From positions 1 through 64,000 of IMG/VR virus record IMGVR_UViG_3300032770_000001: 64,000 nucleotides of DNA. One strand, given 5' to 3'. The notes under the pieces were generated by a model. That model ran no database searches. It saw only the letters and a program-made list of their open reading frames with translations, and was not told where the DNA came from. How positions within the stretch are numbered: position 1 is the first letter of the stretch; every line of letters starts with the position of its first letter. Positions 1 through 64,000 of this stretch are shown here, piece by piece. The position numbers and the translations under genes are program-made.

Positions 1-144
1 GGGTGTTCAGAGTCGCTTCCCAGTCATAATCCTGAAGCACGAACAGCCCTTTGCGGACGTTTTGCCAAAATGGTGAACCTTTGAAAAGGTCGGTTGTAGA
101 CGTTCCCATGCTTATTCAATACCAACTTTCGAGTATTAAATATT

Positions 145-603
145 GTGGGAAAGAAGAAAAAGGAACCGACAACCGCAGACCCGAAAGAGGAGCAAGTTCT
201 CACTATCGGCGAAGTCGGCGATGCCCCAAAAATCGTCACCGATTTTGAGGCCATGACTTGCCATGTCCTAGACGGCGGTTACGAAACCTCACGCACATTC
301 AGCCCGACCGAATTGGAGGCTCTGTGCTGCCGAGCCGCTGAACTATCTATCAACTGGCAAAAAGCGTCCTGTTACGAATGGATGGAGGATTTAGACATCC
401 CTTATCCAGTCGCGGTCGCCATCATGGACAAGCTGGAGAAGCGTGGAATCGTGGCACCGATCAAGTATGTGGATGGGGTTCCTACCGATCCCGGACCGCG
501 TAAAGTCCTCAGTAAGTCCCAAACCCCACTGTCGCTTCCGTCTCCCAGCGAGCCCCATCACAAGTCGCCGGACGGAAACGCCAAGAGCGCACAGCACGGA
601 TAA
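145..603 (+). CDS. stand-alone FtsK gamma-domain-like winged-helix protein
   Basis: QKAS...I.Y..A..IMDKLEKRGIVAP...PRKVL matches the FtsK gamma pattern; no motor domain. Confidence 0.6.
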   Translation: MGKKKKEPTTADPKEEQVLTIGEVGDAPKIVTDFEAMTCHVLDGGYETSRTFSPTELEALCCRAAELSINWQKASCYEWMEDLDIPYPVAVAIMDKLEKRGIVAPIKYVDGVPTDPGPRKVLSKSQTPLSLPSPSEPHHKSPDGNAKSAQHG

Positions 604-904
604 CTTCCCGGTTGTTTTGAACTGTATCGCTGTTCAGAATCAGGGTGCTATGGACGCGCCCATCCTCGCCGATGATGAAATTGACCACAATCGGCTCTGC
701 GACATACCCTAGCACCGGGTTGGGCGTTGACAATCTATCAGGCTTGGTAAACTCCTCACAGTTTATGTTCTTGTAGGCTTCCAGCCGGGACACTACGTAG
801 TGGTGGAGTTGGGGCGCGGGTTTGGGGTTGGCGGGGATCGCGAATATTTGACCAGCAAAAGCCAGCGAGACGAACAGGGCTACGGCAATGGTGAGACGGC
901 TCAT
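509..904 (-). CDS. secreted TonB C-terminal-domain protein
   Basis: N-terminal signal peptide; VVNFIIGEDGRV...AVRSWRFRPATCDG is a TonB_C pattern. Confidence 0.7.
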   Translation of the reverse strand: MSRLTIAVALFVSLAFAGQIFAIPANPKPAPQLHHYVVSRLEAYKNINCEEFTKPDRLSTPNPVLGYVAEPIVVNFIIGEDGRVHSTLILNSDTVQNNREVIRAVRSWRFRPATCDGARWETEATVGFGTY

Positions 905-922
905 GTAAACAAATCCTATAGA

Positions 923-1381
923 CTACTTTCGGAGCATCTCACAGAAGCAGCCGAGATGTTTGGTGATGTCGTCGATGCACTCGTTGCGGAAGTAAATCCA
1001 GCCGATAAAAGACGGATGAGAGTCAATCGTTTCTATTCCGGGCGGTAACACCTTCGTTTCGCAAACCTCTTCGGATAAAGCCATCTCCAATCGAACGCTG
1101 TCGTACAGATGAGCAACCAGAGGACGAATTTCCTCAAATAAAACACGTGCCAACGGGTGGTAATCGTTGGGATCGTCCTTGTGGACGAAAGCAACATGCC
1201 CATAGAATCCGCCCTCATCCAGAATGCTGCCGGGGTTGCCCTGACAACTGCTGATGGTTTTGAGATCGAGCCTGTTTAGGAACTTGACCATCGGCACAAG
1301 CTGGCTATCGACATCGGCACCACGCCCGTCGTTCAACTCGGACATGAAAGTCGTTTCGTGTGGCGCTTGCATCACTTCCAT
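923..1381 (-). CDS. Tyw3-like (T.SSC.G motif) protein, paralog 1
   Basis: VDSQLVPMVKFLNRLDLKTISSCQG...GHVAF; same motif as 33656..34192. Confidence 0.45.
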   Translation of the reverse strand: MEVMQAPHETTFMSELNDGRGADVDSQLVPMVKFLNRLDLKTISSCQGNPGSILDEGGFYGHVAFVHKDDPNDYHPLARVLFEEIRPLVAHLYDSVRLEMALSEEVCETKVLPPGIETIDSHPSFIGWIYFRNECIDDITKHLGCFCEMLRK

Positions 1382-1809
1382 GTGATCTCCAGTTCTGCAT
1401 GATAGAGGCTGTAGTCGTAATCCGGCACCATGCTCTCGTGTTGAGTGGTGTGCCGGGTTTCTTTAACCTTGAACTCGATTTTGTAACCGAGTTTCTTGAA
1501 GCGGCGAATCACCAGTTTCATCTGCGGCAGGTAACGATGTTTGTCCCACGTGGCCTGCGCACGGTCGAAATCGTTGTGGTTGCTGCTGATGCAGTACGTG
1601 GCGCTTTTGTCGCCATCCTCAATCGCGTAATTGATGACCTCGTTGAGGTCATTGGAGAAGTCTCGAATGAAGCGTCTCTTGCCGTCGATGACGCCCTTCT
1701 TCGCGGCAGCGGATCGCTTGGCTTTCTCAGCAGCCGCTTTGCGTGCGTTATTGGCGGCAACGATATTGCTGGCTCGACGGGCCTCTCTAGCTGTCAGTAT
1801 CTTCGTCAT
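1372..1809 (-). CDS. hypothetical protein
   Basis: ORF; GAGG SD before ATG at 1809. Confidence 0.55.
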   Translation of the reverse strand: MTKILTAREARRASNIVAANNARKAAAEKAKRSAAAKKGVIDGKRRFIRDFSNDLNEVINYAIEDGDKSATYCISSNHNDFDRAQATWDKHRYLPQMKLVIRRFKKLGYKIEFKVKETRHTTQHESMVPDYDYSLYHAELEITWK

Positions 1810-2005
1810 CTTCTTCCTCATCATGGCAGTTGCAGCAGCACTCTTTGTGTCCGTATTCACCGAGCGCGTCGAAAGCCGAACACAAAACTCTTGCACCGTG
1901 ACTACAGACGATAAAAGCAAAAAGCAGGATGAAAATCGCGAAGACAGCGGATGCGTCCGGATACTTCGCGAAAGTTTCAATCAAGTTGGAAATCGGTTCA
2001 ATCAC
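1787..2005 (-). CDS. small membrane protein
   Basis: one hydrophobic segment, acidic tail, start overlaps the upstream stop. Confidence 0.5.
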   Translation of the reverse strand: MIEPISNLIETFAKYPDASAVFAIFILLFAFIVCSHGARVLCSAFDALGEYGHKECCCNCHDEEEDDEDTDS

Positions 2006-2376
2006 GCCGTTACCTCGGCTGGAAGATTAGGAAGGGCTTTCCACCATTCGATCCCGGATGTTGGGGTAGAAGTGTAGCCCCAGTATCCAATCTCCTCTTC
2101 ATCCGGCACTGCTGGCACCATCCAACTAAATTGATCGCCGAACTGACCTTTGCCCCAATCTGGGAATTCGATCAGTTCGTGCTGACCATCAGGACGCATG
2201 GTCGCTAGAATCTTCTTGACCGGAATGTCCTTGTACCGTTCTTGGCACTTGATAGCACAGGGGGCGCAGTAAAGATCGGGGCAGAACGTCTGGTATTCGC
2301 GCCAGAGTTTGCACCCGTGAGCCCCACATTTAGAGCATTTGTACTTCTTCGGCGGTTTTGAATTGCTGTACTTCAT
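2002..2376 (-). CDS. Cys-rich hypothetical phage protein
   Basis: CxxC motifs; translationally coupled to nampt. Confidence 0.65.
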   Translation of the reverse strand: MKYSNSKPPKKYKCSKCGAHGCKLWREYQTFCPDLYCAPCAIKCQERYKDIPVKKILATMRPDGQHELIEFPDWGKGQFGDQFSWMVPAVPDEEEIGYWGYTSTPTSGIEWWKALPNLPAEVTA

Positions 2377-3806
2377 GCGAACTGTTCTTGTGCCGCCTCC
2401 ACGTAGAAGTCGGACTTGCGGCAGCGGTTCCAGACCTCATCATAGGTCGTTTCGACTTTCAGGTCGCCGTCCTCGAAGATGGTCTCCAGAACGTTGCCAT
2501 AGGCATTCGGGTCTTTCATGGTAACGAAGTCGCCGCTGCCATCCGTTGAGCGATCCACGAGACTCAGACGCCCACCAATTGATGCCTTGGAAGGATCGGT
2601 CTTGGGGTCTTTGTAAACGTCGTGCCAGATACCAGCGCGATTGATGGCGCAGCACTTGATGGCGAAACGCAGGGTGTCGCGATTCTGCTGTTGAAGCAGG
2701 GCACCGCCCATGCCGTATGCCCAGTTGTCCATCGACCATCCCGCACGAGTCAGGACGCCGTTGATGCGCTCGATGTTCTGGTAGTTGACACCGTCGCCCT
2801 GAATGGCGCGAACGGAGGGATTCAGAACCTTCCAGCCCTTGGCGTTCGTTTCGTAGCCGAACTTTTCAGCAAGCGAGATGAACATGTCGTCCAGCACGAC
2901 GCAGGGATCGCCGGAGTCCGGACGCAGCACTGTGGTACCGTTGCGACGGAGAACTTCCGCACGCAACTCTTCGCCGAAGATTTTGTCCACGGCATTCATG
3001 GTGTCGTAAGAATCCACGACGCAGGCGACAAGCCCGTTCGGGAACTTGCGCAGCATGTTGCGGTAGGCGTCGATCTCGTGATCCTTGCCCCACGACGTGA
3101 CCGTCGAGTGCTCCATCGCCGGGATGGAGTTCCCCGGCATCGAGGCACCGTAATACTGCTGGAGCCACTGAATGGCTTCCGGCGTATCCGTACCGTGGAA
3201 GTTAAACAGGTGAGCCGCACCACCGATGGCTGCCGAAACTTCCGAGGAGACGCCACGGTCGCCGAAATCGTGCAACTTGTAATCGATCAGATCGGGGTTC
3301 CCGGTGCGAACCAAATCCTTGCCGATGGTCTGACGGATCATGAACGACAGGGTGCCGACCGTCACCGGATACCACATACGCATCAGGCGGGTCTCTGTCC
3401 AGTTGGTGATCCACGGGAACTCTTTGTCGGTGTTCTCGATGGTCATCATCACCTGACGCTGCGGAACCAACGTGCCTTCTGGGACCGCACGGATGCGGAT
3501 CGGGAGACGACCGCCGTGCTTTTCCAGCATACGCATCCAGCCCTTGAAGTTGAACACGGTCGGATCGCCGAAGTGTTTCGCCGACCAATCAGCCGCATGA
3601 ATCACGTTCTGCTCATTGAAGAACTGCCCGACAAACTGGTTCTTCAGGATGCCCTGCAAGCCAGTCCAGAGCGCACGCTTCCACATGCCGCCACGGGAGC
3701 ACATGTACGAATAGACGTACTCGGTGTCCCACGGGTATTGTGGGTAATGGGTGAACTTGTAGCTGTCGGAGCCGAGGAGCGGATTAGGCTGAAACAGTAT
3801 CGGCAT
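2373..3806 (-). CDS. nadV: nicotinamide phosphoribosyltransferase (Nampt/NadV)
   Basis: DSYKFTH, LHDFGDRG, SIPAMEHS, VVDSYD, LRPDSGD, IQGDG, GMGGALLQ...RDT motifs. Confidence 0.95.
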   Translation of the reverse strand: MPILFQPNPLLGSDSYKFTHYPQYPWDTEYVYSYMCSRGGMWKRALWTGLQGILKNQFVGQFFNEQNVIHAADWSAKHFGDPTVFNFKGWMRMLEKHGGRLPIRIRAVPEGTLVPQRQVMMTIENTDKEFPWITNWTETRLMRMWYPVTVGTLSFMIRQTIGKDLVRTGNPDLIDYKLHDFGDRGVSSEVSAAIGGAAHLFNFHGTDTPEAIQWLQQYYGASMPGNSIPAMEHSTVTSWGKDHEIDAYRNMLRKFPNGLVACVVDSYDTMNAVDKIFGEELRAEVLRRNGTTVLRPDSGDPCVVLDDMFISLAEKFGYETNAKGWKVLNPSVRAIQGDGVNYQNIERINGVLTRAGWSMDNWAYGMGGALLQQQNRDTLRFAIKCCAINRAGIWHDVYKDPKTDPSKASIGGRLSLVDRSTDGSGDFVTMKDPNAYGNVLETIFEDGDLKVETTYDEVWNRCRKSDFYVEAAQEQFA

Positions 3807-4716
3807 GGAGTGTTTTTTCCTTTCTCAGGTTGAGCATCAGCATGTGGTAGAGCACGGAGTGCTCTTCAACCAACACGGCTGGTTGTAGTTTGGATACGTC
3901 GAACCATTTGACTTCTGCGAGATCGTCGCCTGCGGTCGCCGAGAGCGACGAAGCGTAACCACGGAAGAACAACGTGCGTAGCTTGCGGTCGGGCGTGGCG
4001 GCATAGCGCCAATCCGGAATGTTGGCCGAACCGACATAAGTCAGGTTGTCGAGACTGACGTGGGTTTCCTCAAAGAGTTCGCGACGGGCATCTTCCTCGA
4101 AGCTCTTGGTACGCGCTTCGGCGAATCCACCGGGGAAGCGCCACTTGGTTTCATTCGCTCTGCGACCGAGCAAGAGTTCCAGCTTGTCCTCGCTCTGATA
4201 GAGAGCGGCAATATCCACGGTCGGGAAAAGAATTGGATAGCCCTGCGCCGAGGCATAGATCATTCCGGCACGGAAGTCAGCCGACGCGATCACATTGTCG
4301 CTGCATTCGCGGCGGATGTCGGTGCCTTTGATGGCCGTGATCTTCGGGGGAAGATTCAGTTCGAGGGGCTTGAAGCGGCCCGTGTAGTGGGGAACAAAAG
4401 AGTCGCGACCACCATACAGAGTGACTTCGCTGTTGCCCTTGACGACCTTCTTGATCTCAGCGTCGAGTTGGTCGCTCCACTCCGGATCGCCGCGCATGTC
4501 GTCCAGCGGCAGGACTATGAAATCCGGGTACTCCGCTTTTATCATCTTTTCGCGGGTGATGAAATCGAGAGGGTGGTTGAGGCTGATACCACCCGGATTG
4601 ACGCCCACGAATACGATCACTCGTTTGTGGCGTTCCGCAACCTGATTGAACAGTTCGCGGTGTCCATCGTGAAGAGCGTTGACTTGAAAGCGTCCGACGA
4701 GTACGCCGTAGCTCAT
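3784..4716 (-). CDS. nadM: bifunctional NMN adenylyltransferase / Nudix hydrolase
   Basis: GRFQ..LHDGH (HxGH) N-domain; FPGGF.E......EDARRELFEET Nudix box. Confidence 0.9.
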   Translation of the reverse strand: MSYGVLVGRFQVNALHDGHRELFNQVAERHKRVIVFVGVNPGGISLNHPLDFITREKMIKAEYPDFIVLPLDDMRGDPEWSDQLDAEIKKVVKGNSEVTLYGGRDSFVPHYTGRFKPLELNLPPKITAIKGTDIRRECSDNVIASADFRAGMIYASAQGYPILFPTVDIAALYQSEDKLELLLGRRANETKWRFPGGFAEARTKSFEEDARRELFEETHVSLDNLTYVGSANIPDWRYAATPDRKLRTLFFRGYASSLSATAGDDLAEVKWFDVSKLQPAVLVEEHSVLYHMLMLNLRKEKTLHADTVSA

Positions 4717-4743
4717 ATTCCGCCTTTCAATATATTGATGACA

Positions 4744-4944
4744 TCAATCCGTGTAAGGAATCGAAATCATCGCGTGTTCGTAGTAACCGTTACGTAAATT
4801 TTGCGAGTTACGACGGCGCAGGAGACGACGCTGGTAGCGTTTCTGTTTTGCCCATTTACGAGCACCATCACGTGACCCCTTGAGCCAGCGCAAACCTGCC
4901 TTACAAGCGTGGCAGGTACAGCGGCGAAGAAAAGACTTTGACAT
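4744..4944 (-). CDS. small basic hypothetical protein
   Basis: CxCxxC plus Arg-rich C-half. Confidence 0.55.
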   Translation of the reverse strand: MSKSFLRRCTCHACKAGLRWLKGSRDGARKWAKQKRYQRRLLRRRNSQNLRNGYYEHAMISIPYTD

Positions 4945-4969
4945 GCATAGCGAACCCCCTTGGGTCGCG

Positions 4970-5197
4970 CTAACGCATGACAGCCAGTTCTTCCTCCAGT
5001 TCCTTTTCCATGTTCGCCAGTGTGATGGGGTTGTTCAGTTGGAATCCGAGATTGGTGATTCTGTCCCACTGCTCCACCAATTTCATCGCTTCTTTCGACT
5101 CAGCCGGGCCGAGTCTGGAAGCATAGGCGTGTAGGACATTCGCCATCTTGGTGCCCACGAACTCCATCGGCGATACTTTTCTGCCGTTGTGTTTCAT
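4970..5197 (-). CDS. hypothetical protein
   Basis: ORF in operon context. Confidence 0.55.
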   Translation of the reverse strand: MKHNGRKVSPMEFVGTKMANVLHAYASRLGPAESKEAMKLVEQWDRITNLGFQLNNPITLANMEKELEEELAVMR

Positions 5198-5202
5198 GGG
5201 TT

Positions 5203-7164
5203 CTATTGTACACCAACCTCGGCTAAAAAGCGAGAGGGTTTTACTTGGATATTGTTCGGTCCCTGCCGTTGCATGTCGTGGATGCAGAGGACAAGCCAGT
5301 CACGGGCTCGCGTGGCAGCGACGTAGAAAAGACGCCGTTCTTCTTCGATTTCTTCCTCGGAGCCAACCGACCATTTGTGCGGCAGGTAGCCTTCCACCAC
5401 CCCGTGGACGTAGACCCGCTCCCACTCTAAACCCTTGGCAGAGTGGATGGTAGAGATGACCACGGCTCCCTCAGGGTCGTTGTCCCGTAGCTTGTCCATC
5501 GTAAGCAGGAAGATCAGGTCTTCAATGCTCATGCCGTCCGCGTGCAAAGCCTCGACCATCTGGATTAGGCGTTGAATATTCTCCAATTTGGTCTTGACTT
5601 TTTCCGGGTCTTTCTTGTACTTACCGCTGATGTATTCCGGGTATTTAGTAAGGGTCAGAATGTAGTTCAGGGCAGAAACCGGGGTGTCCCTAAACTGTGC
5701 CGCCACGTCAATGACCCCTACAAAGGCGACCAATTTAGTCTCCAATCGGGCAGCCTCCAGCAGGTTGCCCTTGAACTTCTCCCGTGCCGTATTGCGAAGC
5801 TTCTCCAAAGCCACGTCCCCGATGCCGCATTTGGGCACCCGCGAGGCGCGACAGAACGAAGCGAAGTCCTTCGTATTGACGGCGAACTTAAGGTACGCCA
5901 GAACGTCGCGGCATTCCTCAGTGTCTTTCAGACCGTAGCCGCCGCGCACCACGTACTTGATGCGACGGCGAACCAGTTCGGTTTCCAGTTCACGTATCTG
6001 GGAAGACGCCCGAACGAGGATGGCGTTATTGCGGAACGGAATAGGCTTGGCAGCCGAGACGCGGGGTTTATCGCCGCGTGCAATAGCCGCCTGATCTCGC
6101 TGGTACTTGTCGTTATCACGGGCGATCTCAGACGCAATACTGGCAGCGATATCTTCCGGCAGACAGGCTCGGAGCAACTGGGTCTCGCCGTGATCGCCCT
6201 GAGTACCCCGCCAGCTTTCCATCTTCAAGGGGATGGTCTGCGTCATCTTGGACTGGATCACGTTCGCCAGCTTGACGACCTCAGGCACGCTGCGGTGATT
6301 CCGGGCGATGCGGTACAGCTTAGGCCACATCCCGCGCCAGTCTTCACTGAAGTCCTTCAGGATTTTCGGCACGGCCCCATTGAATCCGTAGATCGATTGA
6401 GACATGTCCCCCACGACATAGAGATTTTTGTTGGACGGGCTAAGCAGGAAGTTGACAAACTCCCACTGCACTGGATTGGTGTCCTGAGCCTCATCCATGA
6501 GCACGTGTGCCCACATGCTTTGAATTGCCGCACGCCACTTCGCATCGTTGCGGAATCTGCGCACCGTCAGATGTAGCATGTCATCGAAATCCACAACCGA
6601 GTTCTTGGTCTTCTCTTCCTCGTAGAGCCGCCACAACTTCACATCGACTTTGTCGAGGGCGTGGTAGCCGCTGTGCTGCTTCAGAGCGAGTTCGTGAATT
6701 TCGTCGGTGTAGTCCTTGGCAAAGCCGACGCCGCGTGCTCGATGGAACTGAATCTTTTCCAGCACGGCGAAGTGGCTGGTGCCCTCGACCTTCTCACGTT
6801 CGATAATCCGCTTCATCAACTGCTTCTGATCGTAATCGTCGAGTGGAGAAATTTTGGCTTCAAAGCCGAAGCCTTCCGGGTTCTTGCGGATGGCACCCAA
6901 AGCCAGAGAATGGATGGTGGATACCCGTGGCATCTGCTCGAACGGGGTGCTTTCAGTCAGACCGAGACGGCTGACCAGTTCATCGGCTGCTTTATTGGTG
7001 AAGGTGATGGCGCAGATTTGCCGGGGGTTGAGACCTTTTTTGATGAGCCATCGAACACGTTCCGTCAGAACTCTAGTTTTACCGGACCCAGCCCCGGCGA
7101 TAAGACAGGCGGGGTAGTCGAGGGGATGTTCAACGGCTAAGGTTTGTTCTTCGTTTAGCTGCAT
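5203..7164 (-). CDS. uvrD: UvrD/PcrA/Rep SF1 DNA helicase
   Basis: AGAGSGKT, TFTNKAA, DEAQD, VGDMSQSIYGF, NHRS, TIHSAKGLEW, EERRLFYVAATRA; ends in TAG. Confidence 0.95.
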   Translation of the reverse strand: MQLNEEQTLAVEHPLDYPACLIAGAGSGKTRVLTERVRWLIKKGLNPRQICAITFTNKAADELVSRLGLTESTPFEQMPRVSTIHSLALGAIRKNPEGFGFEAKISPLDDYDQKQLMKRIIEREKVEGTSHFAVLEKIQFHRARGVGFAKDYTDEIHELALKQHSGYHALDKVDVKLWRLYEEEKTKNSVVDFDDMLHLTVRRFRNDAKWRAAIQSMWAHVLMDEAQDTNPVQWEFVNFLLSPSNKNLYVVGDMSQSIYGFNGAVPKILKDFSEDWRGMWPKLYRIARNHRSVPEVVKLANVIQSKMTQTIPLKMESWRGTQGDHGETQLLRACLPEDIAASIASEIARDNDKYQRDQAAIARGDKPRVSAAKPIPFRNNAILVRASSQIRELETELVRRRIKYVVRGGYGLKDTEECRDVLAYLKFAVNTKDFASFCRASRVPKCGIGDVALEKLRNTAREKFKGNLLEAARLETKLVAFVGVIDVAAQFRDTPVSALNYILTLTKYPEYISGKYKKDPEKVKTKLENIQRLIQMVEALHADGMSIEDLIFLLTMDKLRDNDPEGAVVISTIHSAKGLEWERVYVHGVVEGYLPHKWSVGSEEEIEEERRLFYVAATRARDWLVLCIHDMQRQGPNNIQVKPSRFLAEVGVQ

Positions 7165-7619
7165 TGGGGCTTCCACTTCATGATATACTGACTGACTTTC
7201 TGAAGTCGATGGATATCTTCACGAGCGTAGCCAATGATTGAATTACAGCCGCCACAGACGATGCCTCGAAATATTTTTAGCACATCATCATGGTCTAAAT
7301 GCCAATTTTTGCTGCCATGATCTAGGCCATCGCAACACGAACACCTACCTGTGAAGGTCTCCAAAGCTCGCTTTGCCTTTGCAATCTCAGATGCGGGAAG
7401 TCCTTTTTGACGCAGTCTATTCAAACGGCGATGAATCAGACAGTCGGAACAAACAACGCAACCGGAAGCCACGTCTCTATCTTGATGTCCATGTGAAACG
7501 CATTTTCCAGCATGTTTTGCTTCCAAATATGCTCGACGAGCATAATCGACGCACCGTTGACAGCATGTTTTATCATCTAAAAGGGGCTCGGCAGGATGTC
7601 GGGGGCATGTGGATTGCAT
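7155..7619 (-). CDS. endonuclease VII-family (His-Me) endonuclease, probably a free-standing homing endonuclease
   Basis: C..C...LDHD....RGIVCGGCNSIIG. Confidence 0.75.
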   Translation of the reverse strand: MQSTCPRHPAEPLLDDKTCCQRCVDYARRAYLEAKHAGKCVSHGHQDRDVASGCVVCSDCLIHRRLNRLRQKGLPASEIAKAKRALETFTGRCSCCDGLDHGSKNWHLDHDDVLKIFRGIVCGGCNSIIGYAREDIHRLQKVSQYIMKWKPQCS

Positions 7620-8192
7620 TTATCTGAGAAGCTCTCGGATGCGTTTTTTGGTAATCAGTAGCCGCGATCCTTCCATTAAAGGGCTTTCATTGATGTAGTA
7701 ACGGGCTTCTTTTTCAATTTCGGAGCGGATTCTTACGAATCCGACCTCGTGCCGCTTAAGGACATCGATGGCTTCGATTATAAATCTTTCGACATCCTCG
7801 TCATTGAATCCGAAACTCTTGATGACCTCTATGTCTACCCTTGCGGCTGCGTCTTCTATTTCCATCAAATCTATACCAGCGACTTTGGTTCCGGCAATAC
7901 CTCCAGCTAAACGAACAGCGACCCGATACTTCTCTTCTGGGGTTGCTTTCTCAATCTGTTCTTTGGTTGGCACCACAATTGGATCAACCTGAGAGTTGCC
8001 GTATTGGGTGTAGGCTTTATACCTAGCCCCAGTTCGCCCATCGCGTTGAATTGGAATAGCTACGAGACGCACCCCCGTGACGTTCTCTCTTTGATCCCAT
8101 GCCACGACAACGTGTCCGCCTTCGTGCGAAGGCGTTAGGGAGAAAAAAACATCGTCATCGACTTTCGTCATTTTTAATTCGGAAAACTTCAC
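7620..8192 (-). CDS. stand-alone M41/FtsH-like HExxH metallopeptidase domain
   Basis: HEGGHVVVA plus downstream LAGGIA. Confidence 0.6.
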   Translation of the reverse strand: MKFSELKMTKVDDDVFFSLTPSHEGGHVVVAWDQRENVTGVRLVAIPIQRDGRTGARYKAYTQYGNSQVDPIVVPTKEQIEKATPEEKYRVAVRLAGGIAGTKVAGIDLMEIEDAAARVDIEVIKSFGFNDEDVERFIIEAIDVLKRHEVGFVRIRSEIEKEARYYINESPLMEGSRLLITKKRIRELLR

Positions 8193-8944
8193 CCGCGTCT
8201 CCAGAGAATCGCCGTAACGTTGTCGTGCGTTGGCACGTCCACGGCGTATTGTACTAGTTCCTCAGCGTCGGCACCGCCGTCGATCAATTCCTGCATCACT
8301 TCTGGAGAGCAAGATTCCTCGCCCCCATCATGACCGGGATCGACCAGACCATCGGAACCGATAAGAACCCAATCACCGACCGGGACTTCGATACATTCCG
8401 GTTCGCGGGTAATAATCTTGCCCATGTGCCCATCACCGAGAGCACGGGACATCTGAAGTCCACGAGCATGATCGCTGTATGAAAAATCATTCCAAATATA
8501 GCCACGCTCGTAAATACCGCCACGAGCTTCCGCCGCTTCGCGCTCTACTTGATTGGTGCGCACGTTGTGTTCCGGGCTAATCCAGAGGGTATCGTCGGGT
8601 TGATGAATGATGACCGGAGAGTCGCCAAGAATGGCGACATAGGCGGTAGTTGCACCCTCAGGGAGAAAAACAATCGAAAGGGTCGAACCCGCATCGACGA
8701 ACTTGGTGAGCAGATCGAAATCGTTGTACATCTCGGTGAAGACTTCCTGCATTGGTTTGGAAGAATCAAACCGCTTACGCCACACACCGGGAAAGTGCTT
8801 TTCGATGAGTTCCGAGGCTTCCGGGCCGCCATGCCCATCAGCGACCATCAGGACGAGACCTTCCGGTGCCACGATGCAGGCATAGGTGTCCTCTTGATAG
8901 CTACGCTGACCAACGTTTTGGTGCGCACTGATGAACTTATTCAT
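8189..8944 (-). CDS. PP2C-family Ser/Thr phosphatase
   Basis: GQRSYQED, VADGHGG, LGDSP, MSRALGD, GSDGL, HDNVT. Confidence 0.9.
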   Translation of the reverse strand: MNKFISAHQNVGQRSYQEDTYACIVAPEGLVLMVADGHGGPEASELIEKHFPGVWRKRFDSSKPMQEVFTEMYNDFDLLTKFVDAGSTLSIVFLPEGATTAYVAILGDSPVIIHQPDDTLWISPEHNVRTNQVEREAAEARGGIYERGYIWNDFSYSDHARGLQMSRALGDGHMGKIITREPECIEVPVGDWVLIGSDGLVDPGHDGGEESCSPEVMQELIDGGADAEELVQYAVDVPTHDNVTAILWRRG

Positions 8945-8960
8945 ACTACGTAATACTGGT

Positions 8961-9584
8961 TCACCCTTGGGGGCTGCCTGACTTTTTCGCGTCGTACTCC
9001 GCTTGGCAGTCGGGGCAGGTGTAGCCGGGGTCGCCTTCCATCGTGGGCGCTTCGCAGCTACAGGCTTTGCGGACGGGTTCTTGCTTGAGCCCTTCGTGGC
9101 AGATGTGGCATTCTTGGGGACTGATGCGCGTCCCGTGGATCGCTTGGGGGTTTGCTTTGTGTTCTTCATACGTTTTATCCTGCTGAATTATCAATGCACA
9201 AGACTCGCAGCACTTCTCCGGGTTCTCAGGGCTGGCACTGGGGTTTCCCGCCGCACGCCACTTATCGTGCTCTTCCTTGATCGGGCGACAATGTGAAATC
9301 CAATCCTCGTAGTCCTTGGGAACAAACGGCATCTCTTCCGACGCCTTGAGCGCCAACAAAAACATGCGCATGTGCGGACCGTTAGCCATCTCTTCAATGC
9401 GGTGATGACACACGCAGCCGCACATATCGAAAATTTCTGGGTTGTCGCCTCCCACATAGGTGATGCAGCAGCCGCAGTCGTATGCACCCCACTCGTCGGC
9501 GTTGTTGTTCCAGCAGAAGACGTAACGTCCTTTCATGCTGTGTAGAAGCTGCTCAAGAATGATGCCTTGCTTGGTTCGTCTCAT
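8961..9584 (-). CDS. Cys-rich hypothetical protein
   Basis: several CxxC motifs; ATGA overlap with upstream gene. Confidence 0.6.
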   Translation of the reverse strand: MRRTKQGIILEQLLHSMKGRYVFCWNNNADEWGAYDCGCCITYVGGDNPEIFDMCGCVCHHRIEEMANGPHMRMFLLALKASEEMPFVPKDYEDWISHCRPIKEEHDKWRAAGNPSASPENPEKCCESCALIIQQDKTYEEHKANPQAIHGTRISPQECHICHEGLKQEPVRKACSCEAPTMEGDPGYTCPDCQAEYDAKKSGSPQG

Positions 9585-9931
9585 GCCGCCGCACTCACAT
9601 CCCACCATTGAATTCGGAGCGACATCACACACAGATTTTCCGGCAGCCCAAAGGTGCCGCCCGGTGTGATGTAGCTGATGGTCGCCAGAATATGGCGTCC
9701 AGTATAACGTCCAGTATCAGGATCGTACTCCCGCAGGTAGAGTTCATCGCCCTCGCGAAAGTCCCGGTCGTTGACGCGAACCTCGTGTGTTTTGTTGCCG
9801 CCTAGTACCGCCGAGAACGGCTTAGGCCACGTCTTCAGTTCATGCCGCTTCGGACCGTTGCGCGGCTCGAACTTGATGACTTCTCGTTTGTAGGTGCCTG
9901 CAACCTCGTCAAACAGTTCCCGGTTGTCCAT
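9581..9931 (-). CDS. DUF3850 (ASCH/PUA-like) protein
   Basis: HELKTWP..F..VL.G.KTHEVR.NDRDF..GD.L.LREY. Confidence 0.85.
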   Translation of the reverse strand: MDNRELFDEVAGTYKREVIKFEPRNGPKRHELKTWPKPFSAVLGGNKTHEVRVNDRDFREGDELYLREYDPDTGRYTGRHILATISYITPGGTFGLPENLCVMSLRIQWWDVSAAA

Positions 9932-10193
9932 TTTCCATATCCGTTTGAACGGTGAACGAGACCTCGATCCAGTCCGGAATGAAAGTCACATCCAGAATGA
10001 TCGACTCATCTTTCCCTTTACGTCCTGTGACGCTAACCAGCCGATCTCCGAACAAGTTGCGGAACTTCTTGGCTTGTTGTTCGGCAAACTCGTTAACGTC
10101 GATGACTTCAAGGGGACGCCCGACAAATTGATCGAGCGCCTTTCTGAACTCCGACCTGATCTGTTCGTGAATCTGTTCTGGAGTCTGTTCCAT
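9909..10193 (-). CDS. hypothetical protein
   Basis: ORF in operon context. Confidence 0.55.
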   Translation of the reverse strand: MEQTPEQIHEQIRSEFRKALDQFVGRPLEVIDVNEFAEQQAKKFRNLFGDRLVSVTGRKGKDESIILDVTFIPDWIEVSFTVQTDMENGQPGTV

Positions 10194-10216
10194 ATCAAAT
10201 AATACTGCAAAAACGA

Positions 10217-10240
10217 AGCCCCGGCTACAGTGCCGGGGCT
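10217..10240 (-). terminator. intrinsic terminator after the OmpA-like gene
   Basis: AGCCCCGGC-6nt-GCCGGGGCT followed by TCGTTTTT on the minus strand. Confidence 0.7.
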
Positions 10241-10267
10241 ATTCGTTGGGGAGGGCGCGGGGGAGAA

Positions 10268-11596
10268 CTATTTCTCGGCTGGTTCCAGTGTGATCTGCAC
10301 CGTGCGGGTTTCCCCGGTGCCGACAATCGTCTTGATCTGGCTGGACTTGACGCCCTTGGCTTCGAACTGCTGTTTCACGCGGTTTGCGCGAGTAGTAGCC
10401 AGCAGTCTATCCTCGGACGGGTTGCGGTTGCCGCGCAGGACGATGACGTAGCCGGGGTGACGGGCAAGAGCCGCCGTCGCAGCATCAATCATTTCCTTGC
10501 AGACTGACGTTACATGGATCGGATCGACGATAGCCGCATCGCCGCCAGCCGGAACGCATTGCGTCTTGGAGGCGAAGGTGCAGATACCGACCGGGATGAT
10601 CTCCTCAACCACCGGAGGGTTGCTGACCGGAACCACGACAGCCGGAGTCGGCGCGGGAGCCGGAGCGGATTGGACTGGAACCACGACCACCTGAGGCGTT
10701 GTGGGGGCAGCCGCTACGACCTGAGGCTCTGGCTCTGGTTCCTTGTACATGCACTCATCGATCATTTTGGCGATAAGTTCGTCCTCGTTTAGACCCTTGT
10801 GGGCTTTCTTGTACGCTTTGAAGGCGTACTTGTCCGAAGCCATGATCGTGCAATAGGGGCGACGTGATCCGGAAATGGCGTAGTTGCGGGCCGTCTCCAA
10901 GATAGCGCAGTTCGGATCGATCTTGCCGCCGCCGAAGGATGCGCCAACAGGCATCGTCTGGACACCAGCGCCGAAACCCTTAAAGCAAGGGCTGGTTGGC
11001 AGTGCCGTGGGAGCGTAAGCCGTGTCCACGGGAATCTTGGAAGCAGCAACGTTCTCGGTCGAGGAGTAAGAGTTGCTGGAGTTGCCGCCGCTGTTGTTGG
11101 ACGAAGAGGACTGTGTCTGGCTCTGTCCCTGCTTCTGTCCCTGCGAAGCATTGCCGCCAGCACCACCCGCACCACCCTGAGCGGTGTTGTTGTTCGTATT
11201 CGTGTTGGACGAGTTGCCGCTGTTATTCACGCCGGATGAGGAAACAGCCGTGCCGCCCGTCGCAGTCGAAGTGGAACTTCCACCTGTTGCGGAGGAAGAC
11301 GAGGAAGATGAAGAACCGGAGTTCGAGGACGAGTTGCAGCTATGCCCCTTGCAGGCACCGCCGCCGCCCTTCGGGTCTTTGTGTGTCTTGGGGACTTCGC
11401 AAACGTAGTAGTGCCCCTTGGTGCCTTCCGACCCGGTGCCGAGGAAATATTGACCGTCGCCGTCTCCTGCTGAGCCGGAGGGTTTGGTCGTGCCCACGTC
11501 AACGCGAGATGCGAGAGGATCGCTGCAATTCCACGCGAACGCCGCGCTGGACATCAAAATCATTGCTACAAAACAGAAGAGACGAAGTGATTTCAT
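10268..11596 (-). CDS. secreted Gly/Ser/Asn-rich protein with C-terminal OmpA-like peptidoglycan-binding domain
   Basis: signal peptide MKSLR...AFA|W after GGGAG SD; C-terminus HP...V.L.G.....E..L...RA..VK......GV. Confidence 0.65.
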   Translation of the reverse strand: MKSLRLFCFVAMILMSSAAFAWNCSDPLASRVDVGTTKPSGSAGDGDGQYFLGTGSEGTKGHYYVCEVPKTHKDPKGGGGACKGHSCNSSSNSGSSSSSSSSATGGSSTSTATGGTAVSSSGVNNSGNSSNTNTNNNTAQGGAGGAGGNASQGQKQGQSQTQSSSSNNSGGNSSNSYSSTENVAASKIPVDTAYAPTALPTSPCFKGFGAGVQTMPVGASFGGGKIDPNCAILETARNYAISGSRRPYCTIMASDKYAFKAYKKAHKGLNEDELIAKMIDECMYKEPEPEPQVVAAAPTTPQVVVVPVQSAPAPAPTPAVVVPVSNPPVVEEIIPVGICTFASKTQCVPAGGDAAIVDPIHVTSVCKEMIDAATAALARHPGYVIVLRGNRNPSEDRLLATTRANRVKQQFEAKGVKSSQIKTIVGTGETRTVQITLEPAEK

Positions 11597-11677
11597 ATTG
11601 CTCCCTTTGTGGATTTTTGGTGTCAGACCGGGGAGGGCTGTCAACCTTACGTCAGTCACATCTTGAAGGTACTACGG

Positions 11678-11717
11678 GAAGGAAAAATTTGCAAGAAATT
11701 TTGCAAATTTTTCCTTC
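11678..11717. repeat. perfect 17-bp inverted repeat (6-nt spacer)
   Basis: GAAGGAAAAATTTGCAA-gaaatt-TTGCAAATTTTTCCTTC, intergenic. Confidence 0.9.
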
Positions 11718-11732
11718 GGTTACTGAGGTAAC

Positions 11733-12310
11733 TTACACGCGGACAATCTTTTCGCTGGTAATGCCCTTGGTCGTGTTTCGGGAATCGACCACCAATTTGG
11801 CGGCGTTGACGATCTCCGAATAGTTATAGGACGAGTGATCGGTCAGGATGACTACGACATCGTATTTGTCGATGTCGGTCAACGGAACCGACTCCATGTT
11901 CAACCCGTGATCGCGCACCGCAGGGATGAAGGGATCGTTGTAGTCCACGGTCGCTCCCTCTTCCTGCATCAGCTTGATGATCTCGACTGACGGCGACTCA
12001 CGGTAATCGTCGATGTCCTTCTTGTACGCCATGCCGAGAACCAGCACCTTCGAGCCGTTGATGGCTTTCTTGTGCATGTTCAGGGACTTCGCCACAAAGT
12101 TGCACATGTGGTACGGCATCGCCACGTTGATCTCCCCGGCGAGTTCGATGAAGCGGGTGTGGAAATCGAATTCCTTCGCCTTCCACGAGAGATAGAACGG
12201 GTCGATGGGGATGCAGTGACCACCGAGCCCCGGACCGGGATAAAACGCTTGGAAGCCGAACGGCTTGGTCTTCGCCGCGTCGATGATCTCCCAGATGTCC
12301 AGACCCATGC
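11733..12310 (-). pseudogene. 3' half of a UDP-GlcNAc/UDP-sugar 6-dehydrogenase (WbpA/WecC type)
   Basis: AAKTKPFGF...PGPGLGGHCIP.DP, LG.AYK.D.DD.RESP; the N-terminal NAD-binding domain is missing. Confidence 0.85.
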
Positions 12311-12541
12311 GAGCAGGGGATCGGTATTCGTTCCAGTCAAGCAGACCTCGGCAACCTTGCGTCGTCCGCACTCTTGCAGGAAGGCATCGAGGTTATCTGG
12401 AATCTTGTTCAGGTTGTTGAACGGATCGAGAGCCATCATGTGCTGCCCGATGCAGAAATAGCAGGAGCGATTGCACGGCCCGCTCAGGTGGATGTTTCCA
12501 AACCAGTGGGAGAACTTTCCCTCGTCGTTAAGGCAACCCAT
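12311..12541 (-). pseudogene. 5' fragment of a radical SAM gene
   Basis: CNRSCYFC (CxxxCxxC) followed by truncation after ...NTDPLL. Confidence 0.7.
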
Positions 12542-12741
12542 TATTCACCCGCCTCGTAAGCGCCGATGATTTCGCCCACACATTCATCACAAAGCCAGCG
12601 GCTATTGTCCCTGATGTGGGCGTCCCGGTCAGGGTGATAGGCACATTGATGATACTCGGCATCGCAGCCGTTGCAGACAAGCGTATCGCTACCTTGCTGC
12701 CGTGGGTAGACTTCAGGACTACCGCAGTTCGTACAGATCAT
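12541..12741 (-). CDS. small Zn-ribbon protein
   Basis: CxxC pairs; ATG at 12741 overlaps the upstream stop. Confidence 0.55.
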   Translation of the reverse strand: MICTNCGSPEVYPRQQGSDTLVCNGCDAEYHQCAYHPDRDAHIRDNSRWLCDECVGEIIGAYEAGE

Positions 12742-13082
12742 TTGCTTTTCTTCTCGAAATAATTCCAACCCATCGTCATGCTGGAATCGGCTGAATAAAC
12801 GGTTCCCTTGACATCGACGCAATCTTTCACTGGGATCGACAGAGTCCACGATTGCCCGTCTTCGCCCTCGTCGAGTTTTCTGCCTAGAGACTTGACGATG
12901 CAGGCCAAGCGACGGTCGTCGCTGTCTGCCCATTTGCTGACGGCTTCTTGAACCATGATCGCACCCGCTCTACGGGCACGGAGGGCAGTAGCCATCAAGG
13001 TATCGCCGAACGATTCTGCACGGTCGGCGTCACGTTCCAATCGATTGATTACGCTTTGAATTTCTTGGGAGAGTTGTGACAT
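12738..13082 (-). CDS. hypothetical protein
   Basis: ORF directly after a promoter-like sequence. Confidence 0.6.
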   Translation of the reverse strand: MSQLSQEIQSVINRLERDADRAESFGDTLMATALRARRAGAIMVQEAVSKWADSDDRRLACIVKSLGRKLDEGEDGQSWTLSIPVKDCVDVKGTVYSADSSMTMGWNYFEKKSK

Positions 13083-13086
13083 GCAG

Positions 13087-13117
13087 AAATAGTATCAGAT
13101 TCCTAATTCTTTTGTAA
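13087..13117 (-). promoter_or_regulatory. sigma70-like promoter
   Basis: TTACAA-17-TACTAT with TGn extended -10. Confidence 0.45.
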
Positions 13118-13118
13118 G

Positions 13119-13237
13119 CCCGTCGCGGGAAGAACCCGGAAGCGGCTGAAGGGCGGACGCGGCAATCATGCCGCCAACGTGGGAAGTGTTCCCACCTGCT
13201 TACCTAAGGCGCAAGCCCCAGATGGCACCGCGACGGG
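13119..13237. ncRNA. candidate structured RNA
   Basis: 10-bp closing stem CCCGTCGCGG/CCGCGACGGG enclosing hairpins GCGGCA-4-TGCCGC and GTGGGAA-3-TTCCCAC. Confidence 0.35.
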
Positions 13238-13243
13238 TTGCCG

Positions 13244-13528
13244 CTAAGGTAGTCGGATCGCGAAGCCGATACTGAAGCTGCGGCGGCGAGTCCGAATGAT
13301 TCCGGGATGCGGGAAGCTCGGCCCGTTGAAACTATCAAAATTCATCTGGATGCGGCTCCCGGTATGCGGGATCGGTACGGAGTAGTTGGAGACTTTCTCC
13401 CCGGTGCGAACCATGGTCTTGAAACGAACGGCGGGTGCCTGATGAGGGTGGGGCTGTGGAGCGTCCGGCAGTTCCGCGAGAGCGGCGTTAATCAAAAGGA
13501 ACGCGACCAGTACGTGCCTCATCCGCAT
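13244..13528 (-). CDS. small secreted protein with LPDAPQP motif
   Basis: signal peptide followed by LPDAP motif. Confidence 0.6.
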   Translation of the reverse strand: MRMRHVLVAFLLINAALAELPDAPQPHPHQAPAVRFKTMVRTGEKVSNYSVPIPHTGSRIQMNFDSFNGPSFPHPGIIRTRRRSFSIGFAIRLP

Positions 13529-13540
13529 AGTGTACCATAT

Positions 13541-13723
13541 TCACGCGGACATCATGATTCGTCTGGCTTCACATTCAAGCTCAACCAAACGCTGGATCGC
13601 GAGATCGCGGAGCCGTGTGGCTATCAGCTTCTCGCAGCCCTCACACGGGCAGTAGTTGACAATCGTGATCTCTTTACGCAGCTTCTCGATTGTCTTGGAG
13701 ATCAGTTCTTCGGGGAAGTCCAT
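13541..13723 (-). CDS. hypothetical protein
   Basis: short ORF in co-directional array. Confidence 0.5.
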   Translation of the reverse strand: MDFPEELISKTIEKLRKEITIVNYCPCEGCEKLIATRLRDLAIQRLVELECEARRIMMSA

Positions 13724-13749
13724 GTTCTTTAATACCGCACAAACGGCTG

Positions 13750-13947
13750 CTATGGGGATTCGACTCTCTCATAACCCGTCTCGGTCGCTTGCTCATCAGC
13801 CATGAATTCCAGTGGGTGTCTTTTGTGGTCGTGTAAGAATTCGCTGAGCCTCTCCATGTATTCCGGTGCGGAGTAGATCACCGACCCCTGTCCGATCCAC
13901 AGGCGTTTCCGACACCCGTGACAAACCAGTTCGTAACAAACGCTCAT
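13750..13947 (-). CDS. hypothetical protein
   Basis: short ORF with CxxC, GAG SD. Confidence 0.55.
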   Translation of the reverse strand: MSVCYELVCHGCRKRLWIGQGSVIYSAPEYMERLSEFLHDHKRHPLEFMADEQATETGYERVESP

Positions 13948-14144
13948 GTTTTACTCCTCACTTCTACAATACCATGCAAACGGTTGCTATGGAGGGCTAT
14001 TTCGTAGGTGGTTTGGTTCTCGCCAGTAGTTCAGCCAACGTTGCCGGACGCCGCCAAGGGAACAGCCATCGCATGAGTTTTCGGATCATTACCTATATAA
14101 CCTGCGAAAGAGGCGAAAGTTTACAACGGTTGCTCTGGGGAGGG

Positions 14145-14300
14145 CTATTTCGTTGGCTGCTGTGCGGCTGGCTTCTTGTAATAGACAAAACCTTCAGGCT
14201 GGATGACCCGTGCCATGTACCCAGCACGTCCTGTCAGAATCACCTTGGCGGGGATTGTCACCATTACGGTGTCGCCGACCTTTGGCTTAGACTTTTTCAT
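14145..14300 (-). CDS. hypothetical protein
   Basis: short ORF in array. Confidence 0.45.
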   Translation of the reverse strand: MKKSKPKVGDTVMVTIPAKVILTGRAGYMARVIQPEGFVYYKKPAAQQPTK

Positions 14301-14505
14301 AGGTCGGACAGAGAATAACAGCCACGGGTCTGCCCGTGCAGTGCAGGTCAATCATGGTGTAGCGGCTAATGATGTCTTTGACTTCCACGCCATTGTCCTG
14401 CTGGACGATGAGATAAGTCTGGGACGCATCAAGGCTGCGGTCTACGCCGACGACTGTGCCCTTCAACTGAGTGTTGTTATCTTGAACTCGAATGACGTAA
14501 TCCAT
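14287..14505 (-). CDS. hypothetical protein
   Basis: short ORF in array. Confidence 0.5.
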   Translation of the reverse strand: MDYVIRVQDNNTQLKGTVVGVDRSLDASQTYLIVQQDNGVEVKDIISRYTMIDLHCTGRPVAVILCPTYEKV

Positions 14506-14510
14506 AGTCG

Positions 14511-14717
14511 TTATCCTAAAATACCAGCCCCACGCAGGAACGGCATCTCACCACGGTAGGCGAGCGTCTGCTGGATGGTTTTGGCGAGAAGTTCGTGTTT
14601 GTACCGCAGGTCGGTGTCGGTCACATTTTTAAGGGCGTCGTCATGGTAGTTCAAACGGAGCCGAAGTGTGGTGCTATCGGCGGTGAGATTGATGAGTGAA
14701 ACGTCAGTATAGTCCAT
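14511..14717 (-). CDS. hypothetical protein
   Basis: short ORF in array. Confidence 0.5.
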   Translation of the reverse strand: MDYTDVSLINLTADSTTLRLRLNYHDDALKNVTDTDLRYKHELLAKTIQQTLAYRGEMPFLRGAGILG

Positions 14718-14747
14718 TATTTCCGTGCCTTCGCTGGATCACCAGCG

Positions 14748-14924
14748 TTATTCGTTCAGTGCTTGCTCAAGCGAGCGTTTGATTGTGTTATGAAGCCGCT
14801 GTACCATCGGTACGTCTCGTTTGCGAATCAGATTCAGACGTTCGCATTCAGCCAGAGCACAAGATAGTGTGCCAGCTTGACGTTGTGTAATGGGTGGAAT
14901 TTGGACTTTCGTGCGTTTTGCCAT
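14748..14924 (-). CDS. hypothetical protein (58 aa, below the track cut-off)
   Basis: MAKRTKVQIPP...ALNE*, GGAAGG SD. Confidence 0.5.
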   Translation of the reverse strand: MAKRTKVQIPPITQRQAGTLSCALAECERLNLIRKRDVPMVQRLHNTIKRSLEQALNE

Positions 14925-15207
14925 ACTGTTACCTTCCTAGTACAATCTGACCGTGGTTACCGCCACTTTCGGGTAGTGTCTTCTATGATACGTTACCTTC
15001 GCAAGTTCTTGCAAGTACAGGAAACGTCCGATAAGCCGCCTTATGGAAAATAGGGCCGGAGAATTCGTTGCGGCACATCTCCGAATTTCTCTTTAGCCCA
15101 TGCTTCGGCTTCGGCTTGTGAACCGTATTCGTAGGCGTACCCTTTGATGATCGTCCATTTGTCATCGGCTGTGCGAATGACGAGCACTTGTTCATCGATG
15201 TTCATCG

Positions 15208-15429
15208 TTAAACATACCCCTCTGATTTTAGTCGAGCCCTGACCCGTTTCCAGTTCGCTCTGAGCAGGAGCTTGTCTTTCTTACTGAGCTTCGATTCAAC
15301 CACCCTCATTTGACGCCCCATCCACTTCAAGTCCGCTCCGCTGACCAGCGTCATCCCAAGAGCCAAGTACCTGTACATCCGCTCCGGGTCTTTTAGTCTG
15401 TCCTGCAATGGTTGAGTTTTAAGTGTCAT
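15208..15429 (-). CDS. hypothetical basic protein
   Basis: ATGA coupling with upstream gene. Confidence 0.5.
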   Translation of the reverse strand: MTLKTQPLQDRLKDPERMYRYLALGMTLVSGADLKWMGRQMRVVESKLSKKDKLLLRANWKRVRARLKSEGYV

Positions 15430-15674
15430 ATCAACTCGACGAGAGTTTCCAACTCTTGAATCTCCTGCGTCCGTTGTTGTGGTGGTTCTCCTGCAAGGTA
15501 CATCCAAGCGGGGTGATGCGTCAAGTCTTCGTTAAACTCGATCTCGATCTGACGCCACGAAATGTAATGCTTGGAGCACATCCAAATCGGACCGAACTTG
15601 GCGAAGGCATGGTCGCCGCAATACTGGTTGTTCCGCAGGTACATGATGACTTGGCAAGTGGGTGCGTCTGTCAC
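15426..15674 (-). CDS. hypothetical protein
   Basis: GGAG SD + GTG start overlapping upstream TGA. Confidence 0.55.
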   Translation of the reverse strand: MTDAPTCQVIMYLRNNQYCGDHAFAKFGPIWMCSKHYISWRQIEIEFNEDLTHHPAWMYLAGEPPQQRTQEIQELETLVELI

Positions 15675-15936
15675 GGTGTCTCCACGGTTGGGTCGATGCC
15701 TTTCACTCCCAGCGCCTTCAATTTCTTCTTGATCTCGTAAACTTTATCGTCGGAATACAACTTCACGCCAATCGGTCGAACGACCTCTTCATAGGTCTTA
15801 CCCTCGTTGCCGGGATCGGAGATTGCTTCAAGCATCTGCTGATGTGCCGCTAAACAGATGCGGGACAGCCGCCTGTTCAGGCGAGCAATGACGTTGCGTT
15901 TTGCTCTACTAAGCCGCCGTGTCACGGTGTCTCCAC
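15669..15936. repeat. 17-bp direct repeat pair (15669-15685, 15920-15936)
   Basis: TGTCACGGTGTCTCCAC twice; on the minus strand it supplies SD, GTG start and TGA stop. Confidence 0.85.
15671..15925 (-). CDS. hypothetical protein ending PTVETP
   Basis: flanked by 17-bp direct repeats. Confidence 0.55.
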   Translation of the reverse strand: MTRRLSRAKRNVIARLNRRLSRICLAAHQQMLEAISDPGNEGKTYEEVVRPIGVKLYSDDKVYEIKKKLKALGVKGIDPTVETP

Positions 15937-16200
15937 AGTCGGGTGATCGTATTTAACTGAATGCCCACCGCACCCGCCGCAGCGGTTCAGCGGCACCCAC
16001 TCTTCGCCTTTGCTCTTGTTGACCTCGCCAGCACCATCCCAGCCAATGACGCTGCTGTCGATGTACCAGAACCTCGTCAGGCAGCACTCACACGTGCTCC
16101 ACGGGGCAGCGATCACATACCCGTCATACAGCCCGTGCAGATGTTCTTCGAGGGTTTGCCCGTGCTTACACTTGGTTCGATCTAAACCCATACCGTACAA
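15922..16200 (-). CDS. Cys-rich hypothetical protein ending PTVETP
   Basis: ORF in array. Confidence 0.55.
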   Translation of the reverse strand: MYGMGLDRTKCKHGQTLEEHLHGLYDGYVIAAPWSTCECCLTRFWYIDSSVIGWDGAGEVNKSKGEEWVPLNRCGGCGGHSVKYDHPTVETP

Positions 16201-16210
16201 TACGGGCGAT

Positions 16211-16633
16211 TTAGGAGAGTCCGAGGGCCTTCTTTTCGACAGCTATGCGGTTCAGGGCACGCTGGAGATCGCCGCAGGCGGCTTGATAGCCGTGGTTCGG
16301 CTGGAATCCACACAACCACCAGTCCATCGCCTTGCCCCAGAGCTTGCCTTCGCAGGACGCACGCCACGCATGGGCTGACATGGTCTCATCGTTCTGCCCG
16401 TTCATGAAGGTCACGTTCAGGAAGATGTCGAAAGCGTCTAGCCAGCGATGGATACGCCCCTCGTGGTTGGACTTCGCCATGGCGATGGCGATGTTCTCCG
16501 GCGTCATGGGCATGGAGTTTGAAGTGCCCCGGATCAGATGGTAAAGACGGAAGAGAAGGCTGACGATGACGAGGGCAGTTGCCGCGATCAGGTAGATTTC
16601 GACGCCCAGCAGAACCTTGTGCAAGATGTCCAT
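16211..16633 (-). CDS. phage membrane protein
   Basis: N-terminal TM helix; D..LN....G..DET.SA.AWR...W...DW......HxxxA motif. Confidence 0.55.
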   Translation of the reverse strand: MDILHKVLLGVEIYLIAATALVIVSLLFRLYHLIRGTSNSMPMTPENIAIAMAKSNHEGRIHRWLDAFDIFLNVTFMNGQNDETMSAHAWRASCEGKLWGKAMDWWLCGFQPNHGYQAACGDLQRALNRIAVEKKALGLS

Positions 16634-16667
16634 ACAGAAGGGTCTGGAAGTCATGGTATCATCGGGA

Positions 16668-17288
16668 ATGCAACGCAATTCCATCCATGAGGCGGGGCAC
16701 GTAATCGCCAATATCGCCCTCGGCATTCGTTTCTACGACGTGCATATCGGACGAACTTGGTACACGGACGAGAAGACCGGGCTCGTGCCGATGACGAGTC
16801 CACCAAACTCATTAGGGCATTGTGGCAGTGGGAAGGGAAAGGAACCTTTTCATCGGGAAATCGTTAAAGCCTCCGGGTACATCGCGGAATGGTTGTGGTG
16901 CAAACATAACAACCGCAGGTGGGGACGCACTTTCCGGAACATCCAGTACAGCCGGGATCGAAAGGGCATCACCAACCTTCAGCGTGCCAAACGAGCCAGC
17001 CTGAAGCTCCTCGAAGCGAACTACAAGTACCTAACAAAGCTCGCCGAACTATTCGACGCCAACCAGAACCACACGTTTAAGGAATCGGAGATTTTGCCCC
17101 TATGCGACATCTGGGAGACGAACCCGGTCTCGATGCACATGGCACTGGTGCTGAACGACAAAGGTACGTGGGACGAAGTGCCGAACGATCCCAACATGGA
17201 ATTTCATCGATACACGAGGAAGTTCAAGTGGTATCGTCCGAACTATCCGAAGCCGGAGGAAGTGCCGGACCACTGTCCGCTCAAATAA
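16668..17288 (+). CDS. stand-alone M41-like HExxH peptidase domain, counter-oriented
   Basis: SIHEAGHVIA...SGYIAE. Confidence 0.6.
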   Translation: MQRNSIHEAGHVIANIALGIRFYDVHIGRTWYTDEKTGLVPMTSPPNSLGHCGSGKGKEPFHREIVKASGYIAEWLWCKHNNRRWGRTFRNIQYSRDRKGITNLQRAKRASLKLLEANYKYLTKLAELFDANQNHTFKESEILPLCDIWETNPVSMHMALVLNDKGTWDEVPNDPNMEFHRYTRKFKWYRPNYPKPEEVPDHCPLK

Positions 17289-17290
17289 AT

Positions 17291-17366
17291 TGGCAGGGGG
17301 TGAGGGCAACGATCCCCCAACCTTCCGGGTCAAAGCCGGGTGCTCTGCCGATTGAGCTAACCCCCT
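17291..17366 (-). tRNA. trnQ: tRNA-Gln(UUG), atypical T-loop
   Basis: cloverleaf with anticodon loop CT-TTG-AC, G73, encoded CCA; T-loop ATCGTTG. Confidence 0.75.
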
Positions 17367-17369
17367 GTT

Positions 17370-17443
17370 TGGCTGCCGGGGAGGGATTCGAACCCCCATA
17401 CACTGATCCAAAGTCAGCGGTCCTGCCTTTGAACGACCCGGCA
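17370..17443 (-). tRNA. trnQ: tRNA-Gln(UUG), canonical
   Basis: U1-A72, loop CT-TTG-GA, TTCGAAT, CCA. Confidence 0.92.
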
Positions 17444-17525
17444 TCATGTGACTTCTACATCACATTTTTGCGATTTGTATCATAAAAGTGACGTGGGACG
17501 CACTTTTTGCGATATAAATCAATCT

Positions 17526-17611
17526 TGGAGCCGATGGAGGGATTCGAACCCCCGTGGGATTTCTCCGGCAGTTTACAAAACTGCTGCAATCGTCCGCTAT
17601 GCGACATCGGC
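17526..17611 (-). tRNA. trnT: tRNA-Thr(UGU) with long variable arm
   Basis: GCCGATG/CATCGGC, GCAGT-TT-TGT-AA-ACTGC, variable arm C-GGA-GAAA-TCC-CAC, CCA. Confidence 0.85.
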
Positions 17612-17863
17612 CTATGCGCGTCGGGCAAACCCGGTAAAGTCCACCACTGGTTTCGCCTTCGGCTGCGGAGGGTTCTCAATCACGAACTTGAGTTGCTCCG
17701 CAAAAATCTTTTCGTACTCGGCTTTGAGAGCATTCCCTTCGTCGATCAACTTCTGATCTCCGGTGCGGTAGCCCTCGGCTAATCTTTTAGTGAAGGCACG
17801 TCTTGCCTCCAACACTTTGGAACACAGGTAGAGTAGGTCTGACTGCTCATCTGTCAGTTGCAC
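17612..17863 (-). CDS. hypothetical protein
   Basis: ORF between tRNAs, GGAGG SD. Confidence 0.55.
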   Translation of the reverse strand: MQLTDEQSDLLYLCSKVLEARRAFTKRLAEGYRTGDQKLIDEGNALKAEYEKIFAEQLKFVIENPPQPKAKPVVDFTGFARRA

Positions 17864-17885
17864 GATCCCTCCACTTAAGGAATCG

Positions 17886-18098
17886 TTAGCAACATACTCC
17901 GTTCATAGTTTCATGTCGGGGAACGTAACAGCCGGGGCAATCAACGCTCTCATACCAGTCAATCATTTCCTTGACGAACTGTTCCTTTGTCTTGCCCAGC
18001 CGTGCGATTCGTTCCGCCGAGTACATCGGGTGATCGAAACTGCGAATCACCTGCACATGCCCACAACGGTGCTTTACTTCTTGCTGCCCTTCTCTCAT
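17886..18098 (-). CDS. hypothetical protein
   Basis: ORF between tRNAs. Confidence 0.5.
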   Translation of the reverse strand: MREGQQEVKHRCGHVQVIRSFDHPMYSAERIARLGKTKEQFVKEMIDWYESVDCPGCYVPRHETMNGVCC

Positions 18099-18163
18099 AC
18101 GCTTTTCCTAATTAGGCGCTTTTCCGCCTATTTCCGAAATATATCAAAAACCGCCTAAGAACT

Positions 18164-18240
18164 TGGAGCCGCCGAGTGGATTCGAACCACCAACCTCGTC
18201 CCTTACCAAGGGAGTGTTCTACCGTTGAAACTACGGCGGC
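18164..18240 (-). tRNA. trnT: tRNA-Thr(GGU)
   Basis: cloverleaf, loop TT-GGT-AA, CCA. Confidence 0.92.
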
Positions 18241-18241
18241 A

Positions 18242-18317
18242 TGGAGCCAGCGGGGAGGATCGAACTCCCGACCCCCGCGTTACGAGTGCGGTGCTCTACC
18301 AACTGAGCTACGCTGGC
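18242..18317 (-). tRNA. trnT: tRNA-Thr(CGU)
   Basis: cloverleaf, loop CT-CGT-AA, CCA. Confidence 0.93.
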
Positions 18318-18360
18318 ATGTTATTCTGTGTCACGAAACCCCTTAAATCGAGGGGTTTTG

Positions 18361-18591
18361 TTACGCAGAATGTTTGGCGTTCTTCCGTGGGCCTTTACGA
18401 CCTTCCCACTGCGGCAGGTTCTTCCCCGCCACGAACGCCGCTATTCCTTCATACTTCTCACAAAGCCACTTCACGTATGCGCAATCTTTCATGTGCATCC
18501 GCAAATTCCCACCTGTCCGAAGCCCACACCACCCACAGGGTGGTTCTGAGCAATCATTCGGCTCACGTCGAAATGTGGGCTCCGGTAACAT
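18361..18591 (-). CDS. hypothetical protein
   Basis: ORF between tRNAs, CxxC..H..DC. Confidence 0.45.
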   Translation of the reverse strand: MLPEPTFRREPNDCSEPPCGWCGLRTGGNLRMHMKDCAYVKWLCEKYEGIAAFVAGKNLPQWEGRKGPRKNAKHSA

Positions 18592-18596
18592 GATCT

Positions 18597-18673
18597 TGGT
18601 CCGCCCGGAGGGATTCGAACCCCCGAATGACCACGCTAATCAGGCGTGCGCTTTACCAACTGGCTACAGGCGG
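18597..18673 (-). tRNA. trnI: tRNA-Ile(GAU), atypical (U37, short D-stem, 7-nt variable loop)
   Basis: CACGC-CT-GAT-TA-GCGTG, TTCGAAT, ACCA. Confidence 0.7.
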
Positions 18674-18935
18674 AAAACTTTTCAAAAATCGCTTTGCACT
18701 CGCAGGACTCAACACTGTCGGAACCCAGCCCGAAACAATTCGGGTTCTTCCTCCACGTGCACGCTTCGACCGGATCATCCGGCAGACCGTAAGCTTCCTG
18801 CAATTTCTCCATCGCTTGAATCACTCGCTTGTACGAGCTAATCAGGGCACCAGCCTTGCTGAAGCCATCGCCGCGTACTGCTCGGCGTGCCTCTCGCATT
18901 TGCTCGATAATGTCGCCGACCTGATCCCTGTCCAT
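18636..18935 (-). CDS. hypothetical protein
   Basis: ORF whose 3' end overlaps the atypical tRNA-Ile. Confidence 0.4.
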   Translation of the reverse strand: MDRDQVGDIIEQMREARRAVRGDGFSKAGALISSYKRVIQAMEKLQEAYGLPDDPVEACTWRKNPNCFGLGSDSVESCECKAIFEKFSACSQLVKRTPD

Positions 18936-18940
18936 AAACT

Positions 18941-19017
18941 TGGTGGGCACGGTTGGATTTGAACCAACAGCCTTCCGGTTATCAGCCGGATGCTCTAAAC
19001 CATTGAGCTACGCGCCC
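18941..19017 (-). tRNA. trnI: tRNA-Ile(GAU), canonical
   Basis: cloverleaf, loop CT-GAT-AA, ACCA. Confidence 0.93.
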
Positions 19018-19388
19018 TAAAACCCTCTCAACTCATCCCACTTCTTCCAGTCGGCCTCGACAGCCTTCCGGAACTTCTCGAACGCCGTCTCATTCGCGCC
19101 GTCATACAACAGATACTCCGGAGCGATCACGATGCCGAGGTTCGTTTCATCATACGTGCGCTGCGCTGGCACCGCACCGCAGTCTCGCACGATGTGAACG
19201 ATGGCAGCCTTGGCACCGTCCTCCCCGTACAGTCGGAGAGCCTCTCTCACACCCGCCCAACAATGGCGGTGACGCCGATGCTTCGGGCCGAACTTTTTGA
19301 ACAGTTCGTCCATCCAGTGATTCACGTTCTCGTGTCGGGCTCCCAAGAGCCTCTCACAGTCCCGGCAATGGTCATTGAAGTGTGCCAT
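19017..19388 (-). CDS. His-rich hypothetical protein
   Basis: H..HC....G..H..V..WMD...HR..RH motif. Confidence 0.6.
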   Translation of the reverse strand: MAHFNDHCRDCERLLGARHENVNHWMDELFKKFGPKHRRHRHCWAGVREALRLYGEDGAKAAIVHIVRDCGAVPAQRTYDETNLGIVIAPEYLLYDGANETAFEKFRKAVEADWKKWDELRGF

Positions 19389-19395
19389 AAACGTC

Positions 19396-19416
19396 AAAAG
19401 CCGCCTTTCGGCGGCT
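19396..19416 (-). terminator. intrinsic terminator (candidate attenuator)
   Basis: AGCCGCC-GAAA-GGCGGCT followed by TTT. Confidence 0.75.
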
Positions 19417-19442
19417 CATCTGTTTGATTCTGTTCGGGTTAT

Positions 19443-19541
19443 TTAGCCATCCCAACCATCTTCAAACGTAAAGCCGCCCGTCGTCGCAGTTGTAATTCGT
19501 TGCGTCGATGTCGTAGTTCGCGTTTGAGATGTCATGTTCAT
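19443..19541 (-). CDS. Thr-rich leader peptide candidate (32 aa, 11 Thr)
   Basis: MNMTSQTRTTTSTQRITTATTGGFTFEDGWDG* between promoter and terminator; no strong SD. Confidence 0.55.
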   Translation of the reverse strand: MNMTSQTRTTTSTQRITTATTGGFTFEDGWDG

Positions 19542-19579
19542 CGTCAGTTCTCAGCAGTCAACACTAATGCCACTCTCTA

Positions 19580-19608
19580 TAAATACCACACCGTAGTCCA
19601 TTTGTCAA
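19580..19608 (-). promoter_or_regulatory. sigma70-like promoter for the leader/tRNA cluster
   Basis: TTGACA-17-TATTTA (imperfect -10). Confidence 0.55.
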
Positions 19609-21554
19609 CACTTGCGGAAAAATAATTTATGTTCCTTTATTCCAAAATTCGTGGAGAAGGGGGGCGATACGCCGTCGATCTGCCTCTAGTTGTTCGAAAG
19701 AAAACTCCCAATTAGCAGGTCGAGGACACTTATCCGGACAGGACGAGCAGAACTTTTTATCAAACTCTGCAAAGGTGGGGTTCAAAGAATGGCCCGAAAG
19801 TCCATATTTGTGTTTTTCACAAAAAATCAACTTTTCCCCAACAGGCACAGTCGTCGTGTTGCGCACTAAAACTTCGAGAGGACTAGATCGACCCAACGAA
19901 GTGTGAATAAACTGACAAGTTCTAAGGATGTCTGCGGGTTTTCTATCCTTGATGCCCTGCCGAATCAATCTTGCGTAGTAATCATTTGGATTATTGATGT
20001 CAACGCCCCAACTTCGAGCCACGTTCAATAGTGCTTGGTCAGCTAATTCATCATCATTTCGAGCTTCGTAATCACCATCAACATGTTCCCCGCGTATACG
20101 TTTGAGATTTCGTTCGAGAAAGTCGAGTGCTATCCTACGTTGACTGGGGTCAATTATCCTCCGTGCCATCTCCCTCCCCCACTCTGAATATTCCTCCGTG
20201 TTTAATGATGCGACTGTGCCGCAAATTAACGTCAAAGCATCTGCATCGTCATATCGTTCAGAAATAGAAGCTGCGATTTGGCAGATGTGAAAAGCGGTTT
20301 TCCTAATCTGCTTTGCAGTATCGATCCTTCCGTCGTTATCCAGAACGTGGAGGTAACCTACTAAATCCGCACAAACGGCGCACATTACTTTTGGTAAAAA
20401 AGCTCGGTAGGGAGAGTTACGAGCAATCTGAATCAGCCTAACCATTTGCTTGAATTTAGACCACAGACGAAGCTCTGCTTTTCTTTGCAAAATCAAATTG
20501 ATTAGGAGGAACGATCTGTCCGATTCACCCATCCTCATCATTTCCAACAGCAACTTTCGAGCCATCAAAAGACTCAGTATGTAACTCCCGGCATAGCCAA
20601 TTTCCGCTGATCTTTCATTTAACATTGCGTACAACTTCAAAGCACCGTAAGCGTGTTGAGTTAATTTTCGCAATTCTCGTGAGTAGTGCATTCGAACCTC
20701 ACTGAATTTACCAGTGGAGCCTTCACTGGAAGCGGCGACTATTTGCGCGGCTGTGCGTTCAGCGTACAGCAGAGCGAAAAATCGAACCTTCAAGGCTATC
20801 TCATTGTCGTCCACAACAGACATAAGCTTGGCTTTTATTTCCTGCAATTCAATCAGTCCGGGCTTATCGTTATCACGGAAAAATTCAGCCACTTCTCGAA
20901 TTGACTGACTTTGTTTGTCTTTTGGATCGAGAGCTACTCGTTCCGTTTCAAGCTCCCCATGCGTGGAGTTATTTGTATTTCGCACGATCTTCGCTGCTGC
21001 GGCTGCGGTTGAAGACCCACTTTTCACTATAATTACATCCCATGAACGCTCAATGGCGACCAACAGAGCTTCTGAAGTGACTGGCAATTCTTGATCGGTT
21101 GGAACTTCGACCACCAAGGTTTTTTCTTTTTTATTTCCCAGTTTTTCAGCGGGGAATTCCGCGAGATGGATAGATGCCCAAAATAAACGTTCACTAGTGA
21201 TGTCGGCGTGGACTAGAAACATAGGAGTACGGAGTTTTCTCCAATGAAGAAGGTGTTTTTTCTTTACGCGCACGCGCACGTAGCTTCCATCTTTCGCATA
21301 GTCCGATTGACATGAACTCTTAAGCTGCGCCTTGAACTCGGACTCTGATGGCTCTTTTTTACCGTCAGCGGTAACAACAGGAATCCAAACCTCAAAATCC
21401 ACGCCGAAAAGATCGCGATCACGTGGAATTTTAACGACAATCCAACGTAATTGAACTCCTAATACGCGCTCGAAGAGATTTTCACCCGCTACGTCAACTT
21501 CATAAGTAATTGGGATAGTCATCTCTTACTCCATTTGTCAACACTTGCGGAAAA
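19597..21554. mobile_element. cassette bounded by 25-bp direct repeats (19597-19621, 21530-21554)
   Basis: TCCATTTGTCAACACTTGCGGAAAA at both ends; visibly AT-richer single gene inside. Confidence 0.7.
19627..21522 (-). CDS. DUF4365 (PD-(D/E)XK-like) domain protein, 631 aa
   Basis: D.FGVDFEV....FKAQLKS...YxRV...HWRKL..PMFLV; C-terminal Cys/His cluster. Confidence 0.75.
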   Translation of the reverse strand: MTIPITYEVDVAGENLFERVLGVQLRWIVVKIPRDRDLFGVDFEVWIPVVTADGKKEPSESEFKAQLKSSCQSDYAKDGSYVRVRVKKKHLLHWRKLRTPMFLVHADITSERLFWASIHLAEFPAEKLGNKKEKTLVVEVPTDQELPVTSEALLVAIERSWDVIIVKSGSSTAAAAAKIVRNTNNSTHGELETERVALDPKDKQSQSIREVAEFFRDNDKPGLIELQEIKAKLMSVVDDNEIALKVRFFALLYAERTAAQIVAASSEGSTGKFSEVRMHYSRELRKLTQHAYGALKLYAMLNERSAEIGYAGSYILSLLMARKLLLEMMRMGESDRSFLLINLILQRKAELRLWSKFKQMVRLIQIARNSPYRAFLPKVMCAVCADLVGYLHVLDNDGRIDTAKQIRKTAFHICQIAASISERYDDADALTLICGTVASLNTEEYSEWGREMARRIIDPSQRRIALDFLERNLKRIRGEHVDGDYEARNDDELADQALLNVARSWGVDINNPNDYYARLIRQGIKDRKPADILRTCQFIHTSLGRSSPLEVLVRNTTTVPVGEKLIFCEKHKYGLSGHSLNPTFAEFDKKFCSSCPDKCPRPANWEFSFEQLEADRRRIAPLLHEFWNKGT

Positions 21555-21560
21555 TTATTT

Positions 21561-21773
21561 TTACTGCCTGCGTGCCGCCCGAACCCGAACTCTACCGTCT
21601 ATGAAGTAGGCTTCGAGGTTCCCGGCGTCCATGTGGTTGAACAAACCGCCCATCATCTTGACCGCTTTGGCGTGAACTTCTTCCTTGCTTTCGATGTCGA
21701 GAGGGAAGCCGTACCGCCTCTTGAACGCCGACATCAACAAATCGCAGGCTTCTTCCTTCGTAAGCAATCTCAT
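21561..21773 (-). CDS. hypothetical protein
   Basis: coupled ORF. Confidence 0.5.
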   Translation of the reverse strand: MRLLTKEEACDLLMSAFKRRYGFPLDIESKEEVHAKAVKMMGGLFNHMDAGNLEAYFIDGRVRVRAARRQ

Positions 21774-22504
21774 ACCGTGTAATCAGGCAATTTCAATTTG
21801 CGGTCACGCCAATGTAGGGGCTCGTCCGGTGGAATCTTTGCCATGCGCTCCGGAGTGAAGTTGAACTTCTCAGCCTCGGTCGGATCGATCAACTCTGTAT
21901 TCGGGCCGCAAAAGACTTTGTGTGACCGTAGATGCAAATTGTCTCTCATGCAGATGCCAGTATCACAGGCACCGCAGGATCGACCGAACGCCCACTGCCG
22001 GAAGCATACTTCCTTCCCGCAACACATGCAATGGAACGGAGCACGAAACCGCCAGCCCTTGAAATCGAAGTGAAGATCAGGAGGCGACGGCGAATGCAGA
22101 TAGCCGAGACATCCCGGACATGCCGGGTGTTCGGCGGTCGGGAGATGATAACCTGAACAGGTGCCGCAGAACTTCAGGGTCTTGCGTTGTTCTGGGGTCG
22201 GATCAGCCGTGTAGCCATTCCGAGTTCGCATGTCTTCGAAGTTTTGCTTTCGCCGTAAAGCGTCCTCGGTGATGATCCTGTACCGCTCGGCATCGCACAA
22301 ATCTTCGATGGTGTATTCGACACCCGTGCAGTCTATTACGCCCCGGCAGCAGTAGCCGGAGACTCTGCCTAAACCGATAATGGTTGCCATGCGGTTGCCA
22401 CAGCACGGGCAGTCCAGTTTGGGGGCGTTCTCGGCGTCTTTCATCGCCTTTCCGAGATCGGAAGACCACTGCTCGAATTCAGGAGAATCAAAAATTCCGT
22501 TCAT
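21770..22504 (-). CDS. multi-CxxC hypothetical protein
   Basis: several Zn-binding motifs. Confidence 0.65.
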   Translation of the reverse strand: MNGIFDSPEFEQWSSDLGKAMKDAENAPKLDCPCCGNRMATIIGLGRVSGYCCRGVIDCTGVEYTIEDLCDAERYRIITEDALRRKQNFEDMRTRNGYTADPTPEQRKTLKFCGTCSGYHLPTAEHPACPGCLGYLHSPSPPDLHFDFKGWRFRAPFHCMCCGKEVCFRQWAFGRSCGACDTGICMRDNLHLRSHKVFCGPNTELIDPTEAEKFNFTPERMAKIPPDEPLHWRDRKLKLPDYTV

Positions 22505-22815
22505 CAGTCATCCATCAGTTGGCAGTTGGTCATGCCGTGACAAGCGCAAATGTTTGGGTTGTTGTAAACCTTCTGCCAGCCTCTCAGTTCCGGCTTCGCT
22601 TTCCACCGATCCACGGAGGCTTTGACCAGCGCACGCCATTCATCGGCGTCCGCCTGTGTCCAGCGACCCTCTGCTACCAACCATTCTAACATAGAAGTGA
22701 CGGCTACGACGCAACGGTCGCATACGTCCATCGGATTGCCCTGCACGGTGTGGTAGTTCCAGCACCGGGGACATTTGATGCCGGGGGCTCGCTCGACTTT
22801 AACCTCTACGCTCAC
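22504..22815 (-). CDS. stand-alone IleRS C-terminal Zn-finger (zf-FPG_IleRS)-like protein
   Basis: VKVERAPGIKCPRCWNYH......VCDRCV. Confidence 0.65.
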   Translation of the reverse strand: MSVEVKVERAPGIKCPRCWNYHTVQGNPMDVCDRCVVAVTSMLEWLVAEGRWTQADADEWRALVKASVDRWKAKPELRGWQKVYNNPNICACHGMTNCQLMDD

Positions 22816-23030
22816 GCAGCCGCCCCATGCCATGGGTCAGGCGTACTGTACTCGCACAGGACTCGCTTGTAGTCCTTGAACGGCGAACGGCACTTGGGAC
22901 ACATCTTCCCCGCCTTGATGTCTCGTTCGTCCTGCTCGGCTTCACGTATATCCCGCTGCCGACCGCAATCAGGACAGTAGGCGCAATCGCTCTCGCAGAA
23001 GTCTCCGCATTTGATACATCGAGCACTCAT
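22812..23030 (-). CDS. small Zn-finger protein
   Basis: four CxxC motifs. Confidence 0.55.
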   Translation of the reverse strand: MSARCIKCGDFCESDCAYCPDCGRQRDIREAEQDERDIKAGKMCPKCRSPFKDYKRVLCEYSTPDPWHGAAA

Positions 23031-23275
23031 TCAATTTCCCCCGACCGTAAATAAAGTTCCTCAAGCTGATCGACTTCGTGCTTTTCGCGGGTCGGCATCC
23101 GCCAGCCATTGCCTACAGTGCAGGTGCCGTCCGGATGTACTTCCCAGCCCACTTTCTCGCAATATATCCGGTCTGGAAACGGGTTCCAGTTGGCGAACAT
23201 TGCCTCGATGAGGCTCTTGTCGAACTCTGGAAACTCCATCTTCTGAAAATCTTCGCGGCTGTAGTTCTCACTCAT
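23027..23275 (-). CDS. hypothetical protein
   Basis: ATGA-coupled ORF. Confidence 0.5.
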   Translation of the reverse strand: MSENYSREDFQKMEFPEFDKSLIEAMFANWNPFPDRIYCEKVGWEVHPDGTCTVGNGWRMPTREKHEVDQLEELYLRSGEIE

Positions 23276-23571
23276 GACAAGAAGATCGGAACCTCTTCTT
23301 CCTTCAACTCGAACACCGGAACGTATCGGGCAACGATTCTCATGTACGGATAGCCGTAACGACGGGCATCCATAAATTCGCAGAACGCCCCGCAACGGCA
23401 ATTCTCGGAGATGCGCCCCTGATATTTCATCTCCATCAGACGATTAAGAATCAGGAAACTGATCTCGTCTCCAGTACGCTGGGTCATGGCTTTGCCCTCG
23501 TAAGATGAGCAGACCTCGTACATCATCGCCTTGACAGCCTCTTTGAGTTCTTCCGGCGTCTCAATTGGCAT
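23272..23571 (-). CDS. hypothetical protein
   Basis: coupled ORF. Confidence 0.5.
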   Translation of the reverse strand: MPIETPEELKEAVKAMMYEVCSSYEGKAMTQRTGDEISFLILNRLMEMKYQGRISENCRCGAFCEFMDARRYGYPYMRIVARYVPVFELKEEEVPIFLS

Positions 23572-23968
23572 GAGCGAAATTCTCCTGCATCTCCTCCAGC
23601 CATTTCGTGTGGTTGGAAACGTCCTTTTTGTATTGTTGAATTGCAGCTTTGACCGCATCGTTGGGGTCGCGATACTCTTTGTCATAACCCAACGTGAATG
23701 ACAGGGCCGGGACGGAAGTGGTGACGTAAAAGGAACAGTGGGATGCAGAGCGTCCCTGAGACCCGCCGAGAAAAAGCCGAAGTGGGGCACCAACCATAAC
23801 CAACTCGTAGTGCCAAGCGTCTTTATCTGCGGAGATTCGACGAGCCCAGCAACGAACCTCCCACTTGCCAAATTTCATGGCCTTGAGGAGTTCTTTGCCC
23901 TTCGCCAACGCTTCCGCTTTGGTTTCGGTGCCGACTGCGCTGCTCAGTTCTTCATAATTCATGCGCAC
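23561..23968 (-). CDS. hypothetical protein
   Basis: coupled ORF. Confidence 0.55.
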   Translation of the reverse strand: MRMNYEELSSAVGTETKAEALAKGKELLKAMKFGKWEVRCWARRISADKDAWHYELVMVGAPLRLFLGGSQGRSASHCSFYVTTSVPALSFTLGYDKEYRDPNDAVKAAIQQYKKDVSNHTKWLEEMQENFAHAN

Positions 23969-24231
23969 CCACCATCATGTCCCTTTCCAAGCGTACAGAA
24001 TTGCGGGGCGGAATTCATGCCGCCCAGTACAAGTTCCTTGCCACAGAGGACGCCTTGCTTACCGCGATAGCGCCAGCCGGGAGGGGCGACGACTTCTATC
24101 GAACCGTCATTATAGTGGGCTTCCAGTAGACCGTCAGGTCGCCCACCAGCCATGTGTACCAGCTTGCGATCCGGATTCGGATGAATCTCATTGCAACAGG
24201 GACATTTCATTGACTTGCCCATTTCCACCAA
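23959..24231 (-). CDS. hypothetical protein
   Basis: coupled ORF. Confidence 0.5.
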   Translation of the reverse strand: MVEMGKSMKCPCCNEIHPNPDRKLVHMAGGRPDGLLEAHYNDGSIEVVAPPGWRYRGKQGVLCGKELVLGGMNSAPQFCTLGKGHDGGCA

Positions 24232-24298
24232 ATCGCAACAATTGCGACGATGGCTGCCGGGATAATCAGGGATGCAAGTATTTCACGAATTTTGTTCA

Positions 24299-24628
24299 TT
24301 ACAATCCCAGTCTTTCTTTGCGGCACACCTTGCAGGAGTTCTCCCACATGATGATTCCGTGGGGGCAGCGACGGGCTTCCATCTCCGGTGTGATGACATG
24401 CTTCCCGTAGTTCGGGTCTTTGGCGTTCTTGAGGTACCGTTTGATCGAGTCCACGGTAATCATGGAACATTGCTGATCGGAGCAGTGGTTGGGTTCCCCA
24501 TCGCAGGTGCAATGCCAGCGCCAGCCGAAAATGCCGTCGTACCACTTCGGCTTGCAGCCAGCGGCGACGGCCATCTCGAAGAGCTTGTCGTTTGTTGCTT
24601 TCTTATCTTTAATGACGAAAGTCATCAT
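24299..24628 (-). CDS. hypothetical protein
   Basis: ORF with GAGG SD. Confidence 0.55.
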   Translation of the reverse strand: MMTFVIKDKKATNDKLFEMAVAAGCKPKWYDGIFGWRWHCTCDGEPNHCSDQQCSMITVDSIKRYLKNAKDPNYGKHVITPEMEARRCPHGIIMWENSCKVCRKERLGL

Positions 24629-24732
24629 CTTCTTCCTCTTCTTCCTGCTTCGGTGGAATCACGAAAATGTTCTTGCTCGGACAGTACGGATTTTTGCACT
24701 CCGGGTGTCCGTTGTAAAACCACATGGGATGT

Positions 24733-24951
24733 TCACAGTGCGAACAGGTCATAATCCAGCATTTCGTCCGTGCTCATGGCGTCCACACGGTCATAGAGTT
24801 CCTGTCGATAAAGTGCATTCGGGAGGCTCTGAGCCTCGCCACGGCGAACCTTACCGATCTCTTCCCAGAAGATTGCCAGCTTGACCCGGTGCCGCATCTG
24901 TGACGCCCGGTAGTCCCGGTACGAGTTCCAAACGTCCCTGAGGATTCCCAT
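24733..24951 (-). CDS. hypothetical protein
   Basis: TAATG coupling. Confidence 0.5.
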   Translation of the reverse strand: MGILRDVWNSYRDYRASQMRHRVKLAIFWEEIGKVRRGEAQSLPNALYRQELYDRVDAMSTDEMLDYDLFAL

Positions 24952-25337
24952 TACTCTTTCCAGTCGTGTTCCCAGACGTTATTTTCGGTCGGACACATCT
25001 TGCAGAAGTTTCCTACCTCACAACCGAAATGAGCGTCCTTGGGATGGTTACAGCACTTTCCAATGCCCATCGCCTTCTTGACCACGATCTCAGCCGCTTT
25101 GCGGGCCATGCCTCGTCCTTCAACCAGACGGGTGACGCGACGTTCGAAATCGCTGTGCCATTGAGGATCGACTTTCTCCAGAGCCTTGCCGAGGTCGGAT
25201 GGATAGACTACAGCGATGTCGTAATCCACTTCGGCTTTTTCGTCATCGTTTGTGGCGGCGAAGTGGATGCCGTTATGGTTCCGCGTCAGATTCGCAACCT
25301 CATCGAAGAACGCTTCGAGCTTTTCGAGTCTAGTCAT
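24951..25337 (-). CDS. hypothetical protein
   Basis: coupled ORF. Confidence 0.55.
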   Translation of the reverse strand: MTRLEKLEAFFDEVANLTRNHNGIHFAATNDDEKAEVDYDIAVVYPSDLGKALEKVDPQWHSDFERRVTRLVEGRGMARKAAEIVVKKAMGIGKCCNHPKDAHFGCEVGNFCKMCPTENNVWEHDWKE

Positions 25338-25809
25338 CGTCGTCTACAACCCCCTTCAGATACTCCGGGCTTTCTGGGTTGTAAAAATCATCCGTATAGA
25401 TGGACATGATGCGTTCCTCTTTGTAGCCGAACGCACGACCGAGGTTGCGGTGAGCTTCGACCGCAATGTTCGCCGGAGACCCAGTTTCACGTTGTTTCCA
25501 CAGATCGGTTAGATCGTCGCCCCATACAATCACGTCACCGCCACTGGAATCTTCTTTAGCGAATCGAACGTCAGGAAAGCCGTGGGGACGCATACGGAGC
25601 TTGCGCAGCACTTCATCCATTGCTTCATCACTGACAACAACGGAGCCCGCACGACGGTATTTGCCACAAGGAATGATAAGAGTGGGTTCTGTACGCCAGC
25701 GTTCGACTACCAGAATCGAACGATCCACCAGTTCTTCCTCGCGTAGGAGGAGTCTCCACCAGCGAAGCACTTCTTCTTTGTTGGGGACGATGATCTCTAT
25801 GGACGCCAC
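25330..25809 (-). CDS. hypothetical protein
   Basis: ORF downstream of tRNA array. Confidence 0.55.
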   Translation of the reverse strand: MASIEIIVPNKEEVLRWWRLLLREEELVDRSILVVERWRTEPTLIIPCGKYRRAGSVVVSDEAMDEVLRKLRMRPHGFPDVRFAKEDSSGGDVIVWGDDLTDLWKQRETGSPANIAVEAHRNLGRAFGYKEERIMSIYTDDFYNPESPEYLKGVVDDDD

Positions 25810-25851
25810 ATAGAAATAATACCGCGAGAGGAGGTTCCTTGGGAAGAGAGT

Positions 25852-25929
25852 TGGTGCCCTCGGCGGGATTTGAACCCACGACGCACGAGTTTAGAATTCG
25901 CCGCTCTGACCTGACTGAGCTACGAGGGC
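25852..25929 (-). tRNA. amber-suppressor-type tRNA (CUA), A73
   Basis: GCCCTCG/CGAGGGC-ACCA; by standard numbering GCGAA-TT-CTA-AA-CTCGT (A31.C39 mismatch). Confidence 0.7.
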
Positions 25930-25931
25930 TT

Positions 25932-25977
25932 TGGTGGGGCAGCGGTGAATCAACACCTGCGCTTGCGCTACTGCCCC
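25932..25977 (-). ncRNA. 46-nt mini-tRNA lacking the anticodon arm
   Basis: GGGGCAG-TA-GCGCAAGCGC-A-GGTG(TTGATT)CACC-G-CTGCCCC-ACCA. Confidence 0.7.
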
Positions 25978-25978
25978 A

Positions 25979-26052
25979 TGGCACACCCGGTGGGATTCGG
26001 ACCCACATGCGCGGTGTTAGAGACCGCTGTTCTGCCAGTGAACCACGGGTGT
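25979..26052 (-). tRNA. amber-suppressor tRNA (CUA), Trp-like body, G73
   Basis: ACACCCG/CGGGTGT-GCCA; perfect stem GCGGT-CT-CTA-AC-ACCGC. Confidence 0.88.
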
Positions 26053-26092
26053 ATTTTCAAAAAGACAATCGTCTTTTATTCCGTACAAAACT

Positions 26093-26142
26093 TGGTGGGC
26101 GGTGATGATTTGACTCACCCAGCTTTCGCTGTTTTACCGCCC
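26093..26142 (-). ncRNA. 50-nt mini-tRNA lacking the anticodon arm
   Basis: GGGCGGT-AAAA-CAGC(GAAA)GCTG-GGTGA(GTCAAA)TCATC-ACCGCCC-ACCA. Confidence 0.72.
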
Positions 26143-26143
26143 G

Positions 26144-26225
26144 TGGCACGCTCGGAAGGACTCGAACCTTCGACCCCTCAGTTAAATACTGAGTGCTCTG
26201 AACAAACCAACTGAGCTACGAGCGT
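26144..26225 (-). tRNA. trnK: tRNA-Lys(UUU) variant with A33 and expanded D-loop
   Basis: CTCAG-TA-TTT-AA-CTGAG; D-loop AGTTGGTTTGTTCA; GCCA. Confidence 0.75.
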
Positions 26226-26226
26226 A

Positions 26227-26302
26227 TGGTGCGCGGTGAAGGAATCAAACCCCCGACCTCCGGGTCTTGCGACCCGGCGCTCTAACACTGAGCTAACCGC
26301 GC
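26227..26302 (-). tRNA. tRNA-like RNA with 8-nt or GNRA-closed anticodon arm
   Basis: GCGCGGT/ACCGCGC-ACCA; CCGGGTC-GCAA-GACCCGG; D-loop lacks GG; T-loop TTTGATT. Confidence 0.7.
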
Positions 26303-26303
26303 A

Positions 26304-26335
26304 TGGTGGGCACCCCAACTTTCGCCAGAGCACCC
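26304..26335 (-). ncRNA. 32-nt 12-bp minihelix with GAAA loop and ACCA end
   Basis: GGGTGCTCTGGC-GAAA-GTTGGGGTGCCC-ACCA, six G.U pairs. Confidence 0.68.
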
Positions 26336-26344
26336 GTACAAACT

Positions 26345-26438
26345 TGGAGCAGACGCCGTGACTTTCGTCTCGGTCGCGAATAGAATCTCTTCGCCGTAGC
26401 AATCCGTCGAAGCAATCCCTCAACGCCTTTTCGTCCGC
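26345..26438 (-). ncRNA. 94-nt tRNA-like element with G3.U70 acceptor stem
   Basis: GCGGACG/CGTCTGC-TCCA; CCG..GAC-GAAA-GTC..CGG arm; shares the CCA-AGTTT trailer with other tRNAs here. Confidence 0.45.
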
Positions 26439-26445
26439 GTGCATA

Positions 26446-26880
26446 TTAAGCCCCGATACGATCCTGTATCGGATAGCCTCCCTCAAACTTCAAAAAAAGA
26501 TTTGGAGCAGGAGCAGCCTCCGCGTGTCTCCACAAACCGTAGTTCGAGAGTACACGGCGCTGCTCCTGCGTGAGCGGGACCGTGGCGACAGCCGTCAAAC
26601 CAAGGTTGTCGTCCGGCTCCGAAAACACGGAGTACCCGATTTCTTTGTCTTTCAACTTGTTGATAACACGGAGTAAAGCGGACTTGTCCGGCACGCCGAT
26701 CACCACGAGATGCGGAATCTGATCGTAAGACGGATCGAGACCCTTCGCCATTTCAAACGTGGCGTGGTTGCTTTGAACTATCTGTTGTGCTAGGGAAATG
26801 TCTTGCCGAACGAAGACGTAGAAGTAGTGTGGTGCTGGTTGCTGCTGATTAACCTACAGATCGCCGATTGCTTTACGCAT
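26446..26880 (-). CDS. Pth2-fold (PTRHD1-like) peptidyl-tRNA hydrolase with in-frame amber at 26854-26856
   Basis: AGGAG SD, ATG 26880: MRKAIGDL*VNQQQPAPHYFYVFVRQDISLAQQIVQSNHA...HLVVIGV...L....I.YSVFSEPD....TAVA..P. Confidence 0.8.
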
Positions 26881-26927
26881 TTGGTTTGCGCTCCTAAACA
26901 TGAGATGTGGTAGTTCTCGAAAAGGTT

Positions 26928-27209
26928 TCACGTGCGAAAAAATAATTTCTTGAAAAAGCCGACCAACCGTTCACGCCATGAGAGATTGATCCAAACCGCT
27001 TTCCACGTTCCCTCATGTGGCAGTACAATCACGCCCCGGCATGGCGGCACAACCAGAACACTCAACCCGTCAATCGAGCCTTGAATCGTAAGGCAGCCGC
27101 CGCCGAGATTCTTGATGACCATCTCACGACCGAACTCCGAGACTGGCAGCGTGATAGTCAATAGCGGCTCCGGCCCATGCGTTCTTTTTCGTTGTTCGTC
27201 CGAAGCCAT
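26928..27209 (-). CDS. hypothetical protein
   Basis: ORF in array. Confidence 0.5.
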   Translation of the reverse strand: MASDEQRKRTHGPEPLLTITLPVSEFGREMVIKNLGGGCLTIQGSIDGLSVLVVPPCRGVIVLPHEGTWKAVWINLSWRERLVGFFKKLFFRT

Positions 27210-27347
27210 TCCAGACGCTTTGCGATAGCAGCGTCGATCAGCTTCTCCTCAAACCGATCAATTACGAAATCTGTGAGTGACGGGATAGGACACGTCAGAC
27301 GGGTATGAATTTCCAGTTGTCCGATGCGCACTTCAAGATTGCGAAGT

Positions 27348-27716
27348 CTATTTCGCTTTCTTTGTAAGCTCGGCACGGTACTCTTTGAAGAACGGCGTTG
27401 CCCAGACTTTCCTGTCGATGCCATTTTGATCCGCGTGAATCCAGAACCCAAAAGCTTCTTCGGTAAAAACCGGATGCGGCTTCAGGTTGATTTCGCCCTC
27501 CCAATACACACTACCATCGGGCGAGAAAATTTTCAAGTGATCGCCGTCGCGAAGATAATGCAGCCCGTCATACGACCAGCGTTCGTGAGGCCAATCCTCG
27601 GTCGGCGGCTGAATGAAACGTTCGTCCTGAATCGCCCACCACCCACCCTCAGTTCCGGTCTCGGAATGCAGGTGGAGTTTGCCGTGGATTACTTGTGGAG
27701 CCATCTGCGTGCCCAC
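27348..27716 (-). CDS. hypothetical phage protein
   Basis: G.LH..SETGTEGG.WA.QD...YDGL..L..GD.L.I motif. Confidence 0.6.
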   Translation of the reverse strand: MGTQMAPQVIHGKLHLHSETGTEGGWWAIQDERFIQPPTEDWPHERWSYDGLHYLRDGDHLKIFSPDGSVYWEGEINLKPHPVFTEEAFGFWIHADQNGIDRKVWATPFFKEYRAELTKKAK

Positions 27717-28435
27717 TCCGTGAGGGAACCCGTCTTGCCCGTCGTTGGTGTCGTCACGATGCCCTCGTCTTCCAGTTTCGTTTCCGGAACTTCGGTAGTT
27801 GTCTCTTCGCCGGAAGGCGTCTCCACCGTTTTTTCAGCGACCATGCCAGTTGCTTTTGCGAACTCTCGGCCCTCTTCTTCAACGTCGTAGCCGGGTTTGA
27901 ACAGGTCTTTCTTGTTCACCTTGCCTACAATGCAAATAGCCTCAGCGTCAAGAGCCCCGACACCGGAGAGATTAACCGTATCCTGTGCTCTGTTTTGTGA
28001 AACATGGGCACCATAGGTACGCATGATCCGCTGCTCTTCAATCCATTCCTTGATTTTCTGCTCTTTTTCTTCGTCAGTTTCGGCCTCTTCGGGAGCGGAG
28101 GGAAAATTGACTTGATCGTAGGTGAGTCCGGCTACTTCATTCGCCTTAAAACGATCTGCCTTGTTGAGCGAACGCTTGGATTGTGCGTCAGGATCGAATG
28201 GAACGTCAAAGGTCGGAGGCGTGGGGGCTTCTTTTTCTTTCCCCGCCGCCCACTCTAGCGCCCGTGTGCCGATGATGAGAGCAGTATTTACATCCTCCCG
28301 CGTTTCGGCGAGAGATTGTTCGCCAGAAGGTGGAAAGAATTCTTCCAACTCGGCGGGTGTAATACGAGCAGGGCAGTCGGACGCATGGCTATGCGTAATC
28401 TCGGCTGCCCCACAGGTGCAGGAGAACTGGGACAT
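27689..28435 (-). CDS. acidic hypothetical protein
   Basis: TAATG-coupled ORF. Confidence 0.6.
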   Translation of the reverse strand: MSQFSCTCGAAEITHSHASDCPARITPAELEEFFPPSGEQSLAETREDVNTALIIGTRALEWAAGKEKEAPTPPTFDVPFDPDAQSKRSLNKADRFKANEVAGLTYDQVNFPSAPEEAETDEEKEQKIKEWIEEQRIMRTYGAHVSQNRAQDTVNLSGVGALDAEAICIVGKVNKKDLFKPGYDVEEEGREFAKATGMVAEKTVETPSGEETTTEVPETKLEDEGIVTTPTTGKTGSLTEWARRWLHK

Positions 28436-28983
28436 TAGAGTTTCTCGATCTCGTCCTTCACTTCCGTGGCGACCTTCTTCGCTTCACCTTCAACGTCAGC
28501 GACGACGGTCTTGGCTTCGTTCTCGGCATCCTTGACGCCAGTGGAAACCGCCGCCTTTGCTACGGCAACGATCTTCTCGGCTTCTTCCTTCGCATCGGCG
28601 ATGATCTTCTCGGCTTCGGTCTTAGCGTCTGCCTTGATCTTCGCAGCTTCAGCTTGCGCGTCGGCGATGATCGACTTCGATCTCGCGTCGGCGGTGGAAG
28701 CGGCGTTCTTTGCCTGAAGCACGATTGCCTTGGCTTGTTCCTTGGCATCGCTGATCCACTTCCCGGCTTCATGCTGACCATCAACGATGGCCTTCTCCAC
28801 ATCGGACTCAACTACTCCGGTGCCGTTCAGGAATGCTGCGTATGCTTCCGCCATCGTCTTGGCGAAAACCACATTGGGAAAATTGACTTCGGTCACGATG
28901 CCGGACACGTGGTGCTGCACGCGAACGGAATAGGTGCCGTCTGGGTTCTTCTGTACTGTTGCGTCTCCAACGATTGGAATCAT
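28435..28983 (-). CDS. coiled-coil protein with 11-residue A..EAEKI..DAK repeats (DivIVA / ATP synthase b-like)
   Basis: AGGAG SD; hendecad repeats in the C-terminal half. Confidence 0.6.
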   Translation of the reverse strand: MIPIVGDATVQKNPDGTYSVRVQHHVSGIVTEVNFPNVVFAKTMAEAYAAFLNGTGVVESDVEKAIVDGQHEAGKWISDAKEQAKAIVLQAKNAASTADARSKSIIADAQAEAAKIKADAKTEAEKIIADAKEEAEKIVAVAKAAVSTGVKDAENEAKTVVADVEGEAKKVATEVKDEIEKL

Positions 28984-29119
28984 TGCTGTTCTCCTAAATT
29001 GGTATTGCCTCAGCCGAGGAGTTCCTAGTGTGTCACCCCGGCTCAACTGCTTAACCGCCGCTACTCCACCAGCCAACCCCTTTTTACCAGTGCGGGCCTA
29101 GTTTGCATTCGACCCGAAC

Positions 29120-29240
29120 GACGTTTACAGTGCGTCTGCAAACCGTCACCGGAGGGACACCATCGATCCCTTTATCCAGTGCAAAGCCATCTACGCCCAC
29201 GGGACTACTATCGGGGTACACTCGTCTGCTGCCCGTGGTC
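29120..29240 (-). ncRNA. candidate structured intergenic RNA
   Basis: CCACGGG/CCCGTGG stem, GGGA/TCCC stem, and an 11-bp GACG(G)TTTGCAG/CTGTAAACGTC hairpin with a G.U pair on the minus strand. Confidence 0.3.
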
Positions 29241-29257
29241 ACTGAGGCTATACCTAT

Positions 29258-29485
29258 CTATTCAATACCGGAGGTTTTGACTTTTTCGTAGGCTTTTTCT
29301 GCGGTGCAGTGGGGAAATCCGAGGCAGCCATCTCCTAGAGGACACGGCTCAAACGTGTCGTTGTCGGTGCGGCGGGTATAGTGTTTCCAGTGCTCCCAAA
29401 AATCGTGAAAAGTTTCGGTGATGGTAAAGTCAATAGTGCGGAGATCAGGATGGTTGGAATCGGAACCGTTTGGGGAAATGGTCAT
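29258..29485 (-). CDS. hypothetical protein
   Basis: short ORF. Confidence 0.5.
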   Translation of the reverse strand: MTISPNGSDSNHPDLRTIDFTITETFHDFWEHWKHYTRRTDNDTFEPCPLGDGCLGFPHCTAEKAYEKVKTSGIE

Positions 29486-29509
29486 ACCATGAAATACCGA
29501 CTTGATCGG

Positions 29510-29725
29510 TTATTTCACCAACAATAGTTGCCAGCAGACTCCGAGGGAATGCAGGATCAACTTGTCCTGCTCAGTGACGTGGTCGGGGTTCATTGTGATG
29601 TCGTAGGCGTAGTAGACCGCCTTATTTTCAGTCAGACACCACTTGGTATGACGGATGATTCCTTCACAGTGGGGGCACGCAGCAGGACGATTATATCGAC
29701 TGGAGTGAAATAGCGCGTCCTGCAT
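29510..29725 (-). CDS. hypothetical protein
   Basis: short ORF, CxxC..H...C. Confidence 0.55.
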   Translation of the reverse strand: MQDALFHSSRYNRPAACPHCEGIIRHTKWCLTENKAVYYAYDITMNPDHVTEQDKLILHSLGVCWQLLLVK

Positions 29726-29737
29726 GGGAGAACCCCC

Positions 29738-30832
29738 TTAGCTGCGCCAGTACACCCCACCGCTTGGAAGATCGTAGCTATTCCCATCGTAGCGGCATAG
29801 GAAGTGCTGCCAACCATCGGCAGCGACCGCATCAGATGCGGCTTCATCGATGTTCAGTCCGGCAATACGCATCGCCTCTTTGACGGCGTCCTGCTTGCCA
29901 TAAATGTCCGCCAGATACTCGACCGGGTCTTTCAGACGCTCGGCGGCTTTCGCCTCAACCCATTCGTCGGATGGTTCAGTCTGCTCTTCAAACGGCTGAC
30001 CTTCGGAGTCGAACTCGCCCTCGTCGTCCTCTTCACCTTCGGCATTGTAGCGGACGATCTCATTGCCCTCGGCGTCCTCGGTTGGGTCCCAACCGTAGCT
30101 GTCCGGGTTATTGCGGACATCTTCCTCCATGTCGCTCATAAGTTGATCGCGGAGGTTGTCAGTGTCGATGTAGCTTTCCAGCCAGTCCTGATTGAAAATT
30201 TCGGGTTCACTTTCGAGGTCTTGCTTTACCTGCGCGAGAGCTATTGCTTCGGCATCTTCCTCGGTTTTGGCGACGTAGTAATAGTCGCCGCTGATGCCGT
30301 CGATACGGGCGAGATTGTTGCTCTCCAGTTCGACTTTGATACCATAATCGTCGAGATCAACGTTCTCTTCCTTAAAAAATTCGATGACAGCAGTGACCAG
30401 ATCGTCGTCGCCCAACTCGGTGTCCAGTTCTTCGCGCATACGCGCTTCTTTCTGCTCTTCCGATTCCTCTGGCTCGGCTTCTGGCTCTGGAGCCGGAGCA
30501 GCCGGAGCGGGGGTTGCGGGCTGTGCCGCTGGTTGAGCGGGCTGAGCAGGCTGTGCGGGTGTCGGCGGTGCCGGGGGTGTTGCGGGAGCGGCTGGTTCGG
30601 TGCGCTCTACCTGAGAATCGTCTTGCTTACGTGCGTTGTCGAGCAGTTCTTGTTCGCGGCGGTCGCGTTCTTCATCTTCACGCCACTGCTCGGAAGGCTG
30701 ATCTTCGTCTTGGGGAGGGGCTGCTTTCTTTGCTTCGAAATCTGCAACTACTGCGAGGGCGGCTTTCTTGATACCGCGTGCCTTAAAGCTCGTGGCGGCG
30801 TCCAGTGCTTGCTTGATGATATCCTGTGCCAT
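29738..30832 (-). CDS. highly acidic protein with Pro/Ala linker
   Basis: D/E-dense C-terminal domain ending DGWQHFLCRYDG; GAGGG SD. Confidence 0.75.
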   Translation of the reverse strand: MAQDIIKQALDAATSFKARGIKKAALAVVADFEAKKAAPPQDEDQPSEQWREDEERDRREQELLDNARKQDDSQVERTEPAAPATPPAPPTPAQPAQPAQPAAQPATPAPAAPAPEPEAEPEESEEQKEARMREELDTELGDDDLVTAVIEFFKEENVDLDDYGIKVELESNNLARIDGISGDYYYVAKTEEDAEAIALAQVKQDLESEPEIFNQDWLESYIDTDNLRDQLMSDMEEDVRNNPDSYGWDPTEDAEGNEIVRYNAEGEEDDEGEFDSEGQPFEEQTEPSDEWVEAKAAERLKDPVEYLADIYGKQDAVKEAMRIAGLNIDEAASDAVAADGWQHFLCRYDGNSYDLPSGGVYWRS

Positions 30833-30895
30833 GTTCGTTCCCTCTCAGGCAACCTTCTGTTCACAAAATCCAACTGTTCATTACGAATGAACGTC

Positions 30896-31250
30896 CGGGG
30901 ACCGAAGTCCCCGGTTCTGTTGCAAGGTGCCGTTCAAACCCCGCCAGCAAACCGCAATTAAGCGGCTGCTGCCATTGCCATTGCCTTTGGAGCGTTAGCA
31001 GTTATGTTTTCCGTGTCCGTTGTACGCCGCCGCCGTGTTGCAAATTAACGGTGGTCGCCAGCACCACATCGGTGCCTCGGTAGGCCACAGCATCCGGGGT
31101 CGTCGCTCTCTGTCTCATGCATCTCCGTCGAAGCCTTGTCACGCCCATATCGCGGTGCAAGTGTCCATCAATTTGAATTGGTGGACGTGCCCGGAATCGA
31201 ACCGGGGTCCGAAAATGTGAATCAGCGCGTTTCTCCATCCGGTATGACGT
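30896..31250 (-). ncRNA. ssrA: circularly permuted (two-piece) tmRNA
   Basis: acceptor piece ...GGTTCGATTCCGGG-CACGTCC-ACCA (3' end 31179) lies upstream of coding piece GGGCGTGAC..TTCGACGG (5' end 31146); G3.U70; tag ANAPKAMAMAAAA* at 30999-30958; P2 helices pair. Confidence 0.92.
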
Positions 31251-31344
31251 ATGCCCAGCCTGTACGCCGAAACGTCAGGCCAAACGGTTCTCCGGATGGT
31301 ATACGACCATCACTACTATAGTACCAGAAAGTTGGGGTATTTAG

Positions 31345-31539
31345 TTAGAAAGTTTCCATCTGGTAAGGATCGACGTTTTCCTTGCCTTTTTCCAACCACT
31401 TACGGACGGGCCCGGCGATGCCCTCAAACTGCTCAAGCGGGAATCCGAGGTAGCCGATGACTTGCCCGTTGTAGTCCAACCGGAGCGCCCCGTTGGTGAT
31501 TCCGACGCCGGGGACTTTCTTGAGTTCGACCTTGCTCAA
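31345..31539 (-). CDS. hypothetical protein
   Basis: short ORF. Confidence 0.45.
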   Translation of the reverse strand: MSKVELKKVPGVGITNGALRLDYNGQVIGYLGFPLEQFEGIAGPVRKWLEKGKENVDPYQMETF

Positions 31540-31594
31540 GGCATCCCGACCCTGTGCTTTTAGCTGATCCCACCACTTTTTGAATGTGGGGAAG

Positions 31595-32266
31595 TCAAAG
31601 AGACCCCGCAGTCTTTACAGCCCCGGTCTTTTGGGACTGCTTCCACTCCCAATTCTGGAGAGCGGCCATCGCTGGCATACGGTACATGTTGTTTTTCTGC
31701 CACGCTGGATCGAGGAACTCGATGTTGTGAACCTTGCCGTCCGACCCCGGCACACCAGCACATACGGTGCCGAGACGGGGGTGTTTGACCTTCACGTAGC
31801 CGTCTTCCTCGACGACCGTCATAGTCATCTTCTGCTTGGCTCCAGTGCGAGGCTGCTGGGGAGCCTTCGGCTGAAACCCTTTGGGGAAGTTGATGCGGCT
31901 CTGACCGGGTTGCTGAGCCGTGGGGCACGCCCCGGCGTGCGCCTCGACGCCGCCTGACCACTCCACCATAGCTCCGGGAGCGATGGGTTTGCCGCACTTC
32001 GGGCAAACCGTATTCTGGTTCGGCTGATTGACCAGACCGTAGCCGATCTGTCTGAAATACTTGGCGATCTTGCTGACAAGGGCGGCTTCTTTGACACAGG
32101 AAGCCCCGCGCATCCCCAATGCTTTCATCAGGCGAGCCTCATCTTCCCCGTTCGGGGGAACACCGGGGGCCATATAACCTTGATCGCCTCGATCCTGCGG
32201 GAGAAGTGCAGGTTGACCCTGCGGCGGTTCGTCTTGTTCAGCTTTACGTTGAAGTAGGGGATTCAT
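31595..32266 (-). CDS. hypothetical protein (CxxC...H..C motif), possibly virion-internal
   Basis: low-complexity P/Q N-terminus, CPKCG...HAGAC. Confidence 0.6.
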   Translation of the reverse strand: MNPLLQRKAEQDEPPQGQPALLPQDRGDQGYMAPGVPPNGEDEARLMKALGMRGASCVKEAALVSKIAKYFRQIGYGLVNQPNQNTVCPKCGKPIAPGAMVEWSGGVEAHAGACPTAQQPGQSRINFPKGFQPKAPQQPRTGAKQKMTMTVVEEDGYVKVKHPRLGTVCAGVPGSDGKVHNIEFLDPAWQKNNMYRMPAMAALQNWEWKQSQKTGAVKTAGSL

Positions 32267-32316
32267 GGGAAAAACGTCCTCACTTCAAGTATATGAAAAT
32301 TAGGGAATTTATCCGC

Positions 32317-32823
32317 CTACGCTAAAATACTTTGCGGAAACGGAAAGGCTGTCTTTGGACGCCCTTTCTTACCCGTGATTCCCATCCCCTTGGCTACATC
32401 GGAAACCATGTCGGACGAGACGCCCACCTGTGCCGCCACGTGAGTAAACTTTGCCGTGGGGTTAGCAGCCAGAACCGCCGCGATCTGACGGCGACGTTCC
32501 GAGATGGGACGGTGTGGGATCAACCCAGCCGCACGACCTTGATCGATCACGTAGCTTTTTGACATTCCCAGCGTAGAAGCTAAAACCTCCGGATCGATGT
32601 CCGGCATCTGCTTCAGAGATTCAACGACAAGATTGCGGCGATAGCCATGAGGCAAACCGCCAGTTTTCAGACGCCCGTATTGGCGTTGCTTTTCGAGATG
32701 GTAATCACAAAGCTGAACACTGTCCTCGGAGAGAGGCAGGGTGCAGAAGCGGCAGAGTCCAGCGGCAATATTCTTGAGTTGGTGTTTGCGTGTGTTGATC
32801 GTATCGCGATTCGTGGTAGGCAC
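32317..32823 (-). CDS. Zn-binding + HTH protein
   Basis: GLCRFC......LCDYH and VAAQVGVSSDMVSDVA helix-turn-helix. Confidence 0.6.
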   Translation of the reverse strand: MPTTNRDTINTRKHQLKNIAAGLCRFCTLPLSEDSVQLCDYHLEKQRQYGRLKTGGLPHGYRRNLVVESLKQMPDIDPEVLASTLGMSKSYVIDQGRAAGLIPHRPISERRRQIAAVLAANPTAKFTHVAAQVGVSSDMVSDVAKGMGITGKKGRPKTAFPFPQSILA

Positions 32824-32825
32824 GT

Positions 32826-33659
32826 TTACACTCCGGAATAATTATTTCGTGGTCGCCCCTCACCCAGTCTGACACGTTCGTACTTGTCAAACTCGCAGAG
32901 GCAGTTTTGAAGGTCTTGAGCCGACAGCTTCGGATATTTGAAGTCCAGTTCTACGTAAGGACTGATGAGGGCTTTCAACTTCAGCAACTCTACCCGCCAT
33001 TCGCTATCATCCCAGCGGTAGTCTACCGGACGATTCGTAACGCGAGCAAGCCCACGACGGCTGCCCGGTCCGGGAACGGCGAACTCCCACCAGTCAAGGC
33101 ATCGCTCCAACCAAGGCGTGAACTTCGCGTCGGCTATGATCTGCCCGGAGATGAATTCACCCATACCATTGAACTGCGTCAGCCAATGGTGGATGGCGTG
33201 GAGGCTGCTGGAGTAACCGTTGATCTCATCCCTATGTTCGTAGAGTGGATCGAGAACTTTTTGAGCCAGATATTGCGCTTTGGAAGGGAATCCCTTCTTG
33301 GCGGGAACGATGTAAACGCCAGTGAACGCTTTCTGGTGGTCAGCAACCAGAGAGTCAATCACATCGATGAAATTTTTCGGATTCCACGGTATCGGATAGC
33401 CCATGCGTTCCAACGTCGGAGGCCAATTCACGAGGCGTGCGACCGCCATTGCAAACCAGACATCGGAATCGTACTTGTGCGGTTCGCGCCACTCGTTGGC
33501 AATCCACTGCGTCACCTTGTCGAGTTCGCGGTAGACGTTGCAGAAGCGATAGTCACGAAGGATCGGATCAGTCGTCCAAGGCTTCGGTTGTCCATCTGCT
33601 TTACGCAGGTAGATAGCGTGGCGTTCTTTGATCCAATTTGCGAGGGCTTCGACTCTCAT
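32826..33659 (-). CDS. 5-hmdU DNA kinase helical-domain / aGPT-PPase family protein (thymidine hypermodification)
   Basis: WIKERHAIY.RK..G..KPWTTDPIL..YRFCNVYRELD; PGPGS.RGL; DLQNCLCEFDKY.R. Confidence 0.85.
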   Translation of the reverse strand: MRVEALANWIKERHAIYLRKADGQPKPWTTDPILRDYRFCNVYRELDKVTQWIANEWREPHKYDSDVWFAMAVARLVNWPPTLERMGYPIPWNPKNFIDVIDSLVADHQKAFTGVYIVPAKKGFPSKAQYLAQKVLDPLYEHRDEINGYSSSLHAIHHWLTQFNGMGEFISGQIIADAKFTPWLERCLDWWEFAVPGPGSRRGLARVTNRPVDYRWDDSEWRVELLKLKALISPYVELDFKYPKLSAQDLQNCLCEFDKYERVRLGEGRPRNNYSGV

Positions 33660-34192
33660 AGCAGTTTGTAAGAAACAGTCGCTCCACCGTTGGTGCGGCT
33701 CCCGCCGATATACTCCGCTCGGAGAATCGGCTTCACGCTTTTGTATTTCAGATTCGTTTTGCCCGTTTCCACATAATACCGCAGACGAGCCTCGATCTCC
33801 GGGATGTGGGCTTTGCGAAATTTGAAAGTGCCATCGACCGGGGATTCCGGATTGTTATCATCGGAGATTGAAAAACCAACTTCGCAACCGAGATGACCGA
33901 CCAATCCTCGCAGGAAACGAAACATGAAATTCGCCAGTTTCTCTCCGTATGGGTCATGGGGAACGTAGAACATCACGTGACCACGATTGCGAAAATTTGC
34001 GCTTAGTGTGTCGAACCCCTTGAGTTTAGTTAAATCTGGATCAGGATCGCCCTGACAACTGCTGGTGGTTACGACACCGAGATCATTGAGCAAACGCACG
34101 ATGCCGACGACTTCAACATCGATCTCTGCACCGGGGAGTCCCGCTTCGTTTAAGAGTTCTGGAATAACAACAGAGGGATGATCTACTCGCAT
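33656..34192 (-). CDS. Tyw3-like (T.SSC.G motif) protein, paralog 2
   Basis: IDVEVVGIVRLLNDLGVVTTSSCQG...GHVMF. Confidence 0.5.
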   Translation of the reverse strand: MRVDHPSVVIPELLNEAGLPGAEIDVEVVGIVRLLNDLGVVTTSSCQGDPDPDLTKLKGFDTLSANFRNRGHVMFYVPHDPYGEKLANFMFRFLRGLVGHLGCEVGFSISDDNNPESPVDGTFKFRKAHIPEIEARLRYYVETGKTNLKYKSVKPILRAEYIGGSRTNGGATVSYKLL

Positions 34193-34193
34193 T

Positions 34194-34376
34194 TCAAGAG
34201 TGTAGCATAGCGAGTATCGCCAAGCCAACACCGATTGAAAGACCAGTTGCAATTGCAAGAAGACGAATCTGCAAACGACCGTGGTTTGCGTATCGACGCA
34301 TCGCCTTGAAGTATTTCTCCCAGTGTTCTGGAGGAGAGTTGGGGAGGGGCATTAACGGTGGAATTGGGATTCCCAT
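34194..34376 (-). CDS. small C-terminally anchored membrane protein
   Basis: hydrophobic C-terminus. Confidence 0.5.
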   Translation of the reverse strand: MGIPIPPLMPLPNSPPEHWEKYFKAMRRYANHGRLQIRLLAIATGLSIGVGLAILAMLHS

Positions 34377-34567
34377 TAGACCTCTTCAGCGTGACCAGTT
34401 CGAGCGGCGGTCACATCATTCAAACGGCGTCTCAGTTCGTCCGCCTCTTTTTCCTTGCGGCGGCGTTCGCTTTCCTCACGAAGAAGATCAAGCTCTTCCT
34501 GCGTGCAAATGATGCTTTGATCTGGATCGACTTTGCTCGGATTGCCGAATTTCTTAAAGAACGACAT
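34376..34567 (-). CDS. hypothetical protein
   Basis: coupled ORF. Confidence 0.5.
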   Translation of the reverse strand: MSFFKKFGNPSKVDPDQSIICTQEELDLLREESERRRKEKEADELRRRLNDVTAARTGHAEEV

Positions 34568-34805
34568 GGCTGAAACCTAAGACCTCGACTTCATTCTGAA
34601 GACTATTGTCTTTCTGGAAGACAGCACCGAAACACCAGATGTCACCATTCTCCAAGATAGTCCATTCTTGGCAGAGCTTCAGTGTTCTGCTCATGACCTT
34701 CTTCGGCATCTTGATTGTATCGACGGCGAAACCAGTGTTGTGAAGCGCCGTGAACCAATTGAGCACGTCATCCAAAGTGATCGGAAATTTGACGGGAATA
34801 CGCAT
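34554..34805 (-). CDS. hypothetical protein
   Basis: TAATG coupling. Confidence 0.5.
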   Translation of the reverse strand: MRIPVKFPITLDDVLNWFTALHNTGFAVDTIKMPKKVMSRTLKLCQEWTILENGDIWCFGAVFQKDNSLQNEVEVLGFSHVVL

Positions 34806-34999
34806 TAAGAAATCAACCCCGTCTTCAGAATGCCTTCACGGTAAGCATCCATCATGTTCATCATCGCCCAAACCGGAACGGGAATTGGTTCGTGCTTTTC
34901 GTCCACGAACTTCACGTTGCCGTTCTCGTCTTTCTTGAATTGCCCGACAACGACATACTGATTGCCTTCCGTCAACAACCATTCTTCGGCAGTGTACAT
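34805..34999 (-). CDS. hypothetical protein
   Basis: GGAGG SD. Confidence 0.55.
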   Translation of the reverse strand: MYTAEEWLLTEGNQYVVVGQFKKDENGNVKFVDEKHEPIPVPVWAMMNMMDAYREGILKTGLIS

Positions 35000-35009
35000 A
35001 AAACCTCCG

Positions 35010-35639
35010 TTAGAAACCGAGCACCCAGCTAATGATGACGTTGACGCCGGAAGGTAGAACCAGCGGCGGCAGCGTGTAGTAGTTGATGAGCACAACCGAG
35101 TTCGCCGGGCCGGGAGGAATCGCAGCCGGATTGAAATACGGAGCCGTCAGCATATTGGTTTCAGTGCTTGGCGGGTTGCTGCCGTAAGTGCCGCCGCCAA
35201 TCAAACCCATCTCGCGGATGCCTTGCGTGATATTGTCAGTCGTGGCGTTGATAGTGGTCTGGAAATTGACCATGGTCGAGAGCGTAGTCAGCGGATTCTG
35301 GTTGCTGTCAACAAAATTGATCTTGGAAACCTGCTTGCGCAGGAACTCGGAAAAAAGTGCAGTCTGCACTGGAGTAGGGTCGGGCTGAGTTTCTGGTGCC
35401 CATGTGTTTAGTCCGGCACCGAGCGCCAGTCCCCAGACTCCGTACAGAGGATCATGTCCTTGCAAGTAAGGCGGATTTGGGTCAGTTGGAAACACGTTCG
35501 CCATCAATCGGGCAAAGAGCCACTTCGACACGTTCACGATGACGTTGTGTCCCTCGTGCAGGACTTCTCCGTTGTCCTCACGGTAAATCTTGACGTTCAC
35601 TTCCTTCACGATTTGTCCGAACTCATCGTATAAACGCAT
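35010..35639 (-). CDS. tail-collar / baseplate-associated structural protein
   Basis: HNVIVN...LA.G.G...ALFSE..RK...IREMGL.GG pattern. Confidence 0.65.
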   Translation of the reverse strand: MRLYDEFGQIVKEVNVKIYREDNGEVLHEGHNVIVNVSKWLFARLMANVFPTDPNPPYLQGHDPLYGVWGLALGAGLNTWAPETQPDPTPVQTALFSEFLRKQVSKINFVDSNQNPLTTLSTMVNFQTTINATTDNITQGIREMGLIGGGTYGSNPPSTETNMLTAPYFNPAAIPPGPANSVVLINYYTLPPLVLPSGVNVIISWVLGF

Positions 35640-35779
35640 CAGTCTTTATCCCTTCCGAATGTACAAGTTGCAGCGATCCAACGTGAACCAAATGAGCAAA
35701 AGAAACAGGATGCCTGCATCCAACCTGTCACCGCGAGTCCACGGTTGCCACGGCGCTTGTACCGATGACCACCAGTTTA

Positions 35780-36031
35780 TCAAGCCCATGCCTGCCACTC
35801 TTTGGCTCTAATATGCTCCAAGATAGTCCCCAAACGCATTTTCACGCCCGAAGACTTGACCTTGTCCGAATACTCGCCGAGCACTTGACGGATCATCAAA
35901 TGGGCAAGCACGCCTTCTTCCGCCAGAATGACTCGGTCACCGACTTCGAAGTGCTCGCCGTTGCGAGCTTCTGACTCCAGCCAATACACCAAATCGGCGT
36001 TAGAGTGTTGTAAGACTACCTGCGTCAGCAT
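35780..36031 (-). CDS. hypothetical protein
   Basis: ORF in operon. Confidence 0.45.
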   Translation of the reverse strand: MLTQVVLQHSNADLVYWLESEARNGEHFEVGDRVILAEEGVLAHLMIRQVLGEYSDKVKSSGVKMRLGTILEHIRAKEWQAWA

Positions 36032-37064
36032 TTTGACCCTCTTCCTGTTTAATACCGGGCTCTTCCTGAACTTCCGGTGACTCCTCTGGAACCTCTGGCA
36101 TTTGCTCTTCGCGAATATTGCGCCAGCGATAGCGGGGGGTAGGAATAGGATAGTTCAGACGACGCAGTGTGTAAATAGGGGGACGGGTCGGGAAAATCGC
36201 CGAACGCCCATCGATAAACTTGACCAGATAATCCCCGGACTCACCGCGATACAAAGCCATGTCCGGACCTGCCATTGCTTCCGGTACGTACTTGCGACCA
36301 TCGACGGTCACCAGAGATGGGGTGCCGGAAATCGACGTGTACTTCATTTCCTGTTCATCGTTGAACTGTACCGGAGCCGTGAATTCGACCGATGCTGTGC
36401 GCCCTTTGAGCAGTTGGTTCTTGAATTTGCCGATGGGAACTGTGCCCGTAGGACGCCCGGTCTGATCGAAAACCAGCACGTACATCGGACGAGGCTGATT
36501 CTTAATCGTCTTGCCGCGATACTCGCGGATCAGGCGAGCCACGTCATTGGTGGTCGTCTTCCCCGGCTTCTCATAGGTCAATTCGAGGCGTTTGTACGGT
36601 GGGCTCTTGCGGATCGTCTTCCCGGACGCGGCGGTCACAACCTTGTCCTGCGTCTCATTAACAAAACCCTGCGGAATGTTGAAAGTGCCCTCGAAGACCT
36701 TCACAAAATCGTCTTCAGTCAGATCGTCATGCTGCTTATCCGAATCCGCTTCATTAGACATACCACGGAAGCAAGTGAGGATCGTGGCGTAGGTCTGAAC
36801 GATGACTTCGTGCTCATAGCCCATCGTAATCATGAACGCCGACATTTCGTCGCACAGGGCATGGAGAGCCTCGGCGATCAGTTCCGACATGGTCGCGGGT
36901 TGTTCCTCAACCAGCGGTAAGGTGATAGAAAACACAGTAAAATTGGGAATTCCGAGGTCAATGCTGATGTTGACACGTGGGTTGTTGTCCCGGATAACCG
37001 TGATTTCCAGATTGCCTTGCGGCGGCGAGATGTATCCCAATTTTACTGTGTCGTTTTCGTTCAT
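36000..37064 (-). CDS. hypothetical protein
   Basis: long ORF, AAGGA SD. Confidence 0.7.
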   Translation of the reverse strand: MNENDTVKLGYISPPQGNLEITVIRDNNPRVNISIDLGIPNFTVFSITLPLVEEQPATMSELIAEALHALCDEMSAFMITMGYEHEVIVQTYATILTCFRGMSNEADSDKQHDDLTEDDFVKVFEGTFNIPQGFVNETQDKVVTAASGKTIRKSPPYKRLELTYEKPGKTTTNDVARLIREYRGKTIKNQPRPMYVLVFDQTGRPTGTVPIGKFKNQLLKGRTASVEFTAPVQFNDEQEMKYTSISGTPSLVTVDGRKYVPEAMAGPDMALYRGESGDYLVKFIDGRSAIFPTRPPIYTLRRLNYPIPTPRYRWRNIREEQMPEVPEESPEVQEEPGIKQEEGQNADAGSLTTL

Positions 37065-37071
37065 GCTTTCC

Positions 37072-37683
37072 TTATGCGTGGAAGAATGAAGCAATCACCA
37101 TCCCGTTCCAAACGCCCTTACCGTTCGAGACGGACCACGAGGAATTGCTGATGCTGCCACTTGAAGACTGAACCTGCCATCCATCCTGAATGGTCACGTC
37201 AAAGCCCTCAATATTTACTTCTGCGTTTTTGCCAGCCGTCCACCCAGACCCAACGGAGATGGTCGGATATGTCGGGTTGTCCGCATAGTTGTCCATGCTA
37301 GAGAAAACCAATTCCCCACTTGCGGTTGTTGTGATCGAAACTGAAGAACCGTAACCACCCGCAGCCTTGTCCAAGGCCCCGGTCGTTTTCAACCCGCTAA
37401 ACTCGTAAATCGAGATGGTGTTCGGGTCATCACTGCCCGTAAATTCGACAGTATTTGCACCGCCAGCACAATTCATTGCGTAAAACAGGATGACTGCTGT
37501 CCCGTCTACGCTCGAAGTACAAGCGAGGTTCCACGTATTTCCCTGCGTGTCAACAGGCACTTGGTCATACGTATCTTCGTTATCAATAACACAGATGAGA
37601 AGGTTCCCGGCTGTGTTATTGCTGGGGAAGGCGAGTGTGTTGTGGTTAGTGTTTACGGCTGATTGTACGAGCGAAATGGACAT
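37072..37683 (-). CDS. beta-rich putative virion/decoration protein
   Basis: Ser/Thr/Gly-rich; F.SNNTAGNLL...D..GNTW motif. Confidence 0.6.
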   Translation of the reverse strand: MSISLVQSAVNTNHNTLAFPSNNTAGNLLICVIDNEDTYDQVPVDTQGNTWNLACTSSVDGTAVILFYAMNCAGGANTVEFTGSDDPNTISIYEFSGLKTTGALDKAAGGYGSSVSITTTASGELVFSSMDNYADNPTYPTISVGSGWTAGKNAEVNIEGFDVTIQDGWQVQSSSGSISNSSWSVSNGKGVWNGMVIASFFHA

Positions 37684-38393
37684 TATTGAGTCCCTCCTAC
37701 TAAAGAAATTGAGTAGTCGGGGGACTGACATAGAGGACAATTTTGACTTTTGATTCTACGATTTACGTGCCATCTAGTATGTTGTCCTTTGACGGCGGCT
37801 TGTCGGAGAATGGGTGTCAATTCGGGTGGGTGGGTTTTACCGTAGAACGGGTTCTTTTCTCCACTAACTCGATCAGAAATTGCTTGCCGCCAACTATCAT
37901 CCATGAAAGCACGATTAACTTTTGCGTCACGCCGTTTCGTTGACCAAGGCTTTCCGATATGAGAATCAGAAAGGATTTTTCTGACTTCTTCTGAAACAGG
38001 CGGTTTAGGGCGTCCTTTCATTGCCAACGACTGTTTGCGTCTTTGTTCTTTTGATAGGGAATGCCCTGCTCGACTCTCAGCAGAGGGAAGAACATTGTAA
38101 CCATTTTCACGTCGATAAGGTTGAATGTCATTTAACCAGAGTTGTTCTCGAAGCATCAGCCAAATACGATCCGGGACTTCTTCAAGAACGAAAAAATCAA
38201 AAGCGACTTCTCCATATTTATTCCACGCAGCCTGTAGTATCGGGTTCGTATGAGTGCCGACACGAAGACGATGTACGTGACGAATCCAACGTCGCTTGAT
38301 GTCTACGGCTGAACCTATGTACAACTTTCCATTCGTGACATTCAAAATCGCATAGATGCCAGAAACTCCGTATTGTAAACCCAAGTAATTCAT
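37683..38393 (-). CDS. GIY-YIG homing endonuclease with NUMOD3-like repeats
   Basis: SGIYAI.N..NGKLYIGSA.DI..RW..H...E......GYN; GEKNPFYGK.H. Confidence 0.9.
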   Translation of the reverse strand: MNYLGLQYGVSGIYAILNVTNGKLYIGSAVDIKRRWIRHVHRLRVGTHTNPILQAAWNKYGEVAFDFFVLEEVPDRIWLMLREQLWLNDIQPYRRENGYNVLPSAESRAGHSLSKEQRRKQSLAMKGRPKPPVSEEVRKILSDSHIGKPWSTKRRDAKVNRAFMDDSWRQAISDRVSGEKNPFYGKTHPPELTPILRQAAVKGQHTRWHVNRRIKSQNCPLCQSPDYSISLVGGTQ

Positions 38394-38397
38394 GCTC

Positions 38398-40740
38398 TTA
38401 TGTTAATCCAAATACAGAGAGTTCGTCACCACCGGAAATCTCCCACACAGCGTCAAGTCGGGGCGATACAAGCCCAGCCGGATGCGTCGAATCCCAGCCC
38501 GCCACTTCACCTGTCGGCAAACTTGTCACCCTATCGACGATCTGTACCCACTGCGATGGAATCGTAAATGTTGGGGTTGGCGGCATGTTCGCAGGGTTCG
38601 GCGTAGCAATAAGCGGCGGTGCCTGAAGTAGCACATACTGCCCAAATGAAAGCTGGTATGCCGATGAGAGTGTCGGAGCGACATTTCCAAATCCAGACTG
38701 AGGCGTATCCGACAACGCCAGTGTATTCGAAATCTGGAATGTTCCTCCGGAACTCACCACACTCCATGAACTGGGACTCGTGGCGGGTGGTTGGTTAAGG
38801 CTTGTAACCAAAGCTATGTAAAGCAGTCCGTTCGAGGCGGTGACAATTTGTCCCTGCGTATAGGTCACGGTTGCATTCCACGGTGCTGGAGGAGCAACTA
38901 CTTTGATTCGAGCAGTGCCGTTCAACGCGCCCGTACAGCCTGTGATTGTAACCAACTCACCATCATGCAACTGAAGCTCAGGTGGTACTAGCGTGCCGCC
39001 GATGCCGCCTTGCAGGGCGGTATAGGTGTAGGTCGCGTTGTTGCCATCAGACACGGTGTTCGTGACCGTGAACTGAATCAACGGAAGGTTTGCCCATCCA
39101 GTAGGTGACAGCGTTGGCGATAGCTGTTGACCCCACGCCGACAGCGTTGTAGTCGGATTGATGGGGTTAAGCACGGGAGCCTGAATCAACATCTGCTGGA
39201 ATGGCGGCTGCTCGATCTGTTCAATGATGATCGTTAACGTGTCCTGAATGCCTGTGCCTGTGCAGTTTGAGTTCAACCACTGTTTCTGATACAGGGGCTT
39301 AAGCTGTGACGGTAACGCATCGTACTCATCAACGGTCAACGCGGGTGCCGGAGTATACGCCACAGTGCCCTGCGTCTCAGCAGTGGATGGGTATGTAGTC
39401 ACGGTGATAGTGCCCGAATCGGGAGTTCCCACATAAAGAGCGTGAGTAAAGTTGGCGGTAAACTGTGTCGAGGACAACCCACTGGGGAGTACAGTTACCG
39501 TTTGCCCGTTCAGGAAAGTCGCGGTCTGCATGTTTGAAAACGTGACTGTCATTCCTGCCACGAAGTCATTGTCAGCCGTCACAGTCAATACGTTTGAACC
39601 GTCAATGGCAATTTCGGAAATGACCGCCTGATCGGTATAACTCGCCGTGAACTGTGTTGGCGATACTGTGAGTACGGTTGCCTGCTTACGGATCGGCAGC
39701 ACACTATTCAACCATGTCGCGTTGCCGAGATTGACGAAGATGACTTTCTGACCCGGCAACAGAGTCGTAACGGCGTCCGCTGTTATTACGCCGCCAGCAT
39801 ACGAGATGTTGGTAACCGGAGGAGAAATGTTCTCGTAGGTAACGTTGTGGTCGATGGTGATCGCTCCAGACGTGAAGCTCCAACCGGGTACGGACGAACC
39901 GGACGTGCCGTCGCCCTGAACGGCAGTGACCAACTGGAGATTGCCATTTGAATCCACCAGAAACAGATCGACGAGATACTGAGTGTTTTTCTTCCAGAAC
40001 AGCGGCGGGTTAATCAGCACGTAGCCGTTCAGCGTGTAATACGCTTGCTGTGTGGGTGGGATGACTTGGTAGCCCTGATCTGTTAAATAGGTCGGACTAA
40101 GTAAGCAGTCGAGGTTATCGTCAGTGCCGAAAACGGTCGTGAACTCCAACCCCACGTGCGCGGGCTTGGCGAGATCGATGGCACCGTACAAACTCTGGGT
40201 GATCTGTTGCAATTGGTTCAAACTGGTGATGTCTTGCAGCGGGTTATTACCACCGATGTTGACCGAGACCTTGATAGCGTTGCGGTCGGACTGATCGTAA
40301 AATGTTCCGATCTGTTTGTAGAGTTCCTCGACCACGATTTGTTTGCCTGTGTAGGCTTCGATCACGTCCTGAATCGCCTGAACCGTACCGCCCTGACGAT
40401 ACGCAGCGATTAAATCCACCAGCATGGTCTGAAAATCGTTGTCGAACTGCGTCGGCGAAGGCCAATTGTTCGATACATAGAGCGGGTCGGCCCAACGGCG
40501 ACGGATGTCAGGCGGCGTCAGGAAAGCCGGATTCTTGTTGACCAGATCGTAAGCGTAGAAATACTCGAAGCGAGCGAGTTCTATCGCAACGGCTCGCAGG
40601 ATGTTACCCCACGTGCTCTGATCGTTGGCGGTCAGGTAGAAATTCGCCACGCCCTGAATCAATGAGTTAAGACGGGCGTCTTCATAAATCAGGAGGTCTT
40701 CGCGTGTCCGCTGATATAGCTCATCGGGAGGAATCGTCAT
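38398..40740 (-). CDS. baseplate/tail protein (780 aa)
   Basis: follows baseplate J-like gene; LAKPAHV motif typical of P2 gpI-like wedge proteins. Confidence 0.65.
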   Translation of the reverse strand: MTIPPDELYQRTREDLLIYEDARLNSLIQGVANFYLTANDQSTWGNILRAVAIELARFEYFYAYDLVNKNPAFLTPPDIRRRWADPLYVSNNWPSPTQFDNDFQTMLVDLIAAYRQGGTVQAIQDVIEAYTGKQIVVEELYKQIGTFYDQSDRNAIKVSVNIGGNNPLQDITSLNQLQQITQSLYGAIDLAKPAHVGLEFTTVFGTDDNLDCLLSPTYLTDQGYQVIPPTQQAYYTLNGYVLINPPLFWKKNTQYLVDLFLVDSNGNLQLVTAVQGDGTSGSSVPGWSFTSGAITIDHNVTYENISPPVTNISYAGGVITADAVTTLLPGQKVIFVNLGNATWLNSVLPIRKQATVLTVSPTQFTASYTDQAVISEIAIDGSNVLTVTADNDFVAGMTVTFSNMQTATFLNGQTVTVLPSGLSSTQFTANFTHALYVGTPDSGTITVTTYPSTAETQGTVAYTPAPALTVDEYDALPSQLKPLYQKQWLNSNCTGTGIQDTLTIIIEQIEQPPFQQMLIQAPVLNPINPTTTLSAWGQQLSPTLSPTGWANLPLIQFTVTNTVSDGNNATYTYTALQGGIGGTLVPPELQLHDGELVTITGCTGALNGTARIKVVAPPAPWNATVTYTQGQIVTASNGLLYIALVTSLNQPPATSPSSWSVVSSGGTFQISNTLALSDTPQSGFGNVAPTLSSAYQLSFGQYVLLQAPPLIATPNPANMPPTPTFTIPSQWVQIVDRVTSLPTGEVAGWDSTHPAGLVSPRLDAVWEISGGDELSVFGLT

Positions 40741-40742
40741 GA

Positions 40743-43700
40743 TTAGCTCCCCTGAATGTAGCTGATGGTGATCTTCCCGGTCGTCAGATATTCCGTAGAC
40801 GATACGGTGATGTCCTTAGTTCCGGTTTCATCGAATACCTGATAGGTGCAGAAGTAAGACAGAAGGCCGGGGCTGGCAACATCGTTCGGAATTACGATGG
40901 CGATGCGTTGGTCGTAATTGGAGCCCAACGGAGTGGTCGAATTGATCTCGTCATTGACACCGAAGATGTAGAACGAACCCGGCGTTTGCGTACTTGCAAT
41001 CGAGGTTGCAGCCGGGGAATTGGTCAGGAAGTCCTGCACGGAAGACGCACGGCGGAATTGCTGACCTTGATACAGCAGTGAAACCACGGCGTTTGATTCA
41101 CCACCCGATGGAATCGTGGTGTCCGGCAGGACAGCCACGGTCGTAATGAAGCTGTTGGCTGGCAAACCATTTACACCCAGCGGGGCAAATGCGGGGTCTT
41201 GAATCAGCGGCATCCACGCCGTTCCAGTGGGAATGACTACGCCGATGTCGTAAGAAGCATCGGATTTCGCCATCTTGAGGAATGGGACTTCCACACTCTG
41301 AACACCGTTGACCGCCTGAATCGCGGCGATAACGGTAGACTGATCGAGTGTGCCGCTCGCATTGTCGAACACGATGCTGATAGCGGTACGGATATTCTGA
41401 TCCACCACATCTGCCGAGGCGTTAGCCTGCAATGTAACCGCGATGGTCAGATCGACCGGACTCGCAACCATTGCTTTGACCAGTACGTCGGCTGCTGCGG
41501 CTTTAGTCTGATTGATCTGGTTGACGAGAATCTGTACGAACGCCGGATAAAGTGTGGAGATCGTGAACGTCTCCACTGTAAAGTAGGAAACGATGACGGT
41601 GCCGCCGTTGGCGATTGAGCCCGTCGCGATACGCGCCAAATTCCACGCTCCGGTTGCGTCCTGCGTAAGAGTGAAATCGAGATTCTCACGCATTACCTTG
41701 CCGTTGAAAGTGACTTTGATGTAACGGTTCTGAATCGGAATCAGAGCGCCAACGAGACCCGTAGAGCCCGTGACATCCAGACCGCCATCAGTAGTGTTGT
41801 ACTGTCCATCCCAACCATCGAGCGTGAGAGCCGTTCCCAGCACGGTGCCGCCAGCCGAATTGGGGATCAATTGGTTCAGATAACTCTGCGGCAACCACGT
41901 GTTGTGTACGAAACCGAAAGCGTTGTCCAGCGGCGTCGGCAGCGTGCCTGTGAGCACTTGTGTCTCATCAGAGATGAACTGCAAACGTTCATAGACCACG
42001 AACTTGTTGTAGCTGACGAGCACGTTTTGGTTGTTCTGAATTGCGGAACCCGTTGCTATGCCTGTATCCGATGTCGGGCCGTAGTTGGCGTGAGTAAAGA
42101 CTGCCGTAAATTGTGTCGGTGACGCGGTTGCAATCGTGACGACTTGGTTGTTGAGGAATGTCGCGGTTGTTAACCCAGTCAGCGTAATCGGGGCTCCCTG
42201 CCCGAAGACGTTATTGCACGTGACCGTCAGCACATTGTTCAAGATGGCAATTTGCGTGATCGTCACCGACGAGGTCAAGACATTCAGACCGTATGCATGA
42301 TACGGGCCGAGAACTACGATGTTGTAGTCCACACCGAACTGGTAAAGCGTCGATTGATCGGTGCTGCGAACTGAGAGAACGTTTTGCGGAACGCCGTTCA
42401 AGTCGGTCGGCACGAGCATTGCCGTATCGATCTGTACCGGATTCGCCAACAGAGCCGTGATCGTGGATGTAGTGGGCACCGTAGAAGTGGTTGAAACTTC
42501 CACCACATCACCTGCGTTCTGCGATCCGCCCTCAAGCAAGAAATCGGACGTGTGGATCAACTCAATAAGAGAAGAATCCACGTTACCCGTCTCACCGCTT
42601 TCGCCCGTCACCGAAGATATCGAAATGATCGGCTGTAACGATGGGGTTTCGCTCAGCGGTGTCTGTTCGCGAGCAATCAGAGAAATTGTGTAAGTACCAG
42701 CCGATACGCCAATGATCGTAGCCACAGCCTGCAAGTTCGTGGCTGCGGTGGTCTGCTGGTTAAGGACGTAAGGAACCTTCGCCTGCGTAATGTTTGAACC
42801 GACGTACACGTAGGCCAGATCATTCGGATTGACCAGAATGTTGCCGTTCACGTTGTCGAATTGTGCACGCTCCAAACCGAGGTAGAACGTGTTGGTGCCG
42901 CGAGAGATCGCCAACTCCACCGCCGAGTACAAATTGGCTGGCAGGCTGCTGAAATTGTTGACTGTGAAACGGATAATGCGCGGGTCACTGAGTGTAAGCT
43001 GAAGATACGTGGCCTGCTGACCATAATTTCCGGTCACGCCGTATTCGAATGGAACTTGGCTGTCCTGCTGAGAGAACTGAGTGCCGCGAGTGTAGATGTC
43101 TACCGTACCGAAAACGTGTTTCTGACGGATCGGGTCCCAATCACGGAGCATGTCTACATCACCCGCCGCCACAACCTGCACGGCGATGATGCCCGGTGTT
43201 GCCAATGCGGTACCCTCGTAACCATGACGAGTTCCGGTGTCCACGCCCGTGACATTCTTAAGCTGAATGCGAGCCGCGAACGAAGAGTTGCTCTCGATAT
43301 CCGTACCGAAAGCGAATGCCGTGGTATTGGTGACGTTAACGCCAGCAGGAAGACCATTGACCACCTGACGGATGGTTCCAGCCCCCACATTGCCAATCGA
43401 GCCTGCGGTGGAACATTCTGCTGGTACGGTAATTGCCCACCAGCCCTGTACTGGGTTGTAGAAGGATGCCAGATTCGCAACGTCGAGAACCGCCGAGCCA
43501 CGAGTCAGGAAATTCAAAGCCGGAGTGTTGGCGTCCGCAACAGTGGCTACTGTGGCGTTCTCCGGAATCACGATATCAGCCGTAGGAGGCGTGTACACGT
43601 AGAAGGTCAGGATGCCCGTAGCTGTAGTGGCCCCATTACGAGTCAACCCAGCCGCCTCACCCAGCAGGTTGAATTGCGTGTCGATCAAATTCTGCGTGTT

Positions 43701-44951
43701 CTGCGCGTTCAAGCCAAAAGCACGGGCAATCTGCTGCTTGTATTGACTGCTGTTGAACGGATCGGACACACCGTCGCCGTTCGCATCGTCTATTTGTGAG
43801 ATGGCGCTGATTGAAGTTGAATCGCGAGCGAACCATTCGCGCACAGACATCTGAGACAGTTCGAGAGCGATGGGATCAACAACTACGTCTCGAATTTCAG
43901 AACGCGGCGATAGATCGAGATCGGGTTGTTGCTTGTTGATCTGCGCAATAAGGCGTCCGGCGATGTCTTCCTTACGCTGGAGGTACGGGAAATCAGTAGG
44001 ATTCGCCAGCTTGAGATTGACATAGCCGCACTGCAACGGGCCGCTCTGTTGCGATTCGTAAACCGTGCCGCTGCCGGGGTCTTGGATGACTGTCGAGAAC
44101 AATGCGTAGAAAGTATCCGACTGGATAAAGCTGTTGGGTACGTTCACGCTGCTGTAATTCGTCGGCAGTGTCGTGTTGACCGTAGTGACCGTGGTGGTGT
44201 TGCCATTTACTGTGGTGCTCGTCTCCGAGTCCACAATGGTGTTTACGGAACTGGTGACGTTGTTGACCAATTCTCCGAACTGCGTGTATGGCGGATTGAT
44301 GCCAGCCGAATCGGTCGAAAGCATGACACGCACGCCGATGAAACCATTAAAGGTTGGGGTAGCCCATTGCAGCGTGCAGTCTGTTTGATCCTTGCCAGCC
44401 GTAAGACCAGACGGCGGCCCGATTTGGACTGCCAAATTGCTTTGGAAGAAAATCAGGCTGAACTTAAAGGTCGGTGTGATCGCCAGCGGCCCGAGACACG
44501 TCCAAGTAATCTGGGTTGCCCCCACACCATCCGTAGTCGTAGCTCCCACGGTCGTCGCCCATGTCGGCTGCGTGCCCCCGGAGGTTCCGGGAACTGTACA
44601 AACCTGAACGTTGCCGTTTGGATCGACAAAGGTATAGCCAACCGCAAATGCGCTATTGCTTGCCCATGCCCCTTGTGGATTGTAGTTGCGTCCGAGGATG
44701 ATAACGGGCACTTCCTGAACCGATGGAACCAGCGGCACCGAAGTCGTAAACGTGTTTACGTTGTTGGCGGTTGTAAATGTGGTTAAGACGTGGGTCTGAT
44801 TGTAAATTGAAATCTCAAGCCGAGTCGTGTTGACATCAGCCTCAACGACAAATGGCAGGACGGACGAATCCACCGAAATGGTCTGGCTTCCCAGCGCAAG
44901 CTGAGGAGTGACCATCGTCAGAGCCGAAAGTGATACGACTGGTGTAGGCAT
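40743..44951 (-). CDS. large baseplate J-like wedge protein (1402 aa)
   Basis: G.TR..A..A.G.LTF, V.A.C...G..GNV.AG.I, VTN......GTD.ES. Confidence 0.8.
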   Translation of the reverse strand: MPTPVVSLSALTMVTPQLALGSQTISVDSSVLPFVVEADVNTTRLEISIYNQTHVLTTFTTANNVNTFTTSVPLVPSVQEVPVIILGRNYNPQGAWASNSAFAVGYTFVDPNGNVQVCTVPGTSGGTQPTWATTVGATTTDGVGATQITWTCLGPLAITPTFKFSLIFFQSNLAVQIGPPSGLTAGKDQTDCTLQWATPTFNGFIGVRVMLSTDSAGINPPYTQFGELVNNVTSSVNTIVDSETSTTVNGNTTTVTTVNTTLPTNYSSVNVPNSFIQSDTFYALFSTVIQDPGSGTVYESQQSGPLQCGYVNLKLANPTDFPYLQRKEDIAGRLIAQINKQQPDLDLSPRSEIRDVVVDPIALELSQMSVREWFARDSTSISAISQIDDANGDGVSDPFNSSQYKQQIARAFGLNAQNTQNLIDTQFNLLGEAAGLTRNGATTATGILTFYVYTPPTADIVIPENATVATVADANTPALNFLTRGSAVLDVANLASFYNPVQGWWAITVPAECSTAGSIGNVGAGTIRQVVNGLPAGVNVTNTTAFAFGTDIESNSSFAARIQLKNVTGVDTGTRHGYEGTALATPGIIAVQVVAAGDVDMLRDWDPIRQKHVFGTVDIYTRGTQFSQQDSQVPFEYGVTGNYGQQATYLQLTLSDPRIIRFTVNNFSSLPANLYSAVELAISRGTNTFYLGLERAQFDNVNGNILVNPNDLAYVYVGSNITQAKVPYVLNQQTTAATNLQAVATIIGVSAGTYTISLIAREQTPLSETPSLQPIISISSVTGESGETGNVDSSLIELIHTSDFLLEGGSQNAGDVVEVSTTSTVPTTSTITALLANPVQIDTAMLVPTDLNGVPQNVLSVRSTDQSTLYQFGVDYNIVVLGPYHAYGLNVLTSSVTITQIAILNNVLTVTCNNVFGQGAPITLTGLTTATFLNNQVVTIATASPTQFTAVFTHANYGPTSDTGIATGSAIQNNQNVLVSYNKFVVYERLQFISDETQVLTGTLPTPLDNAFGFVHNTWLPQSYLNQLIPNSAGGTVLGTALTLDGWDGQYNTTDGGLDVTGSTGLVGALIPIQNRYIKVTFNGKVMRENLDFTLTQDATGAWNLARIATGSIANGGTVIVSYFTVETFTISTLYPAFVQILVNQINQTKAAAADVLVKAMVASPVDLTIAVTLQANASADVVDQNIRTAISIVFDNASGTLDQSTVIAAIQAVNGVQSVEVPFLKMAKSDASYDIGVVIPTGTAWMPLIQDPAFAPLGVNGLPANSFITTVAVLPDTTIPSGGESNAVVSLLYQGQQFRRASSVQDFLTNSPAATSIASTQTPGSFYIFGVNDEINSTTPLGSNYDQRIAIVIPNDVASPGLLSYFCTYQVFDETGTKDITVSSTEYLTTGKITISYIQGS

Positions 44952-45748
44952 TAACTATTCACCTGCATCTGGAACGCTAAAGGCACCGTTGTGTTGTTGA
45001 ACGTGGTAACAGCCGCCGACACCTTAATGGTGGTCGGATCGTCTGTCGCAACATTCGCCGTCACGAACTGAATGTCCTTAATCATCTCTAACGGATCGAG
45101 ACTCTGAATGGTCTGCTGAGCCTGCTGTACCTGTTGCATAGTGCTCAGAGCCTTCGTCACCGACGTTTGAATATCTGCGTCTGTTAGATTGATACCCAAT
45201 TTTCGACCCACATAAGACTTCAATGGGCAGACAAATGTTGGGTAGAAAGCGCACCGGGAACTCAAAATCCACTTCAAGCTCTTCTGAGCCAATTTGGGTT
45301 GGCGATAAACCCGCAACCAAGCCCCTGAAGTCGTGGGCTTCAAATCATTTAGAACACCCAGCGCACTGCACTTCAAGCAGTAATCCTGCCGGGTAATATA
45401 TGAAATCTCGATCAATGGCGTCGTAATTCTGACTGGTTTGTTGAACAGGATTTTGTAGAAGATGTCACCCGTGGCGTCTGCATCCATGGAGCGACTGTTG
45501 TCACGAATCAGCGACCAACCATAGGTCGGGTCGTTGGATTGGACTTCTTCATTGTGAATCCACATCCGAATGAGGTCCGCACCATTGATCGGAGCACGGA
45601 TGTTCAGTGTCGTATCCCCAGCGTAGTGCAGTGTGCGAAAGTCGTTGAAGTCTACGACATACCGCTCGAAGGACTGCTGGTGGTCACAACTCCCAATCGT
45701 GCGCTGCGTCATGGGATCGATGATGAGAACGTTGTAATCGTAGCTCAT
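44951..45748 (-). CDS. baseplate gp25-like protein
   Basis: C.KC...G.LND, KLAQ...K.IL....FYP....L...VG. Confidence 0.6.
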   Translation of the reverse strand: MSYDYNVLIIDPMTQRTIGSCDHQQSFERYVVDFNDFRTLHYAGDTTLNIRAPINGADLIRMWIHNEEVQSNDPTYGWSLIRDNSRSMDADATGDIFYKILFNKPVRITTPLIEISYITRQDYCLKCSALGVLNDLKPTTSGAWLRVYRQPKLAQKSLKWILSSRCAFYPTFVCPLKSYVGRKLGINLTDADIQTSVTKALSTMQQVQQAQQTIQSLDPLEMIKDIQFVTANVATDDPTTIKVSAAVTTFNNTTVPLAFQMQVNS

Positions 45749-45749
45749 G

Positions 45750-46412
45750 TTAGCTCTGCGGCTGCGGCTCCTCTTTCAACGTGACCGCGTCACCCGGTAT
45801 CGCCACGCGACCTACCTGCTCCTGCTCGAACTGCGTCGGGTTATCCAACTGCTTGACGCGGTAGCGCGGATTCGATGAACCAGCCGGGTAAACGTCGGTT
45901 TGATCGTTCACTAAAACAGCCGAGAAGCGTGGAATGGCAAAATAACCGTTGATTTGACCGATGAGTTCCGGCACTCCGGTCGAAGCGTCGTTGGCACTTT
46001 GTGCCTTATCTTCAGTCTTTTCAATAAGATTACGGACGTGGTTCATGTGGAAAACCGAGTCATCCTGCCGCTGAAGCTGCTCTTTCAGGTAAGCTTTGAT
46101 CGAGGACATGGCGACCATCGGAAGTTGGTCGTCTCGCTGAACATAGGGGAACCAGCCGGAAGTCGGCGGCTGCCACGTCGCTTTACCAAACGTCGGCGAC
46201 AACTTGTCGTCATTGGCAGTCTGATAGAACTGTTCGAGAGCCCCAGCCGTCTTTCTTAGCTGTTGCGCACGAATTTGGTAGTGCAGCTTGATCCCATTCC
46301 AACGTCCGGCAGGGTTGCCGCCGTACCACGTCTGGAAGCTATCCCACTGTGTCTTGGAGAAGTTGCCAAGCCAGTTGAATGGTGGACCGGAATAAGCATA
46401 ACGATAGGCCAC
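45750..46412 (-). CDS. virion-module hypothetical protein
   Basis: within structural operon. Confidence 0.65.
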   Translation of the reverse strand: MAYRYAYSGPPFNWLGNFSKTQWDSFQTWYGGNPAGRWNGIKLHYQIRAQQLRKTAGALEQFYQTANDDKLSPTFGKATWQPPTSGWFPYVQRDDQLPMVAMSSIKAYLKEQLQRQDDSVFHMNHVRNLIEKTEDKAQSANDASTGVPELIGQINGYFAIPRFSAVLVNDQTDVYPAGSSNPRYRVKQLDNPTQFEQEQVGRVAIPGDAVTLKEEPQPQS

Positions 46413-46421
46413 GGTTCTCCC

Positions 46422-49196
46422 TTACGACACAATCTGAAGGTTATGTGTGTAGACGCGCATCTTCGGGTTGACACCACAAGCGAAGGTGCGTCCACCTACG
46501 TCAATGTGAGCGATACGACGCATTCCCACTGAGATGGTCTCGGTAATCATCGACCATTCAGGTCCGTTACCGACCTCGACCGCAACATGCATTCCAGCGC
46601 GAATATCGTGCGCACGGATCGCGATCTCGTCGTAAGGTGCGCCTTGAGCCAATTGACTCATAGCTTCAAGCGTCGGAATCGGAGTGGTCGCGGACACCAC
46701 AACCTCAGCCCCGCTTTCCGTGATGAAATGGATGCACGGTGCTTCGGTAAACATGAAGTTCTGAACTGGCTGCGTCTGATTGACGAGACCATTCTTCACA
46801 AAGTCCGCGTCTTCACCGACGAGACAATCCAGACCCAGACCGATCTCCACGTCACAGACCTGATGTGCATCATCCAGCCACATCTCGATGGCAGGGCATC
46901 CGCCGCCGCCCCCACCACCGCCGCCCGGAATCGGATTGCCGTTGGTGTACGAAGTCGTATCGTTGTAAGTGACCGACAATGTGCTCAGCCCGTCCGTTGC
47001 CGTGTAGCCGAATGTGAGTGGAGTACCCCACGCATACAGCGAAGTCACAGTTTGTGAAATGGTGGTGTGGTACCCGCCGCTGACCGCCACTGGAGCACCG
47101 ATTGTCGGAGTTCCGAGACTGGTTTTTGTGCCGGAATGAATGCGGAAGAAGTTTGTGCCCGGACTCGTTTGGTTGAAAGTCCCATTGTCTTTCGAGAACA
47201 CGACCGCCGTAAGGGTAATAGACCCTGTGATCGTAGTGCCCGACACGCCGCCAGTGATGGCGAACGAATAGTTCGTCGGGTTTTGATAAGTGACGCCCGT
47301 TGTCGCGATTGTCGCGGCGGTGCCGTTGAAATACGTGATTGCACCAGCGTTGACGAACGATGTACCACTCAGGTATGTCAACACGCCCGTGCAGTTAAGG
47401 TTCAACTGGAACGAACTATTCGTGGTTGAGTGCGGCACTGTGATGGAGGTCGTCCATCCAGTCAGCCAACCGGAACCATCCAACACAGGCGTCAACTGAG
47501 ATGCGAACGTGGCACCATTGGTTAACGATCCGGCGATTGCGACCGAATTACCAGTCCCGAAGAGACCCTGCTGTTCAGGACTCATGGGTTTGGCAAGACT
47601 GATCGTGAGAGAATGTGATGCACCATCGGCTGGCATCGTTAGCGGAGCAACCGTAAGCGATCCCAGTGTCGGGTGAACCATGTAAGCAACTTGGATTGGG
47701 TACAGATTGCCGCCGCCAGAAGCCGATGTTGCGAATAGATCGTACTTTTTGTTCGAACTGTTAAACCACGCGATATCTTCCGACTTGATCGTCAAGTTGG
47801 TGACATCAACGTGAGATGTCGGAGAAGCACCGTTGTACGCTAACGACAGCGCCGTAGGCGAGCCGGATGGATACGGTGCGATAGACAACAATCCCTGCCA
47901 TGCAGTGTTATCGCCACTGATGCCCGTCTGTCCGGCAGATAGTGCGGATGTATAATCCGGTGCCGTGCCGCCAGATGGCGGATAAACCACGCCGCCAAAG
48001 TTGAAAGTATTGCCCACGTTGTCATAGAGCGGAACCGAACCAGAGGTTCCCTCCAAAACTGGAACATACGGGATAGTCGTGTATTGAATGCCAGTGACAC
48101 TCAGACTCAAAGTCTCACTCTGACCCTGCACTTTCAAATTCGTCGAACCACCGGATGGGGTCAACTGGAGAGACCCTGACGGTGTTGTCGAAGTCGGTGC
48201 GGTAGAGATGGATGATACGGGAAGATTCTGTGCGCCGACACCGAGCGGGTTAGCGTTGTTCCCGATACCAGTGTTCAGTTGCCCCTGACCGTAAGTGATC
48301 TGGAAATAACCGTTGTCGTCGCCGGAGAACTGAATTGCGTCGAACTGGTTGTAAATCGCGTAGAACGGATAAATACCCGGTGCCGGGAATTTGATGTACG
48401 CCCACGTTGTGTTCGGTTGCAGTGCTAACTTACCGTTTGCATTTGCAACCATCAACGGATAGCCGACCCCGTTCGGTGCCGTGCCCGGATATGGATTTTG
48501 AACGTTGGCTGCATTGCCACTGGAAGTGCACGTAGCACCGCCGCCGATGTAAAGAGCGAAGCTACCCACATCGCAATTCGAGATGTAAAATGTGAATGTC
48601 TGACTGGCATCCTTGACAACGAAATTGCCAGTGATGTCAAGCTGAAAGCCGGGTTGGTCGCTGCCGTTGTTGCCGTTATTCTGGGTAGAGACCGGAACGT
48701 TGCCAGCAAATGCGCCAGCCGAAGTCTGGTTCTGCGCGGCCATCGGCTGCGTTTTATAAGCACCACCCTGTCCAATATTGGTTGAATAGGTGCCTGTGCC
48801 TGAAATCGGAACGTTCGGGGAGACGGTATTGAAGACCAATGAATTGATGGTCGTAGTTTTCGACGGACCTGACGGATAGCTGACAAGGTCGGATGGGAAC
48901 CACCCGCTCTTGTTGGCTGTGTTATGCAGATAAAATTTCACCGTGACCGGGCCGACAGCGATAAGGCCGTTGGTTGCCTGCCAGACGATGTCCGCCTGAT
49001 TAGACGGAGCCACACCAGCGTGTGACGGCATCGTGGCAATAATGTTGTCGGTGCCTGAATTCGCGCCACTCAGCGGAATGCTGAGTGGGTTGCTGACAGC
49101 ATTGCCCGTGACGGTGTCAACCAACACGTTGAAGTGGTACGTGTTGTGGTTCGCACCTGTAACGGTTACCGTGATTTGTTCTGATACCTGAGCCAT
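46422..49196 (-). CDS. tail/fibre protein with PA14-like segment and C-terminal Hint domain
   Basis: poly-Gly linker then C.., S.TTP (block B-like), terminal THN; Hint at about 46898-46440. Confidence 0.75.
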   Translation of the reverse strand: MAQVSEQITVTVTGANHNTYHFNVLVDTVTGNAVSNPLSIPLSGANSGTDNIIATMPSHAGVAPSNQADIVWQATNGLIAVGPVTVKFYLHNTANKSGWFPSDLVSYPSGPSKTTTINSLVFNTVSPNVPISGTGTYSTNIGQGGAYKTQPMAAQNQTSAGAFAGNVPVSTQNNGNNGSDQPGFQLDITGNFVVKDASQTFTFYISNCDVGSFALYIGGGATCTSSGNAANVQNPYPGTAPNGVGYPLMVANANGKLALQPNTTWAYIKFPAPGIYPFYAIYNQFDAIQFSGDDNGYFQITYGQGQLNTGIGNNANPLGVGAQNLPVSSISTAPTSTTPSGSLQLTPSGGSTNLKVQGQSETLSLSVTGIQYTTIPYVPVLEGTSGSVPLYDNVGNTFNFGGVVYPPSGGTAPDYTSALSAGQTGISGDNTAWQGLLSIAPYPSGSPTALSLAYNGASPTSHVDVTNLTIKSEDIAWFNSSNKKYDLFATSASGGGNLYPIQVAYMVHPTLGSLTVAPLTMPADGASHSLTISLAKPMSPEQQGLFGTGNSVAIAGSLTNGATFASQLTPVLDGSGWLTGWTTSITVPHSTTNSSFQLNLNCTGVLTYLSGTSFVNAGAITYFNGTAATIATTGVTYQNPTNYSFAITGGVSGTTITGSITLTAVVFSKDNGTFNQTSPGTNFFRIHSGTKTSLGTPTIGAPVAVSGGYHTTISQTVTSLYAWGTPLTFGYTATDGLSTLSVTYNDTTSYTNGNPIPGGGGGGGGGCPAIEMWLDDAHQVCDVEIGLGLDCLVGEDADFVKNGLVNQTQPVQNFMFTEAPCIHFITESGAEVVVSATTPIPTLEAMSQLAQGAPYDEIAIRAHDIRAGMHVAVEVGNGPEWSMITETISVGMRRIAHIDVGGRTFACGVNPKMRVYTHNLQIVS

Positions 49197-49206
49197 CCAC
49201 TTATCC

Positions 49207-52200
49207 TTATGTTGCGGTCGTCAACTTCGTCGGGAGGTTGCCTGAAGTCGGCTTCAGAACCAACGCCCCGTCGTTGTAGACATACCACTTAAATGTTGCC
49301 GTAGCCGTGACACCGGAATCCGTTACCGAAACCGAGAAGTTATTCGCGGTCGGGTACGCCGATCCCGTGGTAAACGGTCCGGAAAGCTGAATCTTAGCCG
49401 TGCCGGAGACCAGCGATATCACAGTTGCACTGAAAGTCGCTGGTACCGTGATCGTCAACTGACTTGGACTCGTGCTGATAACGCCTGTTGCGACCACGTA
49501 GAACGCCAAGTTCGGGTTCTGAGGCGGAATCGATGTAACGTTTCCGTTGTCGATATAGCCCAGAATGTTGTTGCTCGTAGAATCAGCGAAATCAATACCC
49601 GTCTGCAACGTCAAACCTGAAACCACGTTGATCGTATACACATGCGTGTTGATAGCGCCTGTGTTGTCAGTGACCTTAAGAGTCACGCTTGTGCTGCCAG
49701 TCGCCGTGGTGGTACCGGAAATGACACCGCTGCTCGCATTCAAATTCAAGCCGTTTGGCAATTGACCGGAGGCAACGCTGAAGCTGTATGGCGTGAATCC
49801 ACCACTTGCCGTAATGGTCTGCGTACCAGCGCGACCTGATGTGAAACTCAGGGTGAATGGTGCCTGAAGCGCCAACGTTGAGTTCTGAACTGTCAGGTTC
49901 AGAGCTTTTGTCACCGTGTTGGGCGGTATCAACGAGTCGCTCACTTGGAACGTGACGTTGCTGTTAAACACCGCAGTCGGCGAACCAGTGATTAAACCGC
50001 TCGACGAGATGCTCAAACCATCGACCGGAGGCGTTGGGCTGGTGATCGACCACGTATACGGAGCCACACCACCGGAAGCCGTCATCTGATAGCCGCCGCC
50101 AGACGGGGGCGGATACGAACCGCCGACGCTGCCAACCGGGAGCGAAGTATTGGTGATTGCAAGATCGGTACCCGTGTTCAAATCGACAATGATAACCGCA
50201 GTGTGACCCACGGAATCCGTCGCCAGAATTTCAACCGGGTAATTCACAAGTGCAGCACCGGAGTACGTGCCCGTGATGGCTGCCGTAAGACCGAAATTCG
50301 AGGCGTTTGCCTGTAAGTTCAAGCCAGTCGGCAAGGGGTTCGAAGCGCAAGTTGAAGTCACGACCTGCCACGTAATCGCATTGGCTGCCGAAGTTGGCAT
50401 GACGAACGTTCCGGTAGCCATGAGCGTGCCGAGATAAGGAACGCCGCGATTGATGACACCCACGCCACTGTCATCGATAGTCATACCAGATGCCGCGCCC
50501 GTTGCCAAGGTGCCGGAAGCGGATGCGGTAGCTGCGACTGCGTCAGTTACCTGCACAGTTACGCTGGACGTGAAACTTGGGTTAGATGTGACGCCGCTGA
50601 ATGCACCACCCGGAACGCAAGCTACGGGCGTACCGTTTTGCGTATTGAACAGGATGCCGGACGGTAAGCTGCCGCCAGTGATTGCCCAATTGTACGGGCC
50701 GCTCGGCCCGGTGAATTGGGTGCCGCCCTCAGCCAGCACTTGATAGAAGTACGGCTGACCCGGAATGATTGCCGGGAATGGCGGAACGTTGACAATGCGC
50801 AGCGTGTTGTTGATGTTCAGATTGATGATTGCCTGAACCGTAACAGTCGGGGTCTCGCTATCAGTCAGATTGACTACGATGTTCTGGTTGTAAGCACCGA
50901 CTGCTGTGGTGCCGGAAAGGACACCAGCAGACGACAGCGTAATGCCTGTCGGCAGAGCCGGGGACGTAATGTCCAGAGCCCATGTGTACGGAGGTACCCC
51001 GCCCGTTCCTTGGAACGTTGCGAAGTACGGCTGACCAGTCACGATGGACGGCAGTGAAGTCGTCACAATCGTGAGCGGGTTGATATAATCGACCGTCAGG
51101 CGGTAGTAGATGTACGCCGACTGCGAGTTGGCGTTTGTCGCCGAAATCCAAATGTCGAAGAACCCAGCCTCAGTTGGGGTACCGGACAGGATCACGTTCG
51201 GCGGTGTATTGGCGTCGAACGAGAACGTCATACCCAGAGGTAGACGACCGCGATAGGCGGACGCCGCCGTCAGCGGGACAGGCGAAGTGGTTGGAAGCGT
51301 GATACTGCCATACGCTTGCAAAATCTGAGCCGAAACCAAGTTCTGCGTCGAGAGGTTGAATGCGCTCGCCTGTGTATCCCAAGTGATAGTCACGGTGCCG
51401 TGAATCGTACCGGAAGCATCCACATACTCGATCACGCTGGTGGGTGTTACCGCCACGCCAACCAACTGACCGTAGATCAGGCTGGTATTGGCATCGAGCG
51501 AAAGACCCGGAGGCAACTGAGAGCCTTTCTGAACACGTGCAGTCCAGTTGATGTTCTTGAAGATATTTGGAGAGTTAAACCACGGTTTCTGCGGGTTCAA
51601 ACCGACCGCATCGCCAACGATGTACGGACGAGTCTGAATCGCTACCTGACCAATATCTCCGGCAACACCGAGGTCATCGTGTGCAAGCAAGGTGTACTGA
51701 CGAGTCAGGGTAGCTGCGAGCGTTGCACCCTGTTGAATAGCGAGCGGAATGAAGACTTCGGAGTTGTTGAAGCTCGTCGGAGCACCAGCCGTCGAAACAA
51801 TAGGAGCCGATGGGTTCGTGTTGTTGAGTGAAACCACCAAGCCGTTGCTTGGCAGCGGCGGATTGAATGTGCCGATGGAGTAACCCGCACCCGGAGGGGT
51901 GATGGGCAACGGCACGGACGTAATGTCGTTCTCAGTCCAGTAATGATCGAAATACGCAGTCTCCTGCGTCGTCGATCCGGCACCGATACCGATAACTGCA
52001 ATCGGAGACGCAGCGTTGTAGTTGAATTGCTGAGCCAAGGTTTGAGGGCTGACAGGATTGCTATCGCGCACCGTCACGGTAAAAGTATGTCCGCCAGTCT
52101 GAGCCGGGGTCGGAGCGGCCATGATTTCAATCTGACCGTCAGCAAGCTGGAATGGACGAGACAGCAACACCGTCAACAGCAGCGTTGTCGTGAGTGTGTT

Positions 52201-55200
52201 ACCCAACGTGTCCGTAACCTGAAGACCAACTGTCCACGAACCGAAGCCGGGGAAGCTGAAAGTCAATAGCGTGTTGGCACCGCTGCCGAGGAGCGAGGCT
52301 CCCGGCATCGAGGTTGTCGCAGGATCGATTGCCCATGTCGCCACGGGATTCGGGCCGACCGCACTGAGCGGGATGATCGTCTGACCAACATACGGAGCCC
52401 AGTAGTTGACGTTGGGCGGAATTTGCGCCGAGTTTATAGCAATGGCGATGTAGTTGTTGCCGCCACTGGAGACCACATCACCCACGAGGTAGGTGAAACC
52501 AGTATTCCACGCAGCCGGGTTCGTGATATTCGGGGTTGCGTATTCCTGATTCTGTGTCAGGATTTGGAAAATCGTTGGATCAGCGACGGTAATCGGAATC
52601 TTAACGTTCGCCGAGTTCGCCGGAGTCGCACTATCGATCACGACGAAACGAGTCTCGTATTGCCCAACCGCAATGCCAGTCGTACCAAATGCGAACTGAT
52701 TTGCCAACGCCTGCGGGGTGATCGTACCACCAGAACCACGGAACGGTGGGAAGTCCAGCGAAGTTTCCGCAGCGAGGGCGAAGGTATACGGCGGCACGCC
52801 GCCTGCGGCTGTCAGTTCGACCAGAGTCGAAGCAATGTTGTGAACGACATCCACATCAATCGGATTGATGATGGTCAAGCCACTGCCGACCACGCCGTCA
52901 TCCACAAAACTGACGAGTGTGTAGGGAGAGAATCCACCGAAGACCGGGACAGTCAGTTTGAAGTCCTGATCGCAATAGATCGTGGGCTGATCGACCTTAC
53001 CAGCGTAGCCGAGCGTAAGGGCTTCAGGCAGCAACGAGATGCTGTAAGTGCGCGAAGCTTTGGCACCGATGGAGTCGGTGACCTGAACCGTCGCAGTAAA
53101 CAGGAAGCCTGTCGCGAAGTCAGAAGTCGAGTTGTACGTGCAAGGCACGCCGGACAGCAGACCCGTATTCGGGTCGATGATGATGCCGATTGGCAAAGCG
53201 CCTGCGGCGATGTTCCATGTGTACGGAGCCAGACCACCGACCGTCGAACCGCCCACAGCGTTGCCGAGAGTCATCTGATGGTTGTATGGAGTACCGACTG
53301 TGGCATTCGGGATCGATGTATCCGCGATCAGCAAGTCAGTCTGGACAAGCATGGTCAATGTAGTTTCAGCAATGTAGAACGGCGTGCTGGAATCCTGCAC
53401 AGCAAAGTTGATGGAGAAAGTGCCCAATTGCAGCGGGGTGCCGCTGAGTACACCGTTGACGCTCAGTCTTACGCCCGGAGGCAGCGAGTCGCTAAACCAG
53501 ATGTACGGCTGCGTGCCGCCATTATTGGTTTGAAGCTGGAATTCCGCCATCGGCTTGCCGACTACGATGTTACCCGGCAGCGCAGTGGTTGTGATCTTAA
53601 CCGGAGTTGCTGACGTGGTTGAAGTGACCGTGTTGATATACACCGGGGTGATGAATTCGAGAGCTTTCGGACGGCCCTCAATCGGGAACACGTCGAAGGC
53701 ACCTGTGCCGAGTAACGAACTTGCATTCGAGAAGCGGGTGTCGCCAACAACGAGCTTGAGTTCATTGGTCTGAGTGTCGCGAACAACGCCGCGAGCAACC
53801 ACTAACCAAGGATTCGGTGTCACCGTTCCGCTCGTGGCGTCCACAATCTCGAAGCCCTGCGCACCGCCGATACCGAGTGTGCCAGTAAGAGCACTCTGAA
53901 TTGCCGCTTGTGGGTTGAATTCTTGATCGAGCACGAACAACTGGAACGTGCGTTGACGGAGCAGCACAACCTGCGGAATGTATCCAACCGAGTTGTATAG
54001 CTTACGGGTCTGTACGATGATTGGCAAACCACCAGCCGTCTGGAACTGTTTTGCGACGACCGAAGAGGACAATGGCAGCCAGCCAGTTGTCGTATTGTCT
54101 GGGAAGACGATCTGCCACTGATCCGCACCTGTATATGTCGGTTGCAGCGTGATATTGACGGTCTGACCGAGTTCGACAGTCGTGTTGTCGAAAGTGACAT
54201 CCGTCGATCCAATCGCATTCGGGAACTGAAGGTTCGTAACTGTACCGTTGAATTCCCACAGATTGCTGTTCAACGCCTGTGTCGTGTCGTTGGACAATCC
54301 CTGCATATTCAACTGGTATGTGCCGGAAGTCAGGATCGTGTTGTAGACACGGCTCGATTCCGTTTCACCAGCATTCAGAGCCGCTGGCTTGAACGTGATG
54401 ACCGGGGCTGATGGCGGGTTGATAGTGGTGATGTTCCAACCCTTGTATTGATCGTAAGTGCCATCCGGCCCTACGAGCGGCTGGAAGTTCAACGTGAAAT
54501 TGAAATTTTCATCGATCAGGCCGACAGCGGGGGCTGACGGGAGTTGTCCGGTTGTCGAAGCGGAGCTTGAAATGACAATGATCGGCACGCCGTAAGATGT
54601 GCCGTAGAAACTGGTGCCATACACGCTATAGACGCAAGTACCGATCTGCGTGACGTTGTAGGTCGTATCGCCCAGTACGTTGTAAATCGGAGTTGCGGAC
54701 GGCGACTGGAGCAAGTCCAAAGTCTGCGCGTTCCCACTCGTTGCCCAATTGATTGTGAACAGCGAGTTGTCCGGGATGTTCTGTACGTTAGCTGCTACTC
54801 CGGAAACCACCAACGGAGTCTGCACCGTGGACACGGTCAACGTAATCGTTGGCGTGTAACTGCGCTGGAAACCTGACGCAGTCATTGAAATCTGGAACGG
54901 GTACGAACCAGCCTGCAAAGCGTTGCCCTGAAGCTGGAAACCACCACCGACCTGCTGGATAAATAGACCGTCAGGCGCACCTACGAGTTCCCAGAGAACC
55001 GGGCTGACCGGATTCTGGTAATTCGGAGAGTTCGGATCGTTGTTGATGGCGACCAGCGGAACTGGGACAATGCTCGAACCTGTATTCGAAGCAATCGCGG
55101 TCGGAATCGTGTGAGCCGGGTTACCGTCCGTAGTGCCCAGTAACGGTGCGGCACCATTCGCGAGGAAGAGCGCCTGTGCGTAGCCCAAACGACCCGCAAC

Positions 55201-56841
55201 CGAAGATGTAGCAAAAGCCTCAAGATTCCACTTGTAGCCGATCAGCGAACCTGTCGGGAACGTGATGGGCACCGTGACAGACGGGGTCGTCGAATTCAAG
55301 ACGATGTTGCTCGGAGCAGCAATCGTAGGTTCCAACGCCGAACCCTTGGTCACCGTGAAAGTGATGGTGATATTTTCACCACCTGCAAGTTCCGCAACCG
55401 GGGTCGAGAACGTAGCATTGATCGTATCGCCCGTGTAACCCTGCTCGGCTGCCGCACTGAGACCAATTTTGACCGCATTGGTGCCAAGCCATGTCGTGCC
55501 GCCGTTATAGACGTAGAAGTCTGTAATCGGAATAGAGAACGTATCCAGAGGGTTGTTCAAATGGTCTTGAACTTGGAGTGTTGCCGTAACTTGAGTTGCA
55601 CTTGCGGCACCCGATACCGAGATTGCCAATGTTGGGATGGTGCCGTTCGCAGGGATCGAGCCGGACAATGCACCACCGACAACGTTGACCGTACCACTGG
55701 TTGTGGTGATGGTGTATAGATAATTCAAACCCAGAGGATCAGCGGTGAGCCCTTGCAGGTAATGAACCTGAGAATCAAAGTAGACCTGACCTTCGGTCGG
55801 ACCTGTGGTTTGATCGGTATAAACGTTGATGCCTACGTCAAGCGTACCCGCTTTGATCGTGTTCGATTTGTAAGTCAGCGTCGTCTGGAATGCACGATCC
55901 GGCTCATCATAGAACGAACCCACCTGATAGGCAGCAATCGGAATCGAAACCGTTGCGGGGCTGCCACTGTCAAGCGTAATGCCGCCTGCGAGGGCAGTAT
56001 TCGAACCGAAACTCGGATCGGTAACACGGAACAACAGATTGTTCTGCGAGCCCGTAATCCACTTCAGTCCGGGCACCAAAGCGTTCAACGGAGCAGCCGG
56101 GGACGTGAAGCCCTGCATCAAGAACTGAACTGGACTGGCTGGTGAACCGAACAGACCCAGCGGATTGATGACCACGTCGGCAACTGTGCTATCGTATGAC
56201 TGTGCCGTGATGGTCGAGCCGCTGACCGTCAGGTTCGTATTCGTTGCGGTCGCAACATGGGTTTCGACAACAGCGGAGGCGTTATTCAAAGTCAGCGTAG
56301 TAGCTGTTGAAGCAACACACAGAAATGTTCCATTATTTGCGGAAGTTACAAAACCTAAGACTGCAAAAGAATCCCCCGCGAATGCGTTGTTTGCACCGCC
56401 AGTAATCGTACCCGTGTAAACAGCGGTTGAACCGACCGATGTGGCGACGGATGTCAGTTGTAAAGAGGCATTAGGTGTGAGCGACAAGGATAACGGGGTC
56501 TTGACTTCGAGGAAAATCGGATAACGAACCGTGGTTGCACCATCGGTCGCCTGAATGTAGAACTCGTAAGGAACCGCTTGGAATGTCGCAGTCGTGAAAT
56601 TGATGGTGCAGATTGTGTTCTGTACGCCGGAAATGACGATTGCGATCCAAGATGGGGCATTCACCAATGACCAAGTGATGCCTGCGATCTGCCCTGCACC
56701 CGTCAATGTGCCGAGTGTGCCGGACTGTTGAGAAGCGACACGTACTGACAGACCGCTACCGCTGGTGACGGGCGGCGTCGGATTCAGAGGCAGCACCAAG
56801 TTCGGTTGGTGCGTAAAGTTCGGTGTTATTCCCAGTGCCAT
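49207..56841 (-). CDS. giant (2544 aa) putative-Ig (He_PIG-like) repeat virion protein
   Basis: repeated L.I.T.SLP...G.PY......GG..PYTW......LP.G..L...G.LSGTP. Confidence 0.85.
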   Translation of the reverse strand: MALGITPNFTHQPNLVLPLNPTPPVTSGSGLSVRVASQQSGTLGTLTGAGQIAGITWSLVNAPSWIAIVISGVQNTICTINFTTATFQAVPYEFYIQATDGATTVRYPIFLEVKTPLSLSLTPNASLQLTSVATSVGSTAVYTGTITGGANNAFAGDSFAVLGFVTSANNGTFLCVASTATTLTLNNASAVVETHVATATNTNLTVSGSTITAQSYDSTVADVVINPLGLFGSPASPVQFLMQGFTSPAAPLNALVPGLKWITGSQNNLLFRVTDPSFGSNTALAGGITLDSGSPATVSIPIAAYQVGSFYDEPDRAFQTTLTYKSNTIKAGTLDVGINVYTDQTTGPTEGQVYFDSQVHYLQGLTADPLGLNYLYTITTTSGTVNVVGGALSGSIPANGTIPTLAISVSGAASATQVTATLQVQDHLNNPLDTFSIPITDFYVYNGGTTWLGTNAVKIGLSAAAEQGYTGDTINATFSTPVAELAGGENITITFTVTKGSALEPTIAAPSNIVLNSTTPSVTVPITFPTGSLIGYKWNLEAFATSSVAGRLGYAQALFLANGAAPLLGTTDGNPAHTIPTAIASNTGSSIVPVPLVAINNDPNSPNYQNPVSPVLWELVGAPDGLFIQQVGGGFQLQGNALQAGSYPFQISMTASGFQRSYTPTITLTVSTVQTPLVVSGVAANVQNIPDNSLFTINWATSGNAQTLDLLQSPSATPIYNVLGDTTYNVTQIGTCVYSVYGTSFYGTSYGVPIIVISSSASTTGQLPSAPAVGLIDENFNFTLNFQPLVGPDGTYDQYKGWNITTINPPSAPVITFKPAALNAGETESSRVYNTILTSGTYQLNMQGLSNDTTQALNSNLWEFNGTVTNLQFPNAIGSTDVTFDNTTVELGQTVNITLQPTYTGADQWQIVFPDNTTTGWLPLSSSVVAKQFQTAGGLPIIVQTRKLYNSVGYIPQVVLLRQRTFQLFVLDQEFNPQAAIQSALTGTLGIGGAQGFEIVDATSGTVTPNPWLVVARGVVRDTQTNELKLVVGDTRFSNASSLLGTGAFDVFPIEGRPKALEFITPVYINTVTSTTSATPVKITTTALPGNIVVGKPMAEFQLQTNNGGTQPYIWFSDSLPPGVRLSVNGVLSGTPLQLGTFSINFAVQDSSTPFYIAETTLTMLVQTDLLIADTSIPNATVGTPYNHQMTLGNAVGGSTVGGLAPYTWNIAAGALPIGIIIDPNTGLLSGVPCTYNSTSDFATGFLFTATVQVTDSIGAKASRTYSISLLPEALTLGYAGKVDQPTIYCDQDFKLTVPVFGGFSPYTLVSFVDDGVVGSGLTIINPIDVDVVHNIASTLVELTAAGGVPPYTFALAAETSLDFPPFRGSGGTITPQALANQFAFGTTGIAVGQYETRFVVIDSATPANSANVKIPITVADPTIFQILTQNQEYATPNITNPAAWNTGFTYLVGDVVSSGGNNYIAIAINSAQIPPNVNYWAPYVGQTIIPLSAVGPNPVATWAIDPATTSMPGASLLGSGANTLLTFSFPGFGSWTVGLQVTDTLGNTLTTTLLLTVLLSRPFQLADGQIEIMAAPTPAQTGGHTFTVTVRDSNPVSPQTLAQQFNYNAASPIAVIGIGAGSTTQETAYFDHYWTENDITSVPLPITPPGAGYSIGTFNPPLPSNGLVVSLNNTNPSAPIVSTAGAPTSFNNSEVFIPLAIQQGATLAATLTRQYTLLAHDDLGVAGDIGQVAIQTRPYIVGDAVGLNPQKPWFNSPNIFKNINWTARVQKGSQLPPGLSLDANTSLIYGQLVGVAVTPTSVIEYVDASGTIHGTVTITWDTQASAFNLSTQNLVSAQILQAYGSITLPTTSPVPLTAASAYRGRLPLGMTFSFDANTPPNVILSGTPTEAGFFDIWISATNANSQSAYIYYRLTVDYINPLTIVTTSLPSIVTGQPYFATFQGTGGVPPYTWALDITSPALPTGITLSSAGVLSGTTAVGAYNQNIVVNLTDSETPTVTVQAIINLNINNTLRIVNVPPFPAIIPGQPYFYQVLAEGGTQFTGPSGPYNWAITGGSLPSGILFNTQNGTPVACVPGGAFSGVTSNPSFTSSVTVQVTDAVAATASASGTLATGAASGMTIDDSGVGVINRGVPYLGTLMATGTFVMPTSAANAITWQVVTSTCASNPLPTGLNLQANASNFGLTAAITGTYSGAALVNYPVEILATDSVGHTAVIIVDLNTGTDLAITNTSLPVGSVGGSYPPPSGGGYQMTASGGVAPYTWSITSPTPPVDGLSISSSGLITGSPTAVFNSNVTFQVSDSLIPPNTVTKALNLTVQNSTLALQAPFTLSFTSGRAGTQTITASGGFTPYSFSVASGQLPNGLNLNASSGVISGTTTATGSTSVTLKVTDNTGAINTHVYTINVVSGLTLQTGIDFADSTSNNILGYIDNGNVTSIPPQNPNLAFYVVATGVISTSPSQLTITVPATFSATVISLVSGTAKIQLSGPFTTGSAYPTANNFSVSVTDSGVTATATFKWYVYNDGALVLKPTSGNLPTKLTTAT

Positions 56842-56850
56842 TGTTTATCC

Positions 56851-59800
56851 TTACAACTGCGTTACGATGTTCGAGGAGGAGTCTGCCGTGACGCCGCCAA
56901 GGAACGGATTCGTTTGTACTGTACGTGCCAAGGTTGAGTTCGCTTCCAGCACCGCTGAACCAGCCGTCTGGAAGTCTGCCGAGACCGTGATGTTGCTGTT
57001 TAATTCAGCCTGAGCCACAACAGTAGTAGCCACGATATTTGTTTCTTCCAAATTGCTGGTGTTGTGGCTTTCCAGAACCAGACTCGATCCACGCTCAGCA
57101 ATATAGAACGGGCCGGGGTTGGCTCCAGCGTCCACAGCCAGATTGATGCTGTTCGCCGTCAAAGTCGTGCCGCCCGTGATGATGAAACCCAAACCGGAAT
57201 CCGGTAGCTGGATCAAACCGCTGTCCAAGATTACGCCACAAGCTTCTTCAAACGACCCGGCTTGGAGGTTATCCACGAAGCTGCAATTGACGAACTGAAC
57301 GTCTGCGTTCTTCGCCTTAATCGCCGCGTTCGCACCGCCACTGAAACCAACGAACTTAATGCCGTTGAAAATGCAGCGGCTTGTGTCTGTGTAGAATGCA
57401 TACGTCGGGCCGTTACCGAATCCAGCGAAGCCTGTCGCATCGATGGTGATCTGATCGTTGGTCGGTGCTCCGGACTGAATTGAAATGACCAGACGACCTT
57501 CGTCATGAATTACACGGGACAAATTAGCCAGTGCGTAAACAACCGAACTTTCGCTCACGCCGTCTCCCAACGCAATTTGCTCCATGTTGTTCTGGAGGTT
57601 TTTGATGAGATATGGTGAGCCGTTGTCGATAAGTTCGATGACGCATGGGTGACGGAGCACTGGAGGCAACTCAGCAACAGCCGACTGAATAGTCAGCTTC
57701 GCTGTGCTCGGTGTCAAACCAGTGTTGTTATCGTTGCCAGTGTTGTTATTCACATACAGCGTGATCGGAGCAATCGTAGACTGCAAATTCTGTCCCAAAA
57801 CTGTCTTGACTGTCGGGGACGCAATCGCAAAACCGATGTGCGGAATTGCCGTGGCAAAACCACGTCCGCCTGTGGCGGTTGAAATCATACGGATCGTCTT
57901 GCGAGTGTCTTTGTTCATCGGCGGAATGAAATCATTCGTGTGCAATGGAGCTAAAAACGTATGCTCTACGTTGTTCACGCGCATGGCGACGTAGTTAGAG
58001 TCGAAGAACGAAGCCAGCGGCTCATTCGTCAGAGTCGCGTCATTCCAACCGGACTGCTTGGGAAGCATCAAGGCAATTGGCAGTTCACGGTTGTACGGGT
58101 AAATGTCCTGCAAACCGACAATCGGTGCCGTGCCTGTGCCGTTGGTCGTAATGAGTGCGTTGTCTTCCGCGTGTACGAATTCGTAATCGCGATTCAACAC
58201 GGCCTCACCCTGATATGGAACGTAATGAGATTGCACGACCAGATAAGACGCTGGATCGAATGCCGGAAGAATCGAGCCGACGAGGAAGAACTTGCTGGTA
58301 GTCAGATTGCCCGGAGCAACGAGGGTGATAATTCCGTTGCTGAATGTTGCACTCTGCAACTGAACGGCATTGAGGTTGCCCGTGTTGTCCGAAACCCAAA
58401 GCAGACGATTCGCGTCATCACCAGCCACGCCTTTGATTTCGCAGCCATTGGAATCGAGGATGATCGTGGTTGTATTTGCTGTGGCGTCATAACCTGCCTG
58501 TGTGATTGGGTTAGGCTGAATCACGCTTATGCGCTGATCTATCGGGAAGTTCGGATCGGTGGTGTAGTTACCCATCAGAACCGTCTCTTCCACCTGCGTC
58601 ACGCCGCGAACCGGAGCATTGTATGCCAACTGCGCCGTGTTCTGAGCAAGCACGGAAGCAATCACCGTAGTCGGTGCCACACCCTGAATAGTGAAGATCG
58701 ACTGGGTGCCGTTCATGACGCGGGACGAGATCGTCAAATTGGTTCCTGTGTTCGCATCCCAACAAGTCGTAACGTACAGACCGTCCACGTTCTCATTTAG
58801 ATTGATGCGATCAATAACGAAGGTTGTGATCGTGTTACCGCCGACCGTTTGCTGCGTGCCGGAAGAACCCGGAATTGACAACCAAATCTTGGTGCCGAAA
58901 ATGATGTCCGAGTATTCCGGACTGACCGCCCATACCTGAAGTGCCTGCAAAGCATTTTGTGGAGCTTGCGCCTGATATTCCGAGATGCCGTACACGGGCA
59001 TCGTGATGCCAGAGATACTGTCAAACAGAACGCCGCCATCCACCACGTAGGGAACTTGATGCAGGTCGATGCCAGAACCAGCCGGGTACTGGACGCCGAT
59101 AGTGGCGTAGAGGTTGTTGGTGCCGGGATCGAATTGGGTGCCGCCCAGAGCCTTAATTAACTGCACCGTCACCGACTTGGAACCCAGTCCATTGATCGAT
59201 ACCTGACCTTGAAGCAGTGCCGCAGGGGTAGTAAATCCTGTAACGGAATCTGTGTGCAGCGCCGTCACCGTGATCGTTGAAATCACAGCGTTAGAGGACT
59301 GTGGCAGCGTGATGGTGAATGAGTCACCTTGTGGCGGACCACTGACCCACGGCGATCCGTTGGTACCGAGAGATTTCTGATTGATCGAGATCGCCTGCGT
59401 GGATGTATAAGTACGCACGTCGCTGCTGAAACCGTTGGCGAATCCATCCCATGTGCCGACACGATCCACGTTGGTAGAAACGAAAGTCGTTGGAGCCATC
59501 GCAGTGTAGTAACTCAAAGCCGAGCCTACAACCTCAGGCTTGTTGCCCGGTGCTTGACCGCGAGACAGAGCCAACTGCGTCTTACCCTGTACAAGGTCAC
59601 CGAACCCATTGCGGCAAAGCAAATCCATATCCCAGCCGACAAGACTCGAAGTAGAGCGAGTGTCCACAACATTGTCAGGAAGAATCTGATCGGCAAGACG
59701 TGAGTCGTAACGACCCGACAGGCCGGACGAAAGCATACCATTCACCGTACCCGGAGGAGCCGGGAAGGGTGGATTGGGATCGGCGCAACCCAGCGGGTTG

Positions 59801-60696
59801 TTCACGATGTCGAAGTATCCACGGTTGCGCTGGAAGATAACTGCCAGCGGGAATGCGTAGCTGTAGCCGTCCATCGTGCCCAATGAGTTGTTGACATTGC
59901 CATCGCCTGCACGCCACACGCCCGTGTCGCCATTGATCGATCCCATGTTCGTGAACTGATAAATCGTCTGCTGGATCGGATTTGGGTTGGTGGTCTGTGC
60001 GTACACGATCTCGGTCGGAAGTGCGCCCGGATCGAGACCGTACTGATACTTCGTGAAATCATAACTGACCGCGACGGGCTGGATGTTGATGTTCCATTGG
60101 ATTTGCGCACGTTCGGTAGTGAACAATCCTTGGAACGGATCAATGCTGTCATCAGGAATCAGGTTGGCATTTGTGGTCGCCGGACTGATGCCGCCATACG
60201 GGAAAAAGTAACGCAGCCCTGTGTTGATGTCGGTGTAATAACCTGCTCCGGTGGTCGGATTCAATGTCTGGTACCACAGTTCGACAAACGCGATGTAGAT
60301 GTTGCAGTCCTGAGAGGTCTGCCCCAGTGCCCAGAACTGAGGTTGCTGATTCGGGCCGAGCACAACCTGATTCTTGGTCAGATCGGTGGAGTCTTGTCCG
60401 GCGATGGTGATGACCTCGCCACGGAAGAGGATGTCGAACGCTGGAACCACGAAACTGCTTGGAGCCAGAGGCGTGAACTGAAATGGTGTGTACGTCAGGC
60501 AGCCGGAGGTCGTTGTGTCGTTAAGAAGTCGCTGACGTTTGTAGCTCTGAAGGTCTTGGGTAAGGTTTATGTCGGCGTCAGTGATTTGTTTGTCGTGAAG
60601 TGCGACAACCGTAACCAGAGCCTTGTTCGTCGGATCAAGTGTCCGGCTGACGATTCCGGGGTAAGTGATCTGCGTGTCGAAAGTGTTGCTTGCCAT
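56851..60696 (-). CDS. large structural (baseplate/tail) protein (1281 aa)
   Basis: in structural operon; SRTLDP......VV......I.DAD.NL.QD N-terminus. Confidence 0.7.
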   Translation of the reverse strand: MASNTFDTQITYPGIVSRTLDPTNKALVTVVALHDKQITDADINLTQDLQSYKRQRLLNDTTTSGCLTYTPFQFTPLAPSSFVVPAFDILFRGEVITIAGQDSTDLTKNQVVLGPNQQPQFWALGQTSQDCNIYIAFVELWYQTLNPTTGAGYYTDINTGLRYFFPYGGISPATTNANLIPDDSIDPFQGLFTTERAQIQWNINIQPVAVSYDFTKYQYGLDPGALPTEIVYAQTTNPNPIQQTIYQFTNMGSINGDTGVWRAGDGNVNNSLGTMDGYSYAFPLAVIFQRNRGYFDIVNNPLGCADPNPPFPAPPGTVNGMLSSGLSGRYDSRLADQILPDNVVDTRSTSSLVGWDMDLLCRNGFGDLVQGKTQLALSRGQAPGNKPEVVGSALSYYTAMAPTTFVSTNVDRVGTWDGFANGFSSDVRTYTSTQAISINQKSLGTNGSPWVSGPPQGDSFTITLPQSSNAVISTITVTALHTDSVTGFTTPAALLQGQVSINGLGSKSVTVQLIKALGGTQFDPGTNNLYATIGVQYPAGSGIDLHQVPYVVDGGVLFDSISGITMPVYGISEYQAQAPQNALQALQVWAVSPEYSDIIFGTKIWLSIPGSSGTQQTVGGNTITTFVIDRINLNENVDGLYVTTCWDANTGTNLTISSRVMNGTQSIFTIQGVAPTTVIASVLAQNTAQLAYNAPVRGVTQVEETVLMGNYTTDPNFPIDQRISVIQPNPITQAGYDATANTTTIILDSNGCEIKGVAGDDANRLLWVSDNTGNLNAVQLQSATFSNGIITLVAPGNLTTSKFFLVGSILPAFDPASYLVVQSHYVPYQGEAVLNRDYEFVHAEDNALITTNGTGTAPIVGLQDIYPYNRELPIALMLPKQSGWNDATLTNEPLASFFDSNYVAMRVNNVEHTFLAPLHTNDFIPPMNKDTRKTIRMISTATGGRGFATAIPHIGFAIASPTVKTVLGQNLQSTIAPITLYVNNNTGNDNNTGLTPSTAKLTIQSAVAELPPVLRHPCVIELIDNGSPYLIKNLQNNMEQIALGDGVSESSVVYALANLSRVIHDEGRLVISIQSGAPTNDQITIDATGFAGFGNGPTYAFYTDTSRCIFNGIKFVGFSGGANAAIKAKNADVQFVNCSFVDNLQAGSFEEACGVILDSGLIQLPDSGLGFIITGGTTLTANSINLAVDAGANPGPFYIAERGSSLVLESHNTSNLEETNIVATTVVAQAELNSNITVSADFQTAGSAVLEANSTLARTVQTNPFLGGVTADSSSNIVTQL

Positions 60697-60699
60697 TCG

Positions 60700-61236
60700 T
60701 TATGCCTTTGCCGACTTTTTGTTTGCCTGAAAGCTTCCGGCTCTCAGCAGAAAATCAATGAACCCCTGATATGACATGTCCGACTTCGCGTGACTGCATA
60801 TCTTGCAGCAGCTAACCACGTTGTCAGCGACGTAGCCCCGGCTGTTTTCCTTCCGGTCGATGCCGTTGTAAGCGAAGGTCACGTTCGTCCATTTCACGAT
60901 CTGAAGAATTGAAGGCTCAGCACCGCAGTAATGACAATTGCCTACCAGCAGCGCATTTGCTTCATCCTCGCTCAATGACCATTCAAGCCCCCGCTTCCCG
61001 GCGTTGCTTCTATACCGGGAAAGTACCATGTTCCGAAGAACGTAAAACGGGGCACTGTACTTTCGCCGCAACTCGCGTCTCAAACAGCCGCAACTTCTGG
61101 TGCGCCCACGCTTTAGGGCGTCATAGGCCACGACTTTTCGAGGACTGCCGCAGTCGCACTGGACAACCGCATCTGATCCGATACGCTGCCAAATGACTAG
61201 GCGTCCGAACCTCTCCAGTTTCGGCATCTCTACCAT
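60700..61236 (-). CDS. HNH homing endonuclease, paralog 1
   Basis: RFGRL....CDCG...SCGCL; CHYCG...NGIDR.EN..GY...NVV.CC..C..AK. Confidence 0.85.
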   Translation of the reverse strand: MVEMPKLERFGRLVIWQRIGSDAVVQCDCGSPRKVVAYDALKRGRTRSCGCLRRELRRKYSAPFYVLRNMVLSRYRSNAGKRGLEWSLSEDEANALLVGNCHYCGAEPSILQIVKWTNVTFAYNGIDRKENSRGYVADNVVSCCKICSHAKSDMSYQGFIDFLLRAGSFQANKKSAKA

Positions 61237-61324
61237 AGGGGTCGATAGTTCGAATTTCTCTTCCGACCGATAAAACAAAGTCGAAGCCCGAATTTTGGCT
61301 ACCTCATTCCTTAACAGAGGCACC

Positions 61325-61876
61325 ATGGCATACGACTATCTCGATCAGGACATCATCGCAACGGCGCTCATCCAGCCTTACGATAACGACAGCTTTTACA
61401 ATCCCGTCGTGAACCTGCATACTGGATTCGCGGTGGACGGGACGCACTACACGAACGGGGTGCAGGATGCTGGTCCGGTTTACGCCTCGTGGTACACCGA
61501 GTTCGGAACACCCAATGACCCATACCGGGACGATCAGGCAGTATTCCCCACCTATGGTTTAATACTGCTCTCAAAGGTCTCGATGGTGATCTTGGATGAA
61601 ACGACTCCGGCAACGAACGCCAACCAATTGAAGCTCTGGATGCAGTTCCTCCTGTCAGACAACTTCATGTTGGCAAACAACTTCAATAGCTCTCTTCAGG
61701 GCTTTACCCCTTCCGGACTTGCTTACGCGGATGGCATCGTCTCAGTCATCTACACGCCCGATGCCGGGAACCAGTCGCCGAGCAGCCCTCCGGTACCGAC
61801 CGATAGCGCACAGTCCACAATGGTGGTAAGTATCGATTTCTCAACCGATAGCGCCTATCTCGACGTAGCTTTGTAA
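61325..61876 (+). CDS. hypothetical protein upstream of the lysin
   Basis: GAGG SD; divergent from the structural operon. Confidence 0.65.
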   Translation: MAYDYLDQDIIATALIQPYDNDSFYNPVVNLHTGFAVDGTHYTNGVQDAGPVYASWYTEFGTPNDPYRDDQAVFPTYGLILLSKVSMVILDETTPATNANQLKLWMQFLLSDNFMLANNFNSSLQGFTPSGLAYADGIVSVIYTPDAGNQSPSSPPVPTDSAQSTMVVSIDFSTDSAYLDVAL

Positions 61877-61932
61877 ATTTCCGGATTCTTCCACTAACTT
61901 CCAGATTCTCTTAACAGAAGGGATTGAAGGAC

Positions 61933-62721
61933 ATGGCACTCACCGACCAGCAACAACTCGAACTTTGCGTTCAAATCACAGGCTCATTTGAGGGCGGCAC
62001 GCCCCACTACACGGACCTCACAGGCAATCAGGATGGGCAGGGGCTCTCCGCAGGCGTCCTCCAGTGGAACGCCGGACAGGGTACCCTCCAAAGCCTGCTC
62101 GTGAACAACATCGCCCCCAAGATGGGTTGGGACAAGATGCAGACCTTTTTCAAGTCCGACATCCACCACTTCGCCATGCTCCGGGGACAAGACGCCATTC
62201 AATGGTGTCTGGATCACTACATCGAATCCGGCTCAACGCACGTCGCGGCAGCGGCGGCTCAGTGCTGGACTGCGATGCTCGGTCAACCGGAATCGGTAGC
62301 CGGACAAGTGGAAGCCGCCAAGAACTGGCAGTTGATGCGTGCCAACAAATTAGCAGCGCAGTACGCTCCAGACTTTCCGGGCTCCAGCCGCGTGCTGGCT
62401 TTCTTCTTCGATGTGGTAGTTCAGGAAGGTGGAATGATTACGCAGCACGGCTCAGTACAGCCGCTCCCGGCTGGCAGCGATCCTGACTGTTCCGCAGCCC
62501 TGCAACTGGCTCAGGCTAACAGCCCCCACACCCAAGCGATTTGGCAAGCAGCCACAGGCGGGGATCGACTGGCACGTTTGCTCCTGTACTACGGCTATCA
62601 GCGTGCGCTTTTGGGGAATCCGACCTACTTGTGGGATGCGTGTTCTCGACGTGGCTCGATTGCCTGTCGAGGCGGGATCGTGCACAACACGAAGGTGGAC
62701 TTTACTTCGTTGCTGGATTAA
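61933..62721 (+). CDS. lysozyme-like peptidoglycan hydrolase (putative endolysin)
   Basis: ITGSFEGG..Y..L.GN.DGQGLS.G.LQWN.GQG.LQ.LL; FD..VQ.G. Confidence 0.7.
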   Translation: MALTDQQQLELCVQITGSFEGGTPHYTDLTGNQDGQGLSAGVLQWNAGQGTLQSLLVNNIAPKMGWDKMQTFFKSDIHHFAMLRGQDAIQWCLDHYIESGSTHVAAAAAQCWTAMLGQPESVAGQVEAAKNWQLMRANKLAAQYAPDFPGSSRVLAFFFDVVVQEGGMITQHGSVQPLPAGSDPDCSAALQLAQANSPHTQAIWQAATGGDRLARLLLYYGYQRALLGNPTYLWDACSRRGSIACRGGIVHNTKVDFTSLLD

Positions 62722-63079
62722 GCGACCGTTCCCACTCACTGATCTCGGCATCGACAATGCCGATGTCAATCGCGTGCTCTTCTTGAAGACGCTTACGGTA
62801 CGATCTCAATTCATTGATGCGGGTCTCTGCCTGAATTCCGGGCATCTTGTCCTTGCGATACGCCCGTGCAAGACAACGGCCTAACGCACAATCCGGGCAA
62901 CTGATGATGTCCTCTCCCGATGCACTGGTGAAGTTCAATTTGCAACGTTCACAGACATAGTCGTACATGGTGACGCTCATAGATTCCTCTCGTACACGGG
63001 CGGACAAATGAGTCAGTGGGTGATCCTTACCGAAAAAGTCAGTCAATACGTCGCCTAGATCGAAGGGTCTGTCTTTCAC
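62702..63079 (-). CDS. FmdB-like Zn-ribbon protein
   Basis: YDYVCERC.......CPDC. Confidence 0.55.
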   Translation of the reverse strand: MKDRPFDLGDVLTDFFGKDHPLTHLSARVREESMSVTMYDYVCERCKLNFTSASGEDIISCPDCALGRCLARAYRKDKMPGIQAETRINELRSYRKRLQEEHAIDIGIVDAEISEWERSLNPATK

Positions 63080-63366
63080 GGAAGCGGCCCGCCTGCTTCG
63101 GCACGAACTCGATTGGTTTCCTCGCGATCTTCAATGGCAGCGAGTTCGTCGGCGTTCGTGGCTCCAGTTCGAGGATCAGGTTGACGGACGGTACGAGCCA
63201 TCGCTTGAAGCTGCTCATCGGTGTAATGCTGAGCCTTCTTGACAGCGAAGTCGTTGAGGTAATAGAGGGCTTGCCCCTCTTCCGGGTCAATGCCCCCTGC
63301 TGAGTATCGCTTGATGACCAACTGCAAATACTCGTGCAGGTCATCGGGTAATTGAATCACGACCAT
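63076..63366 (-). CDS. hypothetical protein
   Basis: coupled ORF. Confidence 0.55.
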   Translation of the reverse strand: MVVIQLPDDLHEYLQLVIKRYSAGGIDPEEGQALYYLNDFAVKKAQHYTDEQLQAMARTVRQPDPRTGATNADELAAIEDREETNRVRAEAGGPLP

Positions 63367-63367
63367 T

Positions 63368-63916
63368 TCAACAATCCTTTCGAGCTAGATGAGCGGCACT
63401 CCGTTGCACCCACATAACGAAATCCTCATACGACATATCGCTTTTCGCTCGATTACACACGTGACAGCACGGAACAACGTTGGTCTCGGTGTAACCAATC
63501 GAGTTCTTAACTCTGTCAATACCATTGTAAGTGAATTTTCCGGATTTCACAACATAGGTTTTGAGTGGCTCCACTCCACAGTAATGACAGGGGCTTGCAG
63601 TGAGAACATCGAACTGCTCCGACGTTAGCTCCCAAGACAATCCTCGGTTCTGCGCTGAGCGAATGTAGTTTGCCCAAATTTGATTTCTCGCCCGTACTCC
63701 CGGTTCCAGCAAGCGATTGACTTTCCGGCTTTCGGCCCAAAGGCACCCGCAGCTTCGGGTTCTGCCTTTACGTAGTGCACTTCCCGGCACTACCTTTTCA
63801 ACACCGCAGGCGCAGAGAACTCGCCATTGAACTTCGCCCCACGGCGAATCCTCGCTCCTGCTAAGGACGGTAAGTCTTTCGAACTGCTTCCCAACGAGAT
63901 CGATAAATCTACCCAT
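63368..63916 (-). CDS. HNH homing endonuclease, paralog 2
   Basis: DLVGKQFERLTV...C.CG...SCGCL; CHYCG...NGIDRV.N..GY...NVVPCC..CNRAK. Confidence 0.88.
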   Translation of the reverse strand: MGRFIDLVGKQFERLTVLSRSEDSPWGEVQWRVLCACGVEKVVPGSALRKGRTRSCGCLWAESRKVNRLLEPGVRARNQIWANYIRSAQNRGLSWELTSEQFDVLTASPCHYCGVEPLKTYVVKSGKFTYNGIDRVKNSIGYTETNVVPCCHVCNRAKSDMSYEDFVMWVQRSAAHLARKDC

Positions 63917-64000
63917 ACATTACAATACTGGATAGTCGATCAATTACTACTCCTGCTGGAGAATGGGAAGAGTAGTCGGCGTATTGAGAATCGCCGGGTC

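What the first reader, a model, noticed from the sequence alone, without database searches (positions are those of the whole stretch)
19396..19608. Thr-sensing attenuator candidate controlling a phage tRNA cluster with three tRNA-Thr isoacceptors
Seen, on the minus strand: TTGACA-17-TATTTA, then a 32-aa ORF (19541-19443) with 11 Thr codons (ACA/ACG/ACT), 2 CAA and 1 ATT, then the terminator AGCCGCC-GAAA-GGCGGCT-TTT. Directly after the tandem ACG ACG, the ORF contains GGCGGCTTT (19478-19470). This is identical to the terminator's 3' arm, so it can sequester the 5' arm as an antiterminator. Downstream lie tRNAs Ile(GAU)x2, Thr(CGU), Thr(GGU), Thr(UGU) and Gln(UUG)x2, which read the leader's enriched Thr codons and its CAA and ATT codons. 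Known: this is thrL-type ribosome-mediated attenuation logic. Inference: the phage would express replacement tRNAs only when charged tRNA-Thr is depleted, either by host tRNA-destroying defence or by demand from its very Thr-rich virion proteins. The leader's SD is weak.
Basis: partly seen in the sequence, partly recalled or inferred. Interest (0 to 1): 0.82.

Follow-up and report, generated by a model that had tools for sequence, protein, structure and literature searches.

The report
Codon-polling leaders gate phage tRNA operons
In front of each of its tRNA gene clusters, a 456-kb phage carries a tiny test gene written in the codons that cluster's tRNAs read, followed by a terminator hairpin; this looks like a switch that makes phage tRNAs only when they run short, which I could not find described for tRNA genes.

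Summary
On the minus strand, 19608-19389 holds a promoter-like site, a 32-codon ORF with 11 Thr, 2 CAA and 1 ATT codons, a copy of the terminator's 3' arm inside the ORF, and a hairpin with a T tract.

It is not a one-off. The window belongs to a 455,708-bp phage genome with about 65 tRNA genes sorted into clusters. Six clusters start with the same rare promoter motif and a short ORF. Five of the six also have a terminator hairpin.

Each ORF contains codons for nearly every anticodon species of its own cluster: 5/5, 11/12, 5/5, 5/5, 5/5 and 7/8. The true leader-to-cluster assignment is the best of 720 permutations.

Leaders of four of the six types recur in related phages (helicase 55-67% identical) and in metagenome contigs. 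They keep the reading frame, the cognate codon run, the hairpin over the stop codon and the terminator. One substitution is compensated in both the antiterminator and the terminator pairing.

No matching Rfam family or paper was found.

Verdict: these are ribosome-mediated attenuators of phage tRNA operons, a new variant of a known mechanism. Translation and termination are inferred, not shown.

The parts
19580..19630 (-). Promoter-like site. It has an A/T-rich upstream stretch, TTGACA (19608-19603), a 17-nt spacer that ends in TGG, and TATTTA (19585-19580).
   Evidence: Sequence. The motif TTG[ACT][ACT]A-N13-16-TGGTA[TC] has 8 hits in 456 kb on both strands, and 6 of them lie at the heads of tRNA clusters. 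The generic scan did not call it.
19443..19541 (-). Leader ORF of 32 codons plus TAA. Its Shine-Dalgarno sequence is weak.
   Evidence: Homologous ORFs occur in G004, G005, L193, L196, L199 and L201.
19479..19532 (-). Run of regulatory codons, codons 4-21. It holds 10 Thr codons (ACA, ACG, ACT), 2 CAA, 1 ATT and 2 CGA.
   Evidence: all five anticodon species of the cluster are sampled. CGA is enriched in the leaders.
19470..19479 (-). Region 2, the antiterminator strand: GGGCGGCTTT. It is identical to the terminator's 3' arm.
   Evidence: in the nascent-RNA fold it pairs with all 8 nt of the 5' arm. In the shuffle control, 10 of 200 shuffles did as well.
19432..19457 (-). Small hairpin with the TAA stop codon in its loop (GGTTGGG ... 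CCCGAAC).
   Evidence: Folds. An equivalent hairpin over the stop codon is present in every leader folded.
19389..19417 (-). Intrinsic-terminator-like hairpin: GAGCCGCC, loop GAAA, GGCGGCTT, then TTGACGTTT.
   Evidence: Hairpin energy is -15.4 kcal/mol. The stem is invariant in 7 Thr leaders and one extension pair covaries, AU x3 and CG x2.
19017..19388 (-). ORF of 123 codons between the terminator and the first tRNA. It is absent at this place in relatives and is probably an insertion.
   Evidence: Weak DUF6915 match below the curated cutoff. In G004 and G005 the T tract abuts tRNA-Ile.
17291..19017 (-). The regulated tRNA cluster: Ile(GAU) x2, Thr(CGU), Thr(GGU), Thr(UGU) and Gln(UUG) x2, with small ORFs between them.
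   Evidence: ARAGORN and Rfam.

Best explanation
The region is a ribosome-mediated transcription attenuator at the head of a phage tRNA operon. It is one of six such units in this genome.

Proposed mechanism:
1. A host-type promoter starts a transcript whose first element is a short ORF.
2. The middle of the ORF is a run of the codons read by the tRNAs encoded downstream. Here these are ACN, CAA and AUU, for tRNA-Thr x3, tRNA-Gln(UUG) and tRNA-Ile(GAU).
3. If those charged tRNAs are plentiful, the ribosome runs to the stop codon and melts the small hairpin that holds the stop. It then sits between region 2 and the terminator's 5' arm. The terminator hairpin forms and RNA polymerase stops before the tRNA genes.
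4. If any polled tRNA is scarce, the ribosome stalls in the run. Region 2 (GGGCGGCUU) stays free and pairs with the 5' arm as soon as that arm is made. The terminator cannot form and the tRNA genes are transcribed.
5. The result is negative feedback that holds each group of phage tRNAs at the level translation needs.

Shown: the sequence architecture, its recurrence, the codon-to-anticodon match, its conservation and the alternative pairings.

Inferred: that the ORF is translated, that the hairpin terminates, the direction of the switch and the natural trigger.
For: 1. Recurrence. Six units share the promoter motif, and 6 of its 8 genome hits are at tRNA cluster heads. Each unit has a short ORF, and five have a GC hairpin plus T tract.

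2. Codon match. The leaders sample 5/5, 11/12, 5/5, 5/5, 5/5 and 7/8 anticodon species of their own clusters.
- The rare TTA codon sits in the Ser leader, whose cluster holds Leu(UAA).
- CTA, TTG, CTG and CTT each occur once in the Tyr/Leu leader.
- Gln is CAA before Gln(UUG) and CAG before Gln(CUG).
- TGG follows the run in the His/Arg leader, before a tRNA-Trp that ARAGORN missed at default settings.
- The true leader-to-cluster assignment is the best of 720 permutations.
- Per-leader null coverage is 0.02-0.16, giving a product of about 5e-8.

3. Conservation. Relatives with helicase identity of 55-67% keep aa-sorted tRNA clusters and leaders of four of the six types: Val/Gly/Ala, Tyr/Leu, Pro and Thr.
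- Those leaders sample 4/4 to 13/13 of their own anticodons.
- Four more Thr leaders came from metagenome contigs.
- Substitutions inside the Thr run mostly swap among Thr, Ile, Gln and CGA codons.

4. Alternative pairing.
- In 13 of 13 leaders folded, the nascent RNA pairs the terminator's 5' arm with an ORF segment 10-27 nt before the stop.
- Each ORF's 3' half pairs better with its own arm than with the others' arms; 4 of 720 permutations are as good.
- In the Val/Gly/Ala family a G-to-A change in the arm is matched by C-to-T in both region 2 and the 3' arm.

5. With a ribosome placed on the stop codon, the terminator is the predicted structure in at least 15 of 17 leaders.

6. In relatives the T tract ends 0-40 nt before the first tRNA, and no other promoter of this type lies inside the clusters.
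Against: - No transcript or ribosome data exist. No RNA run could be listed.
- Shine-Dalgarno sequences are weak. In relatives the ATG lies only about 9 nt after the -10 element, so the mRNA would be nearly leaderless.
- The T tract of the Thr unit is short (4 T), and the generic scan did not call the promoter or the terminator.
- Shuffling the ORF shows that some pairing of a GC-rich arm with a GC-rich ORF is common. Per-leader p ranges from 0.04 to 0.9.
- At equilibrium the terminator remains the best structure in about half of the 'stalled' simulations, so the switch would have to be kinetic.
- In the Thr and Tyr/Leu leaders region 2 ends 25-27 nt before the stop. A terminating ribosome would therefore not cover it directly.
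- No clear 1:2 pause hairpin was seen.
- The Pro unit has the leader and alternative hairpins but no T tract.
- Some leader codons have no cognate phage tRNA. Examples are GAA in G000, and GTC and GTG in G006, whose cluster lacks Val(GAC) and Val(CAC).
Confidence: 0.72

Rival explanations
1. The leaders are translated sensors of tRNA supply, but the output is not an intrinsic-terminator switch. Ribosome position would instead control Rho access (polarity), RNase processing or the stability of the precursor. The hairpin would be a processing or stability element.
For: The Pro unit has the leader and mutually exclusive hairpins but no T tract. In G003 its last arm overlaps the 5' end of tRNA-Pro. 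The antiterminator pairing is statistically weak in shuffles.
Against: Five of six units in G000 and all Thr, Val/Gly/Ala and Tyr/Leu leaders in relatives have a GC stem directly followed by a T run. With a ribosome at the stop, the terminator is the predicted fold.
Confidence: 0.13
2. The promoter drives the tRNA cluster constitutively. The hairpin is a leaky terminator or insulator, and the short ORF is either a micropeptide gene with another role or not translated at all.
For: Shine-Dalgarno sequences are weak and there is no expression data. Small ORFs rich in one amino acid are common in this GC-rich genome: 70 ORFs have at least 30% of one residue.
Against: This does not explain why each ORF carries the codons of its own cluster, down to rare codons and the CAA/CAG split. 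It does not explain why the frame, the codon run and the stop-in-hairpin are kept across diverged phages. It also does not explain why the ORF's 3' half is complementary to its own terminator arm.
Confidence: 0.07
3. The leader RNA senses tRNAs directly, in the manner of a T-box, by codon-anticodon pairing without a ribosome.
For: The leader displays the codons of the downstream tRNAs, and the regulated product is tRNA.
Against: No T-box or other Rfam family matches at E up to 1. The codons lie in a conserved ATG-to-stop frame. Up to 13 anticodon species are sampled in series, which no single specifier loop could do. No conserved T-box bulge or stem I was seen.
Confidence: 0.03

Closest known systems
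Leader-peptide transcription attenuators of amino-acid biosynthetic operons (trpL, thrL, hisL, leuL, pheL; general knowledge)
   Same: A promoter-proximal short ORF with a run of regulatory codons. An ORF-embedded strand can pair with the 5' arm of an intrinsic terminator. Ribosome position chooses between antiterminator and terminator.
   Different: The regulated genes are tRNA genes rather than biosynthetic enzymes, so the loop closes on the sensed molecule itself. Each leader polls a whole panel of isoacceptors, up to 12-13 anticodons and several amino acids, often with one codon per tRNA. No clear 1:2 pause hairpin was found. A conserved hairpin holds the stop codon. The units are encoded by a phage. 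No Rfam leader model matches.
ilvL / ilvGMEDA and ilvBN leaders (multivalent attenuation by Leu, Val, Ile; general knowledge)
   Same: One leader senses several amino acids at once through mixed codons.
   Different: These sense three related amino acids for a shared pathway. Here the mixture follows the content of the tRNA cluster (for example Lys, Arg, His, Gln, Asn, Trp), and synonymous codons are chosen by isoacceptor.
pheM leader of pheST and T-box riboswitches (regulation of aminoacyl-tRNA synthetase genes; general knowledge)
   Same: They regulate a component of the translation apparatus in response to the availability of charged tRNA.
   Different: pheM controls a synthetase and senses only Phe. 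T-boxes bind uncharged tRNA directly without a ribosome, and no T-box model matches here.
Phage tRNA gene clusters as known in cultured phages
   Same: Clusters of tRNA genes interspersed with small ORFs and homing-endonuclease-like genes.
   Different: In the examples I read, a consensus promoter sits 20-100 nt before the first tRNA with no leader (IMG/VR loci L008, L012, L062, L065, L085), and the tRNAs are not sorted by amino acid (Sinorhizobium phage Phosso). E. coli pheV also has no leader.

Membership tests
Ribosome-mediated (leader-peptide) transcription attenuator | A short ORF immediately downstream of a promoter and upstream of the regulated genes | tested here: met
   Present in six units in G000 and at least 15 more in relatives.
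Ribosome-mediated (leader-peptide) transcription attenuator | Enrichment of regulatory codons tied to the regulated function | tested here: met
   The best of 720 leader-to-cluster assignments. Near-complete sampling of each cluster's own anticodons.
Ribosome-mediated (leader-peptide) transcription attenuator | An intrinsic terminator (GC stem plus U tract) between the leader and the regulated genes | tested here: met
   Five of six G000 units and all Thr, Val/Gly/Ala and Tyr/Leu relatives have it, with hairpins of -14 to -22 kcal/mol. The Pro unit lacks a U tract. Termination activity was not measured.
Ribosome-mediated (leader-peptide) transcription attenuator | A mutually exclusive antiterminator that uses an ORF-embedded strand | tested here: inconclusive
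   For: nascent folds in 13 of 13 leaders, the own-versus-cross pairing test with 4 of 720, and a three-way compensatory change. Against: the shuffle control is weak and the equilibrium folds are mixed.
Ribosome-mediated (leader-peptide) transcription attenuator | A 1:2 pause or anti-antiterminator hairpin that synchronises ribosome and polymerase | tested here: not met
   No consistent hairpin pairs the codon run with region 2 in the folds. A conserved hairpin over the stop codon is seen instead.
Ribosome-mediated (leader-peptide) transcription attenuator | Leader translation, and read-through that depends on charged tRNA | not testable with these tools
   No RNA run was listed. The phage is an uncultured wetland phage.
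Rfam leader families (Thr_leader, His_leader, Leu_leader, Trp_leader and others) | A match to the curated covariance model | tested here: not met
   cmscan at E up to 1 over window 16500-32000 and over the five other leader loci returned only tRNA, tmRNA and chance hits.
T-box riboswitch | A match to the T-box model (stem I, specifier loop, T-box sequence) | tested here: not met
   No match.

The most novel reading that the evidence does not exclude
A lineage of huge phages runs a modular supply-and-demand controller for its own translation apparatus. Every tRNA operon is gated by a leader peptide that polls, codon by codon, each isoacceptor encoded in that operon, so phage tRNAs are replenished only when a particular tRNA is depleted by demand, by host shut-off or by anticodon-nuclease defence. 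The suppressor-tRNA operon may be gated analogously by a conserved in-frame TAG in its first ORF, which would link the system to a stop-codon recoding switch.
Probability: 0.6. Interest if true: 0.92.

Novelty: new variant of a known kind. Interest (0 to 1): 0.86.

Why it matters
tRNA genes are usually treated as constitutively or growth-rate controlled. How tRNA-rich phages time and dose their tRNAs is an open question.

A leader that reads out the availability of each isoacceptor and feeds back on the genes for those same tRNAs would be a new regulatory target class for attenuation.

It would also be a natural multi-codon sensor of tRNA supply, and a plausible inducible answer to tRNA-cleaving defences.

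The units are short (about 150-250 nt), modular and easy to test in reporter or cell-free systems. They could serve as isoacceptor-specific biosensors.

Tried and rejected
- The neighbouring 631-aa gene (DUF4365) proved useless for finding relatives. It matched only the same phage.
- The promoter pattern scan of IMG/VR gave 116+ mostly unrelated hits. Those next to tRNAs have no room for a leader. The 490-kb contig G001 is not a relative by this criterion.
- Terminase Pfam models found nothing in the genome.
- The exact promoter pattern is absent from the relatives. Their -35 differs, but the UP-like stretch and TGGTATTAT are kept.
- A His/Arg leader pattern found only the same phage. The Ser and His/Arg leaders therefore have no comparative support.
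- The cultured phage collection holds no relative; only the tRNAs matched. Phosso's tRNAs are not aa-sorted.
- I recalled a possible attenuator before E. coli pheV. The sequence shows only a promoter directly before the tRNA, so I dropped it as a precedent.
- Literature searches for attenuation of tRNA genes or phage tRNA leaders found nothing relevant.
- RNA-seq: none was listed.
- Covariation in the Thr terminator stem: the stem is invariant, partly because of my search pattern, so it is uninformative.
- MAFFT puts the G000 Val/Gly/Ala terminator arm one column out of register. I therefore tabulated partners per sequence instead.

Full report
**1. The observation**

- TTGACA lies at 19608-19603, followed by a 17-nt spacer and TATTTA at 19585-19580.
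- A 32-codon ORF runs from 19541 to 19443.
- GGCGGCTTT lies at 19478-19470.
- The hairpin is AGCCGCC, loop GAAA, GGCGGCT (19416-19399), followed by TTT, GACG, TTT.

The ORF has 11 Thr codons (ACA x3, ACG x6, ACT x2), two CAA and one ATT. ARAGORN and Rfam place Ile(GAU) x2, Thr(CGU), Thr(GGU), Thr(UGU) and Gln(UUG) x2 downstream at 19017-17291.

Three points weaken the bare observation.
- The -10 hexamer matches the consensus at only 3 of 6 positions, although TGG in front of it gives an extended -10.
- The T tract is short, and the generic scan called neither site on this strand.
- A 123-codon ORF (19388-19017) lies between the hairpin and the first tRNA.

An ORF this rich in Thr is rare but not unique. 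Four of 2067 ORFs of 25-40 codons reach 11 Thr, and two of those four are this ORF.

**2. The context changes the picture**

The window is the start of a single 455,708-bp virus record with 54% G+C. ARAGORN finds 61 tRNA genes plus a two-piece tmRNA. Rfam adds a few more tRNAs.

The tRNA genes are sorted by amino acid into clusters. Genome coordinates:
- Ile/Thr/Gln at 17-19 kb.
- Val/Gly/Ala/Cys/Asp/Glu at 91-94 kb.
- Tyr/Leu at 128-131 kb.
- Pro/Met/Phe at 133-140 kb.
- Ser plus Leu(UAA) at 271 kb.
- Trp/Gln(CUG)/His/Arg/Asn/Lys at 284-291 kb.

I tested whether other clusters have analogous leaders, and they do. The motif TTG[ACT][ACT]A-N13-16-TGGTA[TC] occurs 8 times in the whole genome on both strands. 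Six of those hits are at the heads of these six clusters: -19608, +90901, +128447, +132561, +270365 and +283521. All are preceded by an A/T-rich stretch of the form AAAATAATT.

Each promoter is followed by a short ATG ORF of 25-43 codons. In five of the six units a GC-rich hairpin with a T run follows.

**3. Codon-to-anticodon match**

With standard wobble rules, each leader contains at least one codon for nearly every anticodon species of its own cluster:
- Thr leader: 5 of 5.
- Val/Gly/Ala leader: 11 of 12.
- Tyr/Leu leader: 5 of 5.
- Pro/Met/Phe leader: 5 of 5.
- Ser/Leu(UAA) leader: 5 of 5.
- His/Arg group leader: 7 of 8.

The details are telling.
- The Tyr/Leu leader uses CTA, TTG, CTG and CTT once each. 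They stand before Leu(UAG), Leu(CAA), Leu(CAG) and Leu(GAG).
- The fifth Leu codon type, TTA, is rare (2.7 per 1000). It appears instead in the Ser leader, directly before seven Ser codons, and Leu(UAA) is the one Leu tRNA in the Ser cluster.
- Gln is written CAA before Gln(UUG) and CAG before Gln(CUG).
- The run Lys-Arg-Lys-His-Gln-Arg-Arg-Asn-Asn-Arg in the His/Arg leader is followed by TGG. Rfam and a relaxed ARAGORN run show a tRNA-Trp(CCA) at 283747-283825 as the first gene of that cluster.

Statistics:
- The true leader-to-cluster assignment gives the highest cognate-codon fraction of all 720 permutations.
- Against 2216 short ORFs of the same genome, the per-leader chance of such coverage is 0.02-0.16. 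The product is about 5e-8.
- CGA, a rare codon here (4.3 per 1000), is interspersed in the runs: 6 of 184 leader codons, P about 1.5e-4. It is kept in relatives.

**4. Relatives**

The flanking 631-aa gene has no homologues apart from other assemblies of the same phage. A helicase (phrog_2488) did find relatives.
- It found IMG/VR contigs at 66-67% identity (G002-G005).
- As an alignment it found one contig at 55% identity (G006).

G003-G006 carry tRNA clusters sorted by amino acid in the same way. Leaders of four types were found in them.
- Val/Gly/Ala: four further leaders, in G003, G004, G005 and G006.
- Tyr/Leu: two further leaders.
- Pro/Met/Phe: two further leaders, plus two more contigs found with a DNA pattern.
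- Thr: two further leaders.

A metagenome scan with a Thr-leader pattern added four more Thr leaders (L193, L196, L199, L201). Each is followed by the hairpin and by Ile/Thr tRNAs 24-300 nt downstream.

In all of these the ATG-to-stop frame is preserved despite about 20% nucleotide divergence and several indels. Alignment A1 shows 3-, 12- and 15-nt gaps inside the ORF and only 1-nt gaps after it.

The relatives' leaders again sample 4/4 to 13/13 of their own cluster's anticodons. For example, a GGG codon is present in G005, which has Gly(CCC), and absent in G004, which does not.

Inside the Thr run, differences between genomes mostly exchange Thr, Ile, Gln and CGA codons for one another. That fits selection on codon class rather than on peptide sequence.

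In G004, G005, L196, L199 and L201 the T tract ends within about 40 nt of tRNA-Ile. The ORF that follows the hairpin in this window is therefore probably an insertion. G006 and L193 have other insertions at the same place.

**5. Structure**

All leaders share one layout: the codon run, then region 2 inside the ORF, then a small hairpin with the stop codon in its loop, then the terminator's 5' arm, loop, 3' arm and T tract.

Evidence for the alternative pairing:
- Folding the nascent RNA up to the loop pairs the 5' arm with an ORF segment 10-27 nt before the stop in 13 of 13 leaders tested.
- With a ribosome footprint placed on the stop codon, the terminator is the predicted structure in at least 15 of 17 leaders.
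- Each ORF's 3' half pairs better with its own terminator arm than with those of the other units. Only 4 of 720 permutations do as well, and they merely swap the three units that share a GCCGCC arm.
- In the Val/Gly/Ala family, one arm position is G in G000 and A in four relatives. Its partner is C versus T both in region 2 and in the 3' arm. That is the pattern expected for two mutually exclusive helices.

Evidence against, or limits:
- Dinucleotide shuffles of the ORF often pair with the GC-rich arm too. Per-leader p ranges from 0.04 to 0.9.
- In full-length equilibrium folds with a stalled ribosome, the terminator still wins in about half of the leaders. The switch would therefore have to be kinetic, as in classical attenuators.
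- The Thr terminator stem is invariant among the seven Thr leaders, partly because my search pattern required it. Only a loop-proximal pair covaries.
- I found no convincing 1:2 pause hairpin.
- The Pro unit has a region 2 (GCGCGGGG), a complementary region 3 and a region 4, but no T tract. In G003 region 4 overlaps the 5' end of tRNA-Pro. Its output step is unclear.

**6. Mechanism**

The best-supported reading is ribosome-mediated attenuation applied to tRNA operons. Fast translation of the leader, when all polled tRNAs are available, takes the ribosome to the stop codon. There it opens the stop hairpin and separates region 2 from the arm, so the terminator forms.

A stall on a hungry codon in the run leaves region 2 free. 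It captures the arm before the 3' arm is transcribed, so polymerase reads into the tRNA genes.

Geometry fits. Most cognate codons lie more than 12 nt upstream of region 2. In the window's leader, however, stalls on codons 18, 20 and 21 would mask region 2.

Because the product is the sensed tRNA, the circuit is a direct negative feedback. The sensor would also respond to amino-acid starvation, which more tRNA cannot cure.

I could not determine whether the natural trigger is late-infection demand, host shut-off or tRNA-cleaving defence. Several large ORFs have 14-17% Thr against a genome mean of 7.1%.

**7. Comparison with what is known**

The logic is that of the trpL, thrL, hisL, leuL, pheL and (multivalent) ilvL attenuators. 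The sequences match no Rfam leader or T-box model.

The differences are as follows.
- The target class is tRNA genes.
- The leaders poll many isoacceptors, often with one codon each.
- A hairpin holds the stop codon.
- There is no 1:2 element.
- The setting is a phage.

Seven full-text searches found no report of leader-peptide control of tRNA genes in cells or phages. The E. coli pheV upstream region, which I half-remembered as a precedent, has no leader. Other phage tRNA clusters that I read have promoters abutting the first tRNA.

I therefore class this as a new variant of a known kind.

**8. Limits**

- Nothing here shows transcription start, translation or termination.
- The source is a wetland metagenome and no RNA run was listed.
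- The Ser and His/Arg leaders are known from this phage only.
- Coverage is not perfect in either direction. Some anticodons are not sampled, and some leader codons lack a phage tRNA.

Noticed in passing
window 26880-26446 (-), upstream of tRNAs at 26302-25852: An ORF with a good Shine-Dalgarno sequence (AGGAG) and ATG has an in-frame TAG at codon 9 (26856-26854) and then 135 more codons (no Pfam hit). It lies directly upstream of the two suppressor tRNA(CUA) genes. The TAG and the frame are conserved in G004 and G005, where the tRNA-type promoter precedes the ORF. So the suppressor operon also starts with the codon its tRNAs read, which may be a read-through gate.
   Followed up: partly
window 26227-26302 and 26147-26225 (-): Two odd tRNAs sit beside the suppressors. 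ARAGORN calls one with a 4-base anticodon. The other is found only by Rfam and has an anticodon loop that reads UAUUUAA.
   Followed up: no
window 30867-31271 (-): A two-piece (permuted) tmRNA with tag ending AMAMAAAA. It is preceded by a -10 region (TGGTACTATAGTAG) like that of the tRNA promoters.
   Followed up: no
all leaders; window 19520-19518 and 19499-19497: The rare codon CGA is interspersed in the regulatory runs (6 of 184 leader codons against 4.3 per 1000 in long ORFs, P about 1.5e-4) and is kept in relatives. It may act as a general slow codon or as a cross-check on tRNA-Arg(ACG).
   Followed up: partly
genome 283747-283825 (+), outside the window: A tRNA-Trp(CCA) that default ARAGORN missed is the first gene of the His/Arg cluster. 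Further tRNA-like hits with long inserts lie at about 89932-90070 and 385701-385803.
   Followed up: partly
genome 204536-205036 (+), outside the window: The same promoter type is followed by about 450 nt of structured non-coding sequence, with a 30-nt element repeated twice, before a 740-codon ORF. No tRNA is nearby.
   Followed up: no
window 19388-19017 (-); L184 about 4050-3650; L193 after 3498: Different ORFs are inserted between the terminator and the first tRNA in different genomes: a weak DUF6915-like ORF here and an HNH-like ORF in G006. The junction may be a hotspot for mobile genes that would then be under leader control.
   Followed up: no
leader C-termini, e.g. window 19463-19446: Leaders of different families end alike (E/D-G-W-D/G-G/D/E/A, then stop). 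The same bases form the stop-codon hairpin. Whether the peptide also slows release at the stop is open.
   Followed up: no
whole genome: Several very large ORFs have 14-17% Thr (for example window 49207-56841 at 13.8%). TAG still ends 45 of 288 long ORFs despite the suppressor tRNAs.
   Followed up: partly

What the first reader, a model, noticed from the sequence alone, without database searches (positions are those of the whole stretch)
25852..26895. Amber-gated peptidyl-tRNA hydrolase co-transcribed with its own two amber-suppressor tRNAs
Seen: AGGAG SD, ATG at 26880, MRKAIGDL, then TAG (26854-26856), then in frame VNQQQPAPHYFYVFVRQDISLAQQIVQSNHA..., the conserved N-terminal motif of a Pth2/PTRHD1-like domain. 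There is no ATG/GTG/TTG between the TAG and this motif; the track's ATG at 26751 would delete it. In the same direction, 0.4-1 kb downstream, lie two tRNAs with CUA anticodons (25979-26052 and 25852-25929). Elsewhere TAG terminates complete genes (helicase, 923, 13244, 29738) and the giant ORFs have no internal TAG, so this is not genome-wide recoding. Known: CUA tRNAs suppress amber codons in competition with RF1, and Pth2 enzymes recycle peptidyl-tRNA. Inference: a readthrough switch, either positive feedback from the phage suppressors or a sensor of release-factor shortage, loosely analogous to prfB autoregulation. It would turn on a ribosome-rescue enzyme.
Basis: partly seen in the sequence, partly recalled or inferred. 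Interest (0 to 1): 0.93.

Follow-up and report, generated by a model that had tools for sequence, protein, structure and literature searches.

The report
Amber-gated phage tRNA hydrolase gene
A huge phage encodes a Pth2-type tRNA hydrolase that can only be made by reading through a UAG stop with the phage's own suppressor tRNAs encoded next door. The same arrangement recurs in more than 100 related phage loci, which gives the "orphan" suppressor tRNAs of cultured jumbo phages a target.

Summary
On the minus strand there is AGGAG, then ATG at 26880, seven more codons, TAG at 26856-26854, and an in-frame 135-codon ORF. Two CUA tRNAs lie 0.4-0.5 kb downstream on the same strand.

The ORF has a Pth2 (peptidyl-tRNA hydrolase 2) fold. 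Four of its five invariant residues lie between the TAG and the first later start codon, so translation must pass the TAG.

- After clustering at 90% identity, 57 of 73 homologue clusters have SD-ATG-(1-12 codons)-TAG directly in frame with the domain. Three more use TAA.
- A CUA tRNA lies on the same strand within 10 kb in 46 of 50 IMG/VR loci.
- In other phages a neighbouring or fused HD-type phosphohydrolase carries in-frame TAGs at independent positions.

The window otherwise uses TAG as an ordinary stop, so this is gene-specific recoding and not a changed genetic code.

Cultured phages have the gate (GAP32, CBB, ME3, Arash, RsoM2USA). In XacN1 an ATG follows five codons after the TAG, so the gate there is ambiguous. 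Their annotations truncate, split or omit the gene, and I found no paper describing it.

The purpose of the gate is inferred: timer, licensing device or self-limiting feedback.

The parts
26891..26895 (-). Shine-Dalgarno sequence AGGAG, 10 nt upstream of the leader ATG
   Evidence: Read directly from the sequence. Related loci have AGGAG or GAGG 6-10 nt before their leader ATG.
26857..26880 (-). Leader of 8 sense codons (MRKAIGDL) that starts the recoded ORF
   Evidence: In the closest relatives the leader is 7, 8, 9, 11, 12 or 13 codons long and always stays in frame with the domain.
26854..26856 (-). In-frame amber codon (UAG), followed by G. This is the gate.
   Evidence: Homologues keep the TAG: 57 of 73 clusters at 90% identity. 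The next base is a purine in 58 of 60 gated clusters.
26446..26853 (-). Pth2-fold hydrolase domain, 135 codons plus the TAA stop. Together with the leader and the TAG, the full recoded CDS is 26880-26446.
   Evidence: Pfam PTH2 E 0.024, below the family cut-off. A family profile matches solved Pth2 structures at E 1e-5 and 0.003. The AlphaFold model has pLDDT 87. The 13 significant Foldseek PDB hits are all Pth2/Bit1 or related structural-genomics entries. Invariant residues R16, D18, Q27 and H30 lie upstream of the internal ATG 26751.
25979..26052 (-). tRNA with CUA anticodon (A1-U72 pair, G73 discriminator, encoded CCA). It starts 393 nt after the gene's stop.
   Evidence: ARAGORN. Rfam tRNA 56.9 bits.
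25852..25929 (-). Second tRNA with CUA anticodon, of a different type (G1-C72 pair, A73 discriminator, encoded CCA)
   Evidence: ARAGORN. Rfam tRNA 60.4 bits. Both tRNA types recur in the closest relatives.
26227..26302 (-). tRNA-like gene in the same cluster. Its anticodon arm is a 7-bp stem capped by a GCAA tetraloop, so it has no anticodon loop. Its role in the module is unknown.
   Evidence: Rfam tRNA 55.2 bits. Predicted structure. Similar genes occur in L010 and L011.
26147..26225 (-). Atypical tRNA in the same cluster, with anticodon loop UAUUUAA and a long D loop. Its role is unknown.
   Evidence: Rfam tRNA 53.6 bits. ARAGORN misses it at default settings.

Best explanation
**What it is.** The gene is one recoded ORF: SD, AUG, seven more codons, UAG, then 135 codons.

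**How it works.**
- Ribosomes start at AUG 26880.
- At codon 9 the UAG is either read by release factor 1, which releases an 8-residue peptide, or decoded by one of the phage's own tRNA(CUA) species encoded 0.4-0.5 kb downstream.
- Only the second outcome yields the Pth2-fold enzyme.
- The amount of enzyme made therefore follows the ratio of functional suppressor tRNA to RF1. A functional suppressor is one that has been expressed, processed, has an intact CCA end and is aminoacylated.

**What is shown and what is inferred.**
- Comparative evidence supports this much, up to the point that no protein spanning the UAG has been observed.
- The enzyme is inferred to hydrolyse an ester at the tRNA 3' end, on peptidyl-, N-blocked aminoacyl- or aminoacyl-tRNA.
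- In other phages it works together with an HD/HDIG phosphohydrolase that resembles the HD domain of CCA-adding enzymes. The likely shared role is upkeep of tRNA 3' ends.

**Most likely purpose (inferred).** The gate is a licensing or feed-forward device. It limits a potentially harmful tRNA-ester hydrolase to the time when, and the level at which, the phage's own tRNA set is working. If the enzyme also acts on the suppressor's own ester, the loop would limit itself.

**Why the UAG sits where it does.** It lies in a non-conserved leader, so the inserted amino acid does not matter and aborted products are tiny.
For: **In the window**
- The anatomy is as described.
- The N-terminal part behind the TAG is indispensable. 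It holds four of five invariant residues, strand 1 and most of helix 1. There is no start codon there.

**Conservation of the gate**
- 43 of 50 IMG/VR loci are TAG-gated, two of them being copies of the window's own contig, and 68 of 80 metagenome loci.
- After clustering at 90% identity there are 73 clusters: 57 TAG-gated, 5 with TAG followed by a start codon, 3 TAA-gated and 8 ungated.
- Leader length varies from 1 to 13 codons but is always in frame.
- The base after the stop is a purine in 58 of 60 gated clusters. From memory, this context favours amber suppression in E. coli.

**Link to CUA tRNAs**
- A CUA tRNA lies on the same strand within 10 kb in 46 of 50 loci. In several loci it is the only tRNA present.
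- CUA is the commonest anticodon among the 376 tRNAs found in these loci, with 57.

**Independent TAGs in the same module**
- The HD-like gene has TAG at codon 47 in GAP32-like phages and at codon 54 in L032-34.
- Where that gene stands apart (L013 and L037) it has its own ATG-X-TAG leader.
- L023 has a second TAG at about codon 48 of its Pth2-like gene.
- In XacN1 the HD and Pth2 parts are fused in one ORF.

**Standard code otherwise**
- The window uses TAG as a normal stop.

**Enzyme family**
- Pth2 fold. The HD-like partner matches HDIG and the HD region of a class II tRNA nucleotidyltransferase-family enzyme (entries 3wfo-3wfs, deposited as 'Poly A polymerase').

**Literature**
- The XacN1 and RsoM2USA papers report CUA tRNAs but identify no target gene for them.
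Against: - There is no protein or ribosome-profiling evidence for readthrough.
- The amino acid carried by the CUA tRNAs could not be inferred.
- Enzyme activity is untested. The family misses Pfam's PTH2 threshold and lacks the Gly-Lys loop that canonical Pth2 has at the aligned position.
- Some ungated relatives (L049-51, L030 and L038) still keep a neighbouring CUA tRNA. The link between tRNA and enzyme is therefore not only regulatory, and the purpose of the gate remains open.
- In 5 clusters an ATG or GTG follows the TAG closely, so those genes could start independently of readthrough.
- The three TAA-gated loci have no suppressor tRNA in the DNA available.
- Co-transcription was not tested.
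- Only 64 kb of a 456-kb genome was examined for other TAG-containing genes.
Confidence: 0.78

Rival explanations
1. The short ORF is a regulatory upstream mini-ORF. Ribosomes terminate at UAG and restart nearby at a non-canonical start codon, and the CUA tRNAs are neighbours by coincidence.
For: Most leaders are 2-3 codons long, like known minigenes. In 5 clusters an ATG or GTG follows the TAG.
Against: - The leader is in frame with the domain in every gated locus, even though its length varies from 1 to 13 codons.
- The stop is TAG in 57 clusters and TAA in 3. TGA never serves as the gate.
- No start codon of any kind is conserved after the TAG.
- Internal TAGs at codons 47, 54 and about 48 cannot be explained by restarting.
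- A CUA tRNA is present in 46 of 50 loci.
Confidence: 0.05
2. The phage uses a changed genetic code in which TAG is a sense codon (code 15) in part of its genome. On this view the gene is just one of many recoded, possibly late, genes.
For: Phage-encoded CUA tRNAs are typical of code-15 phages (papers listed). Only 64 kb of 456 kb was inspected. Some relatives have additional TAG-containing genes near the tRNAs.
Against: - In the window 7 of 48 likely genes end in TAG with normal-looking termini.
- The very large ORFs are open in the standard code.
- Treating TAG as sense does not lengthen ORFs more than treating TAA as sense does.
- The cultured relatives were annotated with the standard code, and XacN1 is reported to have 18 amber stops.
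- The TAG-containing genes that I found all sit in the tRNA-linked module.
Confidence: 0.07
3. The gate senses release factor 1, not the suppressor tRNA. When RF1 is scarce or inhibited, readthrough rises and the enzyme is made. This is analogous to prfB autoregulation, with the CUA tRNAs acting only as constant helpers.
For: An early in-frame stop in a translation-related gene resembles prfB. Output depends on the tRNA-to-RF1 ratio by construction. The window also carries a tmRNA and many tRNAs.
Against: The product is not a release factor, so the loop is not closed through RF1. The downstream ORF is in the 0 frame, so no frameshift is involved. Nothing here shows that RF1 levels change during infection. 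The tight physical linkage to the CUA tRNA gene points to the tRNA as the variable that matters.
Confidence: 0.08
4. The gene is a pseudogene, or the TAG is an assembly error.
For: Gene callers truncate the gene. Most of the 89 database homologues cover only about 70-76% of the query.
Against: The TAG is identical in two independent assemblies. It is conserved in more than 100 loci while the protein stays under strong constraint.
Confidence: 0.01

Closest known systems
Pth2 / PTRH2 (Bit1) peptidyl-tRNA hydrolases (Pfam PF01981). PTH2 genes were already noted in jumbo phages by Iyer et al. 2021 (PMC7824862).
   Same: The alpha/beta fold is the same, with TM-scores of 0.68-0.75 to six different solved structures. 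The N-terminal R-x-D ... Q-x-x-H-A motif is shared. The link to tRNA biology is the same.
   Different: The family scores below Pfam's cut-off. It lacks the Gly-Lys loop and has its own E-P-D motif. It is almost confined to phages: only 4 MAG contigs among one genome for each of 185,579 species. Activity is untested. The amber gate was not described in that paper.
Stop-codon reassignment in phages (TAG read as sense, code 15; crAss-like and Lak phages)
   Same: A phage-encoded tRNA(CUA) decodes in-frame TAG, in a host presumed to use the standard code. A role in timing of expression has been proposed for those phages too (paper abstracts).
   Different: Here the genome keeps TAG as a stop. Only one to three genes carry TAG, they sit next to the tRNA gene, and the TAG usually lies in a 2-3 codon leader.
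Pyrrolysine and selenocysteine recoding
   Same: A dedicated tRNA that reads a stop codon is encoded near the few genes that contain that in-frame stop.
   Different: The TAG position is not conserved in protein terms and lies in a variable leader or loop, so the inserted residue appears not to matter. The tRNAs have ordinary cloverleaf structures. ARAGORN's label 'tRNA-Pyl' reflects only the anticodon. I saw no dedicated synthetase or insertion element, but I did not search for one.
prfB (RF2) autoregulation through an early in-frame UGA
   Same: An early in-frame stop codon in a translation-related gene makes its synthesis depend on the state of the decoding machinery.
   Different: prfB uses a +1 frameshift and senses its own product. 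Here the mechanism is 0-frame readthrough that depends on a separate RNA gene.
Phage lambda bar minigenes and Pth (recalled from memory)
   Same: Both involve a two- or three-codon AUG-X-stop ORF on a phage transcript with a functional link to peptidyl-tRNA hydrolase.
   Different: The bar minigenes stand alone and act through peptidyl-tRNA drop-off. Here the mini-ORF continues in frame into the hydrolase itself.
Synthetic amber-suppressor feed-forward gates (for example PMC7969014)
   Same: The circuit logic is the same: the target gene carries an early amber codon and is expressed only when a suppressor tRNA is present.
   Different: Those circuits are engineered. This one appears to be a natural, widely conserved counterpart.

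Membership tests
Pth2 peptidyl-tRNA hydrolase (PF01981) | Pth2 alpha/beta fold | tested here: met
   The AlphaFold model has pLDDT 87. The 13 significant Foldseek PDB hits (1q7s, 2zv3, 3erj, 1rlk, 1wn2 and 1xty) are all Pth2/Bit1 or related structural-genomics entries, with E 8e-7 to 9e-5 and target-normalised TM-scores of 0.68-0.75.
Pth2 peptidyl-tRNA hydrolase (PF01981) | Sequence match above the family's curated threshold | tested here: not met
   Pfam PTH2 scores 15.3 bits against a cut-off of 23, E 0.024. NCBIfam gives no hit. A profile of 35 family members does reach solved Pth2 structures at E 1e-5 and 0.003.
Pth2 peptidyl-tRNA hydrolase (PF01981) | Conserved N-terminal R-x-D-L ... Q-x-x-H-A motif | tested here: met
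   Invariant R16, D18, Q27 and H30, and nearly invariant A31, align with identical residues in 24bt_A and 2zv3_A.
Pth2 peptidyl-tRNA hydrolase (PF01981) | Lysine of the Gly-Lys loop. I recall from memory that this lysine was proposed as catalytic in Sulfolobus Pth2. | tested here: not met
   The profile alignment has a two-residue gap where both solved Pth2 structures have G-K, and the family has no lysine there.
Pth2 peptidyl-tRNA hydrolase (PF01981) | Hydrolysis of peptidyl-tRNA | not testable with these tools
   This needs an enzyme assay.
Programmed stop-codon readthrough by a dedicated suppressor tRNA | An in-frame stop inside a conserved ORF, kept across diverged homologues | tested here: met
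   57 of 73 clusters at 90% identity are TAG-gated, and 25 of 39 at 70% identity. The leader stays in frame despite insertions and deletions.
Programmed stop-codon readthrough by a dedicated suppressor tRNA | A cognate suppressor tRNA is encoded by the same genome | tested here: met
   The window has two CUA tRNAs. 46 of 50 related loci have at least one, on the same strand.
Programmed stop-codon readthrough by a dedicated suppressor tRNA | A protein product that spans the stop codon | not testable with these tools
   This needs proteomics or ribosome profiling.
Genome-wide TAG reassignment (code 15) | Many genes contain in-frame TAG and TAG is not used as a terminator | tested here: not met
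   7 of 48 likely genes in the window end in TAG, with ordinary termini. Only 64 kb of the genome was seen.
prfB-type autoregulatory recoding | A +1 frameshift at the in-frame stop, and a stop that is read by the gene's own product | tested here: not met
   The downstream ORF is in the 0 frame. The product has a Pth2 fold and is not a release factor.

The most novel reading that the evidence does not exclude
The suppressor tRNAs of standard-code jumbo phages may exist mainly to operate this gate. The tRNA(CUA)-UAG pair would be a dedicated reporter, separate from normal decoding, of whether tRNA 3' ends are intact and charged. It would control a tRNA 3'-end repair or detoxification module made of the Pth2-like ester hydrolase and the HDIG phosphohydrolase. 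The enzymes' own activity on the sensor tRNA would close a self-limiting feedback loop. That would be a natural counterpart both of prfB autoregulation and of synthetic amber gates. The anticodon-less tRNA-like RNAs next door could be further parts of the same system.
Probability: 0.25. Interest if true: 0.95.

Novelty: new variant of a known kind. Interest (0 to 1): 0.87.

Why it matters
- **It gives orphan suppressor tRNAs a target.** The XacN1 authors looked for a target of their CUA tRNAs and found none. The RsoM2USA authors named no specific target. GAP32, CBB and ME3 also carry a CUA tRNA near the gene.
- **It shows gene-specific recoding in standard-code phages.** A natural, conserved, tRNA-gated translational switch exists in phages that otherwise use the standard code. 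This may also be a starting point on the route to full TAG reassignment.
- **It exposes a systematic annotation error.** Most of the 89 database homologues are called from an internal ATG, and others are split or missing entirely.
- **It can be tested directly.** Several carriers are cultured phages of Cronobacter, Salmonella, Pectobacterium, Erwinia, Yersinia, Acinetobacter and Ralstonia.

Tried and rejected
- **Codon-usage scoring around every stop in the window.** It discriminated too weakly, because antisense frames scored equally well.
- **tblastn of peptides spanning every stop, against all loci.** It was too noisy, because related phages also match in non-coding frames.
- **Nearest-neighbour typing of the CUA tRNAs against 231 tRNAs from the loci.** Similarities were 55-80% to a mix of Arg, Thr, Lys, Ile and Gln tRNAs, so no amino acid could be assigned.
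- **The idea that the CUA tRNAs start translation at UAG.** I rejected it. The SD precedes the ATG and not the TAG, and the anticodon stem of the 25979-26052 tRNA, read, lacks the three G-C pairs that I recall (from memory) mark initiator tRNAs.
- **Single-sequence searches.** The PDB search gave only chance hits and NCBIfam gave none.
- **A profile search for the HD-like partner in the six-frame translation of the window.** It found nothing. tblastn with the third gated family also found nothing in the window.
- **Extra candidates from the leader-pattern scan.** Several were judged false: the clamp loader in L050, the homing endonuclease in L052, and others.
- **Six literature searches.** They found no description of the gate. 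They also gave no citable source for the Pth2 catalytic residues, so that point rests on memory.
Full report
**1. The observation**

On the minus strand the window reads AGGAG (26895-26891), ten bases, ATG (26880), then codons for RKAIGDL, TAG (26856-26854), and an open frame of 135 codons that ends at TAA 26448-26446. No ATG, GTG or TTG occurs after the TAG until ATG 26751, which is codon 35 of the post-TAG piece. ARAGORN and Rfam agree on two tRNAs with CUA anticodons at 25979-26052 and 25852-25929 on the same strand. They start 393 and 516 nt past the stop codon. Both have canonical seven-base anticodon loops and encoded CCA ends.

The window matches IMG/VR contig UViG_3300032770_000001 (455,708 bp). 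A second, independent assembly carries the identical gene including the TAG, so this is not a sequencing error. Gene callers start the gene at the internal ATG: database protein P0001 has 101 aa and is 99% identical.

**2. The protein and why the region behind the TAG is needed**

The post-TAG piece hits Pfam PTH2 only weakly (E 0.024, below the cut-off). The match begins at residue 12 of the piece and profile position 4. tblastn against GenBank phages finds 37 records. The listed ones are mostly phages of 180 kb or more, and homology starts at residue 2-12 of the piece, upstream of the internal ATG.

In an alignment of 35 family members the invariant residues are R16, D18, Q27, H30 and L60. 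Four of these five lie before the internal ATG. A profile of this alignment matches solved Pth2 structures (24bt_A at E 1e-5, M. jannaschii 2zv3 at E 0.003). R16, D18, Q27, H30 and A31 align with identical residues in those structures.

The AlphaFold model is confident (pLDDT 87). Strand 1 covers residues 10-16 and helix 1 covers residues 21-37. All 13 significant Foldseek matches in the PDB are Pth2/Bit1 or related structural-genomics entries. A product that started at ATG 26751 would lack strand 1, most of helix 1 and the conserved motif.

The family is divergent. It misses Pfam's threshold and lacks the Gly-Lys loop of canonical Pth2. I recall that this lysine was proposed as catalytic, but I could not find a citable source. 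"Pth2-fold tRNA-ester hydrolase" is therefore the safe description. Peptidyl-tRNA hydrolase activity is inferred.

**3. The decisive comparison**

They do.
- The first four GenBank homologues I opened all have ATG, one or two codons, then TAG in frame with the domain: MAH* (Erwinia phage Kaldavass), MAQ* (Cronobacter phage GAP32), ML* (Salmonella phage Arash) and MT* (Acinetobacter phage ME3).
- Their annotations truncate the gene (Kaldavass, GAP32, ME3) or split it (Arash).
- In IMG/VR, 43 of 50 loci have TAG as the first in-frame stop upstream of the conserved strand. In nearly all of them no start codon lies in between and an ATG lies 1-12 codons upstream. Two of the 50 are copies of the window's own contig.
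- An SD sequence sits 6-10 nt before that ATG.
- In JGI metagenomes, 68 of 80 loci are gated in the same way.
- After clustering all loci at 90% identity there are 73 clusters: 57 TAG-gated, 5 with TAG followed closely by a start codon, 3 gated by TAA and 8 ungated. At 70% identity the counts are 25, 5, 3 and 6 of 39.
- The leader has 2 codons in 39 of 60 gated clusters. In the window's own subclade it has 7, 8, 9, 11, 12 or 13 codons. It is always in frame.
- The base after the stop is a purine in 58 of 60 gated clusters. From memory, this is the context that favours amber suppression in E. coli.

**4. Link to CUA tRNAs**

At least one CUA tRNA occurs within 10 kb in 46 of 50 IMG/VR loci. It is always on the gene's strand and usually 0.2-4 kb away. 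In several loci it is the only tRNA in 20 kb. CUA is the commonest anticodon among the 376 tRNAs in these loci, with 57 genes and 48 distinct sequences.

The window's close relatives carry two or three distinct CUA tRNA types. These include the two types seen in the window: A1-U72 with G73, and G1-C72 with A73. Klebsiella phage RaK2 has an ordinary ATG start and no CUA tRNA within 3 kb. However, some ungated loci (L049-51, L030 and L038) still keep a CUA tRNA next to the gene. The tie between tRNA and enzyme therefore seems to be more than regulatory.

**5. More amber codons in the same module**

- In many phages a protein of about 187 aa is encoded directly after the Pth2-like gene, often overlapping its stop codon. 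It belongs to phrog_14850. It matches NCBIfam HDIG at E 3e-5, and its family profile matches the HD region of a class II tRNA nucleotidyltransferase-family enzyme (entries 3wfo-3wfs, deposited as 'Poly A polymerase') at E 5e-4.
- That gene has an in-frame TAG at codon 47 in the GAP32-like clade and at codon 54 in L032-34. Where it stands apart from the Pth2-like gene (L013 and L037) it has its own SD-ATG-X-TAG leader.
- The 46-residue fragment before the codon-47 TAG matches a separate PHROG family of 46 positions (phrog_26054).
- In XacN1 the HD-like and Pth2-like parts are fused in one ORF behind ATG-AAG-TAG. The deposited annotation starts at an ATG five codons later.
- L023 has a second TAG inside its Pth2-like gene and two CUA tRNAs.
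- A third family, in L012 and L014, has an MT* leader followed by 75-88 codons without a start.

These independent TAG positions cannot be explained by restarting translation or by chance. The window itself has no HD-like gene in its 64 kb.

**6. Not a changed genetic code**

In the window, 48 likely minus-strand genes end in TAA (27), TGA (14) or TAG (7). Reading past two of the TAG stops gives low-complexity sequence in one case and the next gene's signal peptide in the other. The giant ORFs are open in the standard code. The cultured relatives were annotated with the standard code. The XacN1 authors read through all 18 annotated amber stops and found no target for their CUA tRNAs. They could not have found this one, because the mini-leader is not an annotated gene. 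RsoM2USA also has a CUA tRNA according to its paper, and its gated gene (ML*) is not annotated at all.

**7. Mechanism**

What the comparative evidence supports:
- The enzyme can only be made if UAG is decoded, and the phage brings the decoder.
- Output therefore depends on functional suppressor tRNA competing with RF1.

What is inferred:
- The enzyme acts on esters at tRNA 3' ends.
- With the HD/HDIG partner it forms a tRNA 3'-end maintenance module. The adjacency and the fusion in XacN1 support a shared function.
- The UAG sits in a variable leader or loop, so the identity of the inserted residue is irrelevant. This points to a regulatory role and not a coding one.

My preferred reading is a licensing or feed-forward gate. 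It delays and limits a potentially harmful tRNA-ester hydrolase until the phage's tRNA set is working. It could also limit itself if the enzyme deacylates the suppressor. A pure RF1 sensor, restarting after a mini-ORF, partial code change and pseudogene are the rivals, each with the evidence given in its entry.

Co-transcription with the tRNAs is plausible. They share a strand, the gap to the first tRNA-like gene is 143 nt, and no terminator is predicted between them. It remains untested.

**8. Comparison with what is known**

- PTH2 genes in jumbo phages were noted by Iyer et al. 2021, in the context of ribosome rescue after tRNA cleavage. That paper does not mention stop codons or suppressors.
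- Phage suppressor tRNAs are known from code-15 phages, and as unexplained genes in standard-code jumbo phages.
- Six full-text searches found no description of the amber gate.
- The closest concepts are pyrrolysine-type recoding, prfB autoregulation, code-15 phages and synthetic amber gates.
- I therefore rate this a new variant of a known kind, with high interest because it is widespread, strongly conserved and testable in culture.

**9. Distribution**

The family is almost confined to phages. Only four contigs, all from metagenome-assembled genomes, were found among one genome for each of 185,579 species. One of these is TAA-gated and three are ungated. The neighbourhood in a close relative contains other translation-related genes: a ribosomal L12-like protein, an alanyl-tRNA-synthetase-related domain and a cold-shock domain. 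The window itself carries eleven tRNA or tRNA-like genes and a permuted tmRNA.

Noticed in passing
window 26227-26302 (-); also L010:12538-12611, L011:11402-11477, L011:11007-11081: These are tRNA-like genes with normal acceptor, D and T arms and a CCA end. Their anticodon arm is a long stem capped by a tetraloop (GCAA in the window; GCAA, GAAA and CUCG in relatives), so they have no anticodon. They sit between the hydrolase gene and the CUA tRNAs.
   Followed up: partly
window 26147-26225 (-): Rfam calls this a tRNA at 53.6 bits, but ARAGORN misses it at default settings. Its anticodon loop is UAUUUAA, with A where the near-universal U33 should be, and its D loop is unusually long.
   Followed up: partly
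L026:10312-10878 and the same position in L021, L022, L024, L031, L035, L036; L032-L034:10306-10872; L013:11194-11796; L037:10640-11200: A second gene with in-frame amber codons encodes an HD/HDIG-like protein of about 187 aa (phrog_14850). It lies just after the Pth2-like gene. TAG is at codon 47 in the GAP32-like clade, at codon 54 in L032-34, and in its own ATG-X-TAG leader in L013 and L037.
   Followed up: yes
L055:2443-3303 (Xanthomonas phage XacN1, AP018399.1): The HD-like and Pth2-like domains are fused in one ORF behind SD-ATG-AAG-TAG. The deposited annotation (ORF364) starts at an ATG five codons after the TAG. The XacN1 paper reported no target for its two CUA tRNAs.
   Followed up: yes
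L012:11966-12439 and L014:9575-10027: A third conserved protein family of 150-157 aa, of unknown function, has an SD-ATG-ACA-TAG leader and no start codon for 75-88 codons. It lies between the Pth2-like gene and the CUA tRNAs.
   Followed up: partly
L061:3620-3970; L111 and L119 near their match positions: These versions of the Pth2-like gene are gated by TAA instead of TAG (leaders MH, MSGFS and MSGFL). No tRNA was found in the flanking DNA available.
   Followed up: partly
L023:9971-10345: This Pth2-like gene has two in-frame TAGs, at codon 5 and at about codon 48. Two CUA tRNAs lie upstream, on a 498-kb contig.
   Followed up: partly
L008/L009:12326-12405; L021:16630-16707: These tRNA genes have eight-base anticodon loops that ARAGORN reads as four-base anticodons CUAG and UUAG. 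They lie next to or near the module.
   Followed up: no
window 30867-31271 (-): This is a permuted (two-piece) tmRNA gene, with Rfam tmRNA_permuted at 78.8 bits and tag peptide DTENITANAPKAMAMAAAA. It lies 4 kb from the module.
   Followed up: no
window 17291-19017 (-): A second tRNA cluster contains repeated isoacceptors: Gln-UUG twice, Thr three times (UGU, GGU and CGU) and Ile-GAU twice.
   Followed up: no
   Followed up: yes
L018:7826-8060: This copy of the gated gene is cut short by TAA after 71 residues, so it may be disrupted.
   Followed up: no
L057:2977-3340 (Ralstonia phage RsoM2USA, MG752970.1): The gated Pth2-like gene (leader ML*) has no annotation at all in the GenBank record, although its paper reports a CUA suppressor tRNA.
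   Followed up: yes

Follow-up and report, generated by a model that had tools for sequence, protein, structure and literature searches.

Genes for putative non-decoding tRNA mimics in the tRNA arrays of stop-codon-recoding huge phages

For decades, to our knowledge, tRNA minihelices have been familiar solely from laboratory constructs and from hypotheses on the ancestry of tRNA. Synthetic minihelices are model substrates of RNase P, the CCA-adding enzyme, and aminoacyl-tRNA synthetases. In type III toxin–antitoxin systems, ToxI consists of tandem units of ~34–36 nt whose processed monomers bind protein, and phages use pseudo-ToxI arrays against abortive infection. Within the T4 tRNA gene cluster, RNAC and RNAD (species 1 and 2 RNAs) are encoded, whose roles are unknown (PMC3014915). 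Moreover, phage tRNAs evade or replace tRNAs cut by retron effectors, PARIS, and Septu (PMC11555353; bioRxiv 10.1101/2023.03.15.532788; PMC13096335).

Here, we analyze a 64,000-nt stretch of the IMG/VR record IMGVR_UViG_3300032770_000001 (the window, to which coordinates refer unless another genome is named). Its tRNA array contains three units that look like real RNA genes of an apparently undescribed kind, encoding small tRNA mimics that do not decode; our literature search returned no earlier description of such genes. From high to low coordinates, the array and its surroundings comprise:

30867..31271, minus strand: permuted (two-piece type) tmRNA gene (ARAGORN; Rfam tmRNA_permuted, 78.8 bits)
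26446..26880, minus strand: gene of predicted Pth2 fold (peptidyl-tRNA hydrolase 2-like), directly upstream of the array
26304..26335, minus strand: 32-nt simple minihelix (type B); 12 bp, six G.U pairs, GAAA loop, discriminator A, CCA
26227..26302, minus strand: full-size tRNA-like gene without anticodon loop (type D); ARAGORN “tRNA-??? (gcaa)”; Rfam tRNA, 55.2 bits in an alignment that skips the loop region
26144..26225, minus strand: tRNA with anticodon UUU (Lys-type), A33, and a long D loop; Rfam tRNA, 53.6 bits; missed by ARAGORN
26093..26142, minus strand: 50-nt three-way mini (type C); 7-bp acceptor stem, two short hairpins, ACCA
26060..26077, minus strand: A/U-rich hairpin, read from the sequence, within the 40 nt that separate the 50-nt unit from the next tRNA
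25979..26052, minus strand: amber-suppressor tRNA, anticodon CUA (ARAGORN, Rfam); A1-U72 and G73 as in phage tRNA-Gln
25932..25977, minus strand: 46-nt three-way mini (type A); 7-bp acceptor stem, small hairpin, T-like arm, ACCA
25852..25929, minus strand: second amber-suppressor tRNA, anticodon CUA (ARAGORN, Rfam)

The three ACCA-ending units lie on the minus strand and fold there as the sequence-only reading had proposed, with energies of −18.1, −23.8, and −23.4 kcal/mol for the 32-, 50-, and 46-nt units and z-scores of −3.5, −5.5, and −3.4 against dinucleotide shuffles. The 32-nt unit forms the anticipated 12-bp helix with six G.U pairs and a GAAA loop, while the 46-nt unit, placed between the two suppressor tRNAs, shows the anticipated acceptor stem, tiny hairpin (3 bp), and T-like arm (4 bp with the 6-nt loop UUGAUU). 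In the 50-nt unit, the first internal hairpin has 4 bp and a GAAA loop and the second has 5 bp. Here, the acceptor stem and the GAAA hairpin stand as first described, whereas the T-like character of the second arm does not, since in relatives this hairpin is capped by a GNRA tetraloop. Plus-strand folds are weaker, and that of the 32-nt unit (−6.3 kcal/mol, z = +0.5) is no better than shuffles, bearing out the claim that its G.U pairs form on the minus strand only; it is these pairs that cause the strand asymmetry of folding. The joints to the neighboring tRNAs measure 1, 1, 1, and 2 nt, within the 1–2 nt first noted, and each of the three units has G-C at 3:70. As predicted, tRNA scanners pass over them: neither ARAGORN nor Rfam (even at E ≤ 10) reports any of them, and the best Rfam match is tmRNA with 7.5 bits against a threshold of 47. 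The D arm and 7-nt anticodon loop of canonical tRNA (RF00005) are absent from their folds.

Full-size genes of the array also depart from the canonical form. The type D gene (26302–26227) retains D and T arms, while a GCAA tetraloop closes the 7-bp stem that takes the place of an anticodon arm; in its counterparts in the relatives L012, L015, and L016, this stem covaries and the cap is GCAA, GAAA, or CUCG. The tRNA located between the 32- and 50-nt units has the look of a UUA suppressor. This reading is corrected here, as the loop U-A-UUU-A-A places UUU in the anticodon and A at position 33, which is G33 in the counterpart of L012 and the normal U33 in those of L015 and L016. The A/U-rich hairpin recurs at the same place in L016 and was not called by a terminator scan; its role may lie in processing or in weak termination.

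The sequence-only reading had also pointed to an adjacent peptidyl-tRNA hydrolase and a tmRNA, and both were recovered. For the former, the AlphaFold model (pLDDT 87.1) retrieves exclusively Pth2/Bit1 structures among the top 13 Foldseek hits (TM 0.55–0.75), while the Pfam PTH2 match reaches only E = 0.024 and a sequence-profile search of the PDB gave no match. The Pth2-like gene contains an in-frame TAG at codon 9 (26856–26854), which occurs at the matching position in 11 of 11 relatives examined; since this early TAG is conserved, the gene is predicted to be gated by it and thus to need suppression. The permuted tmRNA gene, found by ARAGORN and Rfam, lies 5 kb from the array in the same translation-maintenance neighborhood. 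For neighboring proteins, Pfam and PHROG were uninformative.

With synthetic minihelices and microhelices, the phage minis share a helix of ~12 bp that matches the combined acceptor and T stems, an unpaired discriminator and CCA, the lack of an anticodon, and the presence of acceptor-stem identity positions. In contrast to these constructs, the phage minis are natural genes with helices of 12–14 bp; their loops are mostly of 4–6 nt, on the GNRA-type tetraloop pattern instead of the 7-nt T loop, and types A and C carry extra small hairpins. Indirect evidence, namely tRNA-like −1 and trailer bases and junctions of 1–3 nt, suggests that the minis may likewise be substrates of RNase P, the CCA-adding enzyme, and some synthetases. 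The tRNA-like domain of tmRNA also combines an acceptor stem, a T-like arm, and a CCA end without an anticodon arm, whereas the minis have neither an mRNA-like domain nor pseudoknots, and the window units lack G3.U70. As small, stable non-tRNA RNAs inside a phage tRNA cluster, the minis would resemble T4 RNAC and RNAD, which at well over 100 nt are much longer. Relatives of the window phage also hold CCA-ending RNAs of 120–180 nt, and these may be the closer analogue of RNAC and RNAD.

Counter-defence tRNAs are likewise arrayed, tRNA-related phage genes, and the same counter-defence logic might apply. Those tRNAs, however, are complete, decode, and restore translation after cleavage on the anticodon side, whereas the three window units have no anticodon and would act as decoys at the acceptor end. 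The neighboring full tRNAs (Lys-UUU with A33 and the Ile/Thr/Gln cluster) may themselves be counter-defence tRNAs. ToxI matches the minis in tandem arrangement and unit size. Its repeats, however, are near-identical and cut by their own toxin, while the minis differ in sequence, share a hairpin-NCCA shape, and have tRNA-type junctions; they are followed by a Thr-rich leader ORF and not by an endoribonuclease gene. YrlA, mascRNA, and the 3′ tRNA-like structures of plant viruses are also part-tRNA mimics handled by tRNA enzymes. Compared with these, the minis are much smaller, have no Ro-binding helix, and are not at a genome 3′ end; YrlA (RF02553) scores 16.9 bits in the window and 20.9 bits in L016 against a threshold of 69, with matches that span a tRNA and its neighbor.

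All three window units have counterparts with compensatory changes in related IMG/VR huge phages, and this makes them neither chance hairpins nor recent deletion scars, the latter being the explanation that the sequence-only reading had named as fatal to its own. The counterpart of the 32-nt unit is a 35-nt unit at the same array position (L012, 11019–11053), whose stem has changed and still pairs. For the 50-nt unit, four counterparts (one each in L012 and L014, two in L016) retain an invariant acceptor stem and display compensatory changes in both hairpins; the 3′ trailer AGUUU of the window unit is common to true tRNAs. L015 encodes a full-size tRNA-like gene with the exact acceptor stem of this family, again without an anticodon loop. 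Type A has at least seven further members, each next to a tRNA(CUA) gene and with the Pth2-like gene upstream. Its acceptor stems are Watson-Crick paired at 56 of 56 pairs with two to four pair types per position, as counted by script from anchored ends (MAFFT gave no structural alignment of this type). While acceptor stem identity varies, with that of L302 equal to the window 46-nt unit, the second arm keeps a 6-nt UUNARU loop on a stem of 3–4 bp. The loop of hairpin 1 is a plain tetraloop in the window unit and three others, and the 7-nt sequence UGCUAGY, holding both CUA and UAG, in L035, L039, and L302. The units persist among phages whose Pth2-like proteins are 35–75% identical, and, down to ~35–40% Pth2 identity, the Pth2-like gene is followed in constant order by tRNA(CUA), type A mini, and tRNA(CUA).

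Further searches returned little. At E ≤ 1, covariance model R1 did not reach the window 32-nt unit or the 35-nt units of L012 and L015. Nor did it give a match in two phages that share the Pth2-like gene, the cultured Xanthomonas phage XbC2 and the huge phage LR756511. Searching GenBank phage DNA gave generic tRNA similarity only and no close relative; in two IUPAC scans of IMG/VR, the matches listed were mostly due to chance and set no bound on how widely the units occur.

Covariation is also seen in tandem arrays of two to five minihelices of 32–36 nt each in the same clade. They have the type B shape, with a GNRA-type loop, NCCA, and 12–14 bp in 25 further units, compared to 12 bp in the window 32-nt unit. 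In a gapless alignment of 15 units of 34 nt, 91.8% of cells are paired over 13 positions, and all 13 pairs change on both sides; the covariation score of 1.007 (versus 0.317) is reached by 0 of 500 shuffles, and slid registers drop to 34–53% paired. An orthologous pair of five-unit arrays differs by five double compensatory and four one-sided, pair-keeping changes, with no canonical pair broken. Array units share 62% mean column identity, and only C32, C33, and A34 are invariant. Together with the predicted promoters of the tandem arrays, the compensatory changes in relatives uphold the initial view of natural minihelix or mini-tRNA genes under RNA-level selection.

The CCA end is enriched when an energy filter and a tandem criterion are applied, and only then. 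Stable hairpins of 11–15 bp followed by N and CCA number 22, compared to a mean of 5.9 (sd 4.1) for the other 63 triplets, among which TTT, the terminator signal, alone exceeds CCA; for tandem neighbors, CCA counts 9 versus 2 summed over every other triplet. A loose count, allowing G.U and one mismatch without energy filter, gives 61 versus a mean of 48 and no enrichment, and the still looser count of 7-bp stems was uninformative. Junction spacers in the arrays are 1–3 nt; base −1 in 38 units is T (20), C (12), or A (6) and never G, the first trailer base is mostly A, and true tRNAs in the same loci follow the same pattern at both places. Sigma-70-like promoters lie 9–12 nt upstream of the arrays, and a Thr-rich leader ORF (26–32 aa) and a DUF6915-like protein follow downstream. 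Between the same promoter and leader ORF, 0–5 units are found; many relatives with this operon have no type B unit and the window has a single one. This accessory-like copy number is as expected for arms-race genes.

A fully paired stem followed by N-CCA is present in all 46 mimics examined. Their loops are GAAA, GCAA, GAGA, UAAC, or variants of 5–8 nt, mostly stable GNRA-type tetraloops, and the 7-nt T loop (UUCRANN) was not found closing minihelices. Decoding has been removed specifically, as such stable loops occur in the minis and tetraloops stand in place of the anticodon loop in otherwise complete tRNAs. At the acceptor end, all U73 units begin with GCC, as does every phage tRNA-Thr, and two of them have the exact tRNA-Thr acceptor stem; in one listed set, four of five Thr-like units read G1 C2 N3 G4 R5. 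Units with U1-A72 or A1-U72 and G73 resemble phage tRNA-Gln, and C1-G72/A73 forms a further class. The match to phage tRNA acceptors appears modest overall (mean nearest distance 1.92 versus a null of 2.32 ± 0.17, p ~0.013) and clear for the Thr-like and Gln-like units only. ThrRS, GlnRS, and IleRS rely strongly on the anticodon. The mimics are probably mostly uncharged, and their CCA ends would therefore remain exposed.

Other identities for the units were considered and rejected. They are not CRISPR-like or ToxI-like, as they are not sequence repeats; they have no U tract, unlike intrinsic terminators, and contain both acceptor strands, unlike att-site tRNA fragments. An apparent CCACCA degradation tag is merely C71 C72 A73 plus CCA.

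From the structure, conservation, covariation, tRNA-like junctions, and acceptor classes established here, we infer expression, processing, and a decoy role as follows. In our preferred but tentative reading, with a probability of roughly 0.35, the units would be RNase P-matured, non-decoding mimics of the acceptor end, acting as decoys or competitive substrates for enzymes that attack the CCA end. The minis would be co-transcribed with the tRNA array, cut by RNase P at their 5′ ends, and trimmed at the 3′ side to the encoded CCA like the adjacent tRNAs. The products would be stable RNAs of 32–50 nt with a tRNA-length acceptor helix, a discriminator, and a free CCA end, but no anticodon. In trans, they could stand in for tRNA 3′ ends and bait or compete for proteins whose recognition is confined to acceptor stem and CCA. 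Foremost among the candidate targets may be host immune or toxin effectors that inactivate tRNA at the acceptor end: CCA-pyrophosphorylating toxSAS such as CapRel or FaRel2, MenT/AbiEii nucleotidyltransferases, and RNases that trim CCA or cut the acceptor stem. Damaged components might be repaired or replaced by the products of neighboring genes, namely the Pth2-like enzyme, the additional tRNAs, and the tmRNA. In agreement with such targets, the anti-phage toxSAS FaRel2 efficiently pyrophosphorylates a synthetic tRNA-Gly minihelix, with determinants at 1:72, 2:71, 4:69, and 5:68 (bioRxiv 10.1101/2024.07.05.602228). The tRNA-Thr-like and tRNA-Gln-like acceptor classes and the variable number of units per array also lend the decoy idea indirect support. 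In type A, the unconserved stem identity and the conserved UUNARU loop point to a reader of shape, not of identity. Against a decoy role, catalytic toxins would be hard to titrate unless the decoys were very abundant or tightly binding. The modest overall match to acceptor classes, the lack of type B units in many relatives, and the CUA-containing hairpin-1 loops of three type A units also count against it.

Several synthetases can charge synthetic minihelices, and the units might instead be aminoacyl carriers or synthetase ligands, charged by acceptor identity and either feeding a non-ribosomal acceptor or holding synthetases or EF-Tu without decoding. The Thr-like, Gln-like, and C1-G72/A73 classes formed by acceptor stem and discriminator are compatible with this, as are the conserved neighbor, a predicted Pth2-fold esterase for acyl-tRNA ester bonds, and the loss of the anticodon from otherwise retained tRNAs, which fits a carrier excluded from the ribosome. 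We nevertheless regard carriers as rather unlikely. The idea is weakened because just 2 of the 46 mimics have G3.U70, the AlaRS mark and the sole acceptor feature that turns minihelices into good substrates; further, ThrRS, GlnRS, and IleRS would miss the anticodon, no aminoacyl-transferase gene was recognized among the neighbors scanned, and type A acceptor identity is not conserved. It is quite doubtful that minis and anticodon-less tRNAs are aminoacylated or read in vivo via an acceptor “operational code”, as the first natural, encoded anticodon-free tRNA halves. If this were true, the minihelix would be a phage re-invention that serves as a carrier or decoy coded by identity.

The position of the units at transcript starts, between promoter and Thr-rich leader ORF, and between tRNAs raises the question of a role in cis, in which RNase P entry sites or protective ends would punctuate transcripts and set tRNA and leader mRNA ends, leaving the released pieces without a role. 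Their tRNA-like −1 and trailer nucleotides and their variable number, being dispensable in relatives, are in line with such modules. Yet one site would suffice, whereas three to five differing units are retained, each with compensatory evolution, and true tRNAs already adjoin each other without such spacers. Since punctuation needs neither tRNA-like classes of discriminator and first pairs nor the full-size anticodon-less tRNAs of the clade, we hold this account to be fairly improbable.

The conserved order of the type A mini with the Pth2-like gene and two tRNA(CUA) genes, together with the predicted suppression dependence of the Pth2-like gene, would suit a role of the minis as recoding or rescue helpers. 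They would cooperate with suppressor tRNAs, tmRNA, and the Pth2-like enzyme, serving as A-site peptide acceptors, SmpB or EF-Tu ligands, or suppressor partners. Type A may be a D-arm-less relative of the suppressor tRNA, and units with the UGCUAGY loop might be 53-nt D-arm-less amber suppressors; the CUA-containing loops of the three relatives could be a trace of suppressor-tRNA ancestry or of a suppressor function still partly retained. The plain tetraloops of the window unit and three others, however, show that the CUA/UAG loop is not the conserved part. Additionally, the tmRNA-like G3.U70 is missing, type B arrays accompany the Ile/Thr/Gln tRNA operon instead of the suppressors, and A-site entry without an anticodon is very inefficient, which leaves a helper role improbable. 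Decay of tRNA genes by deletion of internal arms into functionless remnants, which the L015 gene with the 50-nt-family acceptor stem and the type A units resembling shortened suppressor tRNAs would permit, is largely refuted by covariation and very improbable: stems stay fully paired through compensatory changes despite only 35–75% identity of the Pth2-like proteins, loops have converged on stable, mostly GNRA-type tetraloops, tandem arrays own promoters, and NCCA is invariant.

In this stop-codon-recoding clade of huge phages, minihelices thus appear as conserved genes and in identity-diverse tandem arrays. Since tRNA and RNA-family scanners miss the minis, phage tRNA arrays are under-annotated. 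The complete tRNAs in the same phages whose anticodon arm is capped point to a use of the acceptor end apart from decoding. If the decoy reading is true, the minis would represent an RNA-based counter-defence against a growing set of immune effectors that attack the CCA end, and RNAs of 32–36 nt would provide simple probes for such effectors.

The three short units of the array are conserved genes under selection for structure; the RNAs they specify retain the acceptor end of tRNA and dispense with decoding. They lie in a compact tRNA array on the minus strand (26335-25852) of eight elements, one of them a gap, with junctions of 1-2 nt.

Array and neighbouring genes of the window, array elements from 5′ to 3′
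30867-31271, minus strand: permuted (two-piece type) tmRNA gene, tag peptide end ...AMAMAAAA
26880-26446, minus strand: Pth2-fold gene upstream of the array, from a structure model
26335-26304, minus strand: 32-nt hairpin with ACCA end
26302-26227, minus strand: 76-nt tRNA-like gene
26225-26144, minus strand: tRNA with anticodon UUU
26142-26093, minus strand: 50-nt unit
40-nt gap, minus strand, between the 50-nt unit and the next tRNA
26052-25979, minus strand: tRNA(CUA)
25977-25932, minus strand: 46-nt unit between the two tRNA(CUA)
25929-25852, minus strand: tRNA(CUA), last element

The three CCA-ending units noticed in the sequence-only reading are present at these sites and fold as described there, at −18.1 kcal/mol (32 nt, z = −3.5), −23.8 kcal/mol (50 nt, z = −5.5), and −23.4 kcal/mol (46 nt, z = −3.4). 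All are of the GGG...A73 type, and neither ARAGORN nor Rfam calls any of the three, bearing out the expectation that they escape tRNA scanners. The proposed strand specificity of the 32-nt unit also holds: six of its twelve pairs are G·U, and its complement (−6.3 kcal/mol, z = +0.5) folds no better than shuffles. A promoter scan finds no promoter belonging to the window array, which may be transcribed by read-through from the upstream gene.

Two further features accompany the array. Downstream of the 50-nt unit lies an A/U-rich 7-bp hairpin (26060-26077, minus strand), in which four A and GAC pair with GUC and four U; it is conserved at the same place in the related locus L016 (about 11148-11166). 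U33 is near-universal in tRNAs; the UUU tRNA, which ARAGORN misses, carries A33, while its counterparts have G33 (L012) or U33 (L015 and L016). A33 adjoins the position at which Lys-specific anticodon nucleases cut and might make the tRNA resistant.

An IMG/VR contig of 455,708 bp contains the window sequence unchanged, and no close relative was found among GenBank phages. The protein whose gene immediately precedes the array served as entry point for retrieving 42 loci on IMG/VR huge-phage contigs, the largest of 463 kb (L-numbers, coordinates within the locus); a second conserved protein gave additional loci. Mimics were detected by a script for stems closed by N-CCA (discriminator base plus CCA) and by ARAGORN. 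Among these loci, anticodon-free tRNA mimics of four related types, A to D, occur in the clade.

Type A (45-53 nt; at least eight members including the 46-nt unit) combines an acceptor stem of 7 bp, a hairpin that varies, and an arm of 3-4 bp closed by the loop UUNARU. Every member is found next to a tRNA(CUA), with the same protein gene upstream, and that of L302, whose acceptor stem is identical to the window's, is flanked by two suppressor tRNAs. The acceptor stems are Watson-Crick in all 56 cells, with two to four pair types at each position, and there is covariation in the small arm. In L039 (10481-10533), L035 (2884-2932), and L302 (5115-5167), the first-hairpin loop is a 7-nt UGCUAGY holding both the amber anticodon CUA and the codon UAG, within the palindrome GCUAGC in L035 and L302; L031 has three CUAG repeats at this place, and the window unit has lost the loop. 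Suppressor-like tRNAs with 8-nt anticodon loops occur in L014 (12326-12405) and L039 (10585-10662), with ARAGORN anticodons 'ctag' and 'ccta'.

Type C (50-51 nt) comprises the 50-nt unit and four counterparts with an invariant acceptor stem, compensatory changes in both inner hairpins (for example, CAGC/GCUG to GUGG/CCAC), and a GNRA loop on the second hairpin in relatives. Type D is a full-size tRNA in which a tetraloop on a 5-7-bp stem, or an inserted hairpin, replaces the anticodon loop. The 76-nt gene, labelled 'tRNA-???' by ARAGORN, has a GCAA tetraloop on a 7-bp stem; further cases in L012, L015, and L016 have covarying stems with GCAA, GAAA, or CUCG caps or an inserted hairpin. This window gene groups with the minis and lies outside what the sequence-only reading had described. 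Relatives additionally encode larger CCA-ending RNAs (120-180 nt) in which acceptor stem and T arm are present and a large conserved insert replaces the D and/or anticodon arms.

Insert-bearing 120-180-nt CCA-ending RNAs of relatives, strand not given
L012 11191-11339
L012 11575-11722
L015 11901-12061
L015 12144-12262
L015 12273-12450
L016 11172-11312

Rfam reported nothing at these RNAs in the loci scanned (L016 and L003, the equivalent of L012). L012 also has a 65-nt hairpin with a GCCA end (11732-11796); the window holds neither an insert RNA of this size nor such a hairpin.

Type B (32-36 nt) is a helix of 12-14 bp capped by a GNRA-type loop and ending in N-CCA. A single unit is present in the window, in L012, and in L015, while about a dozen distinct sets among the fetched loci place one to five units, mostly in tandem with 1-3-nt spacers, between a promoter and a leader ORF. 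These arrays begin 9-12 nt downstream of sigma-70-like promoters (10/12 score in L019, extended −10 in L047), followed by a small Thr-rich ORF, a terminator hairpin, a DUF6915-like protein, and a tRNA Ile/Thr/Gln cluster. The corresponding promoter/leader/tRNA unit of the window is without minis.

Leader region of the window
about 19608-19580, minus strand: promoter-like site before the Thr-rich ORF
19541-19443, minus strand: Thr-rich 32-codon leader ORF (MNMTSQTRTTTSTQRITTATTGG...)
19416-19399, minus strand: terminator-like hairpin 3′ of the ORF
19397-19017, minus strand: DUF6915-like gene 3′ of ORF and hairpin

ORF and hairpin (within 19399-19608, minus strand), upstream of the DUF6915-like gene and the tRNA Ile/Thr/Gln cluster, resemble a thr-operon-type leader peptide attenuator that would control phage tRNA genes. 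The leader is conserved in many relatives, where minihelix arrays immediately precede it.

A hairpin census of 652 kb of non-redundant loci counted stable hairpins of 11-15 bp followed by N and a triplet. CCA follows 22 of them, compared with a mean of 5.9 (sd 4.1) for the other 63 triplets, and only TTT, the terminator signal, ranks higher; a neighbour within 4 nt exists for nine CCA hairpins, versus two cases summed over all other triplets. In a gapless alignment of fifteen 34-nt type B units, 91.8% of cells are paired and all 13 pairs show both-side changes. The covariation score of 1.007 (0.317 in shuffles) is reached by none of 500 shuffles, and pairing drops to 34-53% in slid registers. 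Between two orthologous five-unit arrays there are five double compensatory changes and four one-sided changes that preserve the pair, with no canonical pair broken. The covariance model derived from the fifteen aligned units recovers seven further units (E = 0.03-0.3) and has no match in two phages outside the clade sharing the upstream protein. These statistics exclude a chance origin and also recent deletion scars, the alternative envisaged earlier.

The acceptor stems fall into several classes. All phage tRNA-Thr have G1-C72, C2-G71, and U73, while tRNA-Gln has U1-A72 or A1-U72 plus G73. All type B units with U73 start with GCC, two of them being the exact phage tRNA-Thr acceptor stem, and several G73 units are one or two changes from tRNA-Gln stems. 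GGG...A73, C1-G72 with G73, and CGG...A73 also recur, and only 2 of 46 mimics carry G3·U70. Taken together, the units lie closer to phage tRNA acceptors than random expectation, though modestly so (1.92 versus 2.32 ± 0.17, p about 0.013). A role as aminoacyl carrier or synthetase ligand is unlikely.

Among 38 units, base −1 is T (20), C (12), or A (6) and never G, and the trailer mostly opens with A, often within AGUU; true tRNAs of the same loci share this pattern. RNase P classically accepts hairpins with 3′ NCCA as minimal substrates. The flanks suggest tRNA-type maturation of the units, and it is improbable that they are purely processing or stability modules.

The upstream protein has a weak Pfam match; its model (pLDDT 87.1) indicates a Pth2 fold, the best 13 structural matches all being Pth2/Bit1. 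The gene carries an in-frame TAG at codon 9 (26854-26856, minus strand), and 11 of 11 relatives examined (L012, L014-L020, L026, L029, L047) have one within the first 10 codons at the corresponding place; gene callers start the protein after it. With this TAG, the protein must rely for its synthesis on the adjacent amber suppressors, and the codon looks like a built-in switch by which the enzyme is made only when amber suppression is on. Relatives have one permuted tmRNA each, with differing tags. That the units help a recoding and rescue module, D-arm-less suppressors included, is quite doubtful, and junk is a very remote prospect. Elsewhere in the window, a NAMPT-family nicotinamide phosphoribosyltransferase adjoins a NUDIX protein as an NAD salvage pair (2373-4743, minus strand), and a 5-hmdU DNA kinase gene (32826-33854, minus strand) indicates that the phage DNA contains hypermodified thymidine.

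The units share helix length and NCCA end with the laboratory 'minihelix', from which they differ in the loop. By the tests applied, they do not belong to the tRNAs, the tRNA-like domain of tmRNA, Y RNA, or ToxI-type repeats. A precedent for the setting is phage T4, whose tRNA cluster encodes the unexplained small RNAs RNAC and RNAD (PMC3014915). The full-text literature searched yielded no description of natural phage minihelix genes, an absence that is not proof. Both tRNA mimics and phage RNA decoys are kinds of RNA already known.

We rank first, at a probability of roughly 0.35, that the units are acceptor-end decoys: the RNAs would be processed by RNase P, trimmed at the 3′ end, and then act in trans on proteins reading only acceptor stem and CCA. 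This ranking follows from the specific ablation of decoding even in full-size versions, the span of different acceptor classes, and a copy number varying as in accessory genes. Further, most mimics probably stay uncharged, leaving the CCA end exposed, and an anti-phage toxSAS accepts a bare minihelix efficiently, reading 1:72, 2:71, 4:69, and 5:68 (bioRxiv 10.1101/2024.07.05.602228). Four of the five Thr-like units compared match these determinants (G1 C2 N3 G4 R5). Finally, a Pth enzyme is reportedly the antidote to toxins acetylating aminoacyl-tRNA, which fits a neighbourhood dedicated to tRNA 3′-end protection.
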